Virus record (IMG/VR): IMGVR_UViG_3300008997_000047
Length of the DNA: 55,812 nucleotides
From: a virus
Direction: 5' to 3' (one strand)
In this document: positions 1 through 55,812 of the stretch, piece by piece
Position numbering within the stretch: position 1 is the stretch's first letter
How the letters are laid out: the number at the start of each line of letters is the position of its first letter
The notes under the pieces: model-generated
What the model saw: only the letters and a program-made list of their open reading frames with translations
Told to the model about the DNA's origin: nothing
The model's database searches: none
Program-made: the position numbers and the translations under genes

Positions 1-119
1 AGGGAGAATCAACTACCCTGGGCTAATCCTCAATCTGCACGGTCTTGGCCCATGAGGGCACGCGTTCAATCCATGAACTCTTGCCGACGGCGCAGACTAC
101 CAGGGGCACAGGACACCTC
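1..119. repeat. Terminal direct repeat, left copy (identical to 55694..55812)
   Basis: Bases 1-119 (agggagaatcaactaccctgg...caggacacctc) recur verbatim as the last 119 bases of the window. Non-redundant unit is 55,693 bp. Confidence 0.95.
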
Positions 120-1345
120 TTCCTGGGCCAGTCCGTCTCGCAGTCGGTGACGACGATGATGACGTGCGGTCGGGGCGTAGACTTGAGGGCGGCCTCAATC
201 CCAACGCGCATGTCCGTTCCACCTCGCCGGTCAATCTCCACGCGGGAAGCATTGGCCACCTTCTGGGCTGCGCCTGCGGACGTGTCGCAGCAGAACACAG
301 TGACAGAAGATCCTACTGCCCGGCAGATACCGTTGATTTCAGACAGCCCGCTCTCCACCATCTGGTTGCTCATGGAGCCGGACGTGTCGAGTACAAGGGC
401 AATCTCAATCTTGGGCTTGTACATAGCAGGGAGGATGATTCCTCCAAGCGCAGACTGCCTACGATTGATCTTCCTGTACGTGTAGTCCTCCGCTCCTGCG
501 CTCATCTCAATGGATGCTCGCACGATACGGGACAGCGTTTGCTGCCACGGGATTGTGGGAGGGGCGAGCGTCTCGTTTGCCCATTCTTGCCACTCGACAG
601 ACACGGAGCCGATGCCATTCTGCTGGACATGCTTCCGAACTTCCTCGGCTACATGCTGGCGGATAGCTTCCAGTTCTCCCTCGCTCATCCCTTGAGCCTC
701 CGGGCTATCCGGGTCGGCGTCCGGGTCAGGTGGCCCAAGCTCCCACTCACGTTCCGGGCCTCCAGCACCGGAACCACAGTCGCAGCCACCGGGCTGGCCC
801 TGTCCTTGACCGTCGCCTTCTCCCGGCTCATCTCCGGGTTGGCCTCCCCCGTCATCACCACCCTCGTCATCCTCGGGCAGGTTGACGTAGTACCACTCTG
901 CCAGTTTCCCCTCGGGCAAACCCAGCTTGTGGGGAAACACACACCAGCCCTGGAGATTCTCTTTCAGCACACGGTCATCATTGATCTCACAGTCACCGGC
1001 CTTGTTCCACCGTTGGTGGTCAGGCTTCATCCCGTTCATCACGGGCAGACGTTTGAAGCGAATGGCATGCCGCCGGAGAATGTGGCCGGCTACTTCATGC
1101 AGCAGGTCAGCAGCGAGCGCATCTAGCGTCTCCGTTGTGAGCATGATGGGGTCGTAGAAGACCCGTCCAAACTCATCACACGCCCAGCCTCCGCTCTTCT
1201 GCCGCAGTCCTGGCACCGGCACCAGGGGAGCAGCATAGAGCGCTCGGGCTACATACGGCATGAGTTGTCGTGCGCGTAAGCGTACAGCAGTGAGAGGGAA
1301 TCCATCCTCTCGTCCGCTGTGGTTTACAGTAGGTCTCGGTTGCAT
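23..1345 (-). CDS. VWA-domain protein with N-terminal HExxH metallopeptidase-like domain (DUF2201-like architecture)
   Basis: 440-aa ORF. HEVAGH (HExxH) motif near the N-terminus, a long D/E/G/P low-complexity linker, and a C-terminal VWA with MIDAS-like IALVLDTSGSM. ATG is preceded by GAGGAAAGAAC. The stop lies inside the terminal repeat. Confidence 0.8.
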   Translation of the reverse strand: MQPRPTVNHSGREDGFPLTAVRLRARQLMPYVARALYAAPLVPVPGLRQKSGGWACDEFGRVFYDPIMLTTETLDALAADLLHEVAGHILRRHAIRFKRLPVMNGMKPDHQRWNKAGDCEINDDRVLKENLQGWCVFPHKLGLPEGKLAEWYYVNLPEDDEGGDDGGGQPGDEPGEGDGQGQGQPGGCDCGSGAGGPEREWELGPPDPDADPDSPEAQGMSEGELEAIRQHVAEEVRKHVQQNGIGSVSVEWQEWANETLAPPTIPWQQTLSRIVRASIEMSAGAEDYTYRKINRRQSALGGIILPAMYKPKIEIALVLDTSGSMSNQMVESGLSEINGICRAVGSSVTVFCCDTSAGAAQKVANASRVEIDRRGGTDMRVGIEAALKSTPRPHVIIVVTDCETDWPRKRCPVPLVVCAVGKSSWIERVPSWAKTVQIED

Positions 1346-1381
1346 TGTTCTTTCCTCATTATCCTACGGGATGTAGGGAAT

Positions 1382-1409
1382 AGCCCACCCCCCATGCGAG
1401 GGATGGGCT
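1382..1409 (-). other. Intergenic stem-loop (AGCCCA...TGGGCT) between the 364-aa gene and the VWA gene; no U tract
   Basis: Inverted repeat read directly. It is followed on the minus strand by TAGGATAAT and GAGGAAAGAACAATG. Confidence 0.3.
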
Positions 1410-1414
1410 GTGCT

Positions 1415-2509
1415 CTACAGCCAGTCGATCCAACCGTTGCCGTCAAGGGCGTTGTACCAGTTGTCGCCCAGCGGACGTATCTTCCACTCTCCAGCGGAGC
1501 GGGTCACGAGCGCCCATGCGAAAACGGATACTACTTTTCCGGCGTTGCTCCTCCGGTTCAACCCAGCGTGGTGTACCTGCACAGGGAAAGACACATCCCC
1601 CTGGGCAGGAATCTCCACGGGTGGAGCGTCGATGATGAACACGCCCTTCACGTCGTCCCTTACGCGAGCGTCCTTCCCCAGCGAGGCGAACGGTTTCCCA
1701 GCAACATGGGTTTGCCAACGCCGCATGGAATGAACGCCTTGACAGAGGTTGTTCTGGAAGTATTGGTGCCATTTTCCTGTACGCTGTTTGATACGTGCTT
1801 GGAAAAGGCTCAATGCTTCCACCTCACTCCTCTTTTTGGGCTGGTTGTTACTCCATGAGCGATTCTCGGAGAGCCCACGAACCCAGCGACGGTACTTCCC
1901 AAAAGCAGGCTTCACGCCACACTTGGCAGCGGTGAGTGCATCCTGCCAGAGCACTTCCTGGGCACCATATAAGCCGTACCCCAAGTCGCTGATAGTTTGC
2001 TCCTGTCCCTTCTCCCAGCATGAATCGAGCGTAGCAACGCAGTCAGCGAACACCGCACGGGGTGGTGTTTCATAGCCAGCGTGCCTCTCTCGTTTCTCCT
2101 TCACCTTGAGCGCAAGCTGCCCCCACGGGCGCAACTCCGTGGGCAACTGGCGGAGGGCATACTTCACGGATATTTTCCGCAGTTCCATACTGCGAGACTC
2201 ATTCCACCGGCCCTTGTTCTTCACGCTTTCATACTGGCGTTCCTCGTTTACCCAGCGTGGAAGCGCGTGCTCCTCTACTGGACGGTCGCAAGGATCTTCT
2301 GCCGTGAGCCAGCGCCACCACCATAGAACTTCATGGCAACGGCAACGCAGGTCAGGATTTAGGGCACGCAGCATCTCCATGCCGGCGTCCGTATCCTCGT
2401 CGTGATCCAGTAGGGTCAGTCGTCCGTGGTTCGTGAGAACGATACGGTGCAGTGAGTTGCAACACCGTACCTTCTCAAGCGCCCGAACGTGGTCCGGGGT
2501 ATGCCTCAT
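1415..2509 (-). CDS. Hypothetical protein, N-terminal Cys/His cluster (possible Zn-binding), between the AAA ATPase and the VWA protein
   Basis: 364-aa ORF. Its ATG overlaps the stop of the upstream ATPase (ATGA). Residues 1-60 carry a CC..H..H..H..CRCH pattern. No family recognised. Confidence 0.7.
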   Translation of the reverse strand: MRHTPDHVRALEKVRCCNSLHRIVLTNHGRLTLLDHDEDTDAGMEMLRALNPDLRCRCHEVLWWWRWLTAEDPCDRPVEEHALPRWVNEERQYESVKNKGRWNESRSMELRKISVKYALRQLPTELRPWGQLALKVKEKRERHAGYETPPRAVFADCVATLDSCWEKGQEQTISDLGYGLYGAQEVLWQDALTAAKCGVKPAFGKYRRWVRGLSENRSWSNNQPKKRSEVEALSLFQARIKQRTGKWHQYFQNNLCQGVHSMRRWQTHVAGKPFASLGKDARVRDDVKGVFIIDAPPVEIPAQGDVSFPVQVHHAGLNRRSNAGKVVSVFAWALVTRSAGEWKIRPLGDNWYNALDGNGWIDWL

Positions 2510-3708
2510 GCAGCACCTCCCGCCGATGCGTCAGGACTCATGCCGACCATGCGGAAGATATTCATGACGCTGGCCATCCCCTTGGGCAGAGCCTTCAACG
2601 CGCCCTGAATGTAGAAGGGATTCGGCGAGCCATCACCCAGCTTGGGGGATGCCTGCATGCAGACCTTCTCCGCCCCGGGCAAGGCGTAGTCCACCATGCC
2701 AGCAGCATCGGATGCAGCGTACAGATTCCAGAACTGCTGCCACCGTTGAACCGTCGGCTCCTCTCGGAGCTTCACGCTCGCAGCCTCGAACAGCAGGAAG
2801 CACACATCACCACGCTGGGGGATAGGCCCGGCGTGTGCCAAGCACAGATCCACGTCAGCCAAGTCACGCAGCTTGCGGAACTCCATGAGCGCAAGCCCGT
2901 TGCCCTTGCCGACGAGACCTGACAAGCACATCTCCATCACCTCGAACGGAGCATGCACGGATTCACATGCAGCCAGCACGCGTTCCACCCATGTCCAGGT
3001 GCGAGGGCAGGCGACCGGTGTATTGACGCAGCGGATATCCTGGTCATCCTCGTAGGCTTCCGGGTTGGAGGACAAGAAGGCGTCCACCAATCCAGCAGCA
3101 GCAGGGATGTGAGACTCCCAATCGTCAGGGAGAATCAGAAGCTCGGGGTCAGGGAATCCCTGCGCCTTGCTTCTACGCCAGAAGTCCAGCGGCAAACGCC
3201 ACCGACGCTCGGACTCGAACCCCAACCACAGATACCGTGAGGCAGTGGGAGGCATGATGTCCGTGGCATTGGGCGCGATGTCCGGAGGATTCATCGCAGC
3301 GATGAACCGTGTCTCCGAGGGCAGACGCACATCTCCCACCAGCTTTGACTGGATGACCGTGAGCATAGCAGCACGCACCAGCGGAGAGCAGGTGTTTAGC
3401 TCGTCAAAGAAGATGACGGGAATCTGCCCGCGTCCAGCAGCAGCGATAGCTTCCCGGAACACATGACCGGGCAGCTTGACTACAGTTTGCTCGCCCGTGT
3501 CCGGGTCAGTGACAAGCACAGGCATTCCAAAGTCTGTGCCAGGGTCACACTGTGTGCCGATGATTGTCCCACAGAAATGGTAGCCGAGTGAACGACACAT
3601 TCCTTCTGCGATTTCGGTTTTCCCTACGCCGGCAGGGCCGACGAGGAGCGTAGCAATACCAGCTTGAAGACTCAAGCCAGCAGCCAGTCCCATATTGAAC
3701 AGTTGCAT
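2506..3708 (-). CDS. MoxR/CobS-like AAA+ ATPase (AAA_5-type)
   Basis: 400-aa ORF. Walker A GPAGVGKT, Walker B VIFFDELN, single AAA module plus a C-terminal extension. RBS GGAAAGGAAAAAACCAAAATG. Confidence 0.8.
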   Translation of the reverse strand: MQLFNMGLAAGLSLQAGIATLLVGPAGVGKTEIAEGMCRSLGYHFCGTIIGTQCDPGTDFGMPVLVTDPDTGEQTVVKLPGHVFREAIAAAGRGQIPVIFFDELNTCSPLVRAAMLTVIQSKLVGDVRLPSETRFIAAMNPPDIAPNATDIMPPTASRYLWLGFESERRWRLPLDFWRRSKAQGFPDPELLILPDDWESHIPAAAGLVDAFLSSNPEAYEDDQDIRCVNTPVACPRTWTWVERVLAACESVHAPFEVMEMCLSGLVGKGNGLALMEFRKLRDLADVDLCLAHAGPIPQRGDVCFLLFEAASVKLREEPTVQRWQQFWNLYAASDAAGMVDYALPGAEKVCMQASPKLGDGSPNPFYIQGALKALPKGMASVMNIFRMVGMSPDASAGGAA

Positions 3709-3754
3709 TTTGGTTTTTTCCTTTCCGTCAACGGCATTGTCGAACGGCCAGAGC

Positions 3755-3776
3755 CCACACGCCGTGAAGCGTGTGG
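3755..3776 (-). terminator. Stem-loop CCACACGC-N6-GCGTGTGG downstream of 3794..4042
   Basis: Perfect 8-bp inverted repeat read directly. No clear U tract, so terminator function is uncertain. Confidence 0.35.
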
Positions 3777-3793
3777 ACTGTAGCTATGGACAA

Positions 3794-4042
3794 TCAACCT
3801 TGTGCTGCGTAGCAGATGTGCCCCATCTCACGGGCAGCCATTGCAATCCTCTTCTCAGAAGAGAGCGTCTTCCACCAGACTGGATTGATCCAGACACGCC
3901 GATGCCCATCGGTCAGCATCCCGTAGGCAGACGGGGAACCCTCGTGGAAAGTGATGCTCTCCAATACTCCCGTTGGGATGGGGCCTGGAAACGCTTTCCG
4001 TGCGGCAGCGTTCGTCGCCAGTCGTTCATATGCTGTCAGCAT
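3794..4042 (-). CDS. Hypothetical small protein
   Basis: ORF track gives 3794..4045. The ATG at 4042 overlaps the upstream stop (TGATG) and follows GGAGGTG. Confidence 0.6.
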   Translation of the reverse strand: MLTAYERLATNAAARKAFPGPIPTGVLESITFHEGSPSAYGMLTDGHRRVWINPVWWKTLSSEKRIAMAAREMGHICYAAQG

Positions 4043-4329
4043 CACACACCTCCTTGGGCAGGGAGAGCGTTGTCCAGGAAATCCCGTAGCTCCAGGAGGG
4101 GATCGTCCTGGTCAAGATAGGCGTCCATGCTTTCCACTGTGATGTAGTGGACGTATTCAAAGAAGCCTTCCACACGGACGTACTCATCGCGGCACCACTT
4201 CACACGGTAGAGGTAGAAGAACAGACCACGAATCCAGTTGGGTCCAAAGTCCTTTCCAGGAATTTCATCCTGGTCTTCCACGTCATAGCCTGGAGCAACA
4301 CGCAACAGGTAGAGAATAGAGCGCAGCAT
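4042..4329 (-). CDS. Hypothetical small protein
   Basis: ORF track gives 4042..4332. ATG at 4329 after GGAGGTGTGTG. Coupled to both neighbours. Confidence 0.6.
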   Translation of the reverse strand: MLRSILYLLRVAPGYDVEDQDEIPGKDFGPNWIRGLFFYLYRVKWCRDEYVRVEGFFEYVHYITVESMDAYLDQDDPLLELRDFLDNALPAQGGV

Positions 4330-4442
4330 CACACACCTCCCTGGGCCAGCGCCACGAGAGCACTGCTGAATAGTTCAAGAAAAACCAGGAGCGCACAGCA
4401 CCCCATGGCAGCGTCAGCGATATCGAATCCTCGATTGTTCAT
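4329..4442 (-). CDS. Hypothetical 37-aa hydrophobic peptide (MNNRGFDIADAAMGCCALLVFLELFSSALVALAQGGV)
   Basis: Below the ORF-track cutoff; translated by hand. ATGA overlap with the upstream gene and TGATG overlap with the downstream gene fill the gap exactly. One hydrophobic stretch. Confidence 0.45.
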   Translation of the reverse strand: MNNRGFDIADAAMGCCALLVFLELFSSALVALAQGGV

Positions 4443-4696
4443 CCTTCACCTCCCATTTCCCTGATTACCCAGCCTGTCTCCGGGCTCCATTCCCTCACAG
4501 TTTTGGAGAATGCGTGGTGGTGAACCCAGTATTTTTCCATGTCGGAGAGCAAGACGTGCTTGGTTGCTCCTGTTTGGTTGTTGGTCAGCAGGAAGCGCGG
4601 CTCGTTGTCGAGGCTGGTGCCACTGATTGTCCACGTTAGCTTTCGGCTGCTAATGTTTCGGACAACATCACCGATCCCGTAGTCGTGGGTGGTCAC
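4439..4696 (-). CDS. Hypothetical small protein
   Basis: 85-aa ORF. GTG start overlaps the upstream stop (GTGA) and follows GGGAGGTGACAA. Confidence 0.6.
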   Translation of the reverse strand: MTTHDYGIGDVVRNISSRKLTWTISGTSLDNEPRFLLTNNQTGATKHVLLSDMEKYWVHHHAFSKTVREWSPETGWVIREMGGEG

Positions 4697-4929
4697 TTGT
4701 CACCTCCCTGGGCAGCGTCAATCTCCTCATCCCAGCAGTCGTCACAGGCTATGGCGTCTGCCCGTCCTGGACTGTAGAAGAACCCGAGGTCACACACCTC
4801 ACAGGTTGCGTCGGTAGCGGGGTAGTCAAACTCCGCATCTTGCTTTGCCTGCGCTGGTGTGCGCTCATCGGGCAGGTAGCCCGCGTAGTAGAACGAACCG
4901 GGGTATCCGTGGTTGTAGGGGAGACTCAT
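4693..4929 (-). CDS. Hypothetical small protein with CxxC...CxxC (possible zinc ribbon)
   Basis: 78-aa ORF. CEVC and CDDC pairs are 18 residues apart. ATGA overlap with the upstream gene. Confidence 0.6.
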   Translation of the reverse strand: MSLPYNHGYPGSFYYAGYLPDERTPAQAKQDAEFDYPATDATCEVCDLGFFYSPGRADAIACDDCWDEEIDAAQGGDK

Positions 4930-5138
4930 GGCAAGTCCATCCTTTCCCGGGCCAGCACAGGAGCGACAGGCTCCGGCTCCTCGGGCGTGGCAGCTTCAGC
5001 GAAACGAGTGTGGCTGAAGTTAGGATTGTGGTTGCGACACATCACACCGAACGCATGCACGAGGTGTTCTCGTACAGGCGTCGGCATCTCCGTGTCGTGC
5101 AGAATCTCTGCGATATCTTTGAAGTGCATTCGGGTCAT
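4926..5138 (-). CDS. Hypothetical small protein
   Basis: ORF is open to 5180, but the ATG at 5138 follows GGAAAGGAAAGAACC (strong RBS). Confidence 0.55.
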   Translation of the reverse strand: MTRMHFKDIAEILHDTEMPTPVREHLVHAFGVMCRNHNPNFSHTRFAEAATPEEPEPVAPVLARERMDLP

Positions 5139-5151
5139 GGTTCTTTCCTTT

Positions 5152-5169
5152 CCGTCTGTAGTAGAACGG
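5152..5169 (-). promoter_or_regulatory. GTTCTACT box A (imperfect palindrome CCGTTCTACTACAGACGG on minus strand)
   Basis: Lies between hairpin 5176..5203 and the RBS of 4926..5138. The 8-mer AGTAGAAC (plus strand) recurs at 5801 and 6203. Confidence 0.4.
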
Positions 5170-5175
5170 GAGAAA

Positions 5176-5203
5176 CGCACAGCCCCCCACCCTGGGCTGT
5201 GCG
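5176..5203 (-). terminator. Intrinsic-terminator-like hairpin after 5218..5601
   Basis: 10-bp stem CGCACAGCCC/GGGCTGTGCG with an 8-nt loop, followed on the minus strand by TTTCTCCC. Confidence 0.5.
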
Positions 5204-5217
5204 CTGCGCTCGTCCGG

Positions 5218-5601
5218 CTACCTGCGTTCGAACGCTACAGCGTCGATGCAGTCCTGTACCAGTGAACCAACGTCAGCCCACGAGAGGCCAGCGTCCGCAG
5301 CGCACGCTTTCATCTGGTCTACGGATTCCGGCGCGAACACTTGCGACAGCGTCTCGTGTTCCAGCAGCCGCCGGGCCAGTCGGCGGGCAGCACGTTCGTT
5401 ACACTGTGTGGAGCGGTCAACGTGCAGCCCGGTGGCAGCGTGAGAGACACGCCAGCCAGCGTGGCGATTGTTGTTGGGACCGTCGCCAGCCTCATTGACA
5501 GGGCGATGGACTACCAGTGGTCCCAGCGCAGCGCATGGCATGGTGATTCGCCCATCTTGCAGCGAGATTTCAAAGGACGCACGATTATTGAAGCGTGTCA
5601 T
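5218..5601 (-). CDS. Hypothetical protein
   Basis: 127-aa ORF. ATGA overlap with the upstream 51-aa ORF. Confidence 0.65.
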   Translation of the reverse strand: MTRFNNRASFEISLQDGRITMPCAALGPLVVHRPVNEAGDGPNNNRHAGWRVSHAATGLHVDRSTQCNERAARRLARRLLEHETLSQVFAPESVDQMKACAADAGLSWADVGSLVQDCIDAVAFERR

Positions 5602-5753
5602 GACACCACCTCGGGCTCATCGGCAGCGCCATCGCTGTCACTGTCAAGCGCAGCGTGATTCGGCTCGCCGTCGGCCACATCCTTGTAGCCCATGTTTACC
5701 AGCGTCATGTAGTCCACGCAGTCGAGGATCTCTCCGATTCTTTCGTTGTACAT
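5598..5753 (-). CDS. Hypothetical 51-aa acidic protein (MYNERIGEILDCVDYMTLVNMGYKDVADGEPNHAALDSDSDGAADEPEVVS)
   Basis: Below the ORF-track cutoff; translated by hand. ATG follows AAAGGAAAGAAGCACA. The stop overlaps the next ATG. Confidence 0.5.
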   Translation of the reverse strand: MYNERIGEILDCVDYMTLVNMGYKDVADGEPNHAALDSDSDGAADEPEVVS

Positions 5754-5791
5754 TGTGCTTCTTTCCTTTGCTCCCTATCCAGGAGCGGTAT

Positions 5792-5809
5792 CGTTCTGGT
5801 AGTAGAACG
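5792..5809 (-). promoter_or_regulatory. GTTCTACT box B (perfect palindrome CGTTCT-N6-AGAACG)
   Basis: Read directly. It sits immediately after hairpin 5813..5845 and upstream of the RBS of 5598..5753. Confidence 0.4.
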
Positions 5810-5812
5810 AAA

Positions 5813-5845
5813 GCAGCGCATACAGGCTAAGCCCGTATGCCCTGC
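5813..5845 (-). terminator. Intrinsic-terminator-like hairpin after 5856..6128
   Basis: Stem of about 14 bp (GCATACAGGC/GCCCGTATGC core, one mismatch) with a 3-nt loop, followed on the minus strand by TTTCGTTCT. Confidence 0.45.
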
Positions 5846-5855
5846 GCTCGGTCGG

Positions 5856-6128
5856 CTACACACCCGTGAGAGATTCAACGTGTCGCTCTACCAGGAGCAT
5901 GGCGCGGGCGGATACCTCACACCGCAGGAGGCCAGCAGCATTCCGCAGGCCACCGCCATAGATTGATTCCCGGTACTGTTCCCGCATTCTACGGGCATAC
6001 CAAAGGAGCGCGTCCGTATCGGTGACGAGGCAAGCGATTGTCTTGTCAGCTTCCGCAGTCGCCAGCACTTGCAACTGCTCGTGCGTGTACTGGCCCTTGT
6101 TGTCGTCGCAGTCTCTCAAATGGTACAT
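5856..6128 (-). CDS. Hypothetical protein
   Basis: 90-aa ORF. ATG follows AAAGGAAAGAAGC. Confidence 0.6.
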   Translation of the reverse strand: MYHLRDCDDNKGQYTHEQLQVLATAEADKTIACLVTDTDALLWYARRMREQYRESIYGGGLRNAAGLLRCEVSARAMLLVERHVESLTGV

Positions 6129-6187
6129 GCTTCTTTCCTTTGGGCTATCCGGCCCGTGTGAACGGCAGCGGGGATGCTACCGTAGCT

Positions 6188-6211
6188 CTACTATCACATG
6201 TCAGTAGAACC
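6188..6211 (-). promoter_or_regulatory. GTTCTACT box C (palindrome TCTACT-N10-AGTAGA)
   Basis: Read directly, about 60 nt upstream (minus sense) of the 5856..6128 start. Confidence 0.35.
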
Positions 6212-6222
6212 ATGGCAACCCA

Positions 6223-6340
6223 GGCAGCGCGATAGCTGCGTGGATTGTCATCGCCCGACTGCCATTGACGGCAGCGCGAATAGAACGAGAGAGAATCTTG
6301 TGAGCGGCAGCGGCAGCGCGATAGCAGCGGCAGCGCGGGT
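6223..6340. repeat. Four GGCAGCGCG(A)ATAG-type iterons
   Basis: GGCAGCGCG occurs at 6223, 6270, 6312 and 6329; three copies continue as (A)ATAG. They lie in a 290-bp non-coding gap. Confidence 0.6.
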
Positions 6341-6388
6341 TGCGCTCGTGTCCGGAGCCATGTGGCAGACTACGTGAAACGCGAAAGG

Positions 6389-6412
6389 GCCCCCCCAGTT
6401 TCCCGGGGGGGC
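6389..6412 (-). terminator. Hairpin GCCCCCCC-N8-GGGGGGGC immediately after the stop of 6420..7106
   Basis: 8-bp G/C stem read directly. It is flanked by T/C-rich runs on both strands (TTTCTTTCT on plus, CCTTTCGCGTTTC on minus). Confidence 0.6.
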
Positions 6413-6419
6413 TTTCTTT

Positions 6420-7106
6420 CTACTTGGCTGCTGCCGCAATCGCTTCTGGGGGAAGCCCCAAGCACTCCGCGATCTCATCGATTGAGAGGGTTTCGCGGTA
6501 CTTGGCGATCATCGTCTCCAGGGCGCTCTTAGCGCGTCCCTTCTCTTGGTTGGCCTTCTCCGCTGCCGTGATCTTCAGACAGTCTCGGAAAGGCGATCCC
6601 GCTGTATCCATCCAGCGATCCAAGCGCTGTGTAGACACCCGGAACGCTCCGATCCGGGCTACCTCCAGGCCGCCGACCTTGACCCGGAAAACCGCGCCGT
6701 CGCGTTCTACCCGGCAACCGTCCGCCACGTATTCCAGCCTGGCGGGAGCGATTCCCTTGCCCTTGCTGGAGACCCGCGCGTCTTGCCAGCCCGTAGCGGG
6801 CTGGTCTGCCTTGCTCGTGTCGCCAGTGGGCGAGTAGAGCGAGAGGTACGCGGGAGACTCCAGGCTGTGTCGGCTGCAGTAGCCCTCTACCGCCTGGGCT
6901 TCTGTAGTGCTCACGGGAGACCCGTAAAACACTCGGAGAGACCAGCCGTCCCCAGATAGGGCCAGCGTCCCGCCTTTGTGTCCGGCGTCAATCTCGCGAC
7001 TAACGGCGGCTACCAGATGGTCACTGCCACGGATCGCCAGGGGAGTGAGGAACCGTGCTCCTGTGAGAGCGGCTACCTTGCGTGCTGTTTCTTGCTTCTT
7101 GTTCAT
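6420..7106 (-). CDS. Hypothetical protein with C-terminal HTH-like segment (putative DNA-binding regulator); first gene of the leftward block
   Basis: ORF is open to 7172. The ATG at 7106 follows GGCAAGGAAGAAGCG. The C-terminus LSIDEIAECLGLPPEAI resembles a helix-turn-helix. Confidence 0.5.
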   Translation of the reverse strand: MNKKQETARKVAALTGARFLTPLAIRGSDHLVAAVSREIDAGHKGGTLALSGDGWSLRVFYGSPVSTTEAQAVEGYCSRHSLESPAYLSLYSPTGDTSKADQPATGWQDARVSSKGKGIAPARLEYVADGCRVERDGAVFRVKVGGLEVARIGAFRVSTQRLDRWMDTAGSPFRDCLKITAAEKANQEKGRAKSALETMIAKYRETLSIDEIAECLGLPPEAIAAAAK

Positions 7107-7694
7107 CGCTTCTTCCTTGCCCCTTGCGGGGCGTATGCGCAGCACAGGCGAGCCCCCAGAATAGGGGCGCACGCGTACCGCGCGTTGTCTCGTCTATTCG
7201 CGTTTCAATGAATCGGGCCCCGCGCGGATCCTGCGCGTCGGCAGGGGGGGCCCGCACTCATGGTCACATATGGTGAGGGGGGGTCGCTGATATGAGATGT
7301 CAAATCGATGTCAACGGATGAAGTGTCAGGTGTCACGTGATACCCCACCCCACCCCTTGACCTGTCCAGACCGACCGAGTGTGCGCGTGTACCGAGGGGG
7401 CATCCCCCCCGAAGGGGGGTGGTGGTGGGCCGTTATATCCCCCCTCTCACACGCGACCTGTTTTTGGCAGTCTAACGAGCCCACGATTACAGTAGACAGG
7501 TGGATTGCTCTCTCCCAGGGGACGCGTGGACGCATTTGCTGTACCATCCAGCGTTTGAGGGAGGTCCCCAGGCGAAGTTTGTGGTGGCGGGGGCCGTTTG
7601 GCTGGAGATTGCGGTCGGCTTTGGGCTTTCCATGCCGTGGACGACGGCGAGGTTCCGTGACAAGTGGACGAAGCCGTTCAGGAGGAAGCAACGG
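7107..7694. promoter_or_regulatory. Divergent control region between the leftward and rightward blocks
   Basis: About 590 bp with no convincing ORF. Contains TGTCA repeats (7297..7336), a CACGTG-centred palindrome (7329..7344), G7/C7 homopolymers and small G/C hairpins. Confidence 0.6.
7188..7202 (+). promoter_or_regulatory. Inverted copy of the CGCGAATAGA(A)CGAGA site found at 6275..6290
   Basis: The reverse complement of 7188..7202 is CGCGAATAGACGAGA; 6275..6290 reads CGCGAATAGAACGAGA. The two copies flank gene 6420..7106 in opposite orientation. Confidence 0.45.
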
Positions 7695-8375
7695 GTGATC
7701 CGGGCGCAAGTTCTCGGGCACGAGGCGTTTACGGAGGCGGTTTACGCGGAGACGTTCGGGGTAGCGCCGGAAGAGTGGACGGAAACGCTACGGGAGGCTT
7801 GGAATCCTTTGGAGGAACCTCCATCTCCGTATGAGATGGCGGCACTGCTCCTCAATGACGGGAAATACTGGATTGGGGCGAAAGGGAAGGACAGGCCGAT
7901 GGCTTCCCACAAGAGTTCCCTGTATTGGTGGCTGGTGGGCATCCCCGCTCATGTGATGGAGCAGGTAGCCCCGGGATGGGAGGAAGAAGCGGCTTACGCC
8001 ATCCGATGGCTGTTCCAAAACACCCCTCGCTTCACCCTTTGGGCTATCGGCGTCGATTTACGCGTCGTAGCGATGGGGAGTCGGGCACAGATGCGGAGGA
8101 TCATGGTCCCTCACGCCAATCACCAGAAGTACCTGAAGGAAATGGTTGGCAAACCACTGGTACAACACGTACTCTCGACAGGTCAACGGATTGCTCCTGC
8201 ACCCCGGGCTCTTCCTAATCCTGCACCTCTTTGGGCTCCTCCCTCGGAAGGTGTTGACAACACAAGGCCCCCCGAGTCCAAATGGGTATGGAACCACGAG
8301 CGTCGTCTTAGAGGATATAGGAAGACAGCTTGGGATATATTGGAACGGTACAAGAAAACTGGAGTCCAGTTTTAG
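7695..8375 (+). CDS. Hypothetical protein (first gene of the rightward block)
   Basis: Frame is open from 7500. GTG 7695 lies 9 nt after AGGAGG (7680..7685). The alternative ATG 7632 has no SD, so the start is uncertain. Confidence 0.55.
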   Translation: MIRAQVLGHEAFTEAVYAETFGVAPEEWTETLREAWNPLEEPPSPYEMAALLLNDGKYWIGAKGKDRPMASHKSSLYWWLVGIPAHVMEQVAPGWEEEAAYAIRWLFQNTPRFTLWAIGVDLRVVAMGSRAQMRRIMVPHANHQKYLKEMVGKPLVQHVLSTGQRIAPAPRALPNPAPLWAPPSEGVDNTRPPESKWVWNHERRLRGYRKTAWDILERYKKTGVQF

Positions 8376-8383
8376 GAGAGGGC

Positions 8384-8917
8384 ATGGAAGACGAAGCTGA
8401 CGGGCGAAGCATGTACGACATCTTTGCTGACCTGGAGATTGAGGAGCAAGAGGAGGAGGTGGCCATGGAAGTGGAAGCCGCTCCTGTGGAGGAGACAACA
8501 GAAGTCGCCCTTTCCGCTACGAGTCTCCTCTCTTCGGAGGAGATTGACAGGCTCCTTGGGCTGGACGAGGTCCTACCCGTCGCGTTCCTCAAGGAGAATG
8601 CGGACAAGATGCACTCGACGGACGCCATCGTAGACTTCGCCACGACGGTCTGCATTGACCTCGCCCAGGGCAATCTGAAAGCGAGGGAGTCATCGGAGAT
8701 GCGCCGCTGGGCTGAACTCATGTACACATGCGTTCTGGCCGGTGAGGGCGGGGCTCAAAACACCCAGGTCAACTACGTTGGGCAGCTTATCCAGTTGGCT
8801 GGAGTCGCCCCCGTTGAAGAGGCTTCCCTTGGGCAGCCCAGCAAGCAGGTTATCAAAGTTCAAGACGCCATCCTCGATGGCACCACCACCCGCCAGAAGA
8901 AAGCGCAAGGAGAGTAG
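8384..8917 (+). CDS. Hypothetical protein with acidic N-terminus
   Basis: ATG 8384 after TAGGAGAGGGC. Ends ...QKKAQGE just before the recurrent GGAGAGTAGCTGTG junction. Confidence 0.6.
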   Translation: MEDEADGRSMYDIFADLEIEEQEEEVAMEVEAAPVEETTEVALSATSLLSSEEIDRLLGLDEVLPVAFLKENADKMHSTDAIVDFATTVCIDLAQGNLKARESSEMRRWAELMYTCVLAGEGGAQNTQVNYVGQLIQLAGVAPVEEASLGQPSKQVIKVQDAILDGTTTRQKKAQGE

Positions 8918-8919
8918 CT

Positions 8920-9447
8920 GTGCCCAAACCCGATAACTTTTTGAAAGAGATGCGTGAGGCAGCCGCTAAGAAAGCCCTGCCCCCCGTAGATGTGAAGTCC
9001 GGTCCCGAAGCGGAACGCTATCCCGGAGCGGACTTTACAGTCGCTCAAGCCTCCACTCCGGCTGGGGGGGAAACGAGGTCGGAAGCAGCCATGGGCCACA
9101 CTCTAAATCCCTCGATAGAGAGGGAAGATTGGCACGACAAGTTTCAGGCGACATGGGGAGAACGGTTCGGAGAGGATGCGGGCGAACTCTTCTCGAACGC
9201 AGGCAAGTTTATCGAGTTGGGGATCATCCCCGAAGACTCGGAGTTCGCTCAAATGTACCGTGCGATGGACCCCTATGACAAAGCTATCAGCGAGGCTCAC
9301 GAGGGAAGACGAGCCTTCGGGGAAGAGTTTCCCGCCCACAAGGCGGCTGCGGAGAAGGAACACGAGGCGAGGGGAGTTCCCTATCCAGCCCGCAGTGAAG
9401 CCAGAGAAAAGAGAGTAGCCGCCCAGAAGAAAGCCCGAGGAGAGTAG
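8920..9447 (+). CDS. Hypothetical protein
   Basis: 175-aa ORF. GTG start lies inside the junction motif. Ends ...QKKARGE at a second copy of the same motif. Confidence 0.6.
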   Translation: MPKPDNFLKEMREAAAKKALPPVDVKSGPEAERYPGADFTVAQASTPAGGETRSEAAMGHTLNPSIEREDWHDKFQATWGERFGEDAGELFSNAGKFIELGIIPEDSEFAQMYRAMDPYDKAISEAHEGRRAFGEEFPAHKAAAEKEHEARGVPYPARSEAREKRVAAQKKARGE

Positions 9448-9449
9448 CT

Positions 9450-10595
9450 GTGGCCGACGAGGTTTACTACCATGTCACTCGAACAGCGAATCTCCCGAAG
9501 ATCGCAGAGCGCGGCATTGTAGGGATGCAACCCACAAACTTCGTCAACCCCTCGGGCCAAAGGCTCGGGGAGCTTGGTAAGATTTACGCCTTTTCTGACT
9601 ATAAGGATGCTGTCCAGTTTGCCTCTGAAATGGACTGGCAGGCACACGGGGACCTGGGTACGGGGAAGGTCTCCATCATTGCTCACAAACCCGGGGCCCC
9701 TGGCGGCAACCCCTGGGAGACAGATCCCGATACTCAGCTTTTCCAGAAGAGTGGGTTGAGGGCACAACGCCGCGTCCCTATCGAAGATATCCTCGGGGCG
9801 GAACCCGTCGATATGAGCCTTATCAAGAACCTTTCGGAGGGGGGAGGTTCAATCGATCCCCCCACTACAAGACTCCAACCCCTGATAAAGGGAGTAGCTG
9901 TGCCTGATGAAAAAGACCTGATCGATAAGCTGGATCACGCTCTGACAGGTATGCTGTCTGGTTGGGACGAACCGGCACTCTACGGTGATGTTGGTGTCGA
10001 AGATGATGCAGCAGTCGGCTACTTCGATGAGGCTTTCGATCAGGCGCACGATCCCAACATAAATCCCAGACACCGTCTATCTATGGGGGGCTGGTCCGAT
10101 AGGGACATTGACGATCTCGCAGAAGCTTTCGGTGGAGAGCAAGAACTGAACGAGGCTCTTGAAAATCGCTATGAACAACGAAGAGAGAAAGTAAGAGATT
10201 TCAGCCCCGAAGGAACTCGGAAAGCCCGAGAACGGGCAGCCAGGGAAGCAGGCAAAGCGTTGAAGTTTGGAAGAAAGGCCGGGCTCAAGGCCATCCCACT
10301 CGCTGGTCTTGCAGCGGAGTTCGCTGACATCCCCGAGGCAGAAGCCGGGACGATGGGTTCGGAGTTTGAGAGTGCCCCCGAGGCAAGAGCCAGGCAACAG
10401 CGGGACATTGAATCTGAAGAGTTCCTGGCCGAGCAGCCAGGATATGAGCCGGAGGGAACTCCTCCAGCCTGGGCAGACCCCGAATGGGAAAGGCAGCGGC
10501 GGTTTGGCGACGAGCCTGAAGAAGAAGCGGACTACTCCCCAGAAGGAACTCGGAAGAGTCGAGATGCAGCGGCCAAGAAGGCCATGGAGAAGTAG
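9450..10595 (+). CDS. Hypothetical protein; N-terminal ~145 aa with ART-fold-like (PARP/Tpt1-type H-Y-E) motif pattern, charged C-terminal half with two D[FY]SPEGTRK repeats
   Basis: 381-aa ORF with a GTG start in the junction motif. Contains YYHVTRTANLPKIAERGIVG and GKIYAFSDYKDAVQFA. Repeats lie at 10197.. and 10530... Confidence 0.45.
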   Translation: MADEVYYHVTRTANLPKIAERGIVGMQPTNFVNPSGQRLGELGKIYAFSDYKDAVQFASEMDWQAHGDLGTGKVSIIAHKPGAPGGNPWETDPDTQLFQKSGLRAQRRVPIEDILGAEPVDMSLIKNLSEGGGSIDPPTTRLQPLIKGVAVPDEKDLIDKLDHALTGMLSGWDEPALYGDVGVEDDAAVGYFDEAFDQAHDPNINPRHRLSMGGWSDRDIDDLAEAFGGEQELNEALENRYEQRREKVRDFSPEGTRKARERAAREAGKALKFGRKAGLKAIPLAGLAAEFADIPEAEAGTMGSEFESAPEARARQQRDIESEEFLAEQPGYEPEGTPPAWADPEWERQRRFGDEPEEEADYSPEGTRKSRDAAAKKAMEK

Positions 10596-10640
10596 CCTTG
10601 AGAGCGCCCCTATATATAACTGTCCTATTCCACTGAACGC

Positions 10641-12368
10641 ATGAGCAGTAAACCCGGTCCAAACCAAGCAGCCCAGGCAAAGCGGCTGTTGAACACGCTG
10701 CGCTCTCCGGCGCATGCGCTACCTGCCTTTGGGCAAGTGCATGATCAGGAGACGGCGAGATTCGTACCCTACCGGGCCCAGGCGATCACCAACGCTCTAC
10801 AGCCGACCATCCTCGACTACATGAGCAATCCGCCCAGGCTCCCAACGGGGGAAACACAGTTCCTTACTCTCCTGGGCTATCGACAGGGCGGGAAGTCCCT
10901 GTCGGTCGAGTACGCTGCGTACTGCAAGGCGGCCTACATCCCGGGCTGGGATCATGTGGCGATTGCGGATAACAGGGACCGCGCCGAGTACCTGCACAAG
11001 AGAGTTCACCATCTACACCAGCGTTGGCCAGAACAGCTTCGCTCCAAGACACTTCCCACGAGGGAGAGTCGCCAGCTTACGTTCGACCCAAGCCAAGGCG
11101 GCAAGATGCGTATCTTGTCTGCGGAAGCCGGAGCGGTGGGTGTTGGTCAGTCTCCTGATTCTTTCCACGCAAGCGAATGCCATCTCTGGTCTGATTTCAA
11201 TGGGTCGATGTTCCTCATCAACCCGTCGCTCATCAACCGGCGGGAGGCGCTCGTCGTCTTCGAGGCGACTCCTTGGGAGAGGAACTGCGCGTGGCATGAG
11301 CATTACTTGATGGCCAAAGCGGGGGACGGGCGGCACGTCGCTCACTTCTTCCCCTTCTGGGATGGGCTGCTAAATCAGCGCCCCTGGCCCAAAGAGTGGA
11401 CGCTGGAGAACGAGGAGGTTGACCTCCTGAATCGCTACGGCTCTTCTGGGCTTACCAAGGAGAACCTTGCGTTCCGCAGGTTGTTGATGAACTCCGACCC
11501 GGAGATTCGACGCCATCCCGAGATGTTCCCGGTGATGTACCCGTTCGATGATGTGTCCTGTTGGACATCGGCTTCCGCTGGAGCCATCCCCCAACACGCG
11601 TTGGAGAAGCACACGAAGGCTCACCTTATTCCTTGGGCTGGGCCTCTGGGCATCTACGAGGAGCCCCAACCCGAGGCGATTTACGCCATCGGAGTTGACC
11701 CGAGTGGATATGCTGCCCGAGACCATGCGGCGTTCCATGTCTTCAAGTGCTGGCGGGATGATTGGACGCAGGTGGCGACGTTCGCCGCTCACATCGACCC
11801 CTTGAAGTTCACGGACCAAGTTGAGAAGATTGGGATGCGCTACAACAAGGCGCTGGTTGTCGTGGAGTCCAACGGCGTCGGGCAAGCAGTGCTCTCGCTT
11901 TTGGTAGAGCGGGGTTACCCGAATCTCTACTATGAAGCCAAGTTCAAACCGGGCTTCACAAGCACCAGCAAAAGCCTCGATCAAGCAACAGGTTGGCTCA
12001 TTGATGCGCTCCTTGATGACCTTACTCTCCACGACAAGGATACGGTCGAGCAGCTTCAAAGCTACAAGAACGACAAACGCACCGAGGAGTCAGCCAACGC
12101 GGAGATTCTCCGTCGTGGGCCAAACACGCGCAGACGTGAGCGTCATCACTGGGATAAGGTTTCCGCACTCATCATGGCTACGGTCGCCGCCCGGGCTGTC
12201 CCCTGCCGGGAGCGCCCAGGGGCAGAGCCGAAGTCAGACAACCTCATCATGTTCACAGGTATGAGTTACGATGAGCAAGAGCAGTACAGGAAGAAGGTCA
12301 CCACTGACCGGAAACCTGCACGCTCATCTCGGGCTAAGTACCGATCTATCCGACGGAGGAAGAGATAA
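10641..12368 (+). CDS. terL: Terminase large subunit
   Basis: 575 aa. Walker A-like GYRQGGKS. C-terminal RNase H-like nuclease motifs IGVDPSGY and ALVVVESNGVGQ. Size and position are typical. Confidence 0.8.
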   Translation: MSSKPGPNQAAQAKRLLNTLRSPAHALPAFGQVHDQETARFVPYRAQAITNALQPTILDYMSNPPRLPTGETQFLTLLGYRQGGKSLSVEYAAYCKAAYIPGWDHVAIADNRDRAEYLHKRVHHLHQRWPEQLRSKTLPTRESRQLTFDPSQGGKMRILSAEAGAVGVGQSPDSFHASECHLWSDFNGSMFLINPSLINRREALVVFEATPWERNCAWHEHYLMAKAGDGRHVAHFFPFWDGLLNQRPWPKEWTLENEEVDLLNRYGSSGLTKENLAFRRLLMNSDPEIRRHPEMFPVMYPFDDVSCWTSASAGAIPQHALEKHTKAHLIPWAGPLGIYEEPQPEAIYAIGVDPSGYAARDHAAFHVFKCWRDDWTQVATFAAHIDPLKFTDQVEKIGMRYNKALVVVESNGVGQAVLSLLVERGYPNLYYEAKFKPGFTSTSKSLDQATGWLIDALLDDLTLHDKDTVEQLQSYKNDKRTEESANAEILRRGPNTRRRERHHWDKVSALIMATVAARAVPCRERPGAEPKSDNLIMFTGMSYDEQEQYRKKVTTDRKPARSSRAKYRSIRRRKR

Positions 12369-12628
12369 TGTCTATTACGGCCGCAGCAGCAGTAGCGTCC
12401 CCGATTATAAAGAAGGCAGCGATTTCTGCTGTGGGTTCTCTACTAAGCAAGCAGGGGAAAGGGGGAGAGGACGGGAAGGGGAAGGAGAACGTCGCCGCCC
12501 AAGAGATTGCCCAGAATGAGCAAGCCAAGCTCGCCGCTCGGTCCAAGCCTCCCTCGGATGAGGAAGTCCGCCAGCGGATGCAGAAGTCTCTGGCCCAGTC
12601 AGCTCAAAACCTGCAGAAGGCATACTAA
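12368..12628 (+). CDS. Hypothetical small protein
   Basis: 86-aa ORF. TAATG overlap with terL. Confidence 0.55.
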   Translation: MSITAAAAVASPIIKKAAISAVGSLLSKQGKGGEDGKGKENVAAQEIAQNEQAKLAARSKPPSDEEVRQRMQKSLAQSAQNLQKAY

Positions 12629-12846
12629 TGAGCCAGCTTACTCTCCCTATGTTCGACCCCATCAAAGTTGGGATAACGGCCCACGCAGATGGGAAGCACA
12701 AGTTCGCCATCGAGCGCGTCCCGGGCCAAGATGCGATGCTCGTCAGACGCGACCACGGAGAGAGCATCACCATTCCTATGAGCATGCTCGCTCAGGGCAA
12801 GACTATCGCAGAGGCGTACGAGGAGCTTATCGGTGGCGAAGGTTGA
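12628..12846 (+). CDS. Hypothetical small protein
   Basis: 72-aa ORF. TAATG overlap with the upstream gene. Confidence 0.55.
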   Translation: MSQLTLPMFDPIKVGITAHADGKHKFAIERVPGQDAMLVRRDHGESITIPMSMLAQGKTIAEAYEELIGGEG

Positions 12847-15800
12847 CACCAGCCGCCGTGACCAACGGCAAGACGCGGCTAAGCAGGCCATTCTCAAAGA
12901 CCTCCTAAAACAGAGGCTTGTAGAACTTGCCGAGGCTGGGTTCGTCATCTCTATTGGCGGGGCGGCCTACAATCGTCTCCTCCAATCCCTGGGCGAGGCC
13001 GCCGAGATGGGGGGTGTTGATGTAGAAGCTCTCCTTCGTGACCCAAAGCTGATGCAGGACTTCAGCACCGCACACATCGCAGGGAACTGGGAGCAGATGG
13101 AGAAGAACTGGCTTCGGGCTCAACTCCGTAAAGGAGTCTTCAAGCAGAGCCCCGAGTCTGCCAGTAAGTTTCAGATGAAGATCAAGATGGGGCTAATCAA
13201 TGATGGCCGCCACAAGCTCCAAGAGCAGCTTGAAGAGAGAGGAGAAGAGAAGCCCAACCTTCGAGAGGCTCGCCAGGAGTTCTTCCTCGGGCGAAAGCAA
13301 GTACGCCAGTGGCATGACGTAATCGCATCAGTAACCGCCCTGGACGCTACGGATTCGGCTACTTGGATGGCCCTTGAGGAAGCGGCGGACTCATACCGGC
13401 ATGAGGAAGGGGCTAAGATCCTCAACAATCGAATCCGGTATCTCAAGCCCCCAGACATGCCTGAAGGATTGTGGAAAGAGCTTCTTGAAGCCAAAGCGGG
13501 GCAGCTTTTCCATTTGATGGAAGACCCTCTTGAACTCCTCACGGAGGAAGACAAGACCAACCTCCGGCTTCAGACTCGGGCTGCCCAGGAGTGGGGGAGG
13601 GCACTCAAAGTTGCGGAAGGGACATCACCGGGGGGGATGAGCCCAAGGCTCCAACGCTACTCCGAGCAGCAGCAACGACTTTCGCAGATGGAGACGGGAC
13701 CGGGCCGGGGTGGGGGCCAACTGCTACCAGGGGAAATGGCATTCAATCCAGCCATCTCCACTCGACCCAGCGTGCGAGCCTCTCAGTTTATCCCTGAATA
13801 CTACAACGCCATTCGAGGGAGAGGAATCACCGAGGCTTGGCGGAACAACGTAGACCCCGAGTTTCTCAAGAAGCTTCAGTTTGTGCATTGGACCCGTGAC
13901 CCCGAAGAGATCGCAGACGCCATGTCGGGGAAGCCGGACTTTGTCGGGGGGGGATGGGATGCAGAAGTTCCATACGGCGCTCGACTCGAAGATGATATCT
14001 CCGCTCATGCTTATCTGAAAGAAGGCCCAGAAGGCTTCGGAGGACCGAGATTCCATTCGGGCATAAGAGCAGTAGGACTTGTTCTTGAAGGGGATGTAAA
14101 CTTCATTGGGAACTTTGATATCTATTCAGCCCCCACACAGGGGCTGGGGCCCCTCGGTGAAGAGCATCACCCAGCACTACGGCCCGCTACCAGCCGCAAA
14201 ACTGGGATACCCATGGGGCAGCGTAGATGGGTAAGCACACACCCCACCAGTGCCGAACAGTTTGGGCATTCTCCCATCCTACCAGTGCTGGATAAGGAGA
14301 CGTTCCTGACGACCGAGCAGAAGGCGGGGGAAGTCGGAGGTAAAAAAGCATCATCCGCAGGGAAGGTCAACGAGGCCCTCCTGGGCAACACCGAAGTCGT
14401 TGGAGTCGTGATTCCACACGAGGAGATTCGAGAATACTACGACCAGAACTTTTCCCAACGAGGGACCGCTCGGACCATGGCCCAGGAGGCGGCGCAGGTA
14501 GCGGAGCGATTTCAAGTTCCTCTCCTCGGGCTCGATAAGAAACCCCTCCCCCCTGTCGAAGTGTGGCTTCCTACTGACACTCCTGCTGACAAGCTTGCGG
14601 TCAAGTTGGTGCAGTCTCTTCAACGGCGGGTGCAGGCACCGGTTGCCGCCCTGGAAGCTAAAAAGTCGAAGAAAGAGATTGAAGAAGCCTTGAAGGCAGC
14701 CCACTTGCAGCAGGATTATCGGACTGTAGCACGACTCGCTGCGCCCATCTCCGGAAAGGCAGACGCCGCTATACTCAACTCTCCAGCTTTTCGAGGAGCA
14801 TGGGAGAACGCGATTCGGGAGAAGGAAGACTATTTCCGGGCGAGGAAGGTCTACTTCCCTGACTATTGGGATGGGGAACAGTGGGCGGGCCACGTCAAAG
14901 CCGCGTATGCGGCTCATGGGGACCCGGCGGCCCTGCTGACCGACATTCTTGAGATTCCAGTTGTGGCGGGCTGGGAGACGTGGGATGAGAAAGTCCCGGA
15001 GCGTTCGATCAAATACAACAGGACGCTCTACGGCTTCCTCAAGAATCTCCAGCCTCTCCGAAACGAGATTGATCTTCCCGCGCATCCCCAAAAAGAGTTC
15101 GCTTCAGCGATTGCTTGGGATAATGCGATTGAGGATGTTCACACCATCCCCAAGATAGCGGCAGACACATCCCGTCTCTGGAAAGACCGGCAACGCAGTA
15201 TCTTGCGTATTCTTGAAAGGGCGGTCTTTATCCAAGAAAACTTTGATTGGATCAAAGTGGGAAACGCTGGCGCTTCCACCGAGTTTCCCTTTCCCGAATC
15301 TCTCAAATATGCGAGTAGATATGCGATCCCCGGAGCAGAGGAGCATGGCCCAATCGTCCGTGGGATTCAACAGTATTGGAGTAAGCGGGACAACGCCGTC
15401 AAGCATATCGCAGACAAGATTGGGGACAAGCCAACTGGCCTTGTCAAACAGGCTCCCGCAAAGGTAGTTCCCCAAACCAAGGCTGCGCCTCAAACCCCTC
15501 GGGCTAAGGCCGCGCTTCCAGCGCCGGAGCCCACCCCGGGCAAGCCACCCCCGAAGGGTGTTGATCCTGTTGGGCGTTGGTTGAAAGAGGTTCCTGTAAA
15601 AGCCCAGGCGGGGACTGCCTATGAAGCGATCAAGGCGAAGTCACCTGAAATGCTCCGCGCCCCGGATGTTGCAAAGGCCGTTCGAGATGGGGATCGGCTG
15701 ATGGAGGCCGCGAGGGCAGCCGAGGACGCCGGCAATCTCCCTCGGGCTAAGCAGTTGCGCCTCACAGCGGAGCGCCAGTTCCTTTCATTGGAACGCCTCG

Positions 15801-16228
15801 CCAAAGTGCGGGGGGGCATACGAACTGCGGGAAAAGTTCTCAACTATGCGACCCTCCCGATTGTCGCCCTCGAAGCTTATGGTATGACCAAGCAAGCAGT
15901 GGAGGAGGGGCCAGGAGCAGTTGCGCGTCAAGTTGCAGAGGGAGCAGAAGAAACTGGCCGCGCTATTGGCCGGGTTCTTCTGCCCAAGGCGGCCGAAGAG
16001 GCGCTTGGTCTTGACGAGCCGGGCACACTCCGGAAGGAGCGGGGCCGCGAGGCGATGGAGCAGATTCAAGCGGAAATCCAAACCCAAGCGCCGGACGAAG
16101 AGGCTGTGGAGTTCTTTGAGCAAGATTCCCAGCAGCCCATCCAGAGCGGATGGGGATACTTGGGAGCAAGTGATCCATTGCACAAGCAACGCCAAGATGC
16201 CATTAGGAAGGCAATGGCTAAGGAATAA
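12833..16228 (+). CDS. Large hypothetical protein (1131 aa) between terminase and portal; probably virion-associated
   Basis: Uninterrupted 3.4-kb ORF. GTG start after GAGGAGC. The stop overlaps the portal ATG (TAATG). No motif recognised. Confidence 0.7.
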   Translation: MAKVDTSRRDQRQDAAKQAILKDLLKQRLVELAEAGFVISIGGAAYNRLLQSLGEAAEMGGVDVEALLRDPKLMQDFSTAHIAGNWEQMEKNWLRAQLRKGVFKQSPESASKFQMKIKMGLINDGRHKLQEQLEERGEEKPNLREARQEFFLGRKQVRQWHDVIASVTALDATDSATWMALEEAADSYRHEEGAKILNNRIRYLKPPDMPEGLWKELLEAKAGQLFHLMEDPLELLTEEDKTNLRLQTRAAQEWGRALKVAEGTSPGGMSPRLQRYSEQQQRLSQMETGPGRGGGQLLPGEMAFNPAISTRPSVRASQFIPEYYNAIRGRGITEAWRNNVDPEFLKKLQFVHWTRDPEEIADAMSGKPDFVGGGWDAEVPYGARLEDDISAHAYLKEGPEGFGGPRFHSGIRAVGLVLEGDVNFIGNFDIYSAPTQGLGPLGEEHHPALRPATSRKTGIPMGQRRWVSTHPTSAEQFGHSPILPVLDKETFLTTEQKAGEVGGKKASSAGKVNEALLGNTEVVGVVIPHEEIREYYDQNFSQRGTARTMAQEAAQVAERFQVPLLGLDKKPLPPVEVWLPTDTPADKLAVKLVQSLQRRVQAPVAALEAKKSKKEIEEALKAAHLQQDYRTVARLAAPISGKADAAILNSPAFRGAWENAIREKEDYFRARKVYFPDYWDGEQWAGHVKAAYAAHGDPAALLTDILEIPVVAGWETWDEKVPERSIKYNRTLYGFLKNLQPLRNEIDLPAHPQKEFASAIAWDNAIEDVHTIPKIAADTSRLWKDRQRSILRILERAVFIQENFDWIKVGNAGASTEFPFPESLKYASRYAIPGAEEHGPIVRGIQQYWSKRDNAVKHIADKIGDKPTGLVKQAPAKVVPQTKAAPQTPRAKAALPAPEPTPGKPPPKGVDPVGRWLKEVPVKAQAGTAYEAIKAKSPEMLRAPDVAKAVRDGDRLMEAARAAEDAGNLPRAKQLRLTAERQFLSLERLAKVRGGIRTAGKVLNYATLPIVALEAYGMTKQAVEEGPGAVARQVAEGAEETGRAIGRVLLPKAAEEALGLDEPGTLRKERGREAMEQIQAEIQTQAPDEEAVEFFEQDSQQPIQSGWGYLGASDPLHKQRQDAIRKAMAKE

Positions 16229-18072
16229 TGATGCTCGACAAGAAGCAAGTCAAAGGTCTCATCGAGACTCACAAGGGCAAAGCCCAAATCGACCAGCGGG
16301 AGTGGGACCGCCTCCGGGCTTGGTACACCAGCGATGCGGGGCAGCTTGCCAGCGATATGCCCCAAGGCTCGGGCGGGCTTCTCTACGAAGAGGATGACCT
16401 CTCGTTGGAGACGAACTATCCGTATGCGTTCGTCGATACGATGGTCGCAAACATCTCTCCGGCCAACCCGGAAGTAACAGTCAACGCCCGACGGCGGGAA
16501 CTCCACGAAGCGGCGAAGTACCGCGAAGCCCTCATCAATGACACGCTCCGTCGGACAAGCGGACATCGTGTCATCTGGCGAGCAGCGACGATGGCTTCCA
16601 TTTATCCTCGGGCCTTCGTCAAGTCGGTCTGGAACTTCCGCCGTCGGGCACCTGACTTCCTCAACATCGACCCGCGCTACGTCTGGTTTGATATGAGCGC
16701 CCTGCGTTGGGAAGACATTCGGTATCTCATCGAGGTGACCGTTCTCACCCAGGCTGATTTCGAGGAGCGGATGACGCCCGACGCGAAGGGCGAGACGATG
16801 TACAACCCTGTTGTAGGCGAAAAGGCCGACTTCGGGTCATACCCCGAATGGCTCCGGGACCGTCAGCAGGACCGTTCGTTGGTCAACACCGCGAGCCGGG
16901 ACGTGTTTGAGTGGGTCACGGTCTACGAGGTTTACGACTTCTCGGGCGAGGGCCGGTACTACCACTACCTGGAAGACCAGGATGAACCGTTGTTTGAGGG
17001 CGAGCTTCCGTACCGTTTCGTGCGGAATCCTTTCACGATGCTCGCCTTCAATGATAACCTGGGCGATATCGGTGGCCTCTCGGACGTGAAGCTTATCAAG
17101 CCTGTGCTTGAGCGCCTGAACGAGTTGGATACGCTGATGCTCTGGTTTGCCCAAACGGCAATCCCGGTCACGCTTCTCAACACTGGGCTGGTGGACAACC
17201 CCGAGCACATCCGCTCGCAGTTCCGAGACGCCACCAACCCGGGCTCCATTGTCGAAGTCAGTGGGAAGGCGAACGCCTCAATCGGGGACATTATCGGGCA
17301 CACACAGACGCCCAGCCTCTCTCCGGAGTTCATCGCCAGCCGGGATCGCTGTATTCAAATCATCGAGTTCATCCTGGGCATTCCACAGTACAGCCGTGGG
17401 GTGGTCGGTGTGACGGATGTTGCAACCGAGGTTGCCTTGGCGGACACGGCGACCCGGACAAGAAATGGTCGTCGGATGAAGGAAATCTACGACTTGGTTT
17501 CCTGGCAGTCCAAGGCTATCACCGGGCTCTACGAAGAGTTCCTCTCGGAAGAGGAAGTGCTTCCCATCCGTCTTCTGGGCTCGCTTGAGTCTCTTGAGGT
17601 CACCCGGGCATCAATGATGGCGCGTGAAGTTCTGTCTGCCCGAGGGGAGGAACCCCTTGAGTACGACTACGAGGCGGTGCCCTACTCTCCGACGGAGAAC
17701 AATCGACTCGTACAGCTTCGCAACTTGAGCCAGTTTTTTCCTTTGCTCCAAGAGAGCGCAGTTGTAGACCAGCAGCGTCTCACCAGGAAGTTGCTTGAAC
17801 TGCTCCAGATGGATGATGTTCTCAAGAGCGACCAAGAGTTGGAGCAAGAGCAGATGATGGCCCAGGCCCAGATGGGCCAAGCTGCGCCGGGCATGGGCAT
17901 GGCCCCGCCAATGCCCGAGGGGCTATCCGAAGAGGATACCCGAGCGACCGGGGCTCTTCCTCCGGGCACGGAAGTTCCGCTTCCGCCCAATGGAATCGGA
18001 GGGGCGGGTACTCCCATGCCGGGCTTCGGAGGCGCTCCGTTCAGTCTTCCAGAAGGGATCAAGGGGAAATAG
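16228..18072 (+). CDS. Portal protein (putative)
   Basis: 614 aa. Position relative to terL, scaffold and capsid, plus size. C-terminus is low-complexity (M/A/P/G). No sequence motif was checked. Confidence 0.55.
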   Translation: MMLDKKQVKGLIETHKGKAQIDQREWDRLRAWYTSDAGQLASDMPQGSGGLLYEEDDLSLETNYPYAFVDTMVANISPANPEVTVNARRRELHEAAKYREALINDTLRRTSGHRVIWRAATMASIYPRAFVKSVWNFRRRAPDFLNIDPRYVWFDMSALRWEDIRYLIEVTVLTQADFEERMTPDAKGETMYNPVVGEKADFGSYPEWLRDRQQDRSLVNTASRDVFEWVTVYEVYDFSGEGRYYHYLEDQDEPLFEGELPYRFVRNPFTMLAFNDNLGDIGGLSDVKLIKPVLERLNELDTLMLWFAQTAIPVTLLNTGLVDNPEHIRSQFRDATNPGSIVEVSGKANASIGDIIGHTQTPSLSPEFIASRDRCIQIIEFILGIPQYSRGVVGVTDVATEVALADTATRTRNGRRMKEIYDLVSWQSKAITGLYEEFLSEEEVLPIRLLGSLESLEVTRASMMAREVLSARGEEPLEYDYEAVPYSPTENNRLVQLRNLSQFFPLLQESAVVDQQRLTRKLLELLQMDDVLKSDQELEQEQMMAQAQMGQAAPGMGMAPPMPEGLSEEDTRATGALPPGTEVPLPPNGIGGAGTPMPGFGGAPFSLPEGIKGK

Positions 18073-18074
18073 TT

Positions 18075-18503
18075 ATGCCACTGTACGAAGGAGAGTGCCG
18101 ACACGGCTGCGGGCGCTTCGAAGACGTGATGAAGGTCCACGAATACGAGTCCGATGGGCTCATTTGCCCCGAATGTGGGCTCCAAGCGAAGGTAATCATC
18201 TCCGCAGTACCCACAGTTGGGCCTATGCCCTCCAAACCACTGGTCATCGACCAGATTGGGCAATCATTCACCTCCAGGTCGGAGATGCGAAGGTATTTCG
18301 AGGGTCGTCCTGATCGGAAAATCGTAGACCCGAACGACTCTTCCTTCACTGCGTTCAAGGATAATGCCCGCGCCCGGGCGGACGTGTCAGCGAAGCGCCT
18401 CGGATTCGATGATCACGAGGACCGAGGCCGTCGAGTGAAGGCTGAAACGGCAAAACATGAAAAAATCGCCCGTGGAGAGGGGAAGATTTTCAGCAATGCT
18501 TGA
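18075..18503 (+). CDS. FmdB-like zinc-ribbon protein
   Basis: N-terminus MPLYEGECRHGCGRFE...CPECG matches the MPxYEYxCxxCGxxFE...CPxCG pattern of CxxC_CxxC_SSSS zinc ribbons. Confidence 0.55.
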   Translation: MPLYEGECRHGCGRFEDVMKVHEYESDGLICPECGLQAKVIISAVPTVGPMPSKPLVIDQIGQSFTSRSEMRRYFEGRPDRKIVDPNDSSFTAFKDNARARADVSAKRLGFDDHEDRGRRVKAETAKHEKIARGEGKIFSNA

Positions 18504-18548
18504 CGAGACAAGTGTACTTGGGTAGAACTTTTTCAGGGAGATACGCCA

Positions 18549-18974
18549 ATGGCCGACAAAAACGACGACATGCCCTACGCCGAGGACGAAGAATCCGAAA
18601 TGGAAGCGGAGTTTGAGGATGTAGGGGCAGCCGACGAGGCTATGGGCGAAGAAGCCGCTGAAATGGGAGCCGAAGCCGCCGAAGAAGGCGAGATGGCTGC
18701 CGAAGAGGGCGAAATGCCCTACGAGGGTGGGGAAGAGGAAGCTCCGATGGAGTATGCCTCTTTGGATGAGGGTGTCATGGGCTTGATTGACACCTGGGCC
18801 CCTACAACCCCCGAAGGTGAGCAGTACAAGCAGGAACTCCAAGACTTGTACACGCAGTTTGAGGCTGGTGGAGAGGAGATGGGTGCAGAAGAGGGGATTC
18901 CTGCCGGGCTTCTTTCTGATATGCGCTCCGCTGCTGCTTCCCGCGCCTTCGGTGGTGGTGGAGAAGCACTTTGA
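18549..18974 (+). CDS. Hyper-acidic E/A/M/G-rich protein
   Basis: 141-aa ORF. Contains runs such as EEGEMAAEEGEMPYEGGEEE. RBS CAGGGAGATACGCCAATG. Confidence 0.6.
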   Translation: MADKNDDMPYAEDEESEMEAEFEDVGAADEAMGEEAAEMGAEAAEEGEMAAEEGEMPYEGGEEEAPMEYASLDEGVMGLIDTWAPTTPEGEQYKQELQDLYTQFEAGGEEMGAEEGIPAGLLSDMRSAAASRAFGGGGEAL

Positions 18975-19873
18975 GCGACGAGATCGCCAACGCTCCCGCG
19001 CCTGCGGCCCCTGCGGCTGTAGTGGAGCCTGTTTCTGCGCCTACCGGAGGTACTGTAGCGTCGTCTTCAGCAGGTGCGCCTCCCGCTGCTGCGACTTCGC
19101 CAGCCTCTACCCCCGATACTCCCGCATTTGCGTGGTCCGATTGGGATGGAGTGGATTCTTCTCTCCCAGAACACTTCCGAGAGGGCGCTGGGCACATCCG
19201 TTCACGGTTTGAACAGGACTATTCTCGCCAGAAGGAAGAGATCGAAGAGCTTCGGTCGGTTTACACCGCGATGCTCAACGAAGAAGAGGATCCCCGCATC
19301 GGGAAGATGACTTCGGAGCTTGAAGACCTGCGTGGCCAGCTTGGACATCGGAACTCGGACTTCGAGCAGCTTCAGGGCTACTACAAAGAGCTATCTGACG
19401 TAGCAGTCCAAGACTATGTGGAGCAGTTCTGGCAACATCACGCTCATATCAAGGAAGACTCGGCCAAGCTGGAACGCTTCGGTGCATTCATGGCCGAAGA
19501 AGGCGATTTGGGCGGCCCTTGGGACGGATATGTCGCTGCCAAGCTGATTGACCTCCCCGAAGAGGTACTTCAGGTAGCAATCGAAGCAAAGCGGGATGGT
19601 GTCTCCGATGAGTACGCGTATCGCCTTGCGGAAGCCCAATCTAAGCTCCTGGGCAAGGAAACTGCGGCCACTGAGGCCAAGCAGGCGGTCGCCAAGGAAA
19701 TCAAGAAGGCCGCGTCCAAGCCTCGGCCTGCGTCGAAGATTACAAACGGAGCCACGGGCGGATCACGCCCCGCTGCTGCCGAAGCCTCCATGTCTGGGAC
19801 CAAGACCCTGGATGAGATGCGAGGAATGGCCGCCAAGCGGGCACTCAAGGTCCACTCGGGCGGAAAACGGTAG
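18971..19873 (+). CDS. Scaffolding-like protein (putative)
   Basis: 300 aa. TTG start overlaps the upstream stop (TTGA). Central helical, charged segment and K/R-rich tail. Lies immediately upstream of the capsid gene. No prohead protease gene was seen. Confidence 0.45.
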   Translation: MSDEIANAPAPAAPAAVVEPVSAPTGGTVASSSAGAPPAAATSPASTPDTPAFAWSDWDGVDSSLPEHFREGAGHIRSRFEQDYSRQKEEIEELRSVYTAMLNEEEDPRIGKMTSELEDLRGQLGHRNSDFEQLQGYYKELSDVAVQDYVEQFWQHHAHIKEDSAKLERFGAFMAEEGDLGGPWDGYVAAKLIDLPEEVLQVAIEAKRDGVSDEYAYRLAEAQSKLLGKETAATEAKQAVAKEIKKAASKPRPASKITNGATGGSRPAAAEASMSGTKTLDEMRGMAAKRALKVHSGGKR

Positions 19874-19931
19874 ATTTCACACCCCTCATCACCCGGAGCT
19901 TTGCTCCTAATCCCACAAAGGACAATCCCAA

Positions 19932-21026
19932 ATGGCAATCAATCCTGATGTCCTTGCAACTGCGTTGCAGGACTTGGCTCCGGGATATTCGGAGCTATTC
20001 TCGCTCTGGCATCCGCTCATGGAGCGTATTGTTAGTAAGGGGAACATTGATCGGGCATCCCTGAAAGGTCCCTTCCGCGAGTTCGTGGTTGTGACTGACG
20101 GGCCCGGTACTGTGACCCAAGTACTCACAGGCTCGGAAGTCATCGCTGGTGGTCGGGCACAGAACGCCCGTCGCGGCGATACCTTCGCTCCGAGGCTCAT
20201 CTATGCGTTTGATGTTCCTGGAAAGGACATGGCGGAAGCCAATGGTGAGAACGATCTTGCCAAGATTATCAAGCGTTATCCCGAACTGGCCCTCTCTGAT
20301 TTCCACGAGCGGATTTCTGACCAGGTTGCTGGCGGAAACTCGACTGCGGGCGTCGGTGGCTTCCTCACTCTGAATGGTGACCAGAACTACAACCCGCAGG
20401 GCACTGCTCGGAACGGTGTGTTCGAGTTCGCCCCTCCTGCCGGCCAGGTCGACACGGTGTTCAACCTGCTCAAGACAGGTGGTGCTGGCGGTCTCGCCGG
20501 TTGGCACAACCAGTTCGGTCAGGTCACCTCGTTCGCCACGGACGGCCGTGCAACGATGCGTCAAGCCTACTACGCTGCGAGCCGCCAGGGCTCAAAGACG
20601 AGTGGCCCCGTTGACCTGCTGCTGGGTGACGAGACTTCCTACCTCAACTACATCGACGACTTGGACGATCAGGTCCGCGTGATGAAGGTTGAGGGAGACA
20701 AGGCTCCCCCCCAACTCCGTCAAGGCATCCCGTTCATGGAGGCAGACTTCTTCCTGGAGCAGTCAATCTCTGACGGAATCACCGCTGGTAACTTCACCAC
20801 TGGTGGCTCCAACAACGGTGTCATCTACATGCTCAAGACTGATACTTGGCACATCTACACGCTGGGCCACGATTCGGGCATGGAGACGAAGGGCGACTTC
20901 GCCGTTCGTGGTCCCATTCGGATTCCCGAGCAGGACATGTGGCGCTATGAGTACGTTCTGAACATGGGCATGTACTGCGATCAACTTCGTGCAAACGGCG
21001 TCGTCACTGGCGCAGCCATTCCCTAA
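19932..21026 (+). CDS. Major capsid protein (putative)
   Basis: 364 aa. Position after the scaffold-like gene and before the decoration-like gene and a strong hairpin. Size fits HK97-fold capsids. Confidence 0.6.
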   Translation: MAINPDVLATALQDLAPGYSELFSLWHPLMERIVSKGNIDRASLKGPFREFVVVTDGPGTVTQVLTGSEVIAGGRAQNARRGDTFAPRLIYAFDVPGKDMAEANGENDLAKIIKRYPELALSDFHERISDQVAGGNSTAGVGGFLTLNGDQNYNPQGTARNGVFEFAPPAGQVDTVFNLLKTGGAGGLAGWHNQFGQVTSFATDGRATMRQAYYAASRQGSKTSGPVDLLLGDETSYLNYIDDLDDQVRVMKVEGDKAPPQLRQGIPFMEADFFLEQSISDGITAGNFTTGGSNNGVIYMLKTDTWHIYTLGHDSGMETKGDFAVRGPIRIPEQDMWRYEYVLNMGMYCDQLRANGVVTGAAIP

Positions 21027-21037
21027 AGGACTACGAC

Positions 21038-21577
21038 ATGACTACTACTGCTGCTGGACTTGTTTCCACCACTGTTTCAACCGATCAACTCGCGCCCCTC
21101 GGGTTCGAGTTGGAAGAGCCTGCCTCCGCAGGTGGCGATGACCGCGCTGGACAAGGACCCCGTATTTGGGTCTACGTCCAGAATGACGCGGCTGCTGCCG
21201 CCGCTTGGAGTGCTGGAAAGATCATCCAGCGCCTCAATGGAGCATCAACCTACCTCGGTGAGTTGACTGCGGCTGGTACGGTAGTACCTCCTGAACGCGT
21301 CATGGGTGTCGCCCAGCACGCTATTGCTGCGGGCTCCTTTGGCTTCATCCTGAAGCGCGGGATTGGGCTCGTCACTCCCGGGAATGGTACGGTACTGACA
21401 GTCGATACAGCCGTTACTTCTGGTGGTGCAGTTACTGCTGGAACAGGATTGGATGCCGTCGCCAATGCAAGTGCGATTACCGACACTACCAACGAAACTG
21501 TTGGGTGGTGTACGGTGGGCGCTGCTGCTGGGCCACTGACCAACGCCACCTGTTGGATCGACTGCCACGGCGGTTGA
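21038..21577 (+). CDS. Head decoration-like protein (DUF2190/beta-tulip-like pattern)
   Basis: 179 aa, A/G/T/V-rich. Motif GVAQHAIAAGSFGFILKRG. Lies directly after the capsid gene. Confidence 0.4.
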   Translation: MTTTAAGLVSTTVSTDQLAPLGFELEEPASAGGDDRAGQGPRIWVYVQNDAAAAAAWSAGKIIQRLNGASTYLGELTAAGTVVPPERVMGVAQHAIAAGSFGFILKRGIGLVTPGNGTVLTVDTAVTSGGAVTAGTGLDAVANASAITDTTNETVGWCTVGAAAGPLTNATCWIDCHGG

Positions 21578-21600
21578 TTCATCCAACAATCCAACCTCAA

Positions 21601-21630
21601 CACTCCCCTGGGCTCGCGCCTGGGGGAGTG
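21601..21630 (+). terminator. Stem-loop after the capsid and decoration genes
   Basis: CACTCCCC..GGC-tcgc-GCC..GGGGAGTG: 8+3 bp stem with a 2-nt internal mismatch. No U tract. Confidence 0.4.
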
Positions 21631-21671
21631 CTGGGGACGGATCCGGAGTAGACTGCTAAGCGGAGAAACAA

Positions 21672-23210
21672 GTGAACCTACAGGAAATCCGCAACGCTAT
21701 CTTCTCCCAAGCTGATTGGGCTCCAACTCAATCGCCTGATGCGATTGCCCGAGTTGACCTGTTCATCAACCGGGCCCTCTTCCAGATGACGCAGGAAGCA
21801 CCATTCCTGTTCTTCGAAGAGACGCTCAAGATTGCTACGCTCCCGGACAAGACCCCGGATACCGCAGCTATCCTCGCAGCCAACCCTGTTGGGCTGCCCG
21901 ACACCCTTTCGGTTGTAGCCACTGACCCTTGGGTCTTGGAGCGCAATCGGGTGACTACTACCCCTGGGCTCACCCTGTGGGATGCCACTGGCCGGTGGAA
22001 CAGTCGGATGATTGAAATCACCGACGCCCAGGGGCAGATTCATCGTCACCGCATCCGGGATATCTGGGTCGCTGGGGAGAACGAGCGGTTGAGCCTCTAT
22101 CGCCCGTGGCACAACACGACTGCGACTGCGCTCACCTATCGTATTTACAACGCTGCGTACTACCTCCCTGACGATGTGGTTGAGGTGAACTCGTTGCGCC
22201 TTGCCGAGGCTGGGCAGAACTGGCCTCTTGAGATCGTAGGGCAGTTCGAGGCCGAGGAGCTTTCGCTGGCGGATACTCCGTCACGCGTTGCTTCGGGGGT
22301 GCCTCGGGTGGCGTATCGCCGCGACCACTTCCAGATTGAGACGCCTACGAGAGCGCCGACGTTCACACTGCTGGATAATCCGAATAACTGGCAGGGCCCC
22401 GACCCTGCTGGGCAGTTCGACTATGTGTTCACCTATACCTGGGGCTATCGAGATGGTGAGCTTCAAGACTTTGGGCCTGAGCAGAGCTTGCTCATCGCGC
22501 CCAACGATGCTCGACTCGAACCCAGGTTTGAGAGTGCTCCGAGCCCCTCTCTTCGGGTCACCCTGACGGATAATAACTCGGGCATTGAACTCCGAACCCC
22601 CAGCATAGATTACATGCAAGGCTTCGGGACGATTGGTGACCCCCGCTACCTTCACGGAGGCTGGCGTAAGCGGATCTACCGTCGGCGGAATACCATCATC
22701 GATCCCACTGGCCTCCCCAATGCTGGAGCTACTACGGGAGAAGAGGAGCGGGAATCCATCAACGAGTATTTGCTCCTCTTCGACATCCCGGGCAACCAAA
22801 CAGTAGTGAATGATTTGGGTCTTGTCATCCCGGACTACCACCGTCGTCTTCGCGACGTACATGGGTATGAGTCTTTGATGCTCTACCCACGCCCCGACCG
22901 TCGCTACGAAGTGGATGTTCGATGTATCCGCCGCCCGAAGCGCCTCGCGGATAACTCCGACGTGCCGCCGATTCACGTCGACGCGGTCGAGTGCCTCATC
23001 CACCGGGCATTGGCTTTCCTCTACGAAGCCCAAGGGAACGCGCCTCTCGCTGACCGCGCCCTGGGCAAGTATCAAACTGACCTCTTCACACTCACCAAGC
23101 GGTATGGCGATCTGCGCTACCCTGCCGAGGTGCTTCGCAAGCGCCCCGCCCGGGCACAGCGGGTTATCGACAGTAGACGCCCGTACCGACGTTGGTACAA
23201 TCTGCCGTAG
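21672..23210 (+). CDS. Hypothetical virion protein (adaptor / tail-tubular-A position)
   Basis: 512-aa ORF with a GTG start. First gene after the post-capsid hairpin. Confidence 0.5.
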   Translation: MNLQEIRNAIFSQADWAPTQSPDAIARVDLFINRALFQMTQEAPFLFFEETLKIATLPDKTPDTAAILAANPVGLPDTLSVVATDPWVLERNRVTTTPGLTLWDATGRWNSRMIEITDAQGQIHRHRIRDIWVAGENERLSLYRPWHNTTATALTYRIYNAAYYLPDDVVEVNSLRLAEAGQNWPLEIVGQFEAEELSLADTPSRVASGVPRVAYRRDHFQIETPTRAPTFTLLDNPNNWQGPDPAGQFDYVFTYTWGYRDGELQDFGPEQSLLIAPNDARLEPRFESAPSPSLRVTLTDNNSGIELRTPSIDYMQGFGTIGDPRYLHGGWRKRIYRRRNTIIDPTGLPNAGATTGEEERESINEYLLLFDIPGNQTVVNDLGLVIPDYHRRLRDVHGYESLMLYPRPDRRYEVDVRCIRRPKRLADNSDVPPIHVDAVECLIHRALAFLYEAQGNAPLADRALGKYQTDLFTLTKRYGDLRYPAEVLRKRPARAQRVIDSRRPYRRWYNLP

Positions 23211-23218
23211 GAGCACTC

Positions 23219-23518
23219 ATGGAAGACACCCTCATTGAAACCCCCCTGCTGATTGCTGGAGCAATCTACGAGCAAACCACTCCCCAAGGGGAAGTGGAGC
23301 AGTTCGTTTGCTTTGCCACCAAGGTTCTGACCAACCGCAAGGAAGGCATGATTCGGCGCTACGGTTATTGCGATGAGCGTATCATCGAAGGCTCCGAGGC
23401 GATGGTCGGATGGAAGCTCATCTGGGCTCCCAACCAGGACATCAGTCCCCGGACTGGCAAGCCCACGCGGAAGTACGCCAAGAAGGCCAAGACCGAGAAC
23501 GGCAAGGCATCCGAATAG
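23219..23518 (+). CDS. Hypothetical small protein
   Basis: ATG 23219 after TAGGAGCACTC. 99 aa. Confidence 0.55.
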   Translation: MEDTLIETPLLIAGAIYEQTTPQGEVEQFVCFATKVLTNRKEGMIRRYGYCDERIIEGSEAMVGWKLIWAPNQDISPRTGKPTRKYAKKAKTENGKASE

Positions 23519-23541
23519 TCGGCTAAAGGGAGGGCCTTTCG

Positions 23542-25746
23542 GTGGCCGACACAAGGTACAGGTATCGGTCTGAAACCCTCCCCATTCGCATTGAGTCGGG
23601 CAAGCTCCTAACTCCGGCGGATATTGGGTCGCAGATCCACAACATGTACTTTACGGCTGAAGGAACTCTTCGGACGGTATGGGGTCCTGCGCCTTACGTC
23701 CCCAACTATGGTGCGGGATATCCAGCCTACAATGAGATGCACGGGATCTACCACACCACCATGTGGGGGGGAACTCGTGATGTGCTGCTCGTCCAAACTG
23801 GTGATGAGGTTTGGGTCTTCGAGGGCTGGACTACGAACGGCGGGGGCAATACTCCTTGGCGTGTTCTTATTGGACCTGGGGGCTCCAGCCCCGACCAGCC
23901 CGCGCAGATCGGTTCCGACCGCCGGCCGAGATTCCCCGCGCAGTTTGAAACTACGCCGGCCGGAGTAGTCATCATCCCTCGGGGTGAGGGTTCCCGCCCG
24001 TACTTCTATGATGGACAGGCCGTTCTCCCCCTGGGCTACGACCGCTCACCCGAGCCTCCACAGGGGTGGTCCAGGGATGCAGGATACAATCATTCTGGAG
24101 CGGTCTTGGCTATCGCTCTTGATCCGACGGCAGCAGGCCCAGGTATTGCCCTAGATCAAATCCCCCGGGGGCGCTTAGGCGTTATTTCCACGGATGGGGT
24201 TCAAGTAGCCGATAGTACCGATACGGGTCGTATCCCTGAAGGGGCATATCGTTGCTCTATTCAATGGGTTGACCGGTGGGGAAATCTCTCTCCTCTCTCA
24301 CCCCTTTCAGGCGAGGTCCGAGTCGTAGCGAGCCATACATCGCACAGCTTGACGACTGCGGGGCTTCTGGAGTTCGCAAAGGTTGAGCATCAACTCCCTG
24401 AAGTGATGTGGACAGGAATCTCCGAAGGGCCACGAGGGACGATTGGTCGAATCCTTTATCGGACTAAGGATCTTAGGAACTCTGGTACAACGAAGGTGTT
24501 TGAGTTGCCTTTGAACGCGGGTGGTGGGACACAAGCGTTCGCAACACTTTCGGACAACACCACAGTCAGCTTTCCGGACAACGTCCCTGATGGTTGGCTC
24601 CTTCGAGAACCTGATGAGCCCGAAGTGGTCGCACCCTTTTTGCTCTATAAGGTAGCGTTCGGACGCGGATGGGCAGCTAACTTCCAGGATGATCCAAGCC
24701 GGTTGCAGTACACCATACCCGGGCGGTGGGGGACGTTCTTGGAGCGAAACCGCATTTACCCTGACCCAAGCGGTGGGGAAATCACTGGGCTGTTCTCCGC
24801 CCCTGAAGGGCTGCTGGTGTTCACCGAGTCCTCGATGTTCCTGGTCGTCATCTCCTTTGGGGGGGAAGGCTTTCAGGCGAAGACGCTTAGTCGAACGGTC
24901 GGTTGCGTAGCTCCCTCGTCTATTGTGGCCCTTCCGGATGGCCGGGTTGTTTGGCTTGGGCAAGAAGGGTTCTACTCTTACCTGTCCGATGGAACTATCT
25001 CTCCCATCTCCGAGCCCATTGAACGGGAGCTTCGGTCCATCAACCGGGCTCGCCGGCTCCAAGCGACGGCAGCCTTCGATGTGAAGGAAGCCAAGTACCG
25101 CTGCTGGGTTCCCCACGATGCTTCCCTCCGGAATAACCGGTGTTGGGAATACGATGGTGAGGGGTGGACTCGCCGCACGGACACGATAGCGGTGGATGTC
25201 TGTACGACAAAGGATCATCGAAACTACATGCTCGCTGCGGGCCGGGCCACCGAGGCTGGGCCCACTGCGCGGAACGGCGTGTGGGTTTTGGACCACGAAG
25301 TGCAGTCGTTCGCTCCTGCCACTCGCCCATCCCGTGTGGTGACCTCCTGGCTTCGGGGCCTTCGGGCTGCGGCCCAAAGGGGATCTCCCACGACGGTCTA
25401 CTTGTGGTTCCGTGAAATGTCCTCGGGCACCCTCAACGTAGAAGTCCAAAGGGATTGGCGTTCCGACGTGACGCAGACCGTTCCTGTATTCTTACATCCG
25501 CAAGATGACTTCCCACCTTTCTGGGGGCCAACAAGCCCCTCGCCGGTCAACTACGGTGGGACAAGCGCAGATGGAAACCCCGCCACTTGGGAACGCCGCC
25601 GTCCTTACTGGACCCGGGCAGACATTCATGTTCCAAGCGCCGAGGCGTTTCGTCTCCGCATCACGCATACTGGTGATTGGGAGTTTATCGGGCTCGCCTT
25701 CGACGAGGTCCCTCATCCAGATTCATTCCGGAGCGCCCCCAAGTGA
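23542..25746 (+). CDS. Hypothetical large virion protein (nozzle / tail-tubular-B size and position)
   Basis: 734 aa. GTG start after AAAGGGAGGGCC. G/W/Y-rich, beta-type composition. Confidence 0.5.
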   Translation: MADTRYRYRSETLPIRIESGKLLTPADIGSQIHNMYFTAEGTLRTVWGPAPYVPNYGAGYPAYNEMHGIYHTTMWGGTRDVLLVQTGDEVWVFEGWTTNGGGNTPWRVLIGPGGSSPDQPAQIGSDRRPRFPAQFETTPAGVVIIPRGEGSRPYFYDGQAVLPLGYDRSPEPPQGWSRDAGYNHSGAVLAIALDPTAAGPGIALDQIPRGRLGVISTDGVQVADSTDTGRIPEGAYRCSIQWVDRWGNLSPLSPLSGEVRVVASHTSHSLTTAGLLEFAKVEHQLPEVMWTGISEGPRGTIGRILYRTKDLRNSGTTKVFELPLNAGGGTQAFATLSDNTTVSFPDNVPDGWLLREPDEPEVVAPFLLYKVAFGRGWAANFQDDPSRLQYTIPGRWGTFLERNRIYPDPSGGEITGLFSAPEGLLVFTESSMFLVVISFGGEGFQAKTLSRTVGCVAPSSIVALPDGRVVWLGQEGFYSYLSDGTISPISEPIERELRSINRARRLQATAAFDVKEAKYRCWVPHDASLRNNRCWEYDGEGWTRRTDTIAVDVCTTKDHRNYMLAAGRATEAGPTARNGVWVLDHEVQSFAPATRPSRVVTSWLRGLRAAAQRGSPTTVYLWFREMSSGTLNVEVQRDWRSDVTQTVPVFLHPQDDFPPFWGPTSPSPVNYGGTSADGNPATWERRRPYWTRADIHVPSAEAFRLRITHTGDWEFIGLAFDEVPHPDSFRSAPK

Positions 25747-26381
25747 GTTGGAGATTCCCCCGCTTTCGATTGCGTGATGGCAACGCGCTTAGCACAGACG
25801 ACATGAATGAATCGTTCTTGGAGTCTGCGGATGAAATGAGCGGTCGTCTCAATGAACACAACTGGGCCAGCGGTTCGATTCCTACCCAAGCTGACGTGCA
25901 GCAGGATGCTGCTTTCGTGTGGCATCAAGTAGGTGTTGCAGCCGATCTCTTCGACTCAGGAGGCGGAGGCCAAGTCAACTGGTTTGAAGTCGAAGTCAAC
26001 TCAGGATGGGTTCGATTGGGCAGCATGGTTCTTACCATCACAGGGCCCTCCGCCCTTTATTGGATCCACGCTTCTTCGATGTATCGAAAAGGCCCCCTCC
26101 ACGCTACTGGGCTCCCTTTTATAAGGTGGGCGATACGAGTTGATGGTCAGATTGTTCCCGAGTCTGTAGTGGGCGGCTTGGAGGATGATTTTTTGCCTTT
26201 CAACTGGAACGCTTTCAGCCCGGTTGGCGGAGTGGCTCCAATAGAAACAAATCTGTTGGTCCCTGTTGCTGCTGGCCAGCATACGGTAGAGTTCTGTGTA
26301 CGATTAGATTCAGTTGCATCTCTTCTTGATCATCTTGAGTTCATCAGTCGAGAACTGATTTGCTTGGAAATGAGGCGTTGA
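25743..26381 (+). CDS. Hypothetical virion protein, first of three genes of 213-235 aa
   Basis: Frame is open from 25677. GTG 25743 overlaps the upstream stop (GTGA). Confidence 0.55.
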   Translation: MSWRFPRFRLRDGNALSTDDMNESFLESADEMSGRLNEHNWASGSIPTQADVQQDAAFVWHQVGVAADLFDSGGGGQVNWFEVEVNSGWVRLGSMVLTITGPSALYWIHASSMYRKGPLHATGLPFIRWAIRVDGQIVPESVVGGLEDDFLPFNWNAFSPVGGVAPIETNLLVPVAAGQHTVEFCVRLDSVASLLDHLEFISRELICLEMRR

Positions 26382-26382
26382 T

Positions 26383-27090
26383 ATGGCCGATGTAACTTAC
26401 ACTTCTTTGGAAGAGGGAGACCTCTTCGACGCAGCTTCGCTGACTGCTCTCTTCACGGGCATCACCGCTGCCGTGAATGATGTCGAAGCAGCAGCCGTGG
26501 ATCGAGGAGCCCTCAATGAAGCTCATCTTCCATCTCTTGTCGTAGACCGGCAGCAGACATCGTTTGTGGGAACTGGAGTTGGAGGCAACCACGTCTATGA
26601 CGAGACCGAAGTCTTGGTGCCTGCTTACTTGACCATCAACCGGAATGGCACCAGCCCCCCGGGGGGTGGAAACTTAGAGATCACGTTCACCGCTCCCATC
26701 AACTTGGCGACAGCCGAGGTGGGAGGAATCTTCGTGATGTGCAACCTCCACGTCGTAAACATGGATGATGACACCCCGGCGAATAGCGCTACGCGCTGGA
26801 TGCTATTCCGTCTTCAGATTCAAGATGGCCCAGGGACCTGGGTTACGGTGCAGCGGACAGAAAGGGCCTTGGCTGAATCGTGGGCCTCTGACCAGCTTTT
26901 CCAGGTAGGCATTCGGACACTTATCCGCTCTGGCGATGTAGTCGCTGGTGGTGGAGTAGGGGACACGGTCCAGGCAGTTCGGGCTCAAATCTCAATGCAG
27001 ACCGCTGGAAATCCCCCCATTCGAAGAGTGACCCTTCGAGAATGCCATCTTTCTGGATTGGTTCTTCACTCCTCTCGGGCAACCCCTTAG
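26383..27090 (+). CDS. Hypothetical virion protein, second of three
   Basis: 235-aa ORF; ATG 2 nt after the upstream stop. Confidence 0.6.
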   Translation: MADVTYTSLEEGDLFDAASLTALFTGITAAVNDVEAAAVDRGALNEAHLPSLVVDRQQTSFVGTGVGGNHVYDETEVLVPAYLTINRNGTSPPGGGNLEITFTAPINLATAEVGGIFVMCNLHVVNMDDDTPANSATRWMLFRLQIQDGPGTWVTVQRTERALAESWASDQLFQVGIRTLIRSGDVVAGGGVGDTVQAVRAQISMQTAGNPPIRRVTLRECHLSGLVLHSSRATP

Positions 27091-27099
27091 AATCAACCT

Positions 27100-27792
27100 A
27101 TGCCTGATATCATCCTTCCCCACATTCCTATTGACGGTGCGGTCTCCAGCGCAGACGGCATCTCGCAGAACTTGTACGACCCTGCTGCTGCGCCCAACTC
27201 GTATGAGGTCATCAACGGGCGGATGGACAACGCTAACCGCGAAGCGACTTGGGATGTAGACACCACTCAAATCCAACGTAATGGGTGTTCGGGAGGAGGG
27301 AGCGTCGGCGCTACTCTCGGGCTGAACTACTTCGAGGATCTCTTCCGGTCGTTCGACGCGGCTGTAAACGATCCAACTCTCTATGAGCCTATCCCTGGAA
27401 GCTCACTGGAGTTTTATCTACCCCACGATCCGGCTTTGACCATCCTGTCTTGGACCCTCCACCTCACAGGGAACGGTGTACCCGGTTCTACATACGACGA
27501 TCCTCCAGCCCCCCCTCCCAACATCGTAGGTCGGATTTACCTCCATGTTGATGGGACTCGATTTGTTGCTGGGACTACCAGAAACATGCTCATCCCGGGC
27601 AGCACTGCACGAGGGCTTACCCGTACTTGGGCAGGTCATGTGATGATTGATGGCCCCGGGCTGGGCGGCACCTTGGGCAAAGGGTGGCATTCGGCCAGCC
27701 TTCGTATTGTTATAGATCCGACTGCACTCAAGCCGGGTGTTCAGTTTAGCCGGCTCAACTGCCGGGCTATCAACTACGTCTACTTTTCATAG
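27100..27792 (+). CDS. Hypothetical virion protein, third of three
   Basis: 230-aa ORF. Confidence 0.6.
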   Translation: MPDIILPHIPIDGAVSSADGISQNLYDPAAAPNSYEVINGRMDNANREATWDVDTTQIQRNGCSGGGSVGATLGLNYFEDLFRSFDAAVNDPTLYEPIPGSSLEFYLPHDPALTILSWTLHLTGNGVPGSTYDDPPAPPPNIVGRIYLHVDGTRFVAGTTRNMLIPGSTARGLTRTWAGHVMIDGPGLGGTLGKGWHSASLRIVIDPTALKPGVQFSRLNCRAINYVYFS

Positions 27793-27801
27793 GAGTTTCT
27801 C

Positions 27802-28281
27802 ATGGCCTCTCAAATGCTTTGGAGCCCGAAAAAGTCACATCGTGAAGATTTGATGGCCCAGAAAGGAAAGCTGGGCACTCCAGGCATGTCGAAAAAGCAG
27901 AAGCAGCAGGCTATGGGGCGGGCTGCGACTGCTGCTGGAACGCAAGCTGGAGCGCAGCAGCGGGAAATCGCTCGAACTGGACTCGCTGCGGGCACCCAAC
28001 CTGGGCAGTACGCCCAGGCACAGGCGGCCATTGCAAAACAGGCGACCGAAGCTGCGGTTGCTCCGGCTCCTGCGATTGAAGCCGAATCCTCCCGCATCGC
28101 TGCGGAACGGGATGCTCAAATCCGGGCTTCCATTGAACGCGAGTATGACCGTCGCCTCAGCCTGAAGATGCAAAAGAAAGCCATGCGGAAGAGCGGAGGA
28201 AGTGGGGGGATGATGTCGGGGGCGGGCAGCGCGTTGGGCGGGGCTGGTATGGACAAAATCCTTGGAATGATTGGGAGCTAA
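27802..28281 (+). CDS. Hypothetical A/Q/G-rich protein (internal-core gp14-like position)
   Basis: 159 aa. RBS TAGGAGTTTCTC. Gly/Met-rich C-terminus. Confidence 0.5.
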   Translation: MASQMLWSPKKSHREDLMAQKGKLGTPGMSKKQKQQAMGRAATAAGTQAGAQQREIARTGLAAGTQPGQYAQAQAAIAKQATEAAVAPAPAIEAESSRIAAERDAQIRASIEREYDRRLSLKMQKKAMRKSGGSGGMMSGAGSALGGAGMDKILGMIGS

Positions 28282-28283
28282 CC

Positions 28284-30536
28284 ATGGCTGAACAGCAATC
28301 TATGGACGAGCGCATCCGGAACTATCGCCAAGCGCAGCGTACTGCGATGGGCAAGACCCTTGCTGGTGCATACGACATTGGCCAGGGCATGGACCCGAAG
28401 TCACAGGCGAGCATGACATACCGGCACTTCGGTGGTCCGGAGATGAGCAAGAAGGACCGGGAGCAGTTGATGCTCCAGTATACACAGTTGGCGAGCGAGC
28501 TTCAGCAGTCCGCACAGCGCCTCCAGTCTCGGGGCTCTCGGGCTACTCGGGGTGAGGTTGGAGAGTTCGACAGGACGTGGGAAAAGCTAACGGAGTTGAT
28601 GGGAAAAGCTTTGAGCCCCCAAGCGACGGTTGCCTCCAAGAAGATCGAGTCTGCTGCCAAGAAGCGGGACCATCATCTCGCAACCATCGATCAAGTTCGA
28701 GCAACTAATCCTGCGCTCAGATCCTTTGAGGAGTTGAAGCCTGACCAGCGGAAAGCGGTAGCTCAGTTAGAAGGGATGTGGAAAAGAGGCGATCCCAACT
28801 TCGGAAATCAGCTTTCTTTGTCCTTGGAGAAGATTGAGGACCCTTCCGAGTTTTCTGTTCTCATGGATATTCTTGGGAAGCGTCTTGTTCGGGAGGGGCA
28901 TCTTACACTTGAAGAGGGCCAGACAGCCCGGGAAGGGGTGCGCGACGAGGCCCTTAGCACGCTCTCACCATCAGAGCAGAGCAGGCTGGAAGACCAGTTC
29001 GATACTGGCGAGCAGTTGGTGAGCGATGCGATGAAACGGATCAAAGACGCGCAGGGTGAAGCCGATGCTGCCGAGAAGGAGATCCAACGGCACGTCGTAG
29101 GAGTCGATGCAGAGTCTCGGGAGCTTCTGAGAGTCTTGACAGAACAGAAGATTGCCCAGGCAAAGCTCAAGACTGGTGTGTTGGACAAGTTGGCTGCTGG
29201 AGAAGAAGTCGATCCAACCGCCCTCCAGTTCGCCATGAGAACCAGCACTGCGGTTGCTGCCCCTGGGCTAACTCCGATGGAGGTCACCGAGGAAGGACCC
29301 GAGCAGCCCTACGACTACATGAAGAAGGCGCTCGACCGCCTCTCCGTGATTCCTGATGACCGCTCTCTCTCTGGGCTTCGCCAAGAGATGATGGCGAGTG
29401 ATGGGTTTGCTCAGTATATGGCCGACCGAGAGTTCCAAGACGAGGACTTCGCCTTCCGCCAGATGATGCGGGAGTACAACAAGAAGCGTCGTCAGGCTGT
29501 CCGGTCTGACCGTCTCAAGGTTCGCCAGCAGAGAATCCAGGCGAGAGGAGAGGGAATCGCTGACCAGATGATCGGCGTCGAGCCCGTCGATGACTACACC
29601 CGGAGGGAAGCGGCCCGCATTGCGGACGTGATGGAAGAGCCCCGCGAAGGTGCCGAGGTGACGCTCGGTGGGCGGGATGTCGGAGAAGAAGGGCGTCCTT
29701 CGATTCGAGAGCGCCTTTCTATTCGGGACCGGGCACAAGAGCGGCTCCGCGAGCGCCAAGCAGAGCAGGGCGTTGACCCCCGTTACCAGGGCACTCTCCC
29801 CGAGCTTATCGAGGAAGACCTTGAGCTTGCTGACATGCCCGAAGAGCCAGCAGTGGCCGACGAGGCTGCGTTGGCTGCGCTCGATCCCGAAGCCGAGCTT
29901 TCCGAGGCAGAGAAGGCAGAAATCGTCGGAGCACAAGAGCCTGTTCCGGGCTTTGAGGAGCTTCGAGCCGATGAGGCAGCCGAAGAGGAGTTCATCGCTC
30001 CTGCCGAAGAAAAGTTCATGGAGGCCCTTGGTCCGGAGCTTGGCGTCACTCCGGGTGGCGAAGCGGAAGAGCTTCTTGGTGGAGAGGAGATTGAGGGTGC
30101 TGTCCCCCTGGGCAAGCGTGGAATCGAGGACATCGAGATTGGCGAGGAAGCGGGTGAGCGTCGAGAGCGTGAAGCCGGTGAAGCAGCAGTCAGCGCCCGG
30201 GAGGTAGAGGGAAGACTTGGTGGGGCTGCGGCCCGAAAGATGCAGTTCGCTCCTGAATGGTTGCTTGAACCAACCCGGGCCGCAGAGATGGCCCAGGAAG
30301 CAGAGCCGAGTCTGCCTAAACGGGAAGAGGAAGAACTCGGAGAGGTTGAAGAGGAGACTGCTCCTGAGGAAGAACTCGGAGAGGTTGAAGAGGAGACTGC
30401 TCCTGTAGGAGTCCGACTCCAATCCTCCTCGGGCCTTGGTCAAGCGGCCTTGGAGTCTTCTTCAGGCGGCTTACCGAACAGAGAGGATCTTCTCCGAGCA
30501 CGAAACAGGGCAATCCAAGCATCACTGGTACAGTAG
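28284..30536 (+). CDS. Hypothetical E/R-rich 750-aa protein (internal-core gp15-like size and position)
   Basis: Uninterrupted ORF. Contains a perfect 39-bp tandem duplication at 30327..30404. Confidence 0.55.
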   Translation: MAEQQSMDERIRNYRQAQRTAMGKTLAGAYDIGQGMDPKSQASMTYRHFGGPEMSKKDREQLMLQYTQLASELQQSAQRLQSRGSRATRGEVGEFDRTWEKLTELMGKALSPQATVASKKIESAAKKRDHHLATIDQVRATNPALRSFEELKPDQRKAVAQLEGMWKRGDPNFGNQLSLSLEKIEDPSEFSVLMDILGKRLVREGHLTLEEGQTAREGVRDEALSTLSPSEQSRLEDQFDTGEQLVSDAMKRIKDAQGEADAAEKEIQRHVVGVDAESRELLRVLTEQKIAQAKLKTGVLDKLAAGEEVDPTALQFAMRTSTAVAAPGLTPMEVTEEGPEQPYDYMKKALDRLSVIPDDRSLSGLRQEMMASDGFAQYMADREFQDEDFAFRQMMREYNKKRRQAVRSDRLKVRQQRIQARGEGIADQMIGVEPVDDYTRREAARIADVMEEPREGAEVTLGGRDVGEEGRPSIRERLSIRDRAQERLRERQAEQGVDPRYQGTLPELIEEDLELADMPEEPAVADEAALAALDPEAELSEAEKAEIVGAQEPVPGFEELRADEAAEEEFIAPAEEKFMEALGPELGVTPGGEAEELLGGEEIEGAVPLGKRGIEDIEIGEEAGERREREAGEAAVSAREVEGRLGGAAARKMQFAPEWLLEPTRAAEMAQEAEPSLPKREEEELGEVEEETAPEEELGEVEEETAPVGVRLQSSSGLGQAALESSSGGLPNREDLLRARNRAIQASLVQ
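30327..30404 (+). repeat. Perfect 39-bp x2 tandem duplication (EEELGEVEEETAP x2)
   Basis: gaggaagaactcggagaggttgaagaggagactgctcct occurs at 30327..30365 and again at 30366..30404. Confidence 0.95.
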
Positions 30537-30539
30537 GCT

Positions 30540-33500
30540 ATGACGACTTCCAAGGAGCTTCTCGAACTCTATGGGGACTTCGTCAAGGAGCCCAAGGAGG
30601 AAGCTGCGCCCGAAGCAGAAGCGCCGCCGCCCGAGCCGCTGGAGCCGGAGACCGCTCCCGCCCCTCCGATTCCTAAGCTGGAGATTGCTGGGCAGCCCCC
30701 AAGCCCCCCTGTAGCCGCGCCGGAGCCCGAGCCGGTTGTGATCCCGCCAGTAGAGGAGGCCCCCGCACCCGCAGAGCAGTCGAAAGCTTTGACTCCGCTT
30801 GACCCGGAGTTTTGGGCGCAGGAAGCGGCAAAGCGGGAGGTCACCACCGAAGAGGATGTTTCTACGTGGTGGAAGGACGTAACCGAGGGCCCCCGGCCCG
30901 ACGTAGAGGCGCAGCTTGAGCATGCCCCACCTCCGGGCGGATACCCCGAAGTGGACTACGGAGTAGACGAAGTTCTACTCCAAAAGAAGCCGCCTGCTGG
31001 ATTCGATGAGGAAGTCCCTCGTTCCGTGCGGCTGCATCTCCTCCAAACCGGGGCGGTCAAGGCCCCGGAAATCGAGGGCAAGCCTGCTGGCTACGAGGCA
31101 GAAGCTCTTCTGGATGATGACCAGTTCTGGTGGGATGTTTGGCGGAAGCAGCGTCTCCAAGCTCCGGGCGTCCGCGAGCGGATGGGAGCCACCGTCCAGA
31201 AGGCCCAAGAAGAACTCCGTAAGAAGGAGGGTGTTGACCGGGCTCTTGAGTTCGCTCGGCGTACTGTTCCCACTCGGCGCATTGCTGGCGTCCCGGGCCT
31301 TGCGGTTGGCTACCACGACATGCGCGACCGGGTGCAGATTCATATCGAGCGGGCGCTCATGGATGCCGAGCCTGTTCACCCCCGCTACATCAGCCAAGCA
31401 AAGAAGGGCGAGATTGCAGCCCGGGCCCGCCAACTGGCTACCGCAGAGATGGGCCGGTACATGGAATCGGGCCAAGACCGTATTCTTATTGACCGGTATG
31501 GCCGAGACGCAACTGAATGGTTGATGCGGCGGAACGCTCTTATCCGCCCGATTCTCGCCATTACTTCGGGTGTTGAAGCTCCTGGAGAGGGGGAACCACG
31601 TACAGGTATCGGGCGTCTCCGCTCCGCTTCTGCACTCAACATGTTCGGGCGAATGGATGCGTCCACGATCTTCGCAGCGATGCTCCTGACGGGAGAGGGC
31701 CCGTCAGCCCGGAAGACGATTGAGACCATCCGCTCGGGCGTGGACATCTTCGATGCCGCCAATCAAGTGGGCGAACTCTTCTTGGGCCTTGAGGAGGAGA
31801 TGGAGGAAGGTCTCCAGAGGGAAGCCAGGATCGCTCGGGACCAGGGAGTCCCAGAAGAGGAGATCCAGCAGAAGATTGAAGATGCCCGGTTCCGGTACAA
31901 CTATGCTCGGAAGTGGGTGGGCACTACGGGCTCCGTTGGGGCGATCCTTTTCGCCCCTGATCCGATGAGTCTCACAGCTACGGGTGCAGCCATCGGGCCT
32001 AAGATGCTGTCTGCCCAAGTGAAGATGCGTAAGCTCCAGCAAGGGGAGAAGGCTTTCCGGGGCGCAGTAAAGGAACTCCGTACAACCCCGGCCACTGACG
32101 TGCGCCTCCGGGCCATCAAGAAAAAGCTCCAGGATATTGATCCGGTCTATGGCCGGGCATTTGATGTAGCTATCGGAGAAAAGCTGGCGCTTACAGGCGA
32201 CATTCCTGGGGCAGCCCGGATGGCTCTGGACAAAGCAGCAACACTTCGGAGGGAAGCAGAAGAGCTTCTGGAGAAGGTGGCTGCGACCGCTGACGAGTTT
32301 GCCCAAGCAGAACTCAAGGTGCTCGCTGGATCCAAACAGGCTGAAGCCGCTACGCAAGAGTATGCAGCTACCATCTTCCAGCAGACGTTCGAAGAGCTTC
32401 GGATGGAGAGGCTGCTCGAAGAGGAGGGCATGGCAGCCGCTCGAATCGAAGAGATCCTCGACTCAGGCAAACTGCCCGCAGATGCAGACAAGGCTGCTGC
32501 GCGAGTCACGAAGCAACTGAAGAAAGATGTAAAAGACGCCAGGGCAGAAGTGGCGGCAGCCGAGGCTACACACAAGCCGTACTGGGAGTTGGAGCAGAAG
32601 GCAGCGAACTCCTATGAGGTTCATGTCCGGGTAGCCCTGAAAGGCACTCCATTCGATGGCTATGTGCCCCTGCACATCTTTGCGCGGAAGGCAGATCCCG
32701 CACCTGTACTCTACCAGAAAACAGCCGATGGGCGTAAGGTCCCGAACCGTGACCCCAGTGGCCGCTTCGGGCCTGCCGCTACAGTTATCGTCGATGACGT
32801 AAAGCCTTGGCGTACCAATCGAGTCAAGATCGTGATGCGGCGCATGGATACTGGAGAGGAAATCACGATCAAACAGAAAGTGGATCCCGACTTGATGGAG
32901 GGACTACGCAGGACTCGCAATGCAGTTCACAAGGCAACGAAGGAAGGGTTCCCCCACGCAGGGGCCTACGACGCAGCAACAAAAAGCCTCGGCAAAGCAG
33001 AGTTGGCGCTGAAAGTTGCCGAGGAGGGAGGGCTGCTCACACGGGGGATGGAGAGCCTCGCCAACATCAAGGGTGCCCGGAGAATCACGGGTAAGAAATA
33101 CGACGCGGCCAAGAGAGCCGCCAAGATTGGTGACAAGGAAGTTGTACGCCTCCGGAAGATTATTGCCGACGCTGGGCTCAAGTCTGTCCGCAAGAGCATC
33201 CAAGCAGACATGCTGGACAAGACCATGGTTCGGGCTGGAGATGCTCTGGAAGAGGTGGCCGATGGGATGGCTGCATTCCTCAAATCTGCTCGAAAAGAGT
33301 TCGGCGGCATCAAGATGCTGGGCCGAACCAGTCGGGATGTAGCTGCCCTGGGGGCTTCCATCAGCGAAGAGAAGGTGATGAAGCTCGCGGATAGGGCTAT
33401 CGCTGGGAGCCGAATTCGCTTTGACCGGGCTACCGACACGGCGACTGTGAACGTGGATAAGGTCCGGAGCGCAGTGCTCATGCGTTTGAACGAGCAGATG

Positions 33501-36500
33501 GGCAAGCCCGCTATCCGAGGGGCAACAGAAGTAGAGTGGAAAGCCTCGGAAGAACTCCTCGAAGAGTTTATGAAGACTCCCCAGGGGCGTCCGCTTCGAG
33601 AGGCTCTCAAGGCTACGCCCGAGCCCGAAGGAATGATGCTTGGGCCGACACTCCGTTATGATGCCAAGCAAACCGAAGCCCTCCAGCAATCAATGGAGGA
33701 TCTCTTCCGGTTCTCCGAGGCTCGCATCATCGGAGATACTGCCCGCCAATGGGGCCGAGCTATTCACCTGGGCTTTCAAGACTTGGACCTCGCGGGCAAG
33801 TCTGGCGCCCGGCACCGCAGAATCATGTCTCTCTTGGGCAAGAGTATGCGCCTCTTGCAGAACTCTGCCTCGCGAGTAGGGACCACAGGCGCAGACCTCG
33901 AAGCCGTTGTCAAGAGCTTCGATAATGTCCTCGACCAGTTCAAGCTGGAATGGCAAGCAGCTACCACCGGCAAGCCGCACATGGAAGACGCCATCGCTTG
34001 GGTCGATTCCCGGGCCGAGGTAGCACCTAAACATGGGATGGCTCTCTGGGACATGATGACCGGCCAGGGAACCAAGTGGGAAAAGGCCAGGAGGCAGATC
34101 CTCACTGACCACCGGGCTGACCCGCGCTTCCTCCGGAAGTGGCAAAAGCTCCAGGATGAGCTATTCCAGACGCCCATTGAGGATAAAGCCCGACGTGGGA
34201 TTCTGGAAGCAAAGCTCGAACGGCTCCACAATGAGTATTTGAAGAAGCTGGACATGGACACGGCTCCAGTCGCCCTCCGGGCTTTGGGCCTTATGTGGAC
34301 CCCCTCGGGCGCTCAAATCCCTTCCGCACAGGCGGCGCTTCTTATCCAGCACGCAGCCAAGCTCATCGAAACTTCCCCGGACTATCGCACCTTCGCCCAG
34401 AAGATGAGAGAGTTTACTGTAGCTACGGTAAAACACGTCGATATCAGCGAGGGAGTCGCTCATGGGAAGGGCATCGCGGCTGTCGGCCTCGCAGGCACTC
34501 TGGGCTATGCCAGCCGGAGGCTGTCTGAAGTCGCTGCGGGACCCCTATCGGTGAAGCAGGCTGCCGACATGAATCGGCTGCTGCGGGGTGAGTACAAGGA
34601 TATCGAAGACCTCAACGAGGCGCTCGAAGGCTTCAACCGCCTGGGCCTTCCCTTTACAGAAGAGAAGCACAAGCGGCTGGCCAGCCGTACACGCGCCCAA
34701 GTAGACCGGACCCGGGAACTCGTAGCGATGGCGGACGAGGGGGATGGTGTATTCGCATTCATTCCCCGGAACATCCTGGAAGAGTTTGAGGCCAACCACG
34801 ACAAGATCGTGAAGGAGCTTGCAGCGATCAACCGGTCAGGCGACCATGCAGGCTCTCTCGTCACAGATGGGCTCAAGAACTACTACGGCTTGTGGCGCAT
34901 GTCCCTGGTCTCTGGGCTTTTTACTCCGAACCCTCGGTACTGGACCAACAACATCTTCGGTGATGCCAGCCAGATGTTTGTGGAAGTAGGAGCGCTCCGT
35001 TCAGGGGCGCAGTCCTTTACGAACGCCATCGCCAACATCCATCCCAAGCTCTACGACGCACAGCAGCAGATGATCAAGTCTGTGCAAGAGCGGTTCGGTG
35101 ATGTTCCAGTCCTCCCGAGCGTGATCGAGAGCTTCTTCAATCCTTACCTGGGCCGCATTTTCAAGGGAGAGAAGGGCTTCTTCACATCTACGAAGGGGCG
35201 TGTCTATTCCTACGACACCGTTCGAAAATGGGCAGCCGAGGACGATGTTCTCGATACCTTCATCCATGAAGAGCTTCACGCTCTGTACAACCGCAAGTTC
35301 AAGAACGAGTGGTCTACGCTCTTGTTTGAGGATGTTCCTGGTCTTTGGGCCAAGCACGCTGCTGGTGTGCAGCAGCGTCAGCGGATGGCGTTGTACTGCC
35401 AGCTTCTCCGCTCGGGCGAATCACGCGCCCTGGCGAAAGAGCGCACCCTCCGGGCTCTGTACGACTGGAAGCATGGAATCGCAGAGTTGGAGATGCAGAC
35501 CATTGCGAAGCCAGTAGTGTTCTGGCGCTTCTGGCGGCTGGCGATGAAGCAGATGAAGGAGGCTGCGATTGAGCCCTTGGTGAAGTCAACGCCTGAGATG
35601 TTTGTCCGAGCAGCTACCGGACAAACACAACTTGCTCGGATTCGGCAGCAAGCGTTCTTGGCTACCCGTCTCCCCGACCACATCGCGGGTGGGGATGAGA
35701 GCGTCTTGACTAAGACCGTCAGAGAGATTGACTTCCTAAACCACTTCGCTCGGAAATACTTTGCCGAGTGGTGGAAAACACGCATTATCACAGGGCCGCA
35801 TCTCTTGGATCCCAACCGGGCTGCTTTCTTCCGTGAGATGTGGGGTCCCAACTACACGCACCAGATGAACGTGTGGCCCACGGCAACTATGCTCGACACG
35901 TTTATGATGGCTCGGATTATCCCTGCGGCGATTGGCGGCCTGTCTCTCCTGGGCACCACACCGGATGACCCGGGCTTTGCGGATCGTCGAGCGCGTATCG
36001 CAGAGGATTGGGAGACGCAGTTGGCTGAGCCTCTCCTCGGCACCGTCCTCCGGCCTTATGAGGAGATCCTACGATCTGCCCTTTCAATGTGGGATGTGGA
36101 TCTGGACATTGAATCCCGGGGCCGTGAGCGCACACTCTCCCCCCACGATGAGTGGGTTCTCAAGAAGTTTGGGATGGAAGGATGGATCTTCCCAGGGAAG
36201 GCGGACGACGGGCGATCAAAGATGAGCAAGTTCGGGTACTTGGTCTACAAGCAAATCCCTTGGATCGGTACACAGGTTCCTGAGTATATCCGTACATTTA
36301 TTACCGAGAATCCCGAGCTTGCAGGCGGCGACGTTACCTACATCGATCCTCGGACGGGCCAGCCCGTAACGACCACGTTGATTGAACGCGACTACATCCT
36401 GGGCATGTGGACAGCTTGGAAGAAGCTCACACGGTTCGGAGATACGAGATATTTCGATGCGCCGAAGAAGGCCGAGCGAGAAATCAAAGAGATTCGCCGT

Positions 36501-36569
36501 GAAATCCAAAAGGATTACCCGCCAGAGAAGCCATATAAGAGGCCCACGCGCATTCATATTCCCGAGTAG
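30540..36569 (+). CDS. Giant 2009-aa virion-associated protein (internal-core/ejection gp16-like position)
   Basis: Uninterrupted 6-kb ORF. P/A/E-rich N-terminus, long helical charged middle, W/F/Y-rich C-terminal third. No catalytic motif recognised. Confidence 0.55.
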   Translation: MTTSKELLELYGDFVKEPKEEAAPEAEAPPPEPLEPETAPAPPIPKLEIAGQPPSPPVAAPEPEPVVIPPVEEAPAPAEQSKALTPLDPEFWAQEAAKREVTTEEDVSTWWKDVTEGPRPDVEAQLEHAPPPGGYPEVDYGVDEVLLQKKPPAGFDEEVPRSVRLHLLQTGAVKAPEIEGKPAGYEAEALLDDDQFWWDVWRKQRLQAPGVRERMGATVQKAQEELRKKEGVDRALEFARRTVPTRRIAGVPGLAVGYHDMRDRVQIHIERALMDAEPVHPRYISQAKKGEIAARARQLATAEMGRYMESGQDRILIDRYGRDATEWLMRRNALIRPILAITSGVEAPGEGEPRTGIGRLRSASALNMFGRMDASTIFAAMLLTGEGPSARKTIETIRSGVDIFDAANQVGELFLGLEEEMEEGLQREARIARDQGVPEEEIQQKIEDARFRYNYARKWVGTTGSVGAILFAPDPMSLTATGAAIGPKMLSAQVKMRKLQQGEKAFRGAVKELRTTPATDVRLRAIKKKLQDIDPVYGRAFDVAIGEKLALTGDIPGAARMALDKAATLRREAEELLEKVAATADEFAQAELKVLAGSKQAEAATQEYAATIFQQTFEELRMERLLEEEGMAAARIEEILDSGKLPADADKAAARVTKQLKKDVKDARAEVAAAEATHKPYWELEQKAANSYEVHVRVALKGTPFDGYVPLHIFARKADPAPVLYQKTADGRKVPNRDPSGRFGPAATVIVDDVKPWRTNRVKIVMRRMDTGEEITIKQKVDPDLMEGLRRTRNAVHKATKEGFPHAGAYDAATKSLGKAELALKVAEEGGLLTRGMESLANIKGARRITGKKYDAAKRAAKIGDKEVVRLRKIIADAGLKSVRKSIQADMLDKTMVRAGDALEEVADGMAAFLKSARKEFGGIKMLGRTSRDVAALGASISEEKVMKLADRAIAGSRIRFDRATDTATVNVDKVRSAVLMRLNEQMGKPAIRGATEVEWKASEELLEEFMKTPQGRPLREALKATPEPEGMMLGPTLRYDAKQTEALQQSMEDLFRFSEARIIGDTARQWGRAIHLGFQDLDLAGKSGARHRRIMSLLGKSMRLLQNSASRVGTTGADLEAVVKSFDNVLDQFKLEWQAATTGKPHMEDAIAWVDSRAEVAPKHGMALWDMMTGQGTKWEKARRQILTDHRADPRFLRKWQKLQDELFQTPIEDKARRGILEAKLERLHNEYLKKLDMDTAPVALRALGLMWTPSGAQIPSAQAALLIQHAAKLIETSPDYRTFAQKMREFTVATVKHVDISEGVAHGKGIAAVGLAGTLGYASRRLSEVAAGPLSVKQAADMNRLLRGEYKDIEDLNEALEGFNRLGLPFTEEKHKRLASRTRAQVDRTRELVAMADEGDGVFAFIPRNILEEFEANHDKIVKELAAINRSGDHAGSLVTDGLKNYYGLWRMSLVSGLFTPNPRYWTNNIFGDASQMFVEVGALRSGAQSFTNAIANIHPKLYDAQQQMIKSVQERFGDVPVLPSVIESFFNPYLGRIFKGEKGFFTSTKGRVYSYDTVRKWAAEDDVLDTFIHEELHALYNRKFKNEWSTLLFEDVPGLWAKHAAGVQQRQRMALYCQLLRSGESRALAKERTLRALYDWKHGIAELEMQTIAKPVVFWRFWRLAMKQMKEAAIEPLVKSTPEMFVRAATGQTQLARIRQQAFLATRLPDHIAGGDESVLTKTVREIDFLNHFARKYFAEWWKTRIITGPHLLDPNRAAFFREMWGPNYTHQMNVWPTATMLDTFMMARIIPAAIGGLSLLGTTPDDPGFADRRARIAEDWETQLAEPLLGTVLRPYEEILRSALSMWDVDLDIESRGRERTLSPHDEWVLKKFGMEGWIFPGKADDGRSKMSKFGYLVYKQIPWIGTQVPEYIRTFITENPELAGGDVTYIDPRTGQPVTTTLIERDYILGMWTAWKKLTRFGDTRYFDAPKKAEREIKEIRREIQKDYPPEKPYKRPTRIHIPE

Positions 36570-36669
36570 TCTGGACAGGGCAAGAGCAACGAGGTAGGAT
36601 TCTCTTGGCTGCGTGAAGAACGCAGACCCGCTGTCGAAGATGGCAGTGAGACTCAACCAGGAGTAAGTA

Positions 36670-37320
36670 ATGCCAAGCGTGAAGGCCAAATGGCTGAAGC
36701 CTGCAACCGATCTTCCCTTCGCAGAAGGGATTCTCGTCCTCAACAACAGTGGTGCTGCTGTCGCCGCGAATGACTTGGTCCTCATTTGGGGGGCCCAGGC
36801 AAATGCTTTGGCCATCACCCGGGCTGATGCAACGTCTGCGATTCGTACCTTCCCGGCGCTGTTCGTCGCGAAGCACGCAATCCCGAACAACCGTCGGGGT
36901 GTCATCGTTCCTTGGGTCCACGTCACGGACGTGAACACCGCTGCTGGTGCAGTCGGCGCTCCGATTTATGCGGCTGACGTTCCCAACAACGGTGGATGGT
37001 CCCTTACCCAGGGCACCTTCTCCCGTCAGGTGGGCGTGGTAACAGCGTCGAACGCTACGACCGGTTCCGTTCTCATTGCCCCCCAGGCATACGATGGCCC
37101 GGTGGCGAATCCGGCGAACTGGTTCAAGAGCGCCGAGATCACTGGGAATGCCGGGGCTCAAAACACCCCCCATGGACTGGGCCGCGTTCCGAGCCTCGTG
37201 TTCGTGACGGTTGTAGATAATGCTGGTGGCCAAGCAGACATCGCAGAGGGGGCACACGATGCCACCAACGTAGTGATTACAGCTACAAACAATGCTGTCT
37301 ACCGCGTCATCGCTGTCTAA
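36670..37320 (+). CDS. Hypothetical virion protein with a decoration-like motif (FVAKHAIPNNRRGVIV)
   Basis: 216 aa. RBS CAGGAGTAAGTA. The motif resembles GVAQHAIAAGSFGFIL in 21038..21577. Confidence 0.45.
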   Translation: MPSVKAKWLKPATDLPFAEGILVLNNSGAAVAANDLVLIWGAQANALAITRADATSAIRTFPALFVAKHAIPNNRRGVIVPWVHVTDVNTAAGAVGAPIYAADVPNNGGWSLTQGTFSRQVGVVTASNATTGSVLIAPQAYDGPVANPANWFKSAEITGNAGAQNTPHGLGRVPSLVFVTVVDNAGGQADIAEGAHDATNVVITATNNAVYRVIAV

Positions 37321-37332
37321 GGAGGTGCCCCA

Positions 37333-37713
37333 ATGGGCGCTAACGTACAGCGAAAAACATGGATCCGCGCTGAGTCGCTGGGGATTGGACTGGCTGGAGC
37401 ACCGGTCGAGGTCTCACTCACGGATGTCCCTATCCGTGGGTGGATTCGCCGGGCTCGGTTGCAGACCAATACTGCGGGCCCTCCCAACCTGACCCTCGAA
37501 GTTCGCCAAGCGGCGGCAGGTGCGGGGCTGCAAGCAGTCTTGGCTTACAGTGCGACACCTGCATCTCTCGACCAGGAAGAGGATCCAGGAGTATTCTACT
37601 CCATCCCTGCTGGGGCAACGAATCCCCTGCGCGGGACACTGTTTGTCGAAGTGTCTTCTTCGGTGAACCCTGACACGGTCAACCTCTCGCTTGATATCGA
37701 GCCTGCGATTTAG
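37333..37713 (+). CDS. Hypothetical protein
   Basis: 126-aa ORF. RBS AAGGAGGTGCCCCA. Confidence 0.6.
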   Translation: MGANVQRKTWIRAESLGIGLAGAPVEVSLTDVPIRGWIRRARLQTNTAGPPNLTLEVRQAAAGAGLQAVLAYSATPASLDQEEDPGVFYSIPAGATNPLRGTLFVEVSSSVNPDTVNLSLDIEPAI

Positions 37714-37722
37714 GGGAGAGCC

Positions 37723-38091
37723 GTGCCCGGTGACACGCCATACTCTCCAGAAGAGATTGAAGAGCTAAAAAGGCTATTCAAAGAGAACGCGCCTCCCGAT
37801 GGTGTGATTACCTATAAGGGCCGTAGGGTTCGGTTGAAGCCTCCCGAGGTAGTCACGGTCAAGGAGGTTTCGATCACTTCCAATCCGTACATAGTCAAAG
37901 AGACTCCTTCCCTAAAAAAGTTGCGGGCATTGGCCCCGGATTTGACAGCCCCTATGAAGAGTATGAGAGAAGATGCGGCCAGGAAGGCTCTTCGGAAGTC
38001 GTTTCCCCCTCCCGAAGATGGGCCTCTTGCTCCCATTGATCCCAAACTCCTCCTCCACGTGAAGGGGCTTGAAGAGGATGAGAAAAACTAA
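37723..38091 (+). CDS. Hypothetical protein
   Basis: 122-aa ORF. GTG start after GGGGAGAGCC. Confidence 0.5.
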   Translation: MPGDTPYSPEEIEELKRLFKENAPPDGVITYKGRRVRLKPPEVVTVKEVSITSNPYIVKETPSLKKLRALAPDLTAPMKSMREDAARKALRKSFPPPEDGPLAPIDPKLLLHVKGLEEDEKN

Positions 38092-39107
38092 TGGCACGCA
38101 CTACTCCTACAGTTGGTAACGCTACTCGGATTATTCCTGCTCCCGACCCAAGTGGCGGTGGCGGAGGCGGTGGCGGAGGCGGTGGCGGTGGAACAGGCCC
38201 CGAGGATTGGACCGAGGTTGACCTATCGGTGACAGCTGGCGTGCCGGACAACTTTCACCCTATGCACCGGCTTGGTCAACTATGGCGGTGGGAAGTAAGC
38301 AACCCAAGCGCCGGGGTAATGCGGATCAAAACAAAAACCAACGGGTCAGCGGGCGTTTGGCAGGGAAACCAACAAGAAGGTTTAGCTCTGATTGTGCCGG
38401 TCCAAATTGTTCCCAGGACGTTCCCCAACCCCGCAGGTGTGACAGGGAATCAGTGGCGCTCCGAGGATTGCCGCCTCTACATCGAGATGGATGTAGGCCC
38501 TAATGGGTTCCTGAATGACGGGACAGGCCACAGCCCGGCGGGGCCTTACGGTGTGGCCCTAACGGTCGGCCCGATCATCTACGCCTATGACACCGATCAT
38601 GGAGACGGGGCAGCCTTTGTTGCGGCGAACCCGACGCCTGCCGATTCGTATACGCATGTCATGGCGAAGAAGGAAAACAACCCGATTAATACTACGTGGA
38701 GCCACGCCTTTACGCTGGGGCAAATGTCACCCCCCGGCGTCTACCCTGGTGTGGGGGCGAATTACAACGACAGTCATATCGCGCTGCCCTTCGGGTCAGT
38801 CGGGACCTCAAATCGGCTATGCCTCCAGACTGGCGGGCAGTACAAAAAGTCCCAGGCGAACCAAGCAAATAACAGAGAGGTAGGGGCAACCGCTTCATCC
38901 GTCGATACCCGTGTAGATGATGGTGGTTTTACGGATTGGTGGTCCATGCAGAACCACAGCGACAATCGACACCGGATTGAAGACATGTATGTGTATGTAG
39001 GAATCGCCGCCGGGCAGTGGCAGTATGGCAACCACGTACAGGGTACATACATCGACATCACCGGCTTTAGATACCGCGTCCAGCCCGTCAAAAATAGGAG
39101 CCTCTAA
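38091..39107 (+). CDS. Fibre/receptor-binding-like protein with N-terminal poly-Gly linker
   Basis: 338 aa. TAATG overlap with the upstream gene. 13 consecutive Gly codons at 38154..38192, followed by a G/N/W/Y-rich beta-type sequence. Confidence 0.45.
   Translation: MARTTPTVGNATRIIPAPDPSGGGGGGGGGGGGGTGPEDWTEVDLSVTAGVPDNFHPMHRLGQLWRWEVSNPSAGVMRIKTKTNGSAGVWQGNQQEGLALIVPVQIVPRTFPNPAGVTGNQWRSEDCRLYIEMDVGPNGFLNDGTGHSPAGPYGVALTVGPIIYAYDTDHGDGAAFVAANPTPADSYTHVMAKKENNPINTTWSHAFTLGQMSPPGVYPGVGANYNDSHIALPFGSVGTSNRLCLQTGGQYKKSQANQANNREVGATASSVDTRVDDGGFTDWWSMQNHSDNRHRIEDMYVYVGIAAGQWQYGNHVQGTYIDITGFRYRVQPVKNRSL
38154..38192 (+). repeat. (GGN)13 microsatellite encoding poly-Gly
   Basis: ggc ggt ggc gga ggc ggt ggc gga ggc ggt ggc ggt gga, read directly. 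The 12-bp unit ggtggcggaggc occurs twice. Confidence 0.9.
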
Positions 39108-39388
39108 TGTCTGCACTACTTTGCATTGAGTGTCAGTCAGTATCGGCGGCAAACGCGTATGAGGCAGAAGCAGCGACCGGCAGCTTGGCCGGGGTGGACC
39201 TCGGAACGACCAGCGACGTTATTGCGGTGTATGATCACCTCGTAGTGCGATGTACGGAGAACCGGGCCGAAACGCTGATGCCGCTGCTTGAATCCGTCCG
39301 TTCGTACATGACTTCCGATGCCCCGACGGTGACGAAGCTCGATATCGGGCAGGCAATGTTCTACGCGCTTGGCAAGATGGACGCATAG
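39107..39388 (+). CDS. Hypothetical protein
   Basis: 93-aa ORF. TAATG overlap with the upstream gene. Confidence 0.55.
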   Translation: MSALLCIECQSVSAANAYEAEAATGSLAGVDLGTTSDVIAVYDHLVVRCTENRAETLMPLLESVRSYMTSDAPTVTKLDIGQAMFYALGKMDA

Positions 39389-39396
39389 GAGTAACC

Positions 39397-39804
39397 ATGG
39401 ATTACGAAATCAGAATCAAAGATCGGGGCCCAAGGGAGAAGTCTCTCAAGGCTCTCCAAGCCGCCTTAGGCTCTCTTCGGCTGCCCATTATGATCGATGA
39501 GGTTCGGGATGAGGGCGACGAGCTTGTCGTAGACTTCGACATTGATCTTGATGCGCTGGTCCGCTGGGCTCTCCTTGTGGCGTTCCGCAAGAACCCCGCT
39601 GGAATCGGGTTCGCAAACTTGATGCGGGTGGGCAAGTCCCAGCCGCGTAAGCGTGCCCGGGCTGGAGGTAAGTTCAAGGCCGATGACCCCAAGACCCCTG
39701 AAAATGAGGCTTGGGTTGGGGGGAAAGCCCCCAAAAAGAAGGCCCCAGCCAAGAAGAAAGCACCCAAAAAGAAGGCAGCGCCTAAGAAGAAAGCCAAGAA
39801 GTAG
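39397..39804 (+). CDS. Hypothetical protein with histone-H1-like K/A/P tail
   Basis: 135 aa. C-terminus GGKAPKKKAPAKKKAPKKKAAPKKKAKK. Confidence 0.6.
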   Translation: MDYEIRIKDRGPREKSLKALQAALGSLRLPIMIDEVRDEGDELVVDFDIDLDALVRWALLVAFRKNPAGIGFANLMRVGKSQPRKRARAGGKFKADDPKTPENEAWVGGKAPKKKAPAKKKAPKKKAAPKKKAKK

Positions 39805-39812
39805 GGGCGGGT

Positions 39813-40085
39813 ATGACTGTCGAACTCGCGGGTAAGATCCTGGTCGGGGCCACGGTCGCGCTGTGGGGCGTTGCGGGCACGTTCGCTCGCATGATGGATA
39901 CCCGTGAGGATGTGGCCAACCTGACTGTGGACGTGAAGCACCACGCTATGCAGGCGGGTCACCCTGTTGGGCTGGAGCGATTGGACACAGTTCTCTCCGA
40001 GCAGAAGGAGCTACGCCGGGATGTGGTGGACCAGGGCAAGCAACTAGCTGCCATCTGCCAAGCCACTGGCGCGGACTGCCGCTAA
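39813..40085 (+). CDS. Small membrane protein (holin or i-spanin candidate)
   Basis: 90 aa. One N-terminal hydrophobic helix (ILVGATVALWGVAGTFA), then a charged helical part. Lies just upstream of the endolysin. Confidence 0.45.
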   Translation: MTVELAGKILVGATVALWGVAGTFARMMDTREDVANLTVDVKHHAMQAGHPVGLERLDTVLSEQKELRRDVVDQGKQLAAICQATGADCR

Positions 40086-40255
40086 TGGAGGATCTACCTT
40101 CCATACTCGGTGATGCCTCCATGGCCGGTGCTTTCATTGCCTTCTTGGTTTGGCAAACCAAGCAGCAAGCCAAGAGAATGGATGACCTCGTGGACCGCTT
40201 GATGAGCGAGATCGCCTCCAAGCTGGACCACATCATCGAGAAGGTAGACCAGTGA
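40085..40255 (+). CDS. 56-aa single-TM protein (holin/antiholin candidate)
   Basis: Translated by hand: MEDLPSILGDASMAGAFIAFLVWQTKQQAKR.... TAATG overlap upstream and GTGA overlap with the endolysin. Confidence 0.45.
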   Translation: MEDLPSILGDASMAGAFIAFLVWQTKQQAKRMDDLVDRLMSEIASKLDHIIEKVDQ

Positions 40256-41049
40256 TCCTTCGCGTCGGCTCTCGGGGAACCGGGGTCAAGGAACTCCAGG
40301 CTCGCTTGAATCGGCTCTGCTTCGGGCCTCTTGATGAGGATGGCATCTTCGGAGAAGCGACGGCTTCTGCTGTTCGGGTGTTTCAACGAGCAGCCCAGAT
40401 AGAAGTGGACGGCGTCGTTGGGCCCAAGACGTTGGGGCAGTTGAGGATGGGTACTCTCCCCGAGGCCAAGAACATCCCTCCCAGCATTGCCCAGATCCTC
40501 TTGTGCATGGAAGCCAAGAACTACAGTGTCCACGAGGATGGCCAGTGCAACATCATTGGGGTTCGTTGTGCTAATCGCGAGGCCAATGAGTTTGATGATT
40601 TCATCCACCTGCTTTGGCGGAAGAACGGCATCTGGAACCACAGAGCTTACCCAGCCACTACTGACCCGGGCACTGCTTGGCTCGAAGAGCCCGGTCGGGG
40701 TGCCGGGACTGCCATTCTTTGTGCTGGGCAGTACCCCATCTACAAGTGGGATCTCCATGCTGGGAAGTACATCACGCTATGCCAGCGGGCCGGAACGGTA
40801 CGCGTGTACCGAGACAACAACCTGGACAATACATTGAATATGAATCCCAACTCAATCGAGGAGGGCTGGTATGGAATCAATATCCATCACGCGGGGGAGG
40901 ATTCCAAGCAAATAGACCGTTGGAGCGCAGGTTGTCAGGTGTTCAAGCGCCTTGCTGATTGGGAAGAGGCAGTTAGAATCTGGAAAGCCACGGGCGCAGA
41001 CCTTTTTACTTACACTCTGATTCTGGAGGGGGATTTGCCCCGTGCGTGA
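40252..41049 (+). CDS. Endolysin: PG_binding_1 domain plus C-terminal YkuD-like (H...SxGC) catalytic-type domain
   Basis: N-terminus GSRGTGVKELQARLNRL..DGIFGEATASAVRVFQ...DGVVGPKTLGQL is the classic peptidoglycan-binding repeat. C-terminus carries INIHHAG...WSAGCQVF. Confidence 0.75.
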   Translation: MILRVGSRGTGVKELQARLNRLCFGPLDEDGIFGEATASAVRVFQRAAQIEVDGVVGPKTLGQLRMGTLPEAKNIPPSIAQILLCMEAKNYSVHEDGQCNIIGVRCANREANEFDDFIHLLWRKNGIWNHRAYPATTDPGTAWLEEPGRGAGTAILCAGQYPIYKWDLHAGKYITLCQRAGTVRVYRDNNLDNTLNMNPNSIEEGWYGINIHHAGEDSKQIDRWSAGCQVFKRLADWEEAVRIWKATGADLFTYTLILEGDLPRA

Positions 41050-41260
41050 CTGGAGACTTGAAATCATGCCTATCTTGATTGCTATTGCCATCACCGCCAT
41101 CCTCGTGTTCTCGATGGGTGGATGCTGCAAGTGCGAAGACGCCCCCGAGGCGGCAGCCGCCGAAGCAGCAGAAGCCCCTGTCGAAGAGGAAGCCGAAGAA
41201 GCTCCCGCCGAAGAAACCAAAGAAGCCGAAGAGGCCAAGGAAGGAGGCGACGATGAGTAA
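41042..41260 (+). CDS. Small membrane or lipoprotein-like protein with acidic tail (o-spanin candidate)
   Basis: 72 aa. Hydrophobic ILIAIAITAILVFSMGGCC followed by an E/A-rich tail. Alternative ATG start at 41066. Confidence 0.45.
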   Translation: MRDWRLEIMPILIAIAITAILVFSMGGCCKCEDAPEAAAAEAAEAPVEEEAEEAPAEETKEAEEAKEGGDDE

Positions 41261-41459
41261 GCTCAAGTCGCGCAAGTTTCTCTTCGCCCTACTGGGAGCC
41301 GTCCTCCCGCACCTTGCTGCCTATCTCTCATCCACCGTATCTGCGGAAGATGCTCTCCACGCTTCTGTGGCGATCATCATTTCCTACATCTTTGGGCAGG
41401 GCTATGTGGACGGGCAGGCGGCCCAAGGTCATCTGGATGCCCCGAAGCTGGGGAAATAG
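41253..41459 (+). CDS. 68-aa membrane protein (holin-like), last gene of the rightward block
   Basis: ATG 41253 after AAGGAGG (41241..41247). Two hydrophobic segments. Confidence 0.5.
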   Translation: MSKLKSRKFLFALLGAVLPHLAAYLSSTVSAEDALHASVAIIISYIFGQGYVDGQAAQGHLDAPKLGK

Positions 41460-41750
41460 CTAAAACAATAGCCCAAGGGCTGAAAAGAAAAGCGCGACAT
41501 AGGCAATGAGTTGCCCGTGTCGCGCTTCTTTGTATGCGGTGCGTAGCTCTGTCCGCTTCACCTTGTAGTCGAAGTGCCAGCCAGGAGAATAGTTGGGGAT
41601 ACGCTCGAAGAAGTCAGGACACTCGCGCTTGTTGAACACCTCCTGGTTGGTGAGGCGTGTCTGATACCACAGGCACACTCCCCCGAAGGTCTTCTCCTTG
41701 TGGTCAACCGGGTATGGCTGCCACAGCCCGCATCTACCACACCGGGCCAT
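41460..41750 (-). CDS. CxxC zinc-ribbon protein with hydrophobic C-terminus; last gene of the leftward replication block
   Basis: 96 aa. MARCGRCGLW...C...C. Its stop abuts the stop of 41253..41459 with zero spacer. Confidence 0.55.
   Translation of the reverse strand: MARCGRCGLWQPYPVDHKEKTFGGVCLWYQTRLTNQEVFNKRECPDFFERIPNYSPGWHFDYKVKRTELRTAYKEARHGQLIAYVALFFSALGLLF
41492..41533. terminator. Bidirectional intrinsic terminator between the convergent blocks
   Basis: GCGCGACA-ta-GGCAA-tgag-TTGCC-cg-TGTCGCGC hairpin. Followed by TTCTTTGT on plus and by TTTTCTTTTC on minus. Embedded in the 3' end of 41460..41750. Confidence 0.65.
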
Positions 41751-41884
41751 TACTCCTCCCCAAAGTTATCGGGATTCATGCCAGCGGCGAGGTCGGCCAT
41801 AGCTTCGAGACTCGCGGTCAGTCGTCCTATCGGTGTGTCCTGTACGAAGCCCCGCTCGACCCCTCGTTCTACAATGTCCGGCAC
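41750..41884 (-). CDS. Possible 44-aa ORF (VPDIVERGVERGFVQDTPIGRLTASLEAMADLAAGMNPDNFGEE)
   Basis: Translated by hand. The only frame here with a protein-like composition. TAATG overlap with 41460..41750, whose RBS GGGGAGGAG it contains. GTG start is weakly supported. Confidence 0.3.
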   Translation of the reverse strand: MPDIVERGVERGFVQDTPIGRLTASLEAMADLAAGMNPDNFGEE

Positions 41885-42102
41885 CCCGGAGTAGAGAGCC
41901 TCCTTCCATATCCATCACGCGCTCCTCAAGTCTGTAAAAAGAGTTTGAGAGAGCCGAGCGTCCTCCCCCGGATTGGGGAGGAGCGCCCACGCTCAATGCC
42001 AGTGGCGTATTCTTTGGAGACCTCCCGGCAGCCGGAAGTCTAAGGAGGGAGCAAGAGCCTACACGCCCACCACTCTCGGGGCTCTTACCCTCGAACATAC
42101 GC

Positions 42103-42435
42103 CTAATCCGCAGAATGAATACCGAGAGTAGTTATCTTTAGTTCCAGGTAGGCGACCCGAGCCTCCAAATCTCGGATACGCCGTGCTTGGGCTTCTGCAT
42201 CGCCCACCTCAAGCGGGATGGCGTTGACACGCCATGACCCCCGCTTGGGCTGGGAGAGCAAACCCTTGGTTTGAAGAGCCCCGAGCACAGATCGGATGCG
42301 ATTCCGGCTGTAGCAAGTGGTGTCTTTGTATATGAGGAGTGCGATGTTCGCGGTCGTCCCTTCGAAGTTGTCATAGAACCAGTCCATGACGGTATTCTGG
42401 AGAGTCCCTGGCCGCACCCCGGCCCAGACAGCCAT
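42103..42435 (-). CDS. Winged-helix-like DNA-binding protein
   Basis: ORF is open to 42525. ATG 42435 after GAAGGAAAGAAC. IALLIYKDTTCYSRNRIRSVLGALQTKGLLSQPKRGSWRV resembles HTH plus wing. C-terminal coiled coil. Confidence 0.5.
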   Translation of the reverse strand: MAVWAGVRPGTLQNTVMDWFYDNFEGTTANIALLIYKDTTCYSRNRIRSVLGALQTKGLLSQPKRGSWRVNAIPLEVGDAEAQARRIRDLEARVAYLELKITTLGIHSAD

Positions 42436-42466
42436 GTTCTTTCCTTCGGTGGAGTATCTCTCCGAC

Positions 42467-43816
42467 TCATACGATTTCCAAAGGGTGGCCTTCCTTGCGG
42501 GACAGGCTGATGTAGGTCCATGCACCCCGTGTACGTCCCCGGGGTTTCACTGTGCTCATAACGAGCACTTGGCAAGGAGCCTTCTCAAGAACAGCCATTG
42601 TCTTCGCCAAAGTCGCTGCATCCCACATGCGGTCATCGACTACGAGCAGAGAGTCGTCGCCGTCGGACAACGCCGCCGCCATCGCTGCAATCACCCGGGC
42701 TTCCGTCGAGCCCGAAAGGGCTGTGTGGAGTGTTCCGAAGTCGGTCGCAGTCATCCCTTTCCGGAGCCCGATGACCAGCTTGCCATCATCGACGTGGAAG
42801 TAGAGACTTTCTCCTTTGGGCAAGTACGAAGACGCCTTCTTCTGGAACTTGGCGACTCCTCCACTGGTGTTCAGGTCTTTCTGCATGATTTCCAGGATTT
42901 GCTCCTGCAAGTCTTTGAGAAGAGCGTTCTGCTTCTTCGCCATCGCCTCTCCACGTTTGGCTACAGTGCCGACTTTGAGGAGACGCCGATGGAGAAGAAC
43001 CTCACCAATAGTCGTCCTCACTGTCTCGGTCTCGGGGATGCGAGTCACAGCTTCCTGCCCGCCCAACTGCTCCACCAAGTGACGGAGAGTGTTTGGTGCG
43101 TGGGTTGCCGGGTCACGCTTGTTCTCCAAGTACAGGGCCCGAAGCAAATCCCGAGCGTGAGCACGCTCCAGACTATCCCACAAACCCGCAATCTCGTCAT
43201 CGGTGACCTCACGGATCGAGCCCAGGGATTCCAGGGCAATGATGCTTGCCTTCACTGCGGCGCTCTGCTCTCGTCTCGCAGACCCAAGCTTCGTGAGCAA
43301 AACCGAAAGATCAGACAGTTCGGAACTGTCCGACCAGTTTTGATCTAAGAGTCCGTGCAAATCTTCGTCGACTCGTGTCTGCTTCAGCCTTTCTTTGTTT
43401 TTGGGCTCGCATAGACGATGCCAGAAGAACTTAGCCTTGGTCTCTTCGCTCCCGGCGAGCACAGCGTGAAGCTCTGCGACAGACAGACCTACTCCGTTTG
43501 GGCCTGTCCGAACCGGACGCTTCCCTCCGTGCAGGACCCAGCTACATTCCTGCCCGTCGTCGAGAGAGGCGACGGCGTATGCTTTCTCCTCCCCGGGCGG
43601 AATCAAAGCGGAGAGCAAGTCGCCGCCCTTCACGGGCTTGTCTCGGTAGAGAAGCCCGAAGGCTGCCCCCGTCCGAGCAAGCTCTGCCGCCTCTGCGATG
43701 GCGCTCTTGCCCGCTTCGTTGTCTCCGATGAGAACAGTGTTCTTGCCCAGGGTGACTGTGTAGTCCTCCCCGTCTGGGCTCTTGATGTTGGTGGTCAGTT
43801 GTTCGATAAAGCTCAT
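42467..43816 (-). CDS. SMC/RecF/ABC-type ATPase with helical insert
   Basis: ORF is open to 43909. ATG 43816 after CCAAGGAGAAACAGA. Walker A GDNEAGKS near the N-terminus. LSGSTEAR signature and LLVVDD Walker B near the C-terminus. 449 aa. Confidence 0.7.
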   Translation of the reverse strand: MSFIEQLTTNIKSPDGEDYTVTLGKNTVLIGDNEAGKSAIAEAAELARTGAAFGLLYRDKPVKGGDLLSALIPPGEEKAYAVASLDDGQECSWVLHGGKRPVRTGPNGVGLSVAELHAVLAGSEETKAKFFWHRLCEPKNKERLKQTRVDEDLHGLLDQNWSDSSELSDLSVLLTKLGSARREQSAAVKASIIALESLGSIREVTDDEIAGLWDSLERAHARDLLRALYLENKRDPATHAPNTLRHLVEQLGGQEAVTRIPETETVRTTIGEVLLHRRLLKVGTVAKRGEAMAKKQNALLKDLQEQILEIMQKDLNTSGGVAKFQKKASSYLPKGESLYFHVDDGKLVIGLRKGMTATDFGTLHTALSGSTEARVIAAMAAALSDGDDSLLVVDDRMWDAATLAKTMAVLEKAPCQVLVMSTVKPRGRTRGAWTYISLSRKEGHPLEIV

Positions 43817-44064
43817 TCTGTTTCTCCTTGGGCATTGAGAGCCCTCTTGTAGAGGGCGGCGAGTGCCATGCCATTGACACGGCTGGGGTTGGATTTCCCA
43901 TTGCGCCATCTCTGGACGCTCTGGGCGCTGGGGTTGATGCCCCCCAAGTGCTGCCCCATCCCGACGGCGATGGCTTCATCGGAGAAACCCGCCTCCCGAA
44001 GTTGGGCCAGCAGTTGGGCTGCACTGATTTGAGCTTGGACTCTCTCGTCAAGAGTTACGGACAT
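43813..44064 (-). CDS. XRE/Cro-type HTH protein
   Basis: ATG 44064 after TGGAGGTGCCCA. LREAGFSDEAIAVGMG...SVQRWRNGKSNPS matches the HTH_3 pattern. ATGA overlap with the ATPase. Confidence 0.6.
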   Translation of the reverse strand: MSVTLDERVQAQISAAQLLAQLREAGFSDEAIAVGMGQHLGGINPSAQSVQRWRNGKSNPSRVNGMALAALYKRALNAQGETE

Positions 44065-44530
44065 TGGGCACCTCCAGGGGCAGTTTGAGTTGAGTAGATT
44101 CTTGGGGGGGTTCCCACAAGTCAAGAGTAAAGCCGCCCTGCCAATCCTCCGGGTCATGTTGGTGGATTCCAACGACCTTCTTGAGCGTGCCCTCGTCGAA
44201 GAGAATGACAGGACGGCCTACAGTGAGTGCCGCTTCAACAATCTGGGCTGTTGCACGGCCAACGGTTTCGCTGGGCACAACGATCATGTCGTAGTGCCGC
44301 TTCAAGGTAATGGAATCCTTGCGGGAAACAATCCCCTCAGCCCAGGCATCCCAATCACCTTTGAAGTGTAGCTTGTGGTCATCCCTCCCAGGAACCACTG
44401 ATACTTTTATTGGATGCCCTGCCTTCTCCCCTCGGGCTCGAAGGAGTCCTCGAAGCTCCTTTGATGCGGCGTCAATGCCGTCGCTGGATAGCCCAGCGGG
44501 GTGGCCGAAAAACACTCTGATTCTACTCAT
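44048..44530 (-). CDS. Flavodoxin-fold protein of the TIR / nucleoside 2-deoxyribosyltransferase-like assemblage (tentative)
   Basis: 160 aa. ATG directly follows the polymerase stop (TAAATG). RVFFGHP strand, then MIVVPSETVGRATAQIVEAALTVGRPVILF, reminiscent of TIR-like/NDT-like families. Confidence 0.35.
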   Translation of the reverse strand: MSRIRVFFGHPAGLSSDGIDAASKELRGLLRARGEKAGHPIKVSVVPGRDDHKLHFKGDWDAWAEGIVSRKDSITLKRHYDMIVVPSETVGRATAQIVEAALTVGRPVILFDEGTLKKVVGIHQHDPEDWQGGFTLDLWEPPQESTQLKLPLEVPNVRNS

Positions 44531-47074
44531 TTAGACCTCCGTCCACCGATACCCGGTGGCTCCTTCTGCGGTGTAGGTAAGCAACGCCCCGGTCTTTCTA
44601 CGCCGAGTCATCGCAGCCCCAAGAGCAGCCGCCGCAGCTTCGGCTTTCTCTTCGGGCACTTCCAAATAAAGAGCATCGTGTCCATGATTGATGAGCCATT
44701 CGAGGGGCATCACCACCCCCGGGCTTTCAACAGCTTCCGTGGCGAACCAATCTTGTATTCCGTAGAACAGTTCAATCATCGCCTCGTGGACGATATGGAC
44801 TCCTCCTGCTTGAATCCCGTGGTTCACCAGTTCGTTCAGCTTGTCCTCATTTCGGAAGTAGCGTCGTCGATCCCAGAACGAATCTCCAATGAAACCCTCC
44901 CTTCGGTAGCGGCTTTCAACCTTACGCCACCATCTGGGGATTTCTGGGTCGGCACGCTTTAGACCTTCGATGACTTGGCGAATGTCCTCTACTTGCATGT
45001 GAGAGAAAATGAGGTTGCCCTCGTCATCCTCGACGGACACGACTTGTTCGTGGATACGCTTCACGGATGCTGCGTACTGCCACGCATACCGGACGTTCTT
45101 GGTGATGTCTCGGGTTGCTTTGAACTGGCCTTTCCCCTTAGCTCTTCGGTCTTCGGGAGCGCCGTCCAAGCCCCACACCTCGGGCCCGTAGATGACTTCC
45201 ATCGTTTCATTGTGCGGGTCCAGGTTGTCGTTGATGATGCGGAGTGAGTTCATCGCCTGGGCTTCTTCTGCGATGAGGCGCATTTCCAACTGGTCCATGT
45301 CTGCCCCAACCAGTAGGTGCCCAGGGCGAGCGACGTACATGTCCCTGATAGAGTAGGGCTGGTTCTGCATGTTTGGATTGCTCGACGAGTAGCGCCCTGT
45401 TTTGGGTAGCCGGTTGTAGGATGGGTGTACACGGTTGACCGTTGTTCCCATGAGCGGACGGATGTATGTGCCCAAGAGTTTGCTCGCCTTGCGAAAAGCC
45501 CGAACGGAGTTGATGAAGTGGACCTTCTCCTCGTCCAGCCCGTAGTGGATGAGCATCGCCCGGAGCGTTGTGTCGTCTGTGGAAGGGTCGCCCGTCTTCT
45601 CCGAGTAGTGGTGAGGAGCAAGACCCCAATCTTTGAAGAGCAGCTTTGCCATTTGCTGGGTGCTTTGTGGGTTGAACTTCTCCCCACCGATGCTGTGGCA
45701 CTCCGCGAGGTGGTGCTTAGCCCTCTGTTCAAGCAGGAGGCTTTTCTCCTCAAGACGCTCTCGATCCAGGTGCATCCCGTTCGACTGCATGACTGTGCCC
45801 AACGCCTGGAGCATGTGCTCTCTGGGCAGAAGGTGTGTCTGCCGACGGTTCTTCACGTCTCGGGCAAGAGGGGTAGCGATTCGAGCAGTGACGCAGGCAT
45901 CCTTCCCGCAATAGACATGAAGCTCTCGGTTGGTCTTCGCCTCGGTTGCGGTGTGGTCAGCCTTCCAGGCTTCCGGGTTGTCGGTGTAGAAGGAGCCGAC
46001 AAAACCAAGACCGTGGGGGAGTTCGTTGTCTGCCAAGAGGTGCAGAAGCAGCGTATCTGCCGCGAGGTTGGGTGTTTGGCCGAGCCACTGTTCGCACACA
46101 AGACGGTCATACTGGCCCGCGTTGTGGCCTAAGATCGAAAGCTCGCTACATAAAATGTCGCGAACCATTTCTTTGATTTGCTTCTCCTGGGCTGGAGGCA
46201 TGAGAGCCTCGCCTTGGATGCCCAGGGTAGGGATGACGAGTGCCTCGTCCTCGTTGCTGATGGCAATGCACCGGACGTTGGCGGTCATCGGATCAATCGA
46301 ATCCGTCTCAACATCGTATGCGAGGGGAGCCCCCAGCGTCCGGAACCGCCGAAGCTGTTGGAAGACCTTGCCCGGATCGTTCGTGATTACGATCCGTGGT
46401 TCTATCCACTGGAGACTCCCGTTGAAGAACCTAAATGCTTTCCGAAGATCGTGCTGGAAAACTTCGCGATATGCGGGCATCTGAAGGACGAACGAGGGGT
46501 GAATAGTATACGCAACCCTAAGTGTGACCTTGGAATCCCAAGGGGCAGGCACCTCTTCACATCCTCCCCGAATGCCCATGATGGAGAAATCGCCACCACG
46601 GATAGCCTTTGTGGCAGTCTTCCCTAAACACACGATATTTTTTATACCAGTTTGCCTAAGCTCCTGGAGCAGCCTGCCACGGCACGCTGCTGCCGGGCGA
46701 AGGATTTGTTCTGCGGTGGGATTATCCCGCCGGAGTTTGCGGTTGGCCCGGGCGACCATGATGTTCGCCGCTTCCAAGTCGTTCTTGGGTGGGCGGCATT
46801 GAAGAGCGTTGGTGATGTGGCACAAGTCCCGACGAATGTTCAAGGCGTCCAGGGCTCGCTGGAGTTCCATTCCACCCGGGCCAACGAAGGGCCTCCCTTC
46901 CATGACCTCGTGAGTTCCGGGTGCCTCACCTATGAGAATCACCTTGTCGTGCGGATGCTTCTCCGGGCCGACCGGATCTCCGGTGTCGGCCGTGCGGAGT
47001 GGGCACCGCGCACAGCGAGGGGATGCCCCCCCTCCCGAAGGAGAGGGGGCCGGGTTTGTGACACACCCCTGCAT
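44531..47074 (-). CDS. Family A DNA polymerase with 3'-5' exonuclease and N-terminal family-4 UDG-like domain
   Basis: UDG-like CARCPL and LIGEAPGTHE..GRPFVGPGG. Exo motifs YDVETD, GHNAGQYD, YCGKDA. Pol motif A VGADMDQLEMRLIA. Motif B K..VRYAWQYAAS. Motif C GHDALYLEV. Confidence 0.9.
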   Translation of the reverse strand: MQGCVTNPAPSPSGGGASPRCARCPLRTADTGDPVGPEKHPHDKVILIGEAPGTHEVMEGRPFVGPGGMELQRALDALNIRRDLCHITNALQCRPPKNDLEAANIMVARANRKLRRDNPTAEQILRPAAACRGRLLQELRQTGIKNIVCLGKTATKAIRGGDFSIMGIRGGCEEVPAPWDSKVTLRVAYTIHPSFVLQMPAYREVFQHDLRKAFRFFNGSLQWIEPRIVITNDPGKVFQQLRRFRTLGAPLAYDVETDSIDPMTANVRCIAISNEDEALVIPTLGIQGEALMPPAQEKQIKEMVRDILCSELSILGHNAGQYDRLVCEQWLGQTPNLAADTLLLHLLADNELPHGLGFVGSFYTDNPEAWKADHTATEAKTNRELHVYCGKDACVTARIATPLARDVKNRRQTHLLPREHMLQALGTVMQSNGMHLDRERLEEKSLLLEQRAKHHLAECHSIGGEKFNPQSTQQMAKLLFKDWGLAPHHYSEKTGDPSTDDTTLRAMLIHYGLDEEKVHFINSVRAFRKASKLLGTYIRPLMGTTVNRVHPSYNRLPKTGRYSSSNPNMQNQPYSIRDMYVARPGHLLVGADMDQLEMRLIAEEAQAMNSLRIINDNLDPHNETMEVIYGPEVWGLDGAPEDRRAKGKGQFKATRDITKNVRYAWQYAASVKRIHEQVVSVEDDEGNLIFSHMQVEDIRQVIEGLKRADPEIPRWWRKVESRYRREGFIGDSFWDRRRYFRNEDKLNELVNHGIQAGGVHIVHEAMIELFYGIQDWFATEAVESPGVVMPLEWLINHGHDALYLEVPEEKAEAAAAALGAAMTRRRKTGALLTYTAEGATGYRWTEV

Positions 47075-47077
47075 CAC

Positions 47078-47632
47078 TTACCCTTCCAGCAGGAAGTCGA
47101 AGTTCTCTTCCGAGGATGCTGCGGGCGCAGCAACCGCTTTCCCGTTGCTCCCGTTGGTGGGCGCAGCAGCTTCCACCTGGAAGTCCGAAGACACAGGCTT
47201 GCTGGTGGCGCTCACAATCTGCTCGAACTGTGCCTTCTGGTAAAAGCGATAGCGGGGGTAGCTCCCCTCCACGCGACGACCGTTGTCTTCCAACTCGGGC
47301 GGGGTGTAGTTGAAGAACACCGGACGGTTGACCACCTTGTCCATGGGCAACTTCATGGAACCGCTCATCTTGTCCTCGGGGATTCCAGCGGAGACGAGGA
47401 AGCCCATGAGGAAAGCGAGGCCGTTCCCGGACAGGTTGAAGCTCTCCCGGTGACGGATGCCGTCGGTGATCATGTAGACATACAGACGGCCAGCGTTGTC
47501 TTCGTACTGGCGGGTTTCAAGGACAGTACCGGTGTGGAACCCCTCGGTGAGGTAGCCCAGGGATGAGCCGCCTGCGGGAGTCGTGCCGGTGAAGTCCACG
47601 GTGATGGTGGGGTTGATGATTTCAGAGGACAT
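47078..47632 (-). CDS. ssDNA-binding protein (putative, T7 gp2.5-like logic)
   Basis: 184 aa. Lies directly upstream of the polymerase. Flexible A/S/P tail ending in acidic-aromatic EENFDFLLEG. RBS AAGGAGCACTAAATC. Confidence 0.45.
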   Translation of the reverse strand: MSSEIINPTITVDFTGTTPAGGSSLGYLTEGFHTGTVLETRQYEDNAGRLYVYMITDGIRHRESFNLSGNGLAFLMGFLVSAGIPEDKMSGSMKLPMDKVVNRPVFFNYTPPELEDNGRRVEGSYPRYRFYQKAQFEQIVSATSKPVSSDFQVEAAAPTNGSNGKAVAAPAASSEENFDFLLEG

Positions 47633-47765
47633 GATTTAGTGCTCCTTGTAGATACACACGTTGTTGGTTTGCTGTTCTCCCAAAGGGAGGGGGGGATGGA
47701 GAGCCAGCCAGGACTTGAGAGGAAAAAGCATAAAAAACCCAAGTCCCAGCCGACCCCCCAAAACT

Positions 47766-48701
47766 CTAAGCGAATAGCTCCTCGTCGTCGGTTGGCAGGG
47801 CAAAGGTTTGCGCGATGCCGACGTTCTGGTGATGGATGAGGATGGCCCGGTGAAGTGCGTCCTGCATCGCCCACCTGACGTGGGGAACAGGGTGCTCTCC
47901 TCGGAGGGCTCCGAATGCTTTCTGGATGATGGTCGGCCAGTTCTCAATCCCGTCTTCCAGGATCTTGTCGGACAGTTTTTCAACCACCTTGGGCATCCAC
48001 TCCATCCCCGGGGGATATGGGATGGGGTAGCCTGCATGGCGCAGTCCTTCGGCAATGTTCATGGGAGCCATGCCCGGGAAGACTCCAAGCCTGTCGCCAC
48101 ACACGTAGTCGGGCTGGGGCTCGAAGCACAGTTGATACTTCCATGGGGCAGCGGTCGCCTCGAACATGGCTCGGCCAATCACGTCTACCATCCCACTGAA
48201 CTTCTCGGGCAGTTGCCCAGGAAGAGCGGGGCCACCACGGATGAACTTGCCACTGCTTGTGCGGGGCGGTTGCTCGTGGCAGTTGAAGATGACGACGGTG
48301 CCACGCTCGGTTGCTTCCCGGGCTGCATCCCTGATTTCAAGCACGTCCCTGGTCAGGGCGCTCCACATATTGGAGCGTCCTTTGGTCGCCTCGTACTCGT
48401 TGATGGTGGACTCGACCACAAGGGAGAAGTCATCCATCACAATCGAGGGGGGCCGAGATGTCCCAGAGCCCAACAAGCTTTTGATCTGCGCCGTTGCCTC
48501 GGGCACCAGCTTGGCTGGACGAATGTCCAGGTTCTTGATGCCCAAGAACTGGCGGGCGGACATGAGCCCAGAGGGGCTCCCGATGAATGCTCCCGTGGAA
48601 CCAGCCGCAGCCGACGCTACAGTTTTACCAGCCTTGCTGGGCCCATAGAGGCAGATGAAGACTCCCGGCATAGCCGGAGCCTTTCCGTTTGATTTGCTCA
48701 C
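47766..48701 (-). CDS. AAA_24/Sak4-like RecA-fold ATPase
   Basis: 311 aa. Walker A LYGPSKAGKT, Walker B-like SIVMDDFS. Sits in the recombination neighbourhood. GTG start after TAGGAG. Confidence 0.65.
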   Translation of the reverse strand: MSKSNGKAPAMPGVFICLYGPSKAGKTVASAAAGSTGAFIGSPSGLMSARQFLGIKNLDIRPAKLVPEATAQIKSLLGSGTSRPPSIVMDDFSLVVESTINEYEATKGRSNMWSALTRDVLEIRDAAREATERGTVVIFNCHEQPPRTSSGKFIRGGPALPGQLPEKFSGMVDVIGRAMFEATAAPWKYQLCFEPQPDYVCGDRLGVFPGMAPMNIAEGLRHAGYPIPYPPGMEWMPKVVEKLSDKILEDGIENWPTIIQKAFGALRGEHPVPHVRWAMQDALHRAILIHHQNVGIAQTFALPTDDEELFA

Positions 48702-48738
48702 GATTTACTCCTACACACAGATTTAGAACACTAACACA

Positions 48739-49584
48739 CTATCGAAGACCGAACTGACATTGCTCAAAAGCAGAGCACTGGCCGTACTTACCAAAGCAAG
48801 TCTGGTTGTTCAGGGCCATGGGGAAGCCAGATAGCTTGCCGCTCTCACCGTATTTCTGAATCAAACGCTCAGCGTTGATGACAGTGTCGGTGAAGTTCTT
48901 GAGCGCAGCAGGCGCGGGCTCCAGGGCCCGGCGGTCGAAGTCATGGGGATGGGCAAGCTTGATGCGGTTGACGATGACACCCGCGAAACGCTCGCCATAC
49001 TTGGCCCGGCCAAACATTTGGTAGCCCAAGAACTGTCCGTCCAGGATGTGCTGCCGGAGGGTCTTGGACACGATGCGGTAGCAGGATTTGTGGTCAACAA
49101 TCCACACGCGCTCGTGCTCATCCTCAACAACGAGGTCGGGCCGCTGGGTGTAGAGAAACTTTTCGCCCCCCAACCGGGCTCGCATTTCCTCCTCTACTTC
49201 AAGCACCTTCCACTTCTCGGCGCTCCAGTTTTGCCGGTACTCATAGTAAGCAGCTATGACATTTCCATGGTTCTGTTCCCACAGCTTGGACTGGTCGGCA
49301 TTCTTTTCTGCGAGCGCCATGACTGCGTGCTCGGGATGTTTCCAAACATTCGGGTCTGTGCCCTGCTGGCGACATTGCAGCCGCTTGTAGTGGTGGGCAA
49401 GGGCCAAGTGAATCAGTGTGCCGGACACCAAGGGACTGCTTGTCTTGAACTCCAAGCCTTCGATATGCCTCAAAGCATAGAGCCTGGGACAGCGGAGCAC
49501 TGATTCGATGCGGTGCCAACCGCGCTCGGATGGCCCGGTGTAAAGCATCGCACCCTGATCGGGTGTGAGGGGGGTCGGTTGCAT
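48739..49584 (-). CDS. Cas4-like PD-(D/E)XK exonuclease with Fe-S cysteines
   Basis: 281 aa. N-terminal Cys (RCPRLYAL), D...IVDHKS catalytic core, QFLGYQ (QxxxY), C-terminal CFGKYGQCSAFEQC. Confidence 0.8.
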   Translation of the reverse strand: MQPTPLTPDQGAMLYTGPSERGWHRIESVLRCPRLYALRHIEGLEFKTSSPLVSGTLIHLALAHHYKRLQCRQQGTDPNVWKHPEHAVMALAEKNADQSKLWEQNHGNVIAAYYEYRQNWSAEKWKVLEVEEEMRARLGGEKFLYTQRPDLVVEDEHERVWIVDHKSCYRIVSKTLRQHILDGQFLGYQMFGRAKYGERFAGVIVNRIKLAHPHDFDRRALEPAPAALKNFTDTVINAERLIQKYGESGKLSGFPMALNNQTCFGKYGQCSAFEQCQFGLR

Positions 49585-49648
49585 TGGTCTTTCCTACTTG
49601 TAGTGTAGCATGGGGTATAGGCACCCGCAAGTCAAGTGCCCATATAGT

Positions 49649-51283
49649 TTAGGGAGAGTGTTCAGGAGAAACAGGCCCCTGGGAAATGCGGGCCAGCAAC
49701 GAAGCGCGGGCCTCGGGGCTGTTGTCTACTCCTGCCAGGGCTCCTTCAATCTCCTGGGCTGCGTTGTCCTCGGCCACTTCTCCGACGTGGGGCAGCTTGT
49801 CCAAGAGCAGGTCAGCGACGTGTTCGTCCGCTGTTGCCCGGGCAATGATGTAGGACACGAGCACGGGCCGTGTTTGGCCCAGGCGGGCGAAGCGCCCCTC
49901 CCACTGAATCACCTTGTCCGGAGTCCAGGGGAGCATGGCGATGATGGCCAAGTCCGTGTCCTGCAAGTCGATACTCTCACCCCAGGCGTCTCCCGTGCCT
50001 ACGAGCAGCGAGGGCCCAGGTGAAGCCATGTACTCATTGCGGATGCGGTCCCGCTCGGCGGTGTCGGTCCCTCCGTGGGCCCACCAGATTTCTGCCTTGG
50101 GTACTCGGGCGAGACAGAACTTCTCCAGCTTCTCGGCCAGCCGTTCGCAGTCCAGGCGTCGGCCCGTGAAGACCACGACCTTTTGCCCGGCGCGGAGACA
50201 GTCAACGACCCGGTCTTGGATGTAGTTGTGCTTGCGGGAAGCAGCCTCCATCATCAGGGTTTCGAAGTAGGATTCCTGGTCGCCGCTCTTTGCTGCACGT
50301 TGGATCTCTCGCTTCATCGCTGCGGGCTTGTTCTGCTCTTGGACATTCAGTCGAATGATTTCCCTGCGCTTGGCTGGGAGGTGCTGGTTTACAGCGTCTC
50401 GGGTCACCCGGACCTTTACGAAGCCCAGGCGCTCGCGTAGTTCTTCTGCGTTGGTCAGCCCGTTGTACTGGTAGCCGTAGCCGGTGTGTTCTCCTCCGCA
50501 ATATCTCACACCGAAGTTGTGGAAGGTTCCCCACTGCCAGGGCTCTACCAGATCAAGTTGCGTCCATAGGTCGCGCACTCGGCCCGGGATGGGTGTGGCC
50601 GTGAGTCCGATGCTCCGGTTGCTCGCTTGGGCAATCTTCCGGGCAGCGTCGAGGCTGTTGCCCAGCCCCTTGAACTTGACGGAGCCGTCCTGCTGAACGA
50701 TGGCCTTGCAGTGCTTGGGCCTGCGGAGCCAGTGAATCTCATCCCACACGGTAATGCGGATGTGCTTGGAGAGGGCGTCTGCCCAATACTTGATAGTCTC
50801 CCATGCGGTGACGTAGATCACTTCCTTGCTCAGTTCAAAACCCAGTGGTGGCTTTTGTCCTAAGAGGAGCACGGGCTCCAGCGTCGTGTACCTGCGGATT
50901 TGTTCAACCCAGGTTCCCCGGGCAGCGGCTTTGGTTACCACGAGCCTCGGCCCAGAGGTGTTGACCATGACCACGAGGGCGGTCAGGGTCTTGCCTGCAC
51001 CGGGCGGGGCCCAGCCATGAGAGCCCGGGAGAGCAAGCATCTTCCGAATCATCTCTTTCTGGTGGGGCTTGGCGAACGTGTCCAGCCCAGGGGTAAGCCT
51101 CGGGCAAGTGAGCGCCTCGTGCAGAATCTCATCTGAAACTGTGTTCAGTGTGCTGGGCTCCCAGCCCAGGAGAGAATGTGCGTTGTGCGGTACGCGGAAT
51201 CCATTGCCCCGCTTGTTCTTCCATATGCCCGGGATGGTGATAGCCTCCGGGGGCACTTCATCCGTAAAGACGAAACGTCTCAT
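49649..51283 (-). CDS. SNF2/DEAD-like superfamily 2 helicase
   Basis: 544 aa. PPGAGKT, VWDEIHWL (DExH), GLTATP, and C-terminal WEGRFARLGQ (QxxGRxxRxGQ). Confidence 0.85.
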   Translation of the reverse strand: MRRFVFTDEVPPEAITIPGIWKNKRGNGFRVPHNAHSLLGWEPSTLNTVSDEILHEALTCPRLTPGLDTFAKPHQKEMIRKMLALPGSHGWAPPGAGKTLTALVVMVNTSGPRLVVTKAAARGTWVEQIRRYTTLEPVLLLGQKPPLGFELSKEVIYVTAWETIKYWADALSKHIRITVWDEIHWLRRPKHCKAIVQQDGSVKFKGLGNSLDAARKIAQASNRSIGLTATPIPGRVRDLWTQLDLVEPWQWGTFHNFGVRYCGGEHTGYGYQYNGLTNAEELRERLGFVKVRVTRDAVNQHLPAKRREIIRLNVQEQNKPAAMKREIQRAAKSGDQESYFETLMMEAASRKHNYIQDRVVDCLRAGQKVVVFTGRRLDCERLAEKLEKFCLARVPKAEIWWAHGGTDTAERDRIRNEYMASPGPSLLVGTGDAWGESIDLQDTDLAIIAMLPWTPDKVIQWEGRFARLGQTRPVLVSYIIARATADEHVADLLLDKLPHVGEVAEDNAAQEIEGALAGVDNSPEARASLLARISQGPVSPEHSP

Positions 51284-51294
51284 TGCTTTTCTCC

Positions 51295-53724
51295 TTAGTA
51301 GTTGTCGTCAGTGAGGGGCGCGAACATCACAAGGTTCCCTTCTTCTTCCTCCTCCTTCCAGGCAGCCCCGTGAACATTCACGTAGTAGTTCTCGCCTCGG
51401 TGCTTTTTCAGTTCCAGCCCATGGTTGGTTGTCGCTTCGTGCCGGAACTCACTTTCAGATACACGCCCGTGCTTCTCTCCTGTAGATTCGAGCCACGTTC
51501 GGAAGCAGCCGTACAGGTACATTGTGTGGACACTGGTTGTTCCTTTCGACACTTCGGTTGATCGGTTCACCACAAACTGCGGATTGGGCGGGCACTTCTG
51601 GGAAAGTGCAGGAAGCCCGAGGTAGTTGAGGTCGTCGATGAACCGTTCGGTGGTAGACTTGGAAAGCTCGATAAGATCCTTCTTCGCCTGCGTCTCGATG
51701 GGCCTGGAAAGGATTTGGACGTTCACACTCCGGCGGCGCATGTCGTAAGCGAATGCTGCAATCTCTTCCTGGAAAGCATCCGTGAACGTGCCGCCGTCCT
51801 CGCCCGTCTTGAAGAAGGATGAGAACTTGTCTCGATAGAACCTGCTCACCTGGGACGCCCGGAGGATTGTGTATCGCCGGTCGTTCTTCTCCACGTTGAT
51901 GGGCTTTGTCTTGTTTGAGGTCATCCACCACGTCATGCGGTTTGTTTCAGTTGTAGGCGCACAGTTAGGCAGGCGGCAGGAGACTGTCTCATCGGTGATG
52001 TAGGTCTTCATGGAAGCAGTGACGGAAGCGTTCCCTCGGCCTCCGATCTCCAGTTCATCTGCCAAGCACAAGAGCTTCAGGGCGAACGGGTTGAACGTGT
52101 CGCGCAGCCCACGGTCGGTGACCGTAGCGCAGTTCTCTCGTCCGATGACCTCTCTAAGGATGTTTCCGTACAAGGACTTCCCGATTCCCTGTTGGGGCGA
52201 CGTGGAAATGACAGCAATCATTCCTCGCTGCTCGGGATGCTGGATGAGGTTTGCTGTCCAATCAAGCAGCCAGTCGAGGGCTGCCGATTCGTGGCCCGTG
52301 AGTACCTGGACAATCTCATAGATATTCGGCCAACGAGATTGTTCGGTCACACCTTCCCCTTCTCGGGGCACCAGCCTGGGTTTTGCATAGAGGTTGAGCA
52401 TTAGACCTTCGTCCGTGGAAACTACAGGAGCGCCACGAGACTCGCAAACATAACCACGGGACTGGCGGGAGTGGGTGTCTCCGATCAGCGCCAAGACATG
52501 CTTGTGGCCCAGGGGAGTGGTATCGTTCCGTTCTCGGAGGCGGCCTTCCATGTAGTGATGGATGTCCCGCTCCTTCATGGGAGCGCCGACTTGCCACGCG
52601 TTGTCCTGGTATTCCACCCAGGCTTTGAGGCGTGTGCTGTAGGAAATGCTCTTCTCTACATGGAGCCTCACAGCGTTGGGCACTTCGGCCAGAATCTTGT
52701 TGGACTCTTCAAAGGTAGATGCTTTCTTCTTTTGATCGTCGGCTTCCCGGCTGGCCCAGAAGGTTCGCTGGGGGTGCTCTCCCTTGGCGTGTGCATGGTT
52801 CTGCGATTCGCAGCGCAAGCGCAAACGGAGATTCTTCGCCACGTCGATGTATGCACTCCCCGGGCTGGCTCCGGGTTCGATGGGGCACGCGCAGCGGAAG
52901 CGCCCGATGCGCTCATCCGGTTCTACACCACGCTCCAAGCACGCTTGCTGCTGGGCTATGCCTTCTTCCCACAGGTCTGCGACAGAGCGAACGCCTCCAC
53001 CGTCTCGGGGGGAGAGAGTGATGGCAAGGTTCAGCGGGACCTTCCGCTTTCCGTCTTCGCCGGGCCACGCGCTTAGATTAAGCTGCTGGGGCTTGGGAGG
53101 TTCTTCCATGATTTCATCCACACACAAAGGGGAGTCGGCTACTTCTAAGTAACCTTCGTATTCTACTTCGGGGTGCTGCACAGGGCAGACCCAAGTGCGA
53201 GAAAGATCGCTCGTGGATTTGTCGAGCCCATCGACGTAGCCCACGCGAATAGCTGCGTTCTCGTGAAGCCGCTTGAGGCACTGTGTTGCAGCGCGGCGAT
53301 TCCCCCTCGGGCCTTTCAGTTCCTCAATGGGGATGGCCCGGTCGAGGAAAAGGACAAGACGGTAACGTGGGTTCTCGGGCGTATGGCCCAGGGTGGTGTG
53401 GATCCCGTGGGCGAGCTTCACCTCTTCCTTGATGTGCTTGTGCAGCTTGGCGGGCGACCACTCCGGGTGATCATAGTCAAGCACCAGGGCAGTGATAGCT
53501 CGAACGTTCTTGTCGTTGCGGCGGCCTTCGTCGAACACTGCCGGGTTCCACGTAGGCATCTTCTTCTTGGAGGCACTCGCCACACATTTCTTGGGAGCCC
53601 GGAAGAAACGGTCCAGCCAGTCCAAGTTATTGACAACCGCACTGGACAGGTTTACAGTGGTCATGCCTTTCTTGGCTACAGAAATGTGCCAGGGGAGGAA
53701 TGTCGGCTGGGTTCTTTTTTGCAT
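51295..53724 (-). CDS. Bifunctional primase-polymerase (PrimPol) / SF3 (D5/P4-type) helicase
   Basis: 809 aa. N-terminal LVLDYDH (DxD) and HGIHTT. C-terminal Walker A PQQGIGKS and Walker B LLCLADELE. Confidence 0.85.
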   Translation of the reverse strand: MQKRTQPTFLPWHISVAKKGMTTVNLSSAVVNNLDWLDRFFRAPKKCVASASKKKMPTWNPAVFDEGRRNDKNVRAITALVLDYDHPEWSPAKLHKHIKEEVKLAHGIHTTLGHTPENPRYRLVLFLDRAIPIEELKGPRGNRRAATQCLKRLHENAAIRVGYVDGLDKSTSDLSRTWVCPVQHPEVEYEGYLEVADSPLCVDEIMEEPPKPQQLNLSAWPGEDGKRKVPLNLAITLSPRDGGGVRSVADLWEEGIAQQQACLERGVEPDERIGRFRCACPIEPGASPGSAYIDVAKNLRLRLRCESQNHAHAKGEHPQRTFWASREADDQKKKASTFEESNKILAEVPNAVRLHVEKSISYSTRLKAWVEYQDNAWQVGAPMKERDIHHYMEGRLRERNDTTPLGHKHVLALIGDTHSRQSRGYVCESRGAPVVSTDEGLMLNLYAKPRLVPREGEGVTEQSRWPNIYEIVQVLTGHESAALDWLLDWTANLIQHPEQRGMIAVISTSPQQGIGKSLYGNILREVIGRENCATVTDRGLRDTFNPFALKLLCLADELEIGGRGNASVTASMKTYITDETVSCRLPNCAPTTETNRMTWWMTSNKTKPINVEKNDRRYTILRASQVSRFYRDKFSSFFKTGEDGGTFTDAFQEEIAAFAYDMRRRSVNVQILSRPIETQAKKDLIELSKSTTERFIDDLNYLGLPALSQKCPPNPQFVVNRSTEVSKGTTSVHTMYLYGCFRTWLESTGEKHGRVSESEFRHEATTNHGLELKKHRGENYYVNVHGAAWKEEEEEGNLVMFAPLTDDNY

Positions 53725-53784
53725 TGGGTTCCTTAGTCGGCCGGTCTCGGAGCTACAGGGGTGTGGCTCCGGGGCCTTCTTAGT

Positions 53785-53907
53785 TTAGAGGGTGGCGGTG
53801 GAAGGGGCCAGGAAAGGCCCGTGGTTGCGGATACCTTGGAGGGCTTCCAGAAGCTCGCTCACGGAAGGAAGCTTCCTCTCGAAAGCATGAGAGTAGGGGT
53901 GCTGCAT
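53785..53907 (-). CDS. Possible 40-aa ORF (MQHPYSHAFERKLPSVSELLEALQGIRNHGPFLAPSTATL)
   Basis: Translated by hand. Starts 2 nt after the stop of 53910..54335. No clear RBS. Confidence 0.25.
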   Translation of the reverse strand: MQHPYSHAFERKLPSVSELLEALQGIRNHGPFLAPSTATL

Positions 53908-53909
53908 TG

Positions 53910-54335
53910 TCATTCCGAGGAGGGGGGATTGCGGAAGACTTGTGGGGCGAGGTCAGAGGAACACCATATCACAGGGCGCTCCTCTCCTCTCCGCTGTTGT
54001 TTGCGGACGAACCCACTGGCCCGGAGAAGTTTGCCCAGGCGGACTTTGATGCGGCGCGTACCTCGAAAGCGCGGGTCGAGTGCGCTCTCCTCGATTAGTT
54101 GATCAATCAGTTCATCCAGTTCGAACCCGTGCTGGCACCGGTCGAGCCCGTGGGCAGAGAGGAGGGCTGCGTCGGGACAGAAGGTCTCCAAAGAATCAGG
54201 AGCCGGAGGCTTCCAGGTTTCGAGGGCAGCGAGGGCAGCTTCAATGGGCGTGATGTTTGGGCCCATCTGCTTAGCTACCTCTCGGGCTTTGGTGATCATC
54301 TGCTGTTGGAGGGCGAGGGATTCTTGTGCGGTCAT
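53910..54335 (-). CDS. Hypothetical protein upstream of the primase-helicase
   Basis: 141-aa ORF. RBS CAGGAGACACC. C-terminal basic segment RIKVRLGKLLRASGFVRKQQRRG. Confidence 0.6.
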   Translation of the reverse strand: MTAQESLALQQQMITKAREVAKQMGPNITPIEAALAALETWKPPAPDSLETFCPDAALLSAHGLDRCQHGFELDELIDQLIEESALDPRFRGTRRIKVRLGKLLRASGFVRKQQRRGEERPVIWCSSDLAPQVFRNPPSSE

Positions 54336-54368
54336 GGTGTCTCCTGCCGGGAGGTTTGGGGGAAATGT

Positions 54369-54397
54369 ATGTTAACTCGGAGGTTGTTGGGGTGCAA
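54369..54397 (-). promoter_or_regulatory. Candidate sigma70-like promoter TTGCAC-17-TAACAT for 53910..54335 and downstream genes
   Basis: Minus strand reads TTGCAC (54397..54392), a 17-nt spacer, then TAACAT (54374..54369), about 30 nt before the ATG. Confidence 0.3.
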
Positions 54398-54400
54398 GTC

Positions 54401-54527
54401 ATTAGGATGGCCTCCCCCCCTCTGGAGCATAGGGGAGAAAAGGGGGGAACTTACTTGGTATTGTACTCTAAGTAAGTAAGTTCAGCTTTTTTTGAAAGAC
54501 CTTCCCGAGGGTGGGGGCCATCCTAAT
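54401..54527. other. Nested inverted repeats enclosing an AT-rich core
   Basis: Outer arms ATTAGGATGGCC(T)CCCCC and GGGGGCCATCCTAAT. Inner arms GAACTTACTT (54447..54456) and AAGTAAGTTC (54474..54483), followed by T7 (54487..54493). Confidence 0.6.
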
Positions 54528-54592
54528 GAGATCGACGTAAGTACCTGGAATCGTTGAAGTCTGCTTCATTAGACTGTCGGGTGAGGGGCCCT

Positions 54593-54664
54593 CCAAGTTC
54601 AGCGCGGGGGAACTTGAAAAGGTACTTGCCAAGTTCATTCCCAAGTTCAGCGCGGGGGAACTTG
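54593..54664. repeat. Two identical 24-nt hairpin units CCAAGTTC-AGCGCGGGG-GAACTTG, 48 bp apart, plus a third CCAAGTTCA half-site
   Basis: Units at 54593..54616 and 54641..54664 are identical. CCAAGTTCA also occurs at 54629..54637, within the palindrome ACTTGCCAAGT. Confidence 0.85.
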
Positions 54665-54791
54665 GATCGGTAGTCAGGCGCAGGACCACCTACTCTTCTG
54701 GGCTAAGGGGGAGGGCCAGATAAAACATGGAATGTATGAAGGGACAGGGGCCCGAAGACCCCTGCCCCGAGTGTTCGCCAGCCGTCTCGGG

Positions 54792-55631
54792 CTATGCACT
54801 TATGGCTTGCATGAGGGCGAGCGCAGCGGTGGCTTCCACCTCGTCCGCACGGTCCCGCAGTTCCTTGAATGACTTCTGGAAGATGCCTTCATACCGTTGG
54901 AGGTACTCGTCCAGTTCCTGGGCCATGGTTTCACGGGACTTGAGCGCCCGCTTGCCGAGGTCACCCGACTCGATGGATTCTGCCAGGGCATCAAGCTTGG
55001 CTTGCACCTGGGTGATGACTGCATCACAGACAGCATCCACAGTCTCGGGCTCGGTGGTGGTGCGGAGCAAGTACATCTTGTTTCCAGAGTTCGCACCCTC
55101 AATCACCCGGGCCACCTGTTCCCACTTGGGCACGTCCTCCTCGGCCAGCCAGTAGAATCCACCGGATGGGCGGAGGGACACTCCCTTCAAGGATTCAACA
55201 CAGCGGACAAGGATCTGCCCCATCTGGGCGGCGGGCACCTTGCCCTTCTCCAAGGCAAACTCTTCCCGCACACGCTGGATGAGAAAGTGATCTCCCGGGC
55301 GGAAGACAAGGTACGCCTCGCCTCCCATGTGGCTGGGGTAGATGATCAGGACTTGCATCTGCTGCTCATGCACCATGTCCCCGTTGTCGTCGGTGCTTTC
55401 GTGGATGACTGCAAACCCAGCCTTCCCTTCCAGCGGACGGATCAACTGGCGTCGGCCAGGGTACACAGTTGCCAGGGCTCGACGGAGCGACGGCTTGTCC
55501 GTCATCTCTACGGGCACGCAGTGACTCAGGCCAGCAGGCTTGAGCCCGTCGTGGACTACATCCAGTGGCGTACCGTCAGTCAGGGACCAGTACCCGATGA
55601 CTCCATTCAGTTTCAGTTCTCGATGTTGCAT
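54792..55631 (-). CDS. Hypothetical 279-aa protein, immediately downstream (across the junction) of the VWA gene
   Basis: ORF is open to 55667. ATG 55631 follows GAGGAAAGAAC. The 20-nt start region is identical to that of the VWA gene. C-terminal coiled coil. No family recognised with certainty. Confidence 0.65.
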   Translation of the reverse strand: MQHRELKLNGVIGYWSLTDGTPLDVVHDGLKPAGLSHCVPVEMTDKPSLRRALATVYPGRRQLIRPLEGKAGFAVIHESTDDNGDMVHEQQMQVLIIYPSHMGGEAYLVFRPGDHFLIQRVREEFALEKGKVPAAQMGQILVRCVESLKGVSLRPSGGFYWLAEEDVPKWEQVARVIEGANSGNKMYLLRTTTEPETVDAVCDAVITQVQAKLDALAESIESGDLGKRALKSRETMAQELDEYLQRYEGIFQKSFKELRDRADEVEATAALALMQAISA

Positions 55632-55664
55632 TGTTCTTTCCTCACGATGCTTGATTGCACCAGA

Positions 55665-55692
55665 CAACCCACCGACCGGAGCCGATGGGTTG
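55665..55692 (-). other. Stem-loop CAACCCA-N14-TGGGTTG after the VWA gene stop
   Basis: 7-bp inverted repeat read directly. No U tract. Confidence 0.3.
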
Positions 55693-55693
55693 C

Positions 55694-55812
55694 AGGGAGA
55701 ATCAACTACCCTGGGCTAATCCTCAATCTGCACGGTCTTGGCCCATGAGGGCACGCGTTCAATCCATGAACTCTTGCCGACGGCGCAGACTACCAGGGGC
55801 ACAGGACACCTC
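55694..55812. repeat. Terminal direct repeat, right copy (identical to 1..119)
   Basis: Same 119 bases as the window start. Confidence 0.95.

Follow-up and report, generated by a model that had tools for sequence, protein, structure and literature searches.

Gene layout at the contig junction

The window, i.e., the whole 55,812-nt stretch of DNA that was analyzed, holds the genome (∼55.7 kb) of an uncultured phage. Positions 1..119 are identical to 55694..55812, an assembly redundancy, so the genome is either circular, at 55,693 bp, or terminally redundant, and the junction between the contig ends is artificial. A block of four genes on the minus strand crosses this junction, in the order ATPase (3708..2506, 400 aa), a 364-aa protein (2509..1415), a zincin/VWA protein (1345..23, 440 aa) and a DUF6744 protein (55631..54792, 279 aa). 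The first three reading frames stand as originally predicted, and so does the placing of the 279-aa gene: given the identical ends it is the next gene on the same strand after the VWA gene, and the 84-nt spacer that results agrees with an 83-nt spacer on an unbroken contig (L001). The predicted coupling of the first two genes is also seen, since the ATPase stop codon and the start codon of the 364-aa gene overlap as ATGA.

The block lies immediately upstream of the DNA-replication genes, with which it is probably expressed. In this phage lineage the genes downstream of it encode a primase, an SNF2 helicase, an exonuclease, a Sak4-like protein and PolA.

Hairpins and translation starts

Upstream of the ATPase gene, at 3752..3779 on the minus strand, is a GC-rich tetraloop hairpin with a 12-bp stem and no U tract, in a spacer that folds at −34.6 kcal/mol (z = −4.4). 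Its sequence is related to those of the other hairpins in the module. The stem-loop expected ahead of the VWA gene is present at 1409..1382, again as a minus-strand, GC-rich tetraloop hairpin with a 12-bp stem (fold of the spacer between the 364-aa and VWA genes −30 kcal/mol, z = −3.3), and relatives carry a hairpin at the equivalent position. The DUF6744 gene is preceded by a conserved 5′ element (55649..55693, minus strand), consisting of a 13-bp hairpin at 55693..55664 followed by a box, GGTGCAATCAAGC, at 55661..55649. This element is found upstream of the DUF6744 gene at ten loci, with compensatory changes in 10 of the 13 stem pairs; the first 12 bases of the box, GGTGCAATCAAG, are invariant across an alignment of 11 sequences, the spacer folds with z = −4.8, and an Rfam search matched it to no family. 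A 12-bp hairpin closed by a UUCG tetraloop (54741..54768, minus strand), 24 nt past the DUF6744 stop codon, is the probable 3′ end of the block.

The VWA and DUF6744 genes had been predicted to share an identical 20-nt translation start region. The 20-mer does occur exactly twice in the window, at 1339..1358 and 55625..55644, where none is expected by chance. However, the identity is largely the strong ribosome-binding-site consensus of the genome rather than a specific shared regulatory element: AGGAAAGAAC(A/C)ATG has six minus-strand matches with at most three mismatches, a number reached in 0 of 100 shuffles, both genes begin Met-Gln, which adds to the identity, and the pairing is absent in relatives such as L005.

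The ATPase and its zincin/VWA partner

The 400-aa protein is an AAA+ ATPase of the AAA_5 class (Pfam, 29.4 bits against a cut-off of 22) and belongs to the family of phage N4 gp24, to which it aligns over 268 residues (BLASTP, 2e-8). The best PHROG family is phrog_1297 (5.5e-25), with a weak second match to phrog_249, ‘porphyrin biosynthesis’ (5.9e-6). Walker A (GPAGVGKT, residues 24-31) and Walker B (VIFFDELN, 98-105) are where they were first recognized, and are joined by a sensor-1 Asn within AAMNP (137-141) and a conserved PRTWTW motif (235-240). The description of the ATPase as MoxR-like holds at the level of AAA_5 but not for the MoxR-proper model, AAA_3, which reaches 14.2 bits where 27 are required; a Pfam search detected no AAA lid domain.

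The 440-aa protein combines a zincin-like domain (DUF2201_N, 2.3e-19), an acidic Gly/Pro linker and a VWA domain (DUF2201, 2.7e-18), so that the Pfam assignments predicted for both proteins are confirmed. It falls in the N4 gp25 family (BLASTP, 9e-7) and matches phrog_1314 with 3.7e-46; this PHROG family is mislabelled ‘HNH endonuclease’. The linker (residues 151-232, with 22 Asp/Glu, 20 Gly and 10 Pro) and the MIDAS-type DTSGSM (320-325) are as proposed, and the MIDAS is complete (D320-x-S-x-S, T377, D401).

The zincin motif departs from the original prediction. HEVAGH (residues 83-88, cat gaa gta gcc ggc cac), followed by WNKAGDCEIND (113-123), is HExxxH and not HExxH. In a relative with an 89% identical VWA protein (L033, in which the other three proteins are 57-96% identical) the motif reads HEIAH. 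The two differ by the clean insertion of GGC, so that the HExxxH of the window phage is an otherwise canonical motif that has recently gained 3 nt. Homologues keep the HExxH intact; it is in the window phage that the motif is altered. Seventeen loci, N4 and 16 from phages or metagenomes, have a recognizable zincin motif, and in 14 of them HExxH followed by a conserved WNxAxD is canonical.

This conservation would suit a split ATP-dependent metalloprotease, functionally akin to FtsH or to SPRTN–p97 and Wss1–Cdc48, in which a protein unfolded or extracted by the AAA+ ring would be handed on to the zincin domain and cut there. Candidate substrates are DNA-bound or host proteins cleared as replication starts, which fits a module directly upstream of replication genes and, in N4-like phages, near helicase and polymerase genes; one relative also has a weak SprT-like similarity (E = 0.004, below the cut-off). 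We nevertheless consider such a protease unlikely. The insertion makes zincin proteolysis doubtful in the window phage, yet the domain is under purifying selection (ω = 0.11), which suggests that catalysis is not the constrained function there. In addition, the VWA proteins that accompany DUF6744 in Firmicutes have no zincin match in Pfam. Nor are ATPases of the MoxR class known to act as processive unfoldases.

The 364-aa protein

The 364-aa protein defines a new small family, here called MID, with only 27 representatives at E ≤ 1e-3 among 1.84 billion proteins and no match in Pfam, PHROG, PADLOC, NCBIfam or the PDB. Its predicted Cys/His cluster is present (C16, C17, H21, H28, H36, C56, C58, H59) and lies in a conserved N-terminal domain (approximately residues 8-145) in which C16, H21, H36, C56, C58 and an LPxxLR motif are invariant, though the CxC pair is lost in one relative (L024). 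The block-mean pLDDT from AlphaFold2 is high for residues 11-70 and 81-130 (88-96) and low for the others. Residues ∼71-364 are mosaic and diverge fast. In all pairwise comparisons the gene evolves faster than the rest of the block (57% identity, for instance, where its neighbors have 91-94%). Its dS agrees with that of the flanking genes over residues 1-70 but is saturated further on; ω in the variable region is 0.3-0.4.

The family is confined to one phage lineage, always at the same position, which could be inherited synteny, and distant relatives of the N-terminal domain also lie at places with no ATPase–VWA pair nearby (L027). The data point to a variable, lineage-specific and zinc-finger-like fourth subunit in this block.

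DUF6744 as a third component

The 279-aa protein matches Pfam DUF6744 with 29.0 bits (cut-off 27). AlphaFold2 models its N-terminal part as alpha/beta and its C-terminal part as a helical bundle (pLDDT 90, pTM 0.81), a structure for which a PDB search gave no fold match and BFVD, at E ≤ 0.001, only four viral proteins, none with an assigned function. The invariant residues include R154, G157, G158 and Y160 in SLRPSGGFYW and G226, K227, R228, A229 and L230 in LGKRAL. As had been proposed for the 364-aa and 279-aa partners, neither matches a family of known function.

The predicted co-occurrence of the four genes is seen in all relatives of this lineage, in the same order, even where the proteins are only 23-50% identical to those of the window. 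The 55 DUF6744 loci were grouped into 27 clusters at ≥70% identity, and in 20 of these the DUF6744 gene is flanked on either side by ∼2 kb or more. A VWA gene adjoins it in all 20 and an ATPase gene is also present in 18, a linkage that is one-directional because the loci were found through DUF6744; in the two remaining clusters (L011, L057) the contig stops at or within the place where the ATPase gene would lie. Writing A, M, V and D for the ATPase, 364-aa, VWA and DUF6744 genes, six arrangements occur: A-M-V-D, A-V-D, A-D-V, D-A-V, V-A-D and divergent. In Moorella phage MTATph1 and a Robertmurraya chromosome, the Firmicute cases, DUF6744 is followed by bpMoxR and then a VWA_CoxE or VWA_2 protein, i.e., by another ATPase and another VWA subfamily.

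DUF6744 is thus a third component, found almost without exception beside an ATPase–VWA pair, and the trio recurs in many unrelated viruses, well outside this lineage. This linkage, our main new result, holds across gene orders and subfamilies and argues for a tripartite system of MoxR, VWA and DUF6744 in mobile elements. DUF6744 and the 364-aa protein are accessory, since N4-like and jumbo phages have the ATPase–VWA pair but neither of these two.

Alternatively, the block could be mere conserved gene order, with DUF6744 and the 364-aa protein serving functions unrelated to the pair, as the single-lineage, fixed-position 364-aa family and the archaeal virus HVTV-1, where 15 kb separates a DUF6744-like gene from those for AAA and VWA proteins, might suggest. 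We regard this as very unlikely, since DUF6744 adjacency survives six orders, two ATPase/VWA subfamilies and unrelated hosts, and since the 364-aa and ATPase genes overlap at the ATGA.

Proposed function and comparison with known systems

On balance we favor, with some confidence, the reading that the phage encodes a MoxR–VWA-type remodelling module, which is probably expressed alongside its replication genes. Our model is drawn by analogy with NorQ–NorD, CbbQ–CbbO, RavA–ViaA and the chelatase I/D subunits, and there is mechanistic precedent for MoxR/VWA pairs (PMC9976466; PMC13036017; PMC7159879). The ATPase ring would dock onto the VWA protein, whose MIDAS site would grip an acidic residue of a client or partner, and ATP hydrolysis would then remodel the gripped protein. 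DUF6744 would be an obligate adaptor or client-presenting subunit, while the variable 364-aa protein would tune specificity, its conserved N-terminal domain serving as an anchor to the core. Cleavage of the target, be it a host or a phage protein, could be an added role of the zincin in most relatives; because HExxxH makes proteolysis doubtful in the window phage, remodelling or binding is probably the conserved activity. Some ATPase relatives have non-canonical motifs (Walker A GPAGSAKT or GPAGDTKS, Walker B EE), which counts against remodelling, as do the sub-threshold AAA_3 score and the undetected lid, but the Walker and MIDAS motifs are otherwise kept, which counts for it.

A close counterpart is the pair gp24 (ATPase) and gp25 (vWFA) of N4 (Schitoviridae), already known as core genes of N4-like phages with function unknown (PMC4193335). 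The homologous genes are likewise adjacent, on the same strand and near replication genes. The N4-like copies are only ∼19-25% identical to the window proteins, keep the canonical HExxH and, unlike the window, lack DUF6744 and 364-aa genes. NorQ/NorD, CbbQ/CbbO and RavA/ViaA share the AAA_5-class ATPase gene beside a VWA gene with a complete MIDAS. Unlike these, the block has none of the known client operons in its vicinity (nitric oxide reductase, Rubisco, respiratory complexes), and it differs from MoxR–VWA chaperone pairs in the zincin-like domain of its VWA protein and in an ATPase without a detectable lid or AAA_3 signature.

Mg/Co chelatases (BchI/BchD, CobS/CobT; phage cobS, PHROG 249) also pair an AAA+ motor with a linker–VWA/MIDAS partner, and an acidic Pro/Gly linker preceding the VWA domain is a BchD-like trait. 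An auxiliary metabolic function in metal or cofactor insertion is nonetheless highly improbable: the phrog_249 match is weak and phrog_1297 is the best ATPase family, the N-terminal domain of the VWA partner is zincin-like and not AAA-like, and a CobN/BchH-like subunit is adjacent in none of the loci examined.

The block also resembles the NTP-dependent MoxR–vWA ternary conflict systems (Kaur, Burroughs, Iyer, Aravind 2020; PMC7159879) in having a core plus a conserved third protein, and one component with a conserved domain and a highly variable region. A phage-carried conflict system, acting in superinfection exclusion or counter-defence with the 364-aa protein as sensor or specificity subunit, would accommodate this three- or four-component architecture, the mosaic and rapid divergence of the 364-aa protein, and the Firmicute triads, which use bpMoxR, an ATPase family defined from ternary conflict systems (PMC7159879). 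However, the third component is DUF6744 and not VMAP, iSTAND, FtsH or a beta-propeller, the VWA protein has no fused effector domain, PADLOC gave no meaningful or significant match to a defence system, and ω in the variable region does not exceed 1. Moreover, the block sits in lytic-type phage genomes beside replication genes, and the pair is among only 14 core genes of N4-like phages and in every member of this lineage, which speaks for a core function in the life cycle more than for an accessory conflict gene. A conflict role therefore seems quite improbable to us, and the host-takeover or anti-defence role first suggested for the block is speculative.

A last parallel to the proposed remodelling module is the E. 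coli yehLMPQ operon (MoxR ATPase, unknown protein, VWA, SWIM zinc-finger). Homology of the 364-aa family to YehQ or of DUF6744 to YehM was undetected by hhalign (probability below 1%), but both clusters have four genes with an unknown protein between ATPase and VWA, and both include a Cys/His zinc-finger protein, although in a different position.

Layout of the module

The first 119 nt of the window (1..119) are identical to the last (55694..55812), as had been claimed, so the record represents a 55,693-bp circular or terminally redundant genome in which the three minus-strand genes at one end are followed on the same strand, across the junction, by a fourth at 55631..54792 (279 aa). An ORF listing agrees with the original prediction on those three: the ATPase at 3708..2506 (400 aa), joined at its stop by an ATGA overlap to the start of the 364-aa gene at 2509..1415, and the VWA protein at 1345..23 (440 aa), whose gene lies 1.1 kb downstream of the ATPase gene. 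In L001, an unbroken metagenome contig, all four genes are present as in the window, and the spacer between the VWA gene and the fourth gene is 83 nt compared with 84 nt across the window junction. The motifs named beforehand were found in the window proteins, with the spacing of one, HEVAGH, in need of correction. The proposed location beside replication genes also holds, with a primase (DUF5906-type), an SNF2 helicase, a PD-(D/E)XK exonuclease, a Sak4-like protein and PolA directly downstream. No sigma-70-like promoter was predicted inside the block.

The window amounts to a complete phage genome of 55,693 bp without a cultured relative: a blastn search of 50,697 phage records gave no nucleotide-level relative, and no cultured phage has a PolA more than about 25% identical to the one encoded here. 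The related contigs, 54-57 kb long, derive from marine and other metagenomes; one of them, L026, is binned in a 'Proteobacteria' MAG.

The DUF6744 protein accompanies ATPase–VWA pairs

The 279-aa protein matches the Pfam family DUF6744 through its C-terminal half only (29.0 bits, cut-off 27), and residues R154, G157 and G158 do not vary even among distant members, the canonical copy from Moorella (5.6e-61) included. Its AlphaFold2 model is confident (pLDDT 90, pTM 0.81) and finds no counterpart in the PDB (best E ~0.01, TM 0.15); at E<=0.001 its BFVD matches are only four viral proteins with no assigned function, one of them from the archaeal virus HVTV-1. Neither Pfam nor the PDB fold search thus ties the protein to an unrelated, well-known function. 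PHROGs holds no DUF6744 family, the literature searched yielded no mention of it, and no close relatives of the Moorella and P0071 DUF6744 proteins turned up in scans of viral contigs; across all phage records, tblastn located DUF6744 in the Moorella phage only.

We gathered DUF6744 loci from protein-context look-ups, IMG/VR, GTDB genomes and JGI metagenomes and scored them with HMMs built here. The 55 loci form 27 clusters at 70% identity or more. Every one of the 20 clusters with about 2 kb or more of sequence on both sides has a VWA gene beside DUF6744, and 18 of these 20 clusters carry the ATPase gene as well; for the remaining two, L011 and L057, the contig stops at or within the position where the ATPase would be expected. 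Three clusters show neither partner, and these have less than 350 nt of upstream sequence. The genes occur in six arrangements (ATPase–364aa–VWA–DUF6744, ATPase–VWA–DUF6744, ATPase–DUF6744–VWA, DUF6744–ATPase–VWA, VWA–ATPase–DUF6744, and divergent). Both Moorella phage MTATph1 and a Robertmurraya chromosome have a canonical DUF6744 gene followed by genes for a bpMoxR/AAA_5/AAA_lid_8 ATPase and a VWA_CoxE or VWA_2 protein, so that the linkage spans different ATPase and VWA subfamilies.

DUF6744 is therefore a constant neighbour of ATPase–VWA pairs across rearrangements, subfamilies and hosts, which speaks against a reading of the block as mere synteny, i.e., of genes that simply lie side by side. 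The association runs one way: N4-like phages carry the ATPase–VWA pair without DUF6744.

In the archaeal virus HVTV-1, gene 25 encodes a DUF6744-like protein, gene 57 a 743-aa protein with a zincin domain, an acidic linker and a VWA domain, and gene 59 an AAA ATPase. Gene 25 lies 15 kb from the other two and on the other strand.

The ATPase and the VWA protein

The ATPase matches Pfam AAA_5 over residues 20-158 (29.4 bits, cut-off 22), and both Walker A (GxxxxGK[ST]; GPAGVGKT, residues 24-31) and Walker B (hhhhDE; VIFFDE, residues 98-103) are intact, whereas the motifs deviate in some relatives. Its description as MoxR-like is accurate only at the level of AAA_5; the family of MoxR proper, AAA_3, stays below its cut-off (14.2 bits against 27), and the Pfam search found no MoxR lid domain (AAA_lid_8 or similar), unlike in the ATPases of the Firmicute triads, which have both bpMoxR and AAA_lid_8. 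The best phage family is phrog_1297 (5.5e-25). The ATPase is distantly homologous to gp24 of phage N4 (BLASTP 2e-8), and further tblastn matches lie in PBS1/AR9-type jumbo phages, G17-like phages and Rhodothermus phage RM378.

The two domains proposed for the VWA protein are both present, DUF2201_N at 70.5 bits (2.3e-19, cut-off 23.2) followed by DUF2201 at 66.7 bits (2.7e-18, cut-off 26.4). The predicted MIDAS is complete (D320-T-S-G-S, T377 and D401), and its residues (DxSxS, T, D) are kept in every aligned relative. The protein matches phrog_1314 (3.7e-46) and is distantly homologous to N4 gp25 (BLASTP 9e-7); tblastn also finds matches to it in N4-like and in several jumbo phages. The ATPase–VWA pair as such is thus already known, as N4 gp24/gp25, two genes without an assigned function that belong to the 14-gene core of N4-like phages (PMC4193335); besides this core genome, the pair reaches jumbo phages.

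Two observations concern annotation and insertions at these genes. PHROG 1314 is mislabelled 'HNH endonuclease', and the label has spread to RefSeq and GenBank, including N4 gp25 (3165..4307 in our N4 locus); no HNH domain was detected in the window's member of the family. The module does attract homing endonucleases: in Vibrio phage VCO139 (2627..4371) the annotation divides the N4-like ATPase gene into two parts that flank an HNH gene, and between the ATPase and VWA genes of contig L025 lies an HNH-like ORF (5423..5860) in the opposite orientation.

The VWA protein had been described as carrying an HExxH motif. The sequence in its zincin domain, however, is HEVAGH (1082..1099, minus strand), i.e., HExxxH. 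Compared with HEIAH in the close relative L033, in which the VWA protein is 89% identical and the other three proteins 57-96%, the difference is a clean 3-nt GGC insertion, which the window has in common with the contigs L001 and L002. A canonical HExxH is found in 14 of the 17 loci with a recognisable zincin motif, so cleavage may belong to the ancestral function, as would be expected of a split AAA+ metalloprotease, with the ATPase and the zincin domain on separate proteins. In the window the motif is disrupted while the domain is under purifying selection (omega 0.11), which argues that binding or remodelling is the activity conserved here. HEIAH and HEVAGH are a natural pair, one with a canonical and one with a probably inactive metal site, and these near-identical phages thereby offer natural variants of the zincin motif, canonical and disrupted.

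The 364-aa protein

No match to the 364-aa protein was found in Pfam, PHROGs, PADLOC, NCBIfam, PDB sequences, PDB folds or tblastn of phages, and hence it belongs to no unrelated known family in these collections; a scan of viral contigs for close relatives of the window protein also found nothing. An exhaustive HMMER search of 1.84 billion representative proteins gave 27 relatives at E<=1e-3, most of which align over the N-terminal ~140 residues or less, and none of 22 members of the family has a Pfam match at E<=1. In an alignment of 29 sequences C16, H21, H36, C56 and C58 are invariant, and so are W65 and P123, of which P123 belongs to a conserved LPxxLR motif. The AlphaFold2 model is good over residues ~11-140 (block-mean pLDDT ~85-96, with a dip at 71-80) and poor beyond. 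In the predicted N-domain a beta-hairpin bearing C16 and H21 is joined by a third strand and by helices, one of which has C56/C58 at its start; this modelled layout is compatible with a zinc knuckle plus helix site. The PDB holds no credible fold match; chemokine-like Foldseek hits are noise (TM ~0.4, 60-aa targets, E > 0.3).

In every context recovered from this phage lineage, the 364-aa gene sits between the ATPase and VWA genes. It also evolves fastest of the four in every comparison: the protein is 57% identical between the window and L001 (neighbouring proteins 91-94%), 34% between the window and L005 (61-78%), 39% between L007 and L018 (71-82%), and 29% between L009 and L026 (48-63%), all of them related contigs. 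Between the window and L001, residues 1-70 have a dS of 0.21, like the flanking genes, whereas beginning with residue 71 dS reaches saturation, with an omega of 0.3-0.4. Part of the DNA is unalignable, with a dS of 0.2-0.4 in the flanking genes. Given the saturated dS and this omega, we reject simple positive selection as the cause of the divergence, and mosaic replacement by recombination fits better; the mosaic portion is the 3' four-fifths of the gene (window 1415..2300, minus strand, against L001 1860..2726).

Among the relatives, L024 keeps the first half of the Cys/His motif and has lost the CxC pair. In L027, a bacterial-looking contig, two paralogues (1060..2481 and 4034..5407) that are only distant relatives each contain a tandem duplication of the whole unit, i.e., of the Cys/His domain with its C-terminal region; they lie beside genes for 3D, Cu_amine_oxidN1 and CAP domains, with no ATPase–VWA pair nearby.

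Comparison with known systems and a possible mechanism

Could the block be a phage-borne conflict system? In the MoxR–vWA ternary conflict systems the third component is VMAP, iSTAND, FtsH or a beta-propeller fused to the vWA protein, and effector domains are likewise fused to it (PMC7159879). The block offers the ATPase and the VWA partner, but Pfam found none of these third components or effector domains in its four proteins, and PADLOC returned two marginal P-loop matches only. Because the defining third components are absent and PADLOC is negative, the block does not belong to the ternary systems described.

As for a chelatase I/D pair (CobS/CobT or BchI/BchD), the ATPase does match phrog_249, though only at 5.9e-6 compared with 5.5e-25 for phrog_1297. 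In addition, the D-type partner has an AAA-like N-domain where the VWA protein of the block has DUF2201_N, and no large H/CobN subunit is adjacent in related loci. We therefore reject the chelatase reading. The E. coli yehLMPQ genes are analogous to the block in architecture only: no homology was found between the 364-aa family and YehQ or between DUF6744 and YehM, and the Cys/His domain shows no profile similarity to SWIM or YehQ (hhalign probability against YehQ 0.4%).

For proteins with the homology, motifs, gene linkage and evolutionary rates established here, a remodelling mechanism can be proposed by analogy with characterised MoxR–VWA pairs (PMC9976466, PMC13036017, PMC7159879). The ATPase ring and its VWA adaptor would remodel a protein held at the MIDAS site, DUF6744 would be an obligate adaptor or client-presenting subunit, and the 364-aa protein would be a specificity subunit that varies between phages and is anchored through its conserved N-domain.

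The DUF6744 triad, the Cys/His family with its mosaic C-terminal region, the natural HExxH/HExxxH variants and the covarying leader element described below are all new. The linkage turns three 'unknowns' into one defined, testable complex, to which a single lineage adds a mosaic, fast-evolving, putative zinc-finger protein. A joint reading, which we put forward as speculative and rather doubtful, is that DUF6744–MoxR–VWA is an undescribed three-part remodelling system, spread among bacterial viruses, prophage-like elements and possibly archaeal viruses, to which this marine-type phage lineage has added a zinc-finger subunit with a target-recognition region exchanged by recombination, for the programmable disabling or re-wiring of host proteins. 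If so, the proteins hit could be, e.g., defence or replication factors, and the long-unexplained N4 core genes gp24 and gp25 would gain a function. Should the module act on a host protein, it would represent a new class of machinery for phage takeover or counter-defence.

Start regions, hairpins and the leader element

The VWA and DUF6744 genes had been noted to share a 20-nt translation start region. The 20-mer does occur exactly twice in the window, and both genes begin with Met-Gln, but it is mostly the consensus ribosome-binding site of this genome arm, AGGAAAGAAC(A/C)ATG, which has six minus-strand matches (none of 100 shuffles reached six). Nor is the pair conserved, the starts in relatives such as L005 being unlike, and we reject its reading as a dedicated regulatory element.

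Six strong tetraloop hairpins with stems of at least 10 bp are predicted genome-wide on minus-strand transcripts. Four of them bracket the module, lying before the ATPase gene (3779..3752), before the VWA gene (1409..1382), before the DUF6744 gene (55693..55664) and after it (54768..54741); the two outside are at 6412..6389 and 47050..47025. The arm sequences of three are related (CA[GA][CT]CCA... / ...GGG[CT]T). Since all of them lack a U tract, the intergenic hairpins are not canonical intrinsic terminators, and Rfam has no family for them or for the leader element.

This leader element (55649..55693, minus strand), situated 20-40 nt before the start of the DUF6744 gene, combines a 13-bp hairpin with an invariant GGTGCAATCAAG box behind it. 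The element is also found in L001, L013, L017, L018, L020, L021, L026, L033, L036 and L041, and is kept where the proteins are only ~40% identical, with compensatory changes at 10 of the 13 stem pairs. Possible roles are a putative RNA processing or stabiliser site, or a phage-specific promoter or operator. In L013, a second copy lies upstream of the ATPase gene.

Follow-up and report, generated by a model that had tools for sequence, protein, structure and literature searches.

A conserved gene trio encoding a Rossmannoid protein, an XRE-like protein and a putative hookless mini-Rad50 ATPase in the replication operon of uncultured phages

Gene organization of the locus

The window, that is, the whole 55,812-nt stretch of DNA that was analyzed, derives from an uncultured ocean phage and carries a family A DNA polymerase gene (44531..47077) and four further genes, designated A to D, all located on the minus strand according to ORF analysis. 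The polymerase, which serves as the upstream anchor of the module, possesses an N-terminal family-4-type uracil-DNA-glycosylase (UDG) domain and a 3'-5' exonuclease domain (Pfam scores: DNA_pol_A 1.8e-41; UDG 3.5e-21; DNA_pol_A_exo1 3.8e-6). Its TAA stop codon directly abuts the ATG of gene A (44048..44530, minus strand; 160 aa), the product of which is predicted to adopt a flavodoxin-like Rossmannoid fold with a C-terminal β-hairpin. Gene A overlaps by 17 nt with gene B (43813..44064, minus strand; 83 aa; ATG at 44064), which encodes an XRE-like helix-turn-helix (HTH) protein, and the stop codon of gene B shares a 4-nt ATGA overlap with the start codon, at 43816, of gene C (42467..43816, minus strand; 449 aa), which encodes an SMC/Rad50-class ABC ATPase with a short coiled coil, a hookless mini-Rad50. 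Gene D (42103..42435, minus strand; 110 aa) begins with an ATG at 42435, 31 nt past the stop codon of gene C, and encodes a winged-helix-like N-terminal part followed by a C-terminal heptad helix. The JGI and ENA annotations of the contig agree on the identical four genes. The gene positions, overlaps and motifs given in an earlier note on this DNA were all verified in the sequence and in these gene calls, including GDNEAGKS (residues 31-38), LSGSTEAR (367-374) and LLVVDD (390-395) in C, and RVFFGHP and MIVVPSETVGRATAQIVEAALTVGRPVILF in A. Overlapping genes are frequent throughout the genome in the window.

Because homologous clusters are found for C (114 + 56) and for A (609 clusters at 50% identity), and because B adjoins C in 53 of the 59 sequences searched (58 loci and the window), genes A, B and C are judged by sequence comparison to be genuine rather than chance ORFs. 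The trio is located at the 3' end of an operon that also encodes a DUF5906 primase-helicase, an SNF2 helicase, a PD-(D/E)XK nuclease, an AAA_24 protein, a 184-aa protein and the UDG-PolA polymerase, and it borders oppositely oriented lysis and late genes. Between positions 41300 and 47800, no promoter-like site was found, and terminator-like matches were few and not above the shuffle expectation.

The four genes had been regarded as one unit, and their co-conservation was checked by gene-neighborhood analysis. Genes A, B and C are retained together, whereas D is confined to close relatives, namely loci in which C is ~87-88% identical, and unrelated small genes occupy its position in other clades. 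D is therefore a lineage-specific add-on outside the conserved A-B-C trio. Its Pfam matches are weak (Penicillinase_R, E=0.029, 15.2 bits against a cut-off of 22.6; Mrr_N, E=0.063), no sequence relative was found in the PDB, and neither B nor D matched any PADLOC model.

Structure and conserved residues of the ATPase C

In C, an N-terminal Walker A motif is separated by an antiparallel coiled coil from a C-terminal signature motif, Walker B motif and D-loop, and on the basis of these features and an AF2 model (pLDDT 92.6), C can be confidently assigned to the structural class of SMC/Rad50 ABC heads. The top Foldseek matches are the heads of SMC, Smc5/6, Rad50, cohesin and condensin (E 1e-13 to 1e-10), the best being the SMC head 5xei (2e-13), with Rad50 and Smc5/6 at ~1e-11; AriA structures rank below SMC and Rad50, and the RecF structures 5z67 and 2o5v are also among the matches. 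GxNExGKS, ALSGSxExR and DDR are invariant across the 59 aligned sequences of the C family. In detail, G31, N33, E34, G36, K37 and S38 of Walker A (residues 31-38; 43703..43726, minus strand), A366, L367, S368, G369, S370, E372 and R374 of the signature motif or C-loop (LSGSTEAR, residues 367-374; 42695..42718, minus strand) and D394, D395 and R396 of the Walker B and D-loop segment LLVVDDRMWD (residues 390-399; 42620..42649, minus strand) are invariant, and D399 is conserved in at least 90% of the sequences.

Despite this architecture, window C does not exceed the gathering threshold of any curated family tested, i.e., Pfam SMC_N, AAA_23 and AAA_15 and NCBIfam RecF, SMC and SbcC, and its best match, AAA_23, scores 17.9 bits (cut-off 27). 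SMC_N matches 35 of 59 family members, always below the threshold. RecF has the best E-value (1.8e-6) among the weak NCBIfam curated-family matches and occurs in 16 of 59 members (PtuA: 23 of 59); its score in the members inspected does not exceed 21 bits (cut-off 172), and those matches inspected in detail span the P-loop region only. The sole PHROG match is the non-significant phrog_4747, of unknown function (residues 19-47, E=7.8e-5), and no match to C was obtained by tblastn in 50,697 GenBank phage records.

The catalytic residues are atypical. Asp395 occupies the position of the catalytic Glu of ABC ATPases, a placement set by the sister-clade profile, to which the window clade aligns and which puts this residue opposite the DE of ABC transporters. 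Thr422 stands where SMC and Rad50 proteins carry the His switch, and in the stretch of the family alignment that joins Walker A to the signature motif, no Gln is invariant. Because of these three features, C may be a slow switch, similar to the sensors of defense systems.

The earlier note had correctly recognized a split RecF/SMC-type ATPase head, but the charged helical insert of ~330 aa that it placed between the two halves is not borne out by the AlphaFold model, in which residues ~50-165 form a β-rich N-lobe and only residues ~170-329 (42830..43309, minus strand) form the antiparallel coiled coil. According to DSSP of the AF2 model, the coiled coil consists of ascending helices 170-197 and 206-234, an apex at 235-262 and descending helices 263-317 and 319-329, giving an arm of ~10 nm. 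Short C proteins of ~385 aa are missing both the C-terminal tail 439-449 and residues 139-167 (43316..43402, minus strand), which form a helical insert at the coiled-coil base; no B gene adjoins these short proteins in the three loci examined. Residues 139-167 are a candidate docking site for B.

A deeply diverged sister clade from soil aligns with C over its full length (hhalign E=2.4e-58; ~24% identity in the profile alignment) and consists of proteins of 560-690 aa in which the Walker B position is E or D. In 28 of 29 aligned sister-clade sequences, the apex of the coiled coil carries CxxC, mostly as C-x-x-C-G-G. The aligned apex segment of window C is L-G-G (residues 250-252; 43061..43069, minus strand; G252 conserved in at least 90%), and the window and all 59 aligned marine-clade sequences show h-G-G/T/S-K without Cys. 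Because CxxC is present in nearly all sister-clade sequences and in none of the marine clade, the zinc hook is, judged from these alignments, ancestral, and its cysteines were lost in the window clade.

Structure and conserved residues of A and B

The AF2 model of A (pLDDT 93.9) is a single domain of ~140 aa with a flavodoxin-like, three-layer α/β fold and an additional C-terminal β-hairpin. The conserved residues are H10, G48-R-D-D51, W60, W63 (invariant), G91-x-A-T94, D126 and G133; of these, G91-x-A-T94 forms a Gly-rich loop with a Thr at the helix N-terminus after the central strand, and the hairpin contains the conserved residues D126, D129, W130 and G133. No Pfam match was obtained for window A or any of 121 family members, and no PADLOC match for window A. 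Foldseek searches of viral proteins (BFVD) returned SLOG, DUF4406, DUF2493 and NDT neighbors, all weak but found repeatedly (E 2e-3 to 1e-1, TM 0.33-0.47). Against the PDB, nothing was better than E=3.6e-3, and the top 50 matches hold no TIR, NDT or LOG protein. The alignment of 121 sequences contains no invariant Glu, and the presumed position of the NDT/LOG catalytic Glu is variable.

Thus, the previously suggested flavodoxin fold is confirmed in the model, and the suggested likeness to nucleoside 2-deoxyribosyltransferases is retained only through the weak SLOG/DUF4406/NDT structural neighbors. The TIR assignment is not supported, since TIR is missing from the Pfam and PADLOC results and from the top 50 PDB and BFVD matches, and the Glu is not invariant. 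A represents a new Pfam-less family and may be a small Rossmannoid protein, of the TIR/DrHyd/SLOG fold class, that binds a nucleotide or phosphate. It shares the three-layer fold and the Gly-rich loop and Thr with members of this class such as DprA, YpsA, DUF4406 and DUF2493 proteins; in contrast, it possesses the extra β-hairpin, lacks an invariant catalytic Glu and has no Pfam match. Viral SLOG-class domains have been proposed to counter host immune signals derived from ADP-ribose (PMC9503650).

B family proteins comprise ~60-80 aa and share the motif G-h-S-D-E-x-I-A-V ... P-S-x-Q-S-V-x-R-W-R-x-G-K-x-x-P, of which S-V-x-R-W-R-x-G-K-x-x-P is similar to the recognition helix of XRE proteins. 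Together with a sub-threshold Pfam match to HTH_3 (E=0.079; 13.4 bits, cut-off 23), this motif supports the earlier proposal of an HTH protein, and B is accordingly described as XRE-like. B is probably produced stoichiometrically with C by translational coupling and is probably a small subunit of C that contacts the coiled-coil neck, DNA, or both.

Conservation and distribution of the trio

The trio is spread across a large family of uncultured phages of ~55-60 kb. Among 30 PolA-anchored IMG/VR loci with at least 3.5 kb of downstream sequence, A and C are present in all 30 and B in 28; the order PolA-(inserts)-A-B-C is found in ~50 C-anchored loci, down to ~30% identity of C. In 48 loci, the A-to-B gap ranges from -32 to +13 nt, the B-to-C gap is mostly -4 nt, and insertions are located only between PolA and A, never inside A-B-C; overlap is thus nearly universal at both junctions. 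The ATGA overlap between B and C persists between clades that share only ~24% identity of C in the profile alignment. The divergence of A, B and C parallels that of PolA, AAA_24 and PDDEXK, and exchange is not apparent; the trio evolves faster than the operon enzymes by ~15 identity points.

Exceptions show that A and B-C are separable and need not form one complex. In two loci (L057 and L040), A is relocated and shares 4 nt with the AAA_24 gene, and a 4-nt overlap links C and PolA. In lineages without the B-C pair (L115, L065, L144, the P0214 contig and L063), A lies directly after PolA or one small gene downstream. C also occurs without adjacent A or B, and B is absent in several clades.

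A search of 185,579 prokaryotic species, each represented by one genome, revealed no true homologue of C. A single chromosomal copy (L066), which adjoins a type I restriction-modification (R-M) gene, resembles the integrase-proximal remnant of a temperate relative such as L067. The earlier idea of an accessory conflict cassette carried by a phage is therefore not upheld: A, B and C are core, vertically co-diverging replication-operon genes in every sampled family member, and the C family is restricted to phages.

Comparison with known systems

Phage ATPases of the Rad50/SMC type are known mainly as components of gp46/gp47-type nuclease complexes, and bacterial ones as immune sensors, as in Lamassu, Wadjet and PARIS. 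C resembles Rad50/SbcC, the partner of Mre11/SbcD (T4 gp46/gp47, T5 D13/D12), in that an antiparallel coiled coil divides its head, its best Foldseek matches include Rad50 structures, the sister clade retains a CxxCG zinc-hook-like apex, and the gene lies among replication and recombination genes. It differs in its size of 449 aa, its ~10-nm arms, the loss of the hook cysteines in the window clade, the Asp and Thr in place of the catalytic Glu and the His switch, the lack of PHROG or Pfam membership, and the absence of Mre11/SbcD. The last point, already made in the earlier note, is corroborated by three lines: the ORFs covered by the Pfam scans gave no metallophosphatase match; among window ORFs of 120 aa or longer, none contains GNH[DE], or GDhx[DH] plus hxDxH; and no Mre11/SbcD gene lies beside C in related loci. 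Without a CxxC hook, a nuclease partner or a PHROG match, C was not classified as a Rad50/SbcC or gp46-type protein. Like RecF and RecN, which act at gaps or ends, as C may do, C is a small SMC-class ABC ATPase, and the Walker B motif of RecF is likewise DD; however, the coiled coil of C is much longer, and RecO and RecR partners are absent.

In Lamassu/ABC-3C systems, an effector, a small middle component and an SMC-like ATPase (LmuA, LmuC and LmuB, respectively) are encoded together (PMC10586767). The conserved A-B-C gene order, with its overlapping junctions, is similar to the order in Lamassu/ABC-3C/DdmABC, a resemblance of layout only, and of the earlier comparison with Lamassu, PARIS and Thoeris, this layout stands and membership does not. 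LmuB, AriA, GajA and PtuA models match window C only at residues ~9-77, essentially the P-loop region, with E 8e-5 or worse (LmuB PDLC03859: residues 12-46, E=0.0083). LmuB typically has a Glu-to-Gln substitution in Walker B, whereas D395 is invariant in the window clade. LmuA effectors combine an enzymatic N-terminal domain with a C-terminal docking domain, and neither is recognized in the single domain of A. Lamassu is variable cargo in prokaryotic genomes, whereas the trio is a constant core component of the replication operon in these phages and is missing from the prokaryotic genomes searched. With no LmuB-family sequence, no LmuA-type effector, no Gln in Walker B and no cargo-like variability, assignment to Lamassu/ABC-3C is not supported. 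PARIS is not supported either, since AriA HMMs match only residues 19-43 and 27-77 of C (E 1.7e-3 or worse) and no Toprim protein, such as AriB, is adjacent to C, and neither is Thoeris (TIR protein ThsB with a SIR2-SLOG or Macro ThsA), which gave no PADLOC or Pfam match in A, B or D. Sister-clade C proteins resemble LmuB in their hook motif, short coiled coils and size of 560-690 aa, and give weak LmuB and mad3 HMM matches beyond the P-loop (E 1e-7 to 1e-10); the LmuB matches over the coiled coil (1e-7 to 1e-9) are suggestive of kinship, not membership.

Possible function of the trio

None of A, B and C has a characterized relative. Among the alternatives raised earlier, a novel replication accessory is the one that the evidence favors, and a possible mechanism is proposed here in which the trio is a hookless mini-Rad50 DNA clamp with accessory subunits for phage replication and recombination, a reading held tentatively and at slightly less than an even chance. 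Two heads of C would sandwich ATP and close on DNA, each bearing a ~10-nm coiled-coil arm whose apex descends from a zinc hook, with the cysteines lost in the window clade. B, probably made together with C, would probably act as the small subunit at the coiled-coil neck, on DNA, or at both. A, which is found most consistently in UDG-PolA replication operons, may bind a nucleotide or phosphate. The most likely target of the trio is the replicating DNA of the phage itself, in which it would recognize or hold ends, gaps or hairpins and couple these to the PD-(D/E)XK nuclease, the AAA_24 (Sak4-type) ATPase and the polymerase of the operon, as a nuclease-less, hookless analogue of Rad50-Mre11 or RecF-type mediators. 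Throughout a widespread lineage of uncultured phages, the replication operon thus has as a fixed part a miniature Rad50 relative without a nuclease and, in this clade, without a hook, and working out C would reveal the capabilities of a minimal Rad50-like clamp in the absence of Mre11. The study of A would give a function to a 609-cluster Pfam-less family that is usual in UDG-polymerase operons, and that of the whole trio would test whether Lamassu-type defense and phage replication accessories share ancestry.

Alternatively, the trio may be a phage-borne conflict system of the Lamassu/ABC-3C type for superinfection exclusion or counter-defense, which is considered unlikely, at about one chance in four. 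C would sense DNA ends or hairpins of competitors or host attack on phage DNA, with B as the middle component and A either processing nucleotides as an effector or serving as a sponge for immune signals. In order and size, the genes parallel effector, middle component and SMC-like ATPase, the sister clade combines a CxxCG zinc-hook-like motif and LmuB-like short coiled coils with weak LmuB/mad3 matches over the coiled coil or the whole length, and the catalytic residues of C are atypical; furthermore, SLOG/DrHyd, the fold class nearest to A, is rich in conflict-system domains, and the trio evolves faster than the operon enzymes. However, it is universal in the phage family and fixed in the replication operon, unlike variable defense cargo; C is absent from the 185,579 prokaryotic genomes; A occurs without B and C, and C without adjacent A or B. 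In addition, the defense-HMM matches of window C are limited to the P-loop region and A, B and D have none in PADLOC, A shows no recognized effector domain, docking domain or invariant Glu, and Walker B has D or E instead of the E-to-Q change typical of LmuB. The retention of the trio in a prophage remnant beside a type I R-M gene would fit a conflict system, but the content of this remnant is explained by its position next to the integrase.

A related reading, slightly less probable still, regards the trio as a phage-core relative of Lamassu/ABC-3C, in which a Rad50-derived sensor C would, via B as the middle component, respond to DNA ends or hairpins by gating A, a new nucleotide-processing domain of the TIR/DrHyd/SLOG class, for control of the phage's own replication or exclusion of rivals. 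If true, an immune system abundant in bacteria would be connected with an ancestral module of phage replication, and A would define a new effector family comprising more than 600 clusters.

It is improbable that A, B and C are functionally unrelated neighbors and that their tight spacing reflects operon compaction only, with A as an accessory or nucleotide-sanitizing factor of the UDG-polymerase, B as an early/late transcriptional regulator and C as an independent DNA-repair ATPase. Such independence would account for the presence of A with UDG-PolA where B and C are absent, the loss of B in several clades, the position of the trio where the gene orientation switches to that of the lysis and late genes, and the commonness of gene overlaps in this genome. 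It does not fit the restriction of insertions to the PolA-A interval in the 48 loci, the B-to-C ATGA overlap kept across clades with C ~24% identical, or the finding that short C proteins lacking the defined segment also lack an adjacent B in the loci examined.

Finally, a segregation or compaction device, in which C and B would form a mini-SMC/MukB-like or partition ATPase with a DNA-binding adaptor that organizes phage genomes or maintains an extrachromosomal prophage, is very improbable: the top structural matches of C are SMC, condensin and cohesin heads, and SMC complexes are known to use small winged-helix or HTH partners, but the vicinity of the genes revealed no centromere-like repeat array, the coiled coils do not exceed ~10 nm and have the ancestry of a Rad50-type hook rather than an SMC hinge, and the temperate relatives carry an integrase rather than a plasmid-prophage module.

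Gene Organization and the Replication Operon

The cassette consists of four minus-strand genes, A to D, located behind the gene of a DNA polymerase (PolA; 44531-47077, minus strand) with an N-terminal uracil-DNA-glycosylase (UDG) domain. Gene A (160 aa, 44048-44530) begins with an ATG directly after the TAA stop codon of PolA and overlaps gene B (83 aa, 43813-44064) by 17 nt; gene C (449 aa, 42467-43816) starts inside the ATGA shared with the stop codon of B, and gene D (110 aa, 42103-42435) starts 31 nt after C. This gene structure, with the overlaps and motifs quoted in the earlier note, was present in full, and the same genes were called independently on four copies of the contig. The cassette showed no Rfam family or tRNA, nor any noteworthy repeats, promoters, or terminators. 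The 352 nt separating D from the following gene on the minus strand (96 aa, 41460-41750), at 41751-42102, contain no convincing gene and have no Rfam match. Their folding energy resembles that of shuffled sequences (z = -0.64), and RNA structure there was non-significant.

The operon upstream of the trio A-B-C encodes on the minus strand, in order, a DUF5906 primase-helicase, an SNF2 helicase, a PD-(D/E)XK nuclease, an AAA_24 ATPase, a 184-aa protein, and the family-A polymerase fused to a family-4-type UDG. Family-4 UDGs typically contain an Fe-S cluster. At least six PolA cysteines (C22, C25, C94, C132, C173, and C270) are invariant across 12 diverse homologues, and a subset of them could bind such a cluster. 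An intein containing a LAGLIDADG domain interrupts the homologous polymerase in one related locus (L144). The main text of a paper on UDG-fused phage polymerases mentions no SMC protein, ATPase, or synteny (bioRxiv 10.1101/2025.03.26.645540).

The window is a complete metagenomic contig of 55,812 bp (JGI 3300009008 Ga0115649_1002611); contigs related to it group around lengths of 50-60 kb. DNA and protein searches of 50,697 GenBank phage records gave no match to the window region or to proteins A and C, and the identity of PolA to known phage polymerases in these records was 26% at most. Judged by these comparisons, the window is from an uncultured phage lineage without a GenBank phage relative.

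Conservation of the A-B-C Trio

The order PolA-(inserts)-A-B-C was found in approximately 50 IMG/VR loci anchored on C, down to approximately 30% C identity. When sampling was anchored on PolA, among loci with at least 3.5 kb downstream, A and C were present in 30 of 30 and B in 28 of 30; the A-anchored and PolA-anchored scans covered mostly the same contigs. Gaps between A and B range from -32 to +13 nt and those between B and C are mostly -4 nt, and all insertions (64-1326 nt) fall between PolA and A. Divergence of the three trio proteins exceeds that of PolA and the AAA_24 ATPase by approximately 15 identity points, yet they co-diverge with both. The earlier note had treated all four genes as a unit, which holds for the order A-B-C but not for D, since D was found only at loci whose C is approximately 87-88% identical to that of the window; other clades carry unrelated small genes in its position.

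The trio also occurs in order in a soil clade (L067) and in a locus on a bacterial chromosome (L066). An alternative arrangement was observed in L057/L040, where A lies upstream with a 4-nt overlap with the AAA_24 gene, C and PolA share 4 nt, and B is missing. At three further loci (L051, L054/L113, and L058/L116), A abuts C with no B between them, and the C ORFs are of the length (approximately 385 aa) of short C proteins in which residues 139-167 and the C-terminal tail are lacking. This pattern suggests that B docks on these two segments of C. In five other contigs (L115, L065, L144, L063, and that of the A homologue P0214), A follows PolA directly or with one small gene in between; L115 and L065 have neither B nor C, and the other three contigs end before B or C could appear.

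The L066 island (approximately 13 kb; 5262-18573 of JGI 3300037424 Ga0395806_0000163) is flanked, in the chromosome of a high-GC bacterium, by genes for an OPT transporter and for HsdM of a type I R-M system. Its contents are several XRE genes, RadC, an integrase, and the trio, in which the hook of C is degenerate (C-F-C). An autonomous mobile A-B-C or defence island was rejected, because the genes are arranged as at the integrase-proximal end of temperate relatives such as L067. The island is probably the decaying remnant of a prophage belonging to the soil sister clade described below. No true C homologue was detected among 185,579 prokaryotic species, each represented by one genome.

The ATPase C

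The C family comprises 114 homologous clusters, many of them on 50-60 kb contigs. Across 59 C sequences, K12, GxNExGKS, ALSGSxExR, DDR, and T422 are invariant, and D399 and Q416 reach a conservation of at least 90%. AlphaFold gave a confident model (pLDDT 92.6), and its best PDB matches are the heads of SMC, Smc5/6, Rad50, cohesin, and condensin (E 1e-13 to 1e-10), with AriA, the retron-IA ATPase, and RecF ranked lower. The stretch from Walker A to the signature motif, previously described as a charged helical insert, is not uniform in the model: a beta-rich N-lobe (approximately residues 50-165) precedes an antiparallel coiled coil of approximately 160 residues. The absence of an Mre11/SbcD-type nuclease beside the ATPase was borne out, and no such phosphoesterase is encoded anywhere in the window.

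C belongs to no curated sequence family, as Pfam, NCBIfam, PHROG, PADLOC, and PDB-profile matches were sub-threshold and, where inspected, limited to the P-loop region. A Pfam scan of all 59 members gave only sub-threshold AAA_23, SMC_N, and similar matches; in the members inspected, NCBIfam RecF and PtuA matches did not extend beyond the P-loop region, and a recurrent weak Pribosyltran match is probably fortuitous, with the VVDD stretch of Walker B resembling the PRPP-binding motif by chance. PDB-sequence profile searches with the A, C, and sister-clade C families and with the single sequence of D returned only P-loop or non-significant matches.

A deeply diverged sister clade from soil or high-GC samples, with C proteins of 560-690 aa, aligns over its full length with the window's marine clade (hhalign probability 100%, E=2.4e-58); its longest contigs are again 55-60 kb, and one examined contig carries an integrase. 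At the coiled-coil apex, 28 of 29 sister-clade members have a zinc-hook-like CxxC, mostly C-x-x-C-G-G, whereas the window's clade has a cysteine-free h-G-G-K at the same position. On this basis, C is most aptly regarded as a Rad50-type protein in miniature that has lost its hook. Its predicted catalytic set is atypical, with Asp395 at the position of the usual catalytic Glu, Thr422 at the His position of SMC and Rad50, and no invariant Gln between Walker A and the signature motif. These residues, the hook and size of the sister-clade proteins, and weak LmuB and mad3 matches all favour the main rival to a replication role, namely that the trio acts in conflict like Lamassu/ABC-3C, a bacterial defence system of an effector, a middle component, and an SMC-like ATPase (LmuB).

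Proteins A and B

A k-mer-limited search found 12 relatives of A, from which A had seemed rare and hence accessory; this was overturned by exhaustive HMM searches, which yielded 609 clusters at 50% identity. Pfam scans of 121 members gave no match to any family in any of them, and no family recurred. In its model (pLDDT 93.9), A adopts a flavodoxin-like fold, a three-layer sandwich to which a beta-hairpin is added at the C-terminus. PDB matches were no better than E=3.6e-3 (lumazine synthase, Argonaute MID domain, and PTS IIB), and no TIR, NDT, or LOG protein was among the top 50, which leaves the TIR assignment of the earlier note unsupported. Against viral models, three true homologues were followed by weak matches (E 2e-3 to 1e-1, TM 0.33-0.47), mostly YpsA-type SLOG, DUF4406, DUF2493, DprA-like, and nucleoside 2-deoxyribosyltransferase (NDT) proteins, which belong to the TIR/DrHyd/SLOG Rossmannoid class (PMC9503650). 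This fold class also favours the Lamassu/ABC-3C-like role. The conserved residues are H10, R49, D51, W60, W63 (100%), G91-x-A-T94, D126, D129/N, and G133, of which H10, R49/D51, and G91-T94 lie just past predicted strands. No invariant Glu is present in the alignment. The NDT-like reading of the earlier note is plausible at the level of fold class; an NDT/LOG-type N-glycosidase mechanism lacks its usual catalytic residue.

One relative, L063, encodes a 526-aa protein (6001-7581), separated from UDG-PolA upstream by one small gene, in which an N6/N4 DNA methyltransferase carries an A domain fused at its C-terminus; this may hint at a functional link between A and the chemistry of DNA or nucleotides. 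Several A homologues (P0169, P0214, and P0225) share an N-terminal extension of approximately 60 aa without a Pfam match (e.g. ...WIPKSQI...DWIAE-KGISDE), and another (P0264) has a C-terminal extension of approximately 165 aa instead.

B carries the family-wide motif G-h-S-D-E-x-I-A-V...P-S-x-Q-S-V-x-R-W-R-x-G-K-x-x-P, which by its sequence appears typical of XRE-type recognition helices, with a sub-threshold Pfam HTH_3 match. D gave only weak winged-helix hints.

Proposed Role of the Trio

The three-gene layout is identical to that of Lamassu/ABC-3C; however, the trio is universally conserved at a fixed position in the replication operon, its distribution is phage-only, A is separable from B-C, and, layout aside, tests of Lamassu/ABC-3C membership were negative. 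The evidence favours A-B-C as a core replication/recombination accessory, for which we infer the following biochemical steps. C may act as an ATP-gated mini-Rad50 DNA clamp with B as its small HTH subunit, and would probably cooperate with the PD-(D/E)XK nuclease, the AAA_24 ATPase, and the polymerase of the operon. A would be a Rossmannoid protein that binds nucleotides or phosphate and is linked to the operon of the UDG-polymerase. The SMC/Rad50-like ATPase class is already known; a nuclease-less, hookless mini-Rad50 with two partners as core phage genes is without a characterised counterpart, as is the 609-cluster A family.

Other Features of the Window

A second ATPase-centred gene set occupies the early region (23-3708, minus strand), comprising a MoxR-type AAA_5 ATPase (2506-3708), a 364-aa protein without a Pfam match (1415-2509), and a DUF2201 metallopeptidase/VWA protein (23-1345). 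Nine of the ten large plus-strand ORFs tested had no Pfam match, the sole match being an SU10-adaptor domain at 21672-23210. On the same strand, a 338-aa protein (38091-39107) starts with 13 consecutive glycines, for which a GGN/GTGGCG-type short tandem repeat (38152-38198) codes. A 135-aa protein (39397-39804, plus strand) has a Lys/Ala/Pro-rich C-terminal tail, KKAPAKKKAPKKKAAPKKKAKK, arising from 15/33-nt tandem repeats (39723-39794), which may be a DNA-binding tail. The structural region contains a single 2,009-aa ORF (30540-36569, plus strand), presumably a large tail or injection protein.
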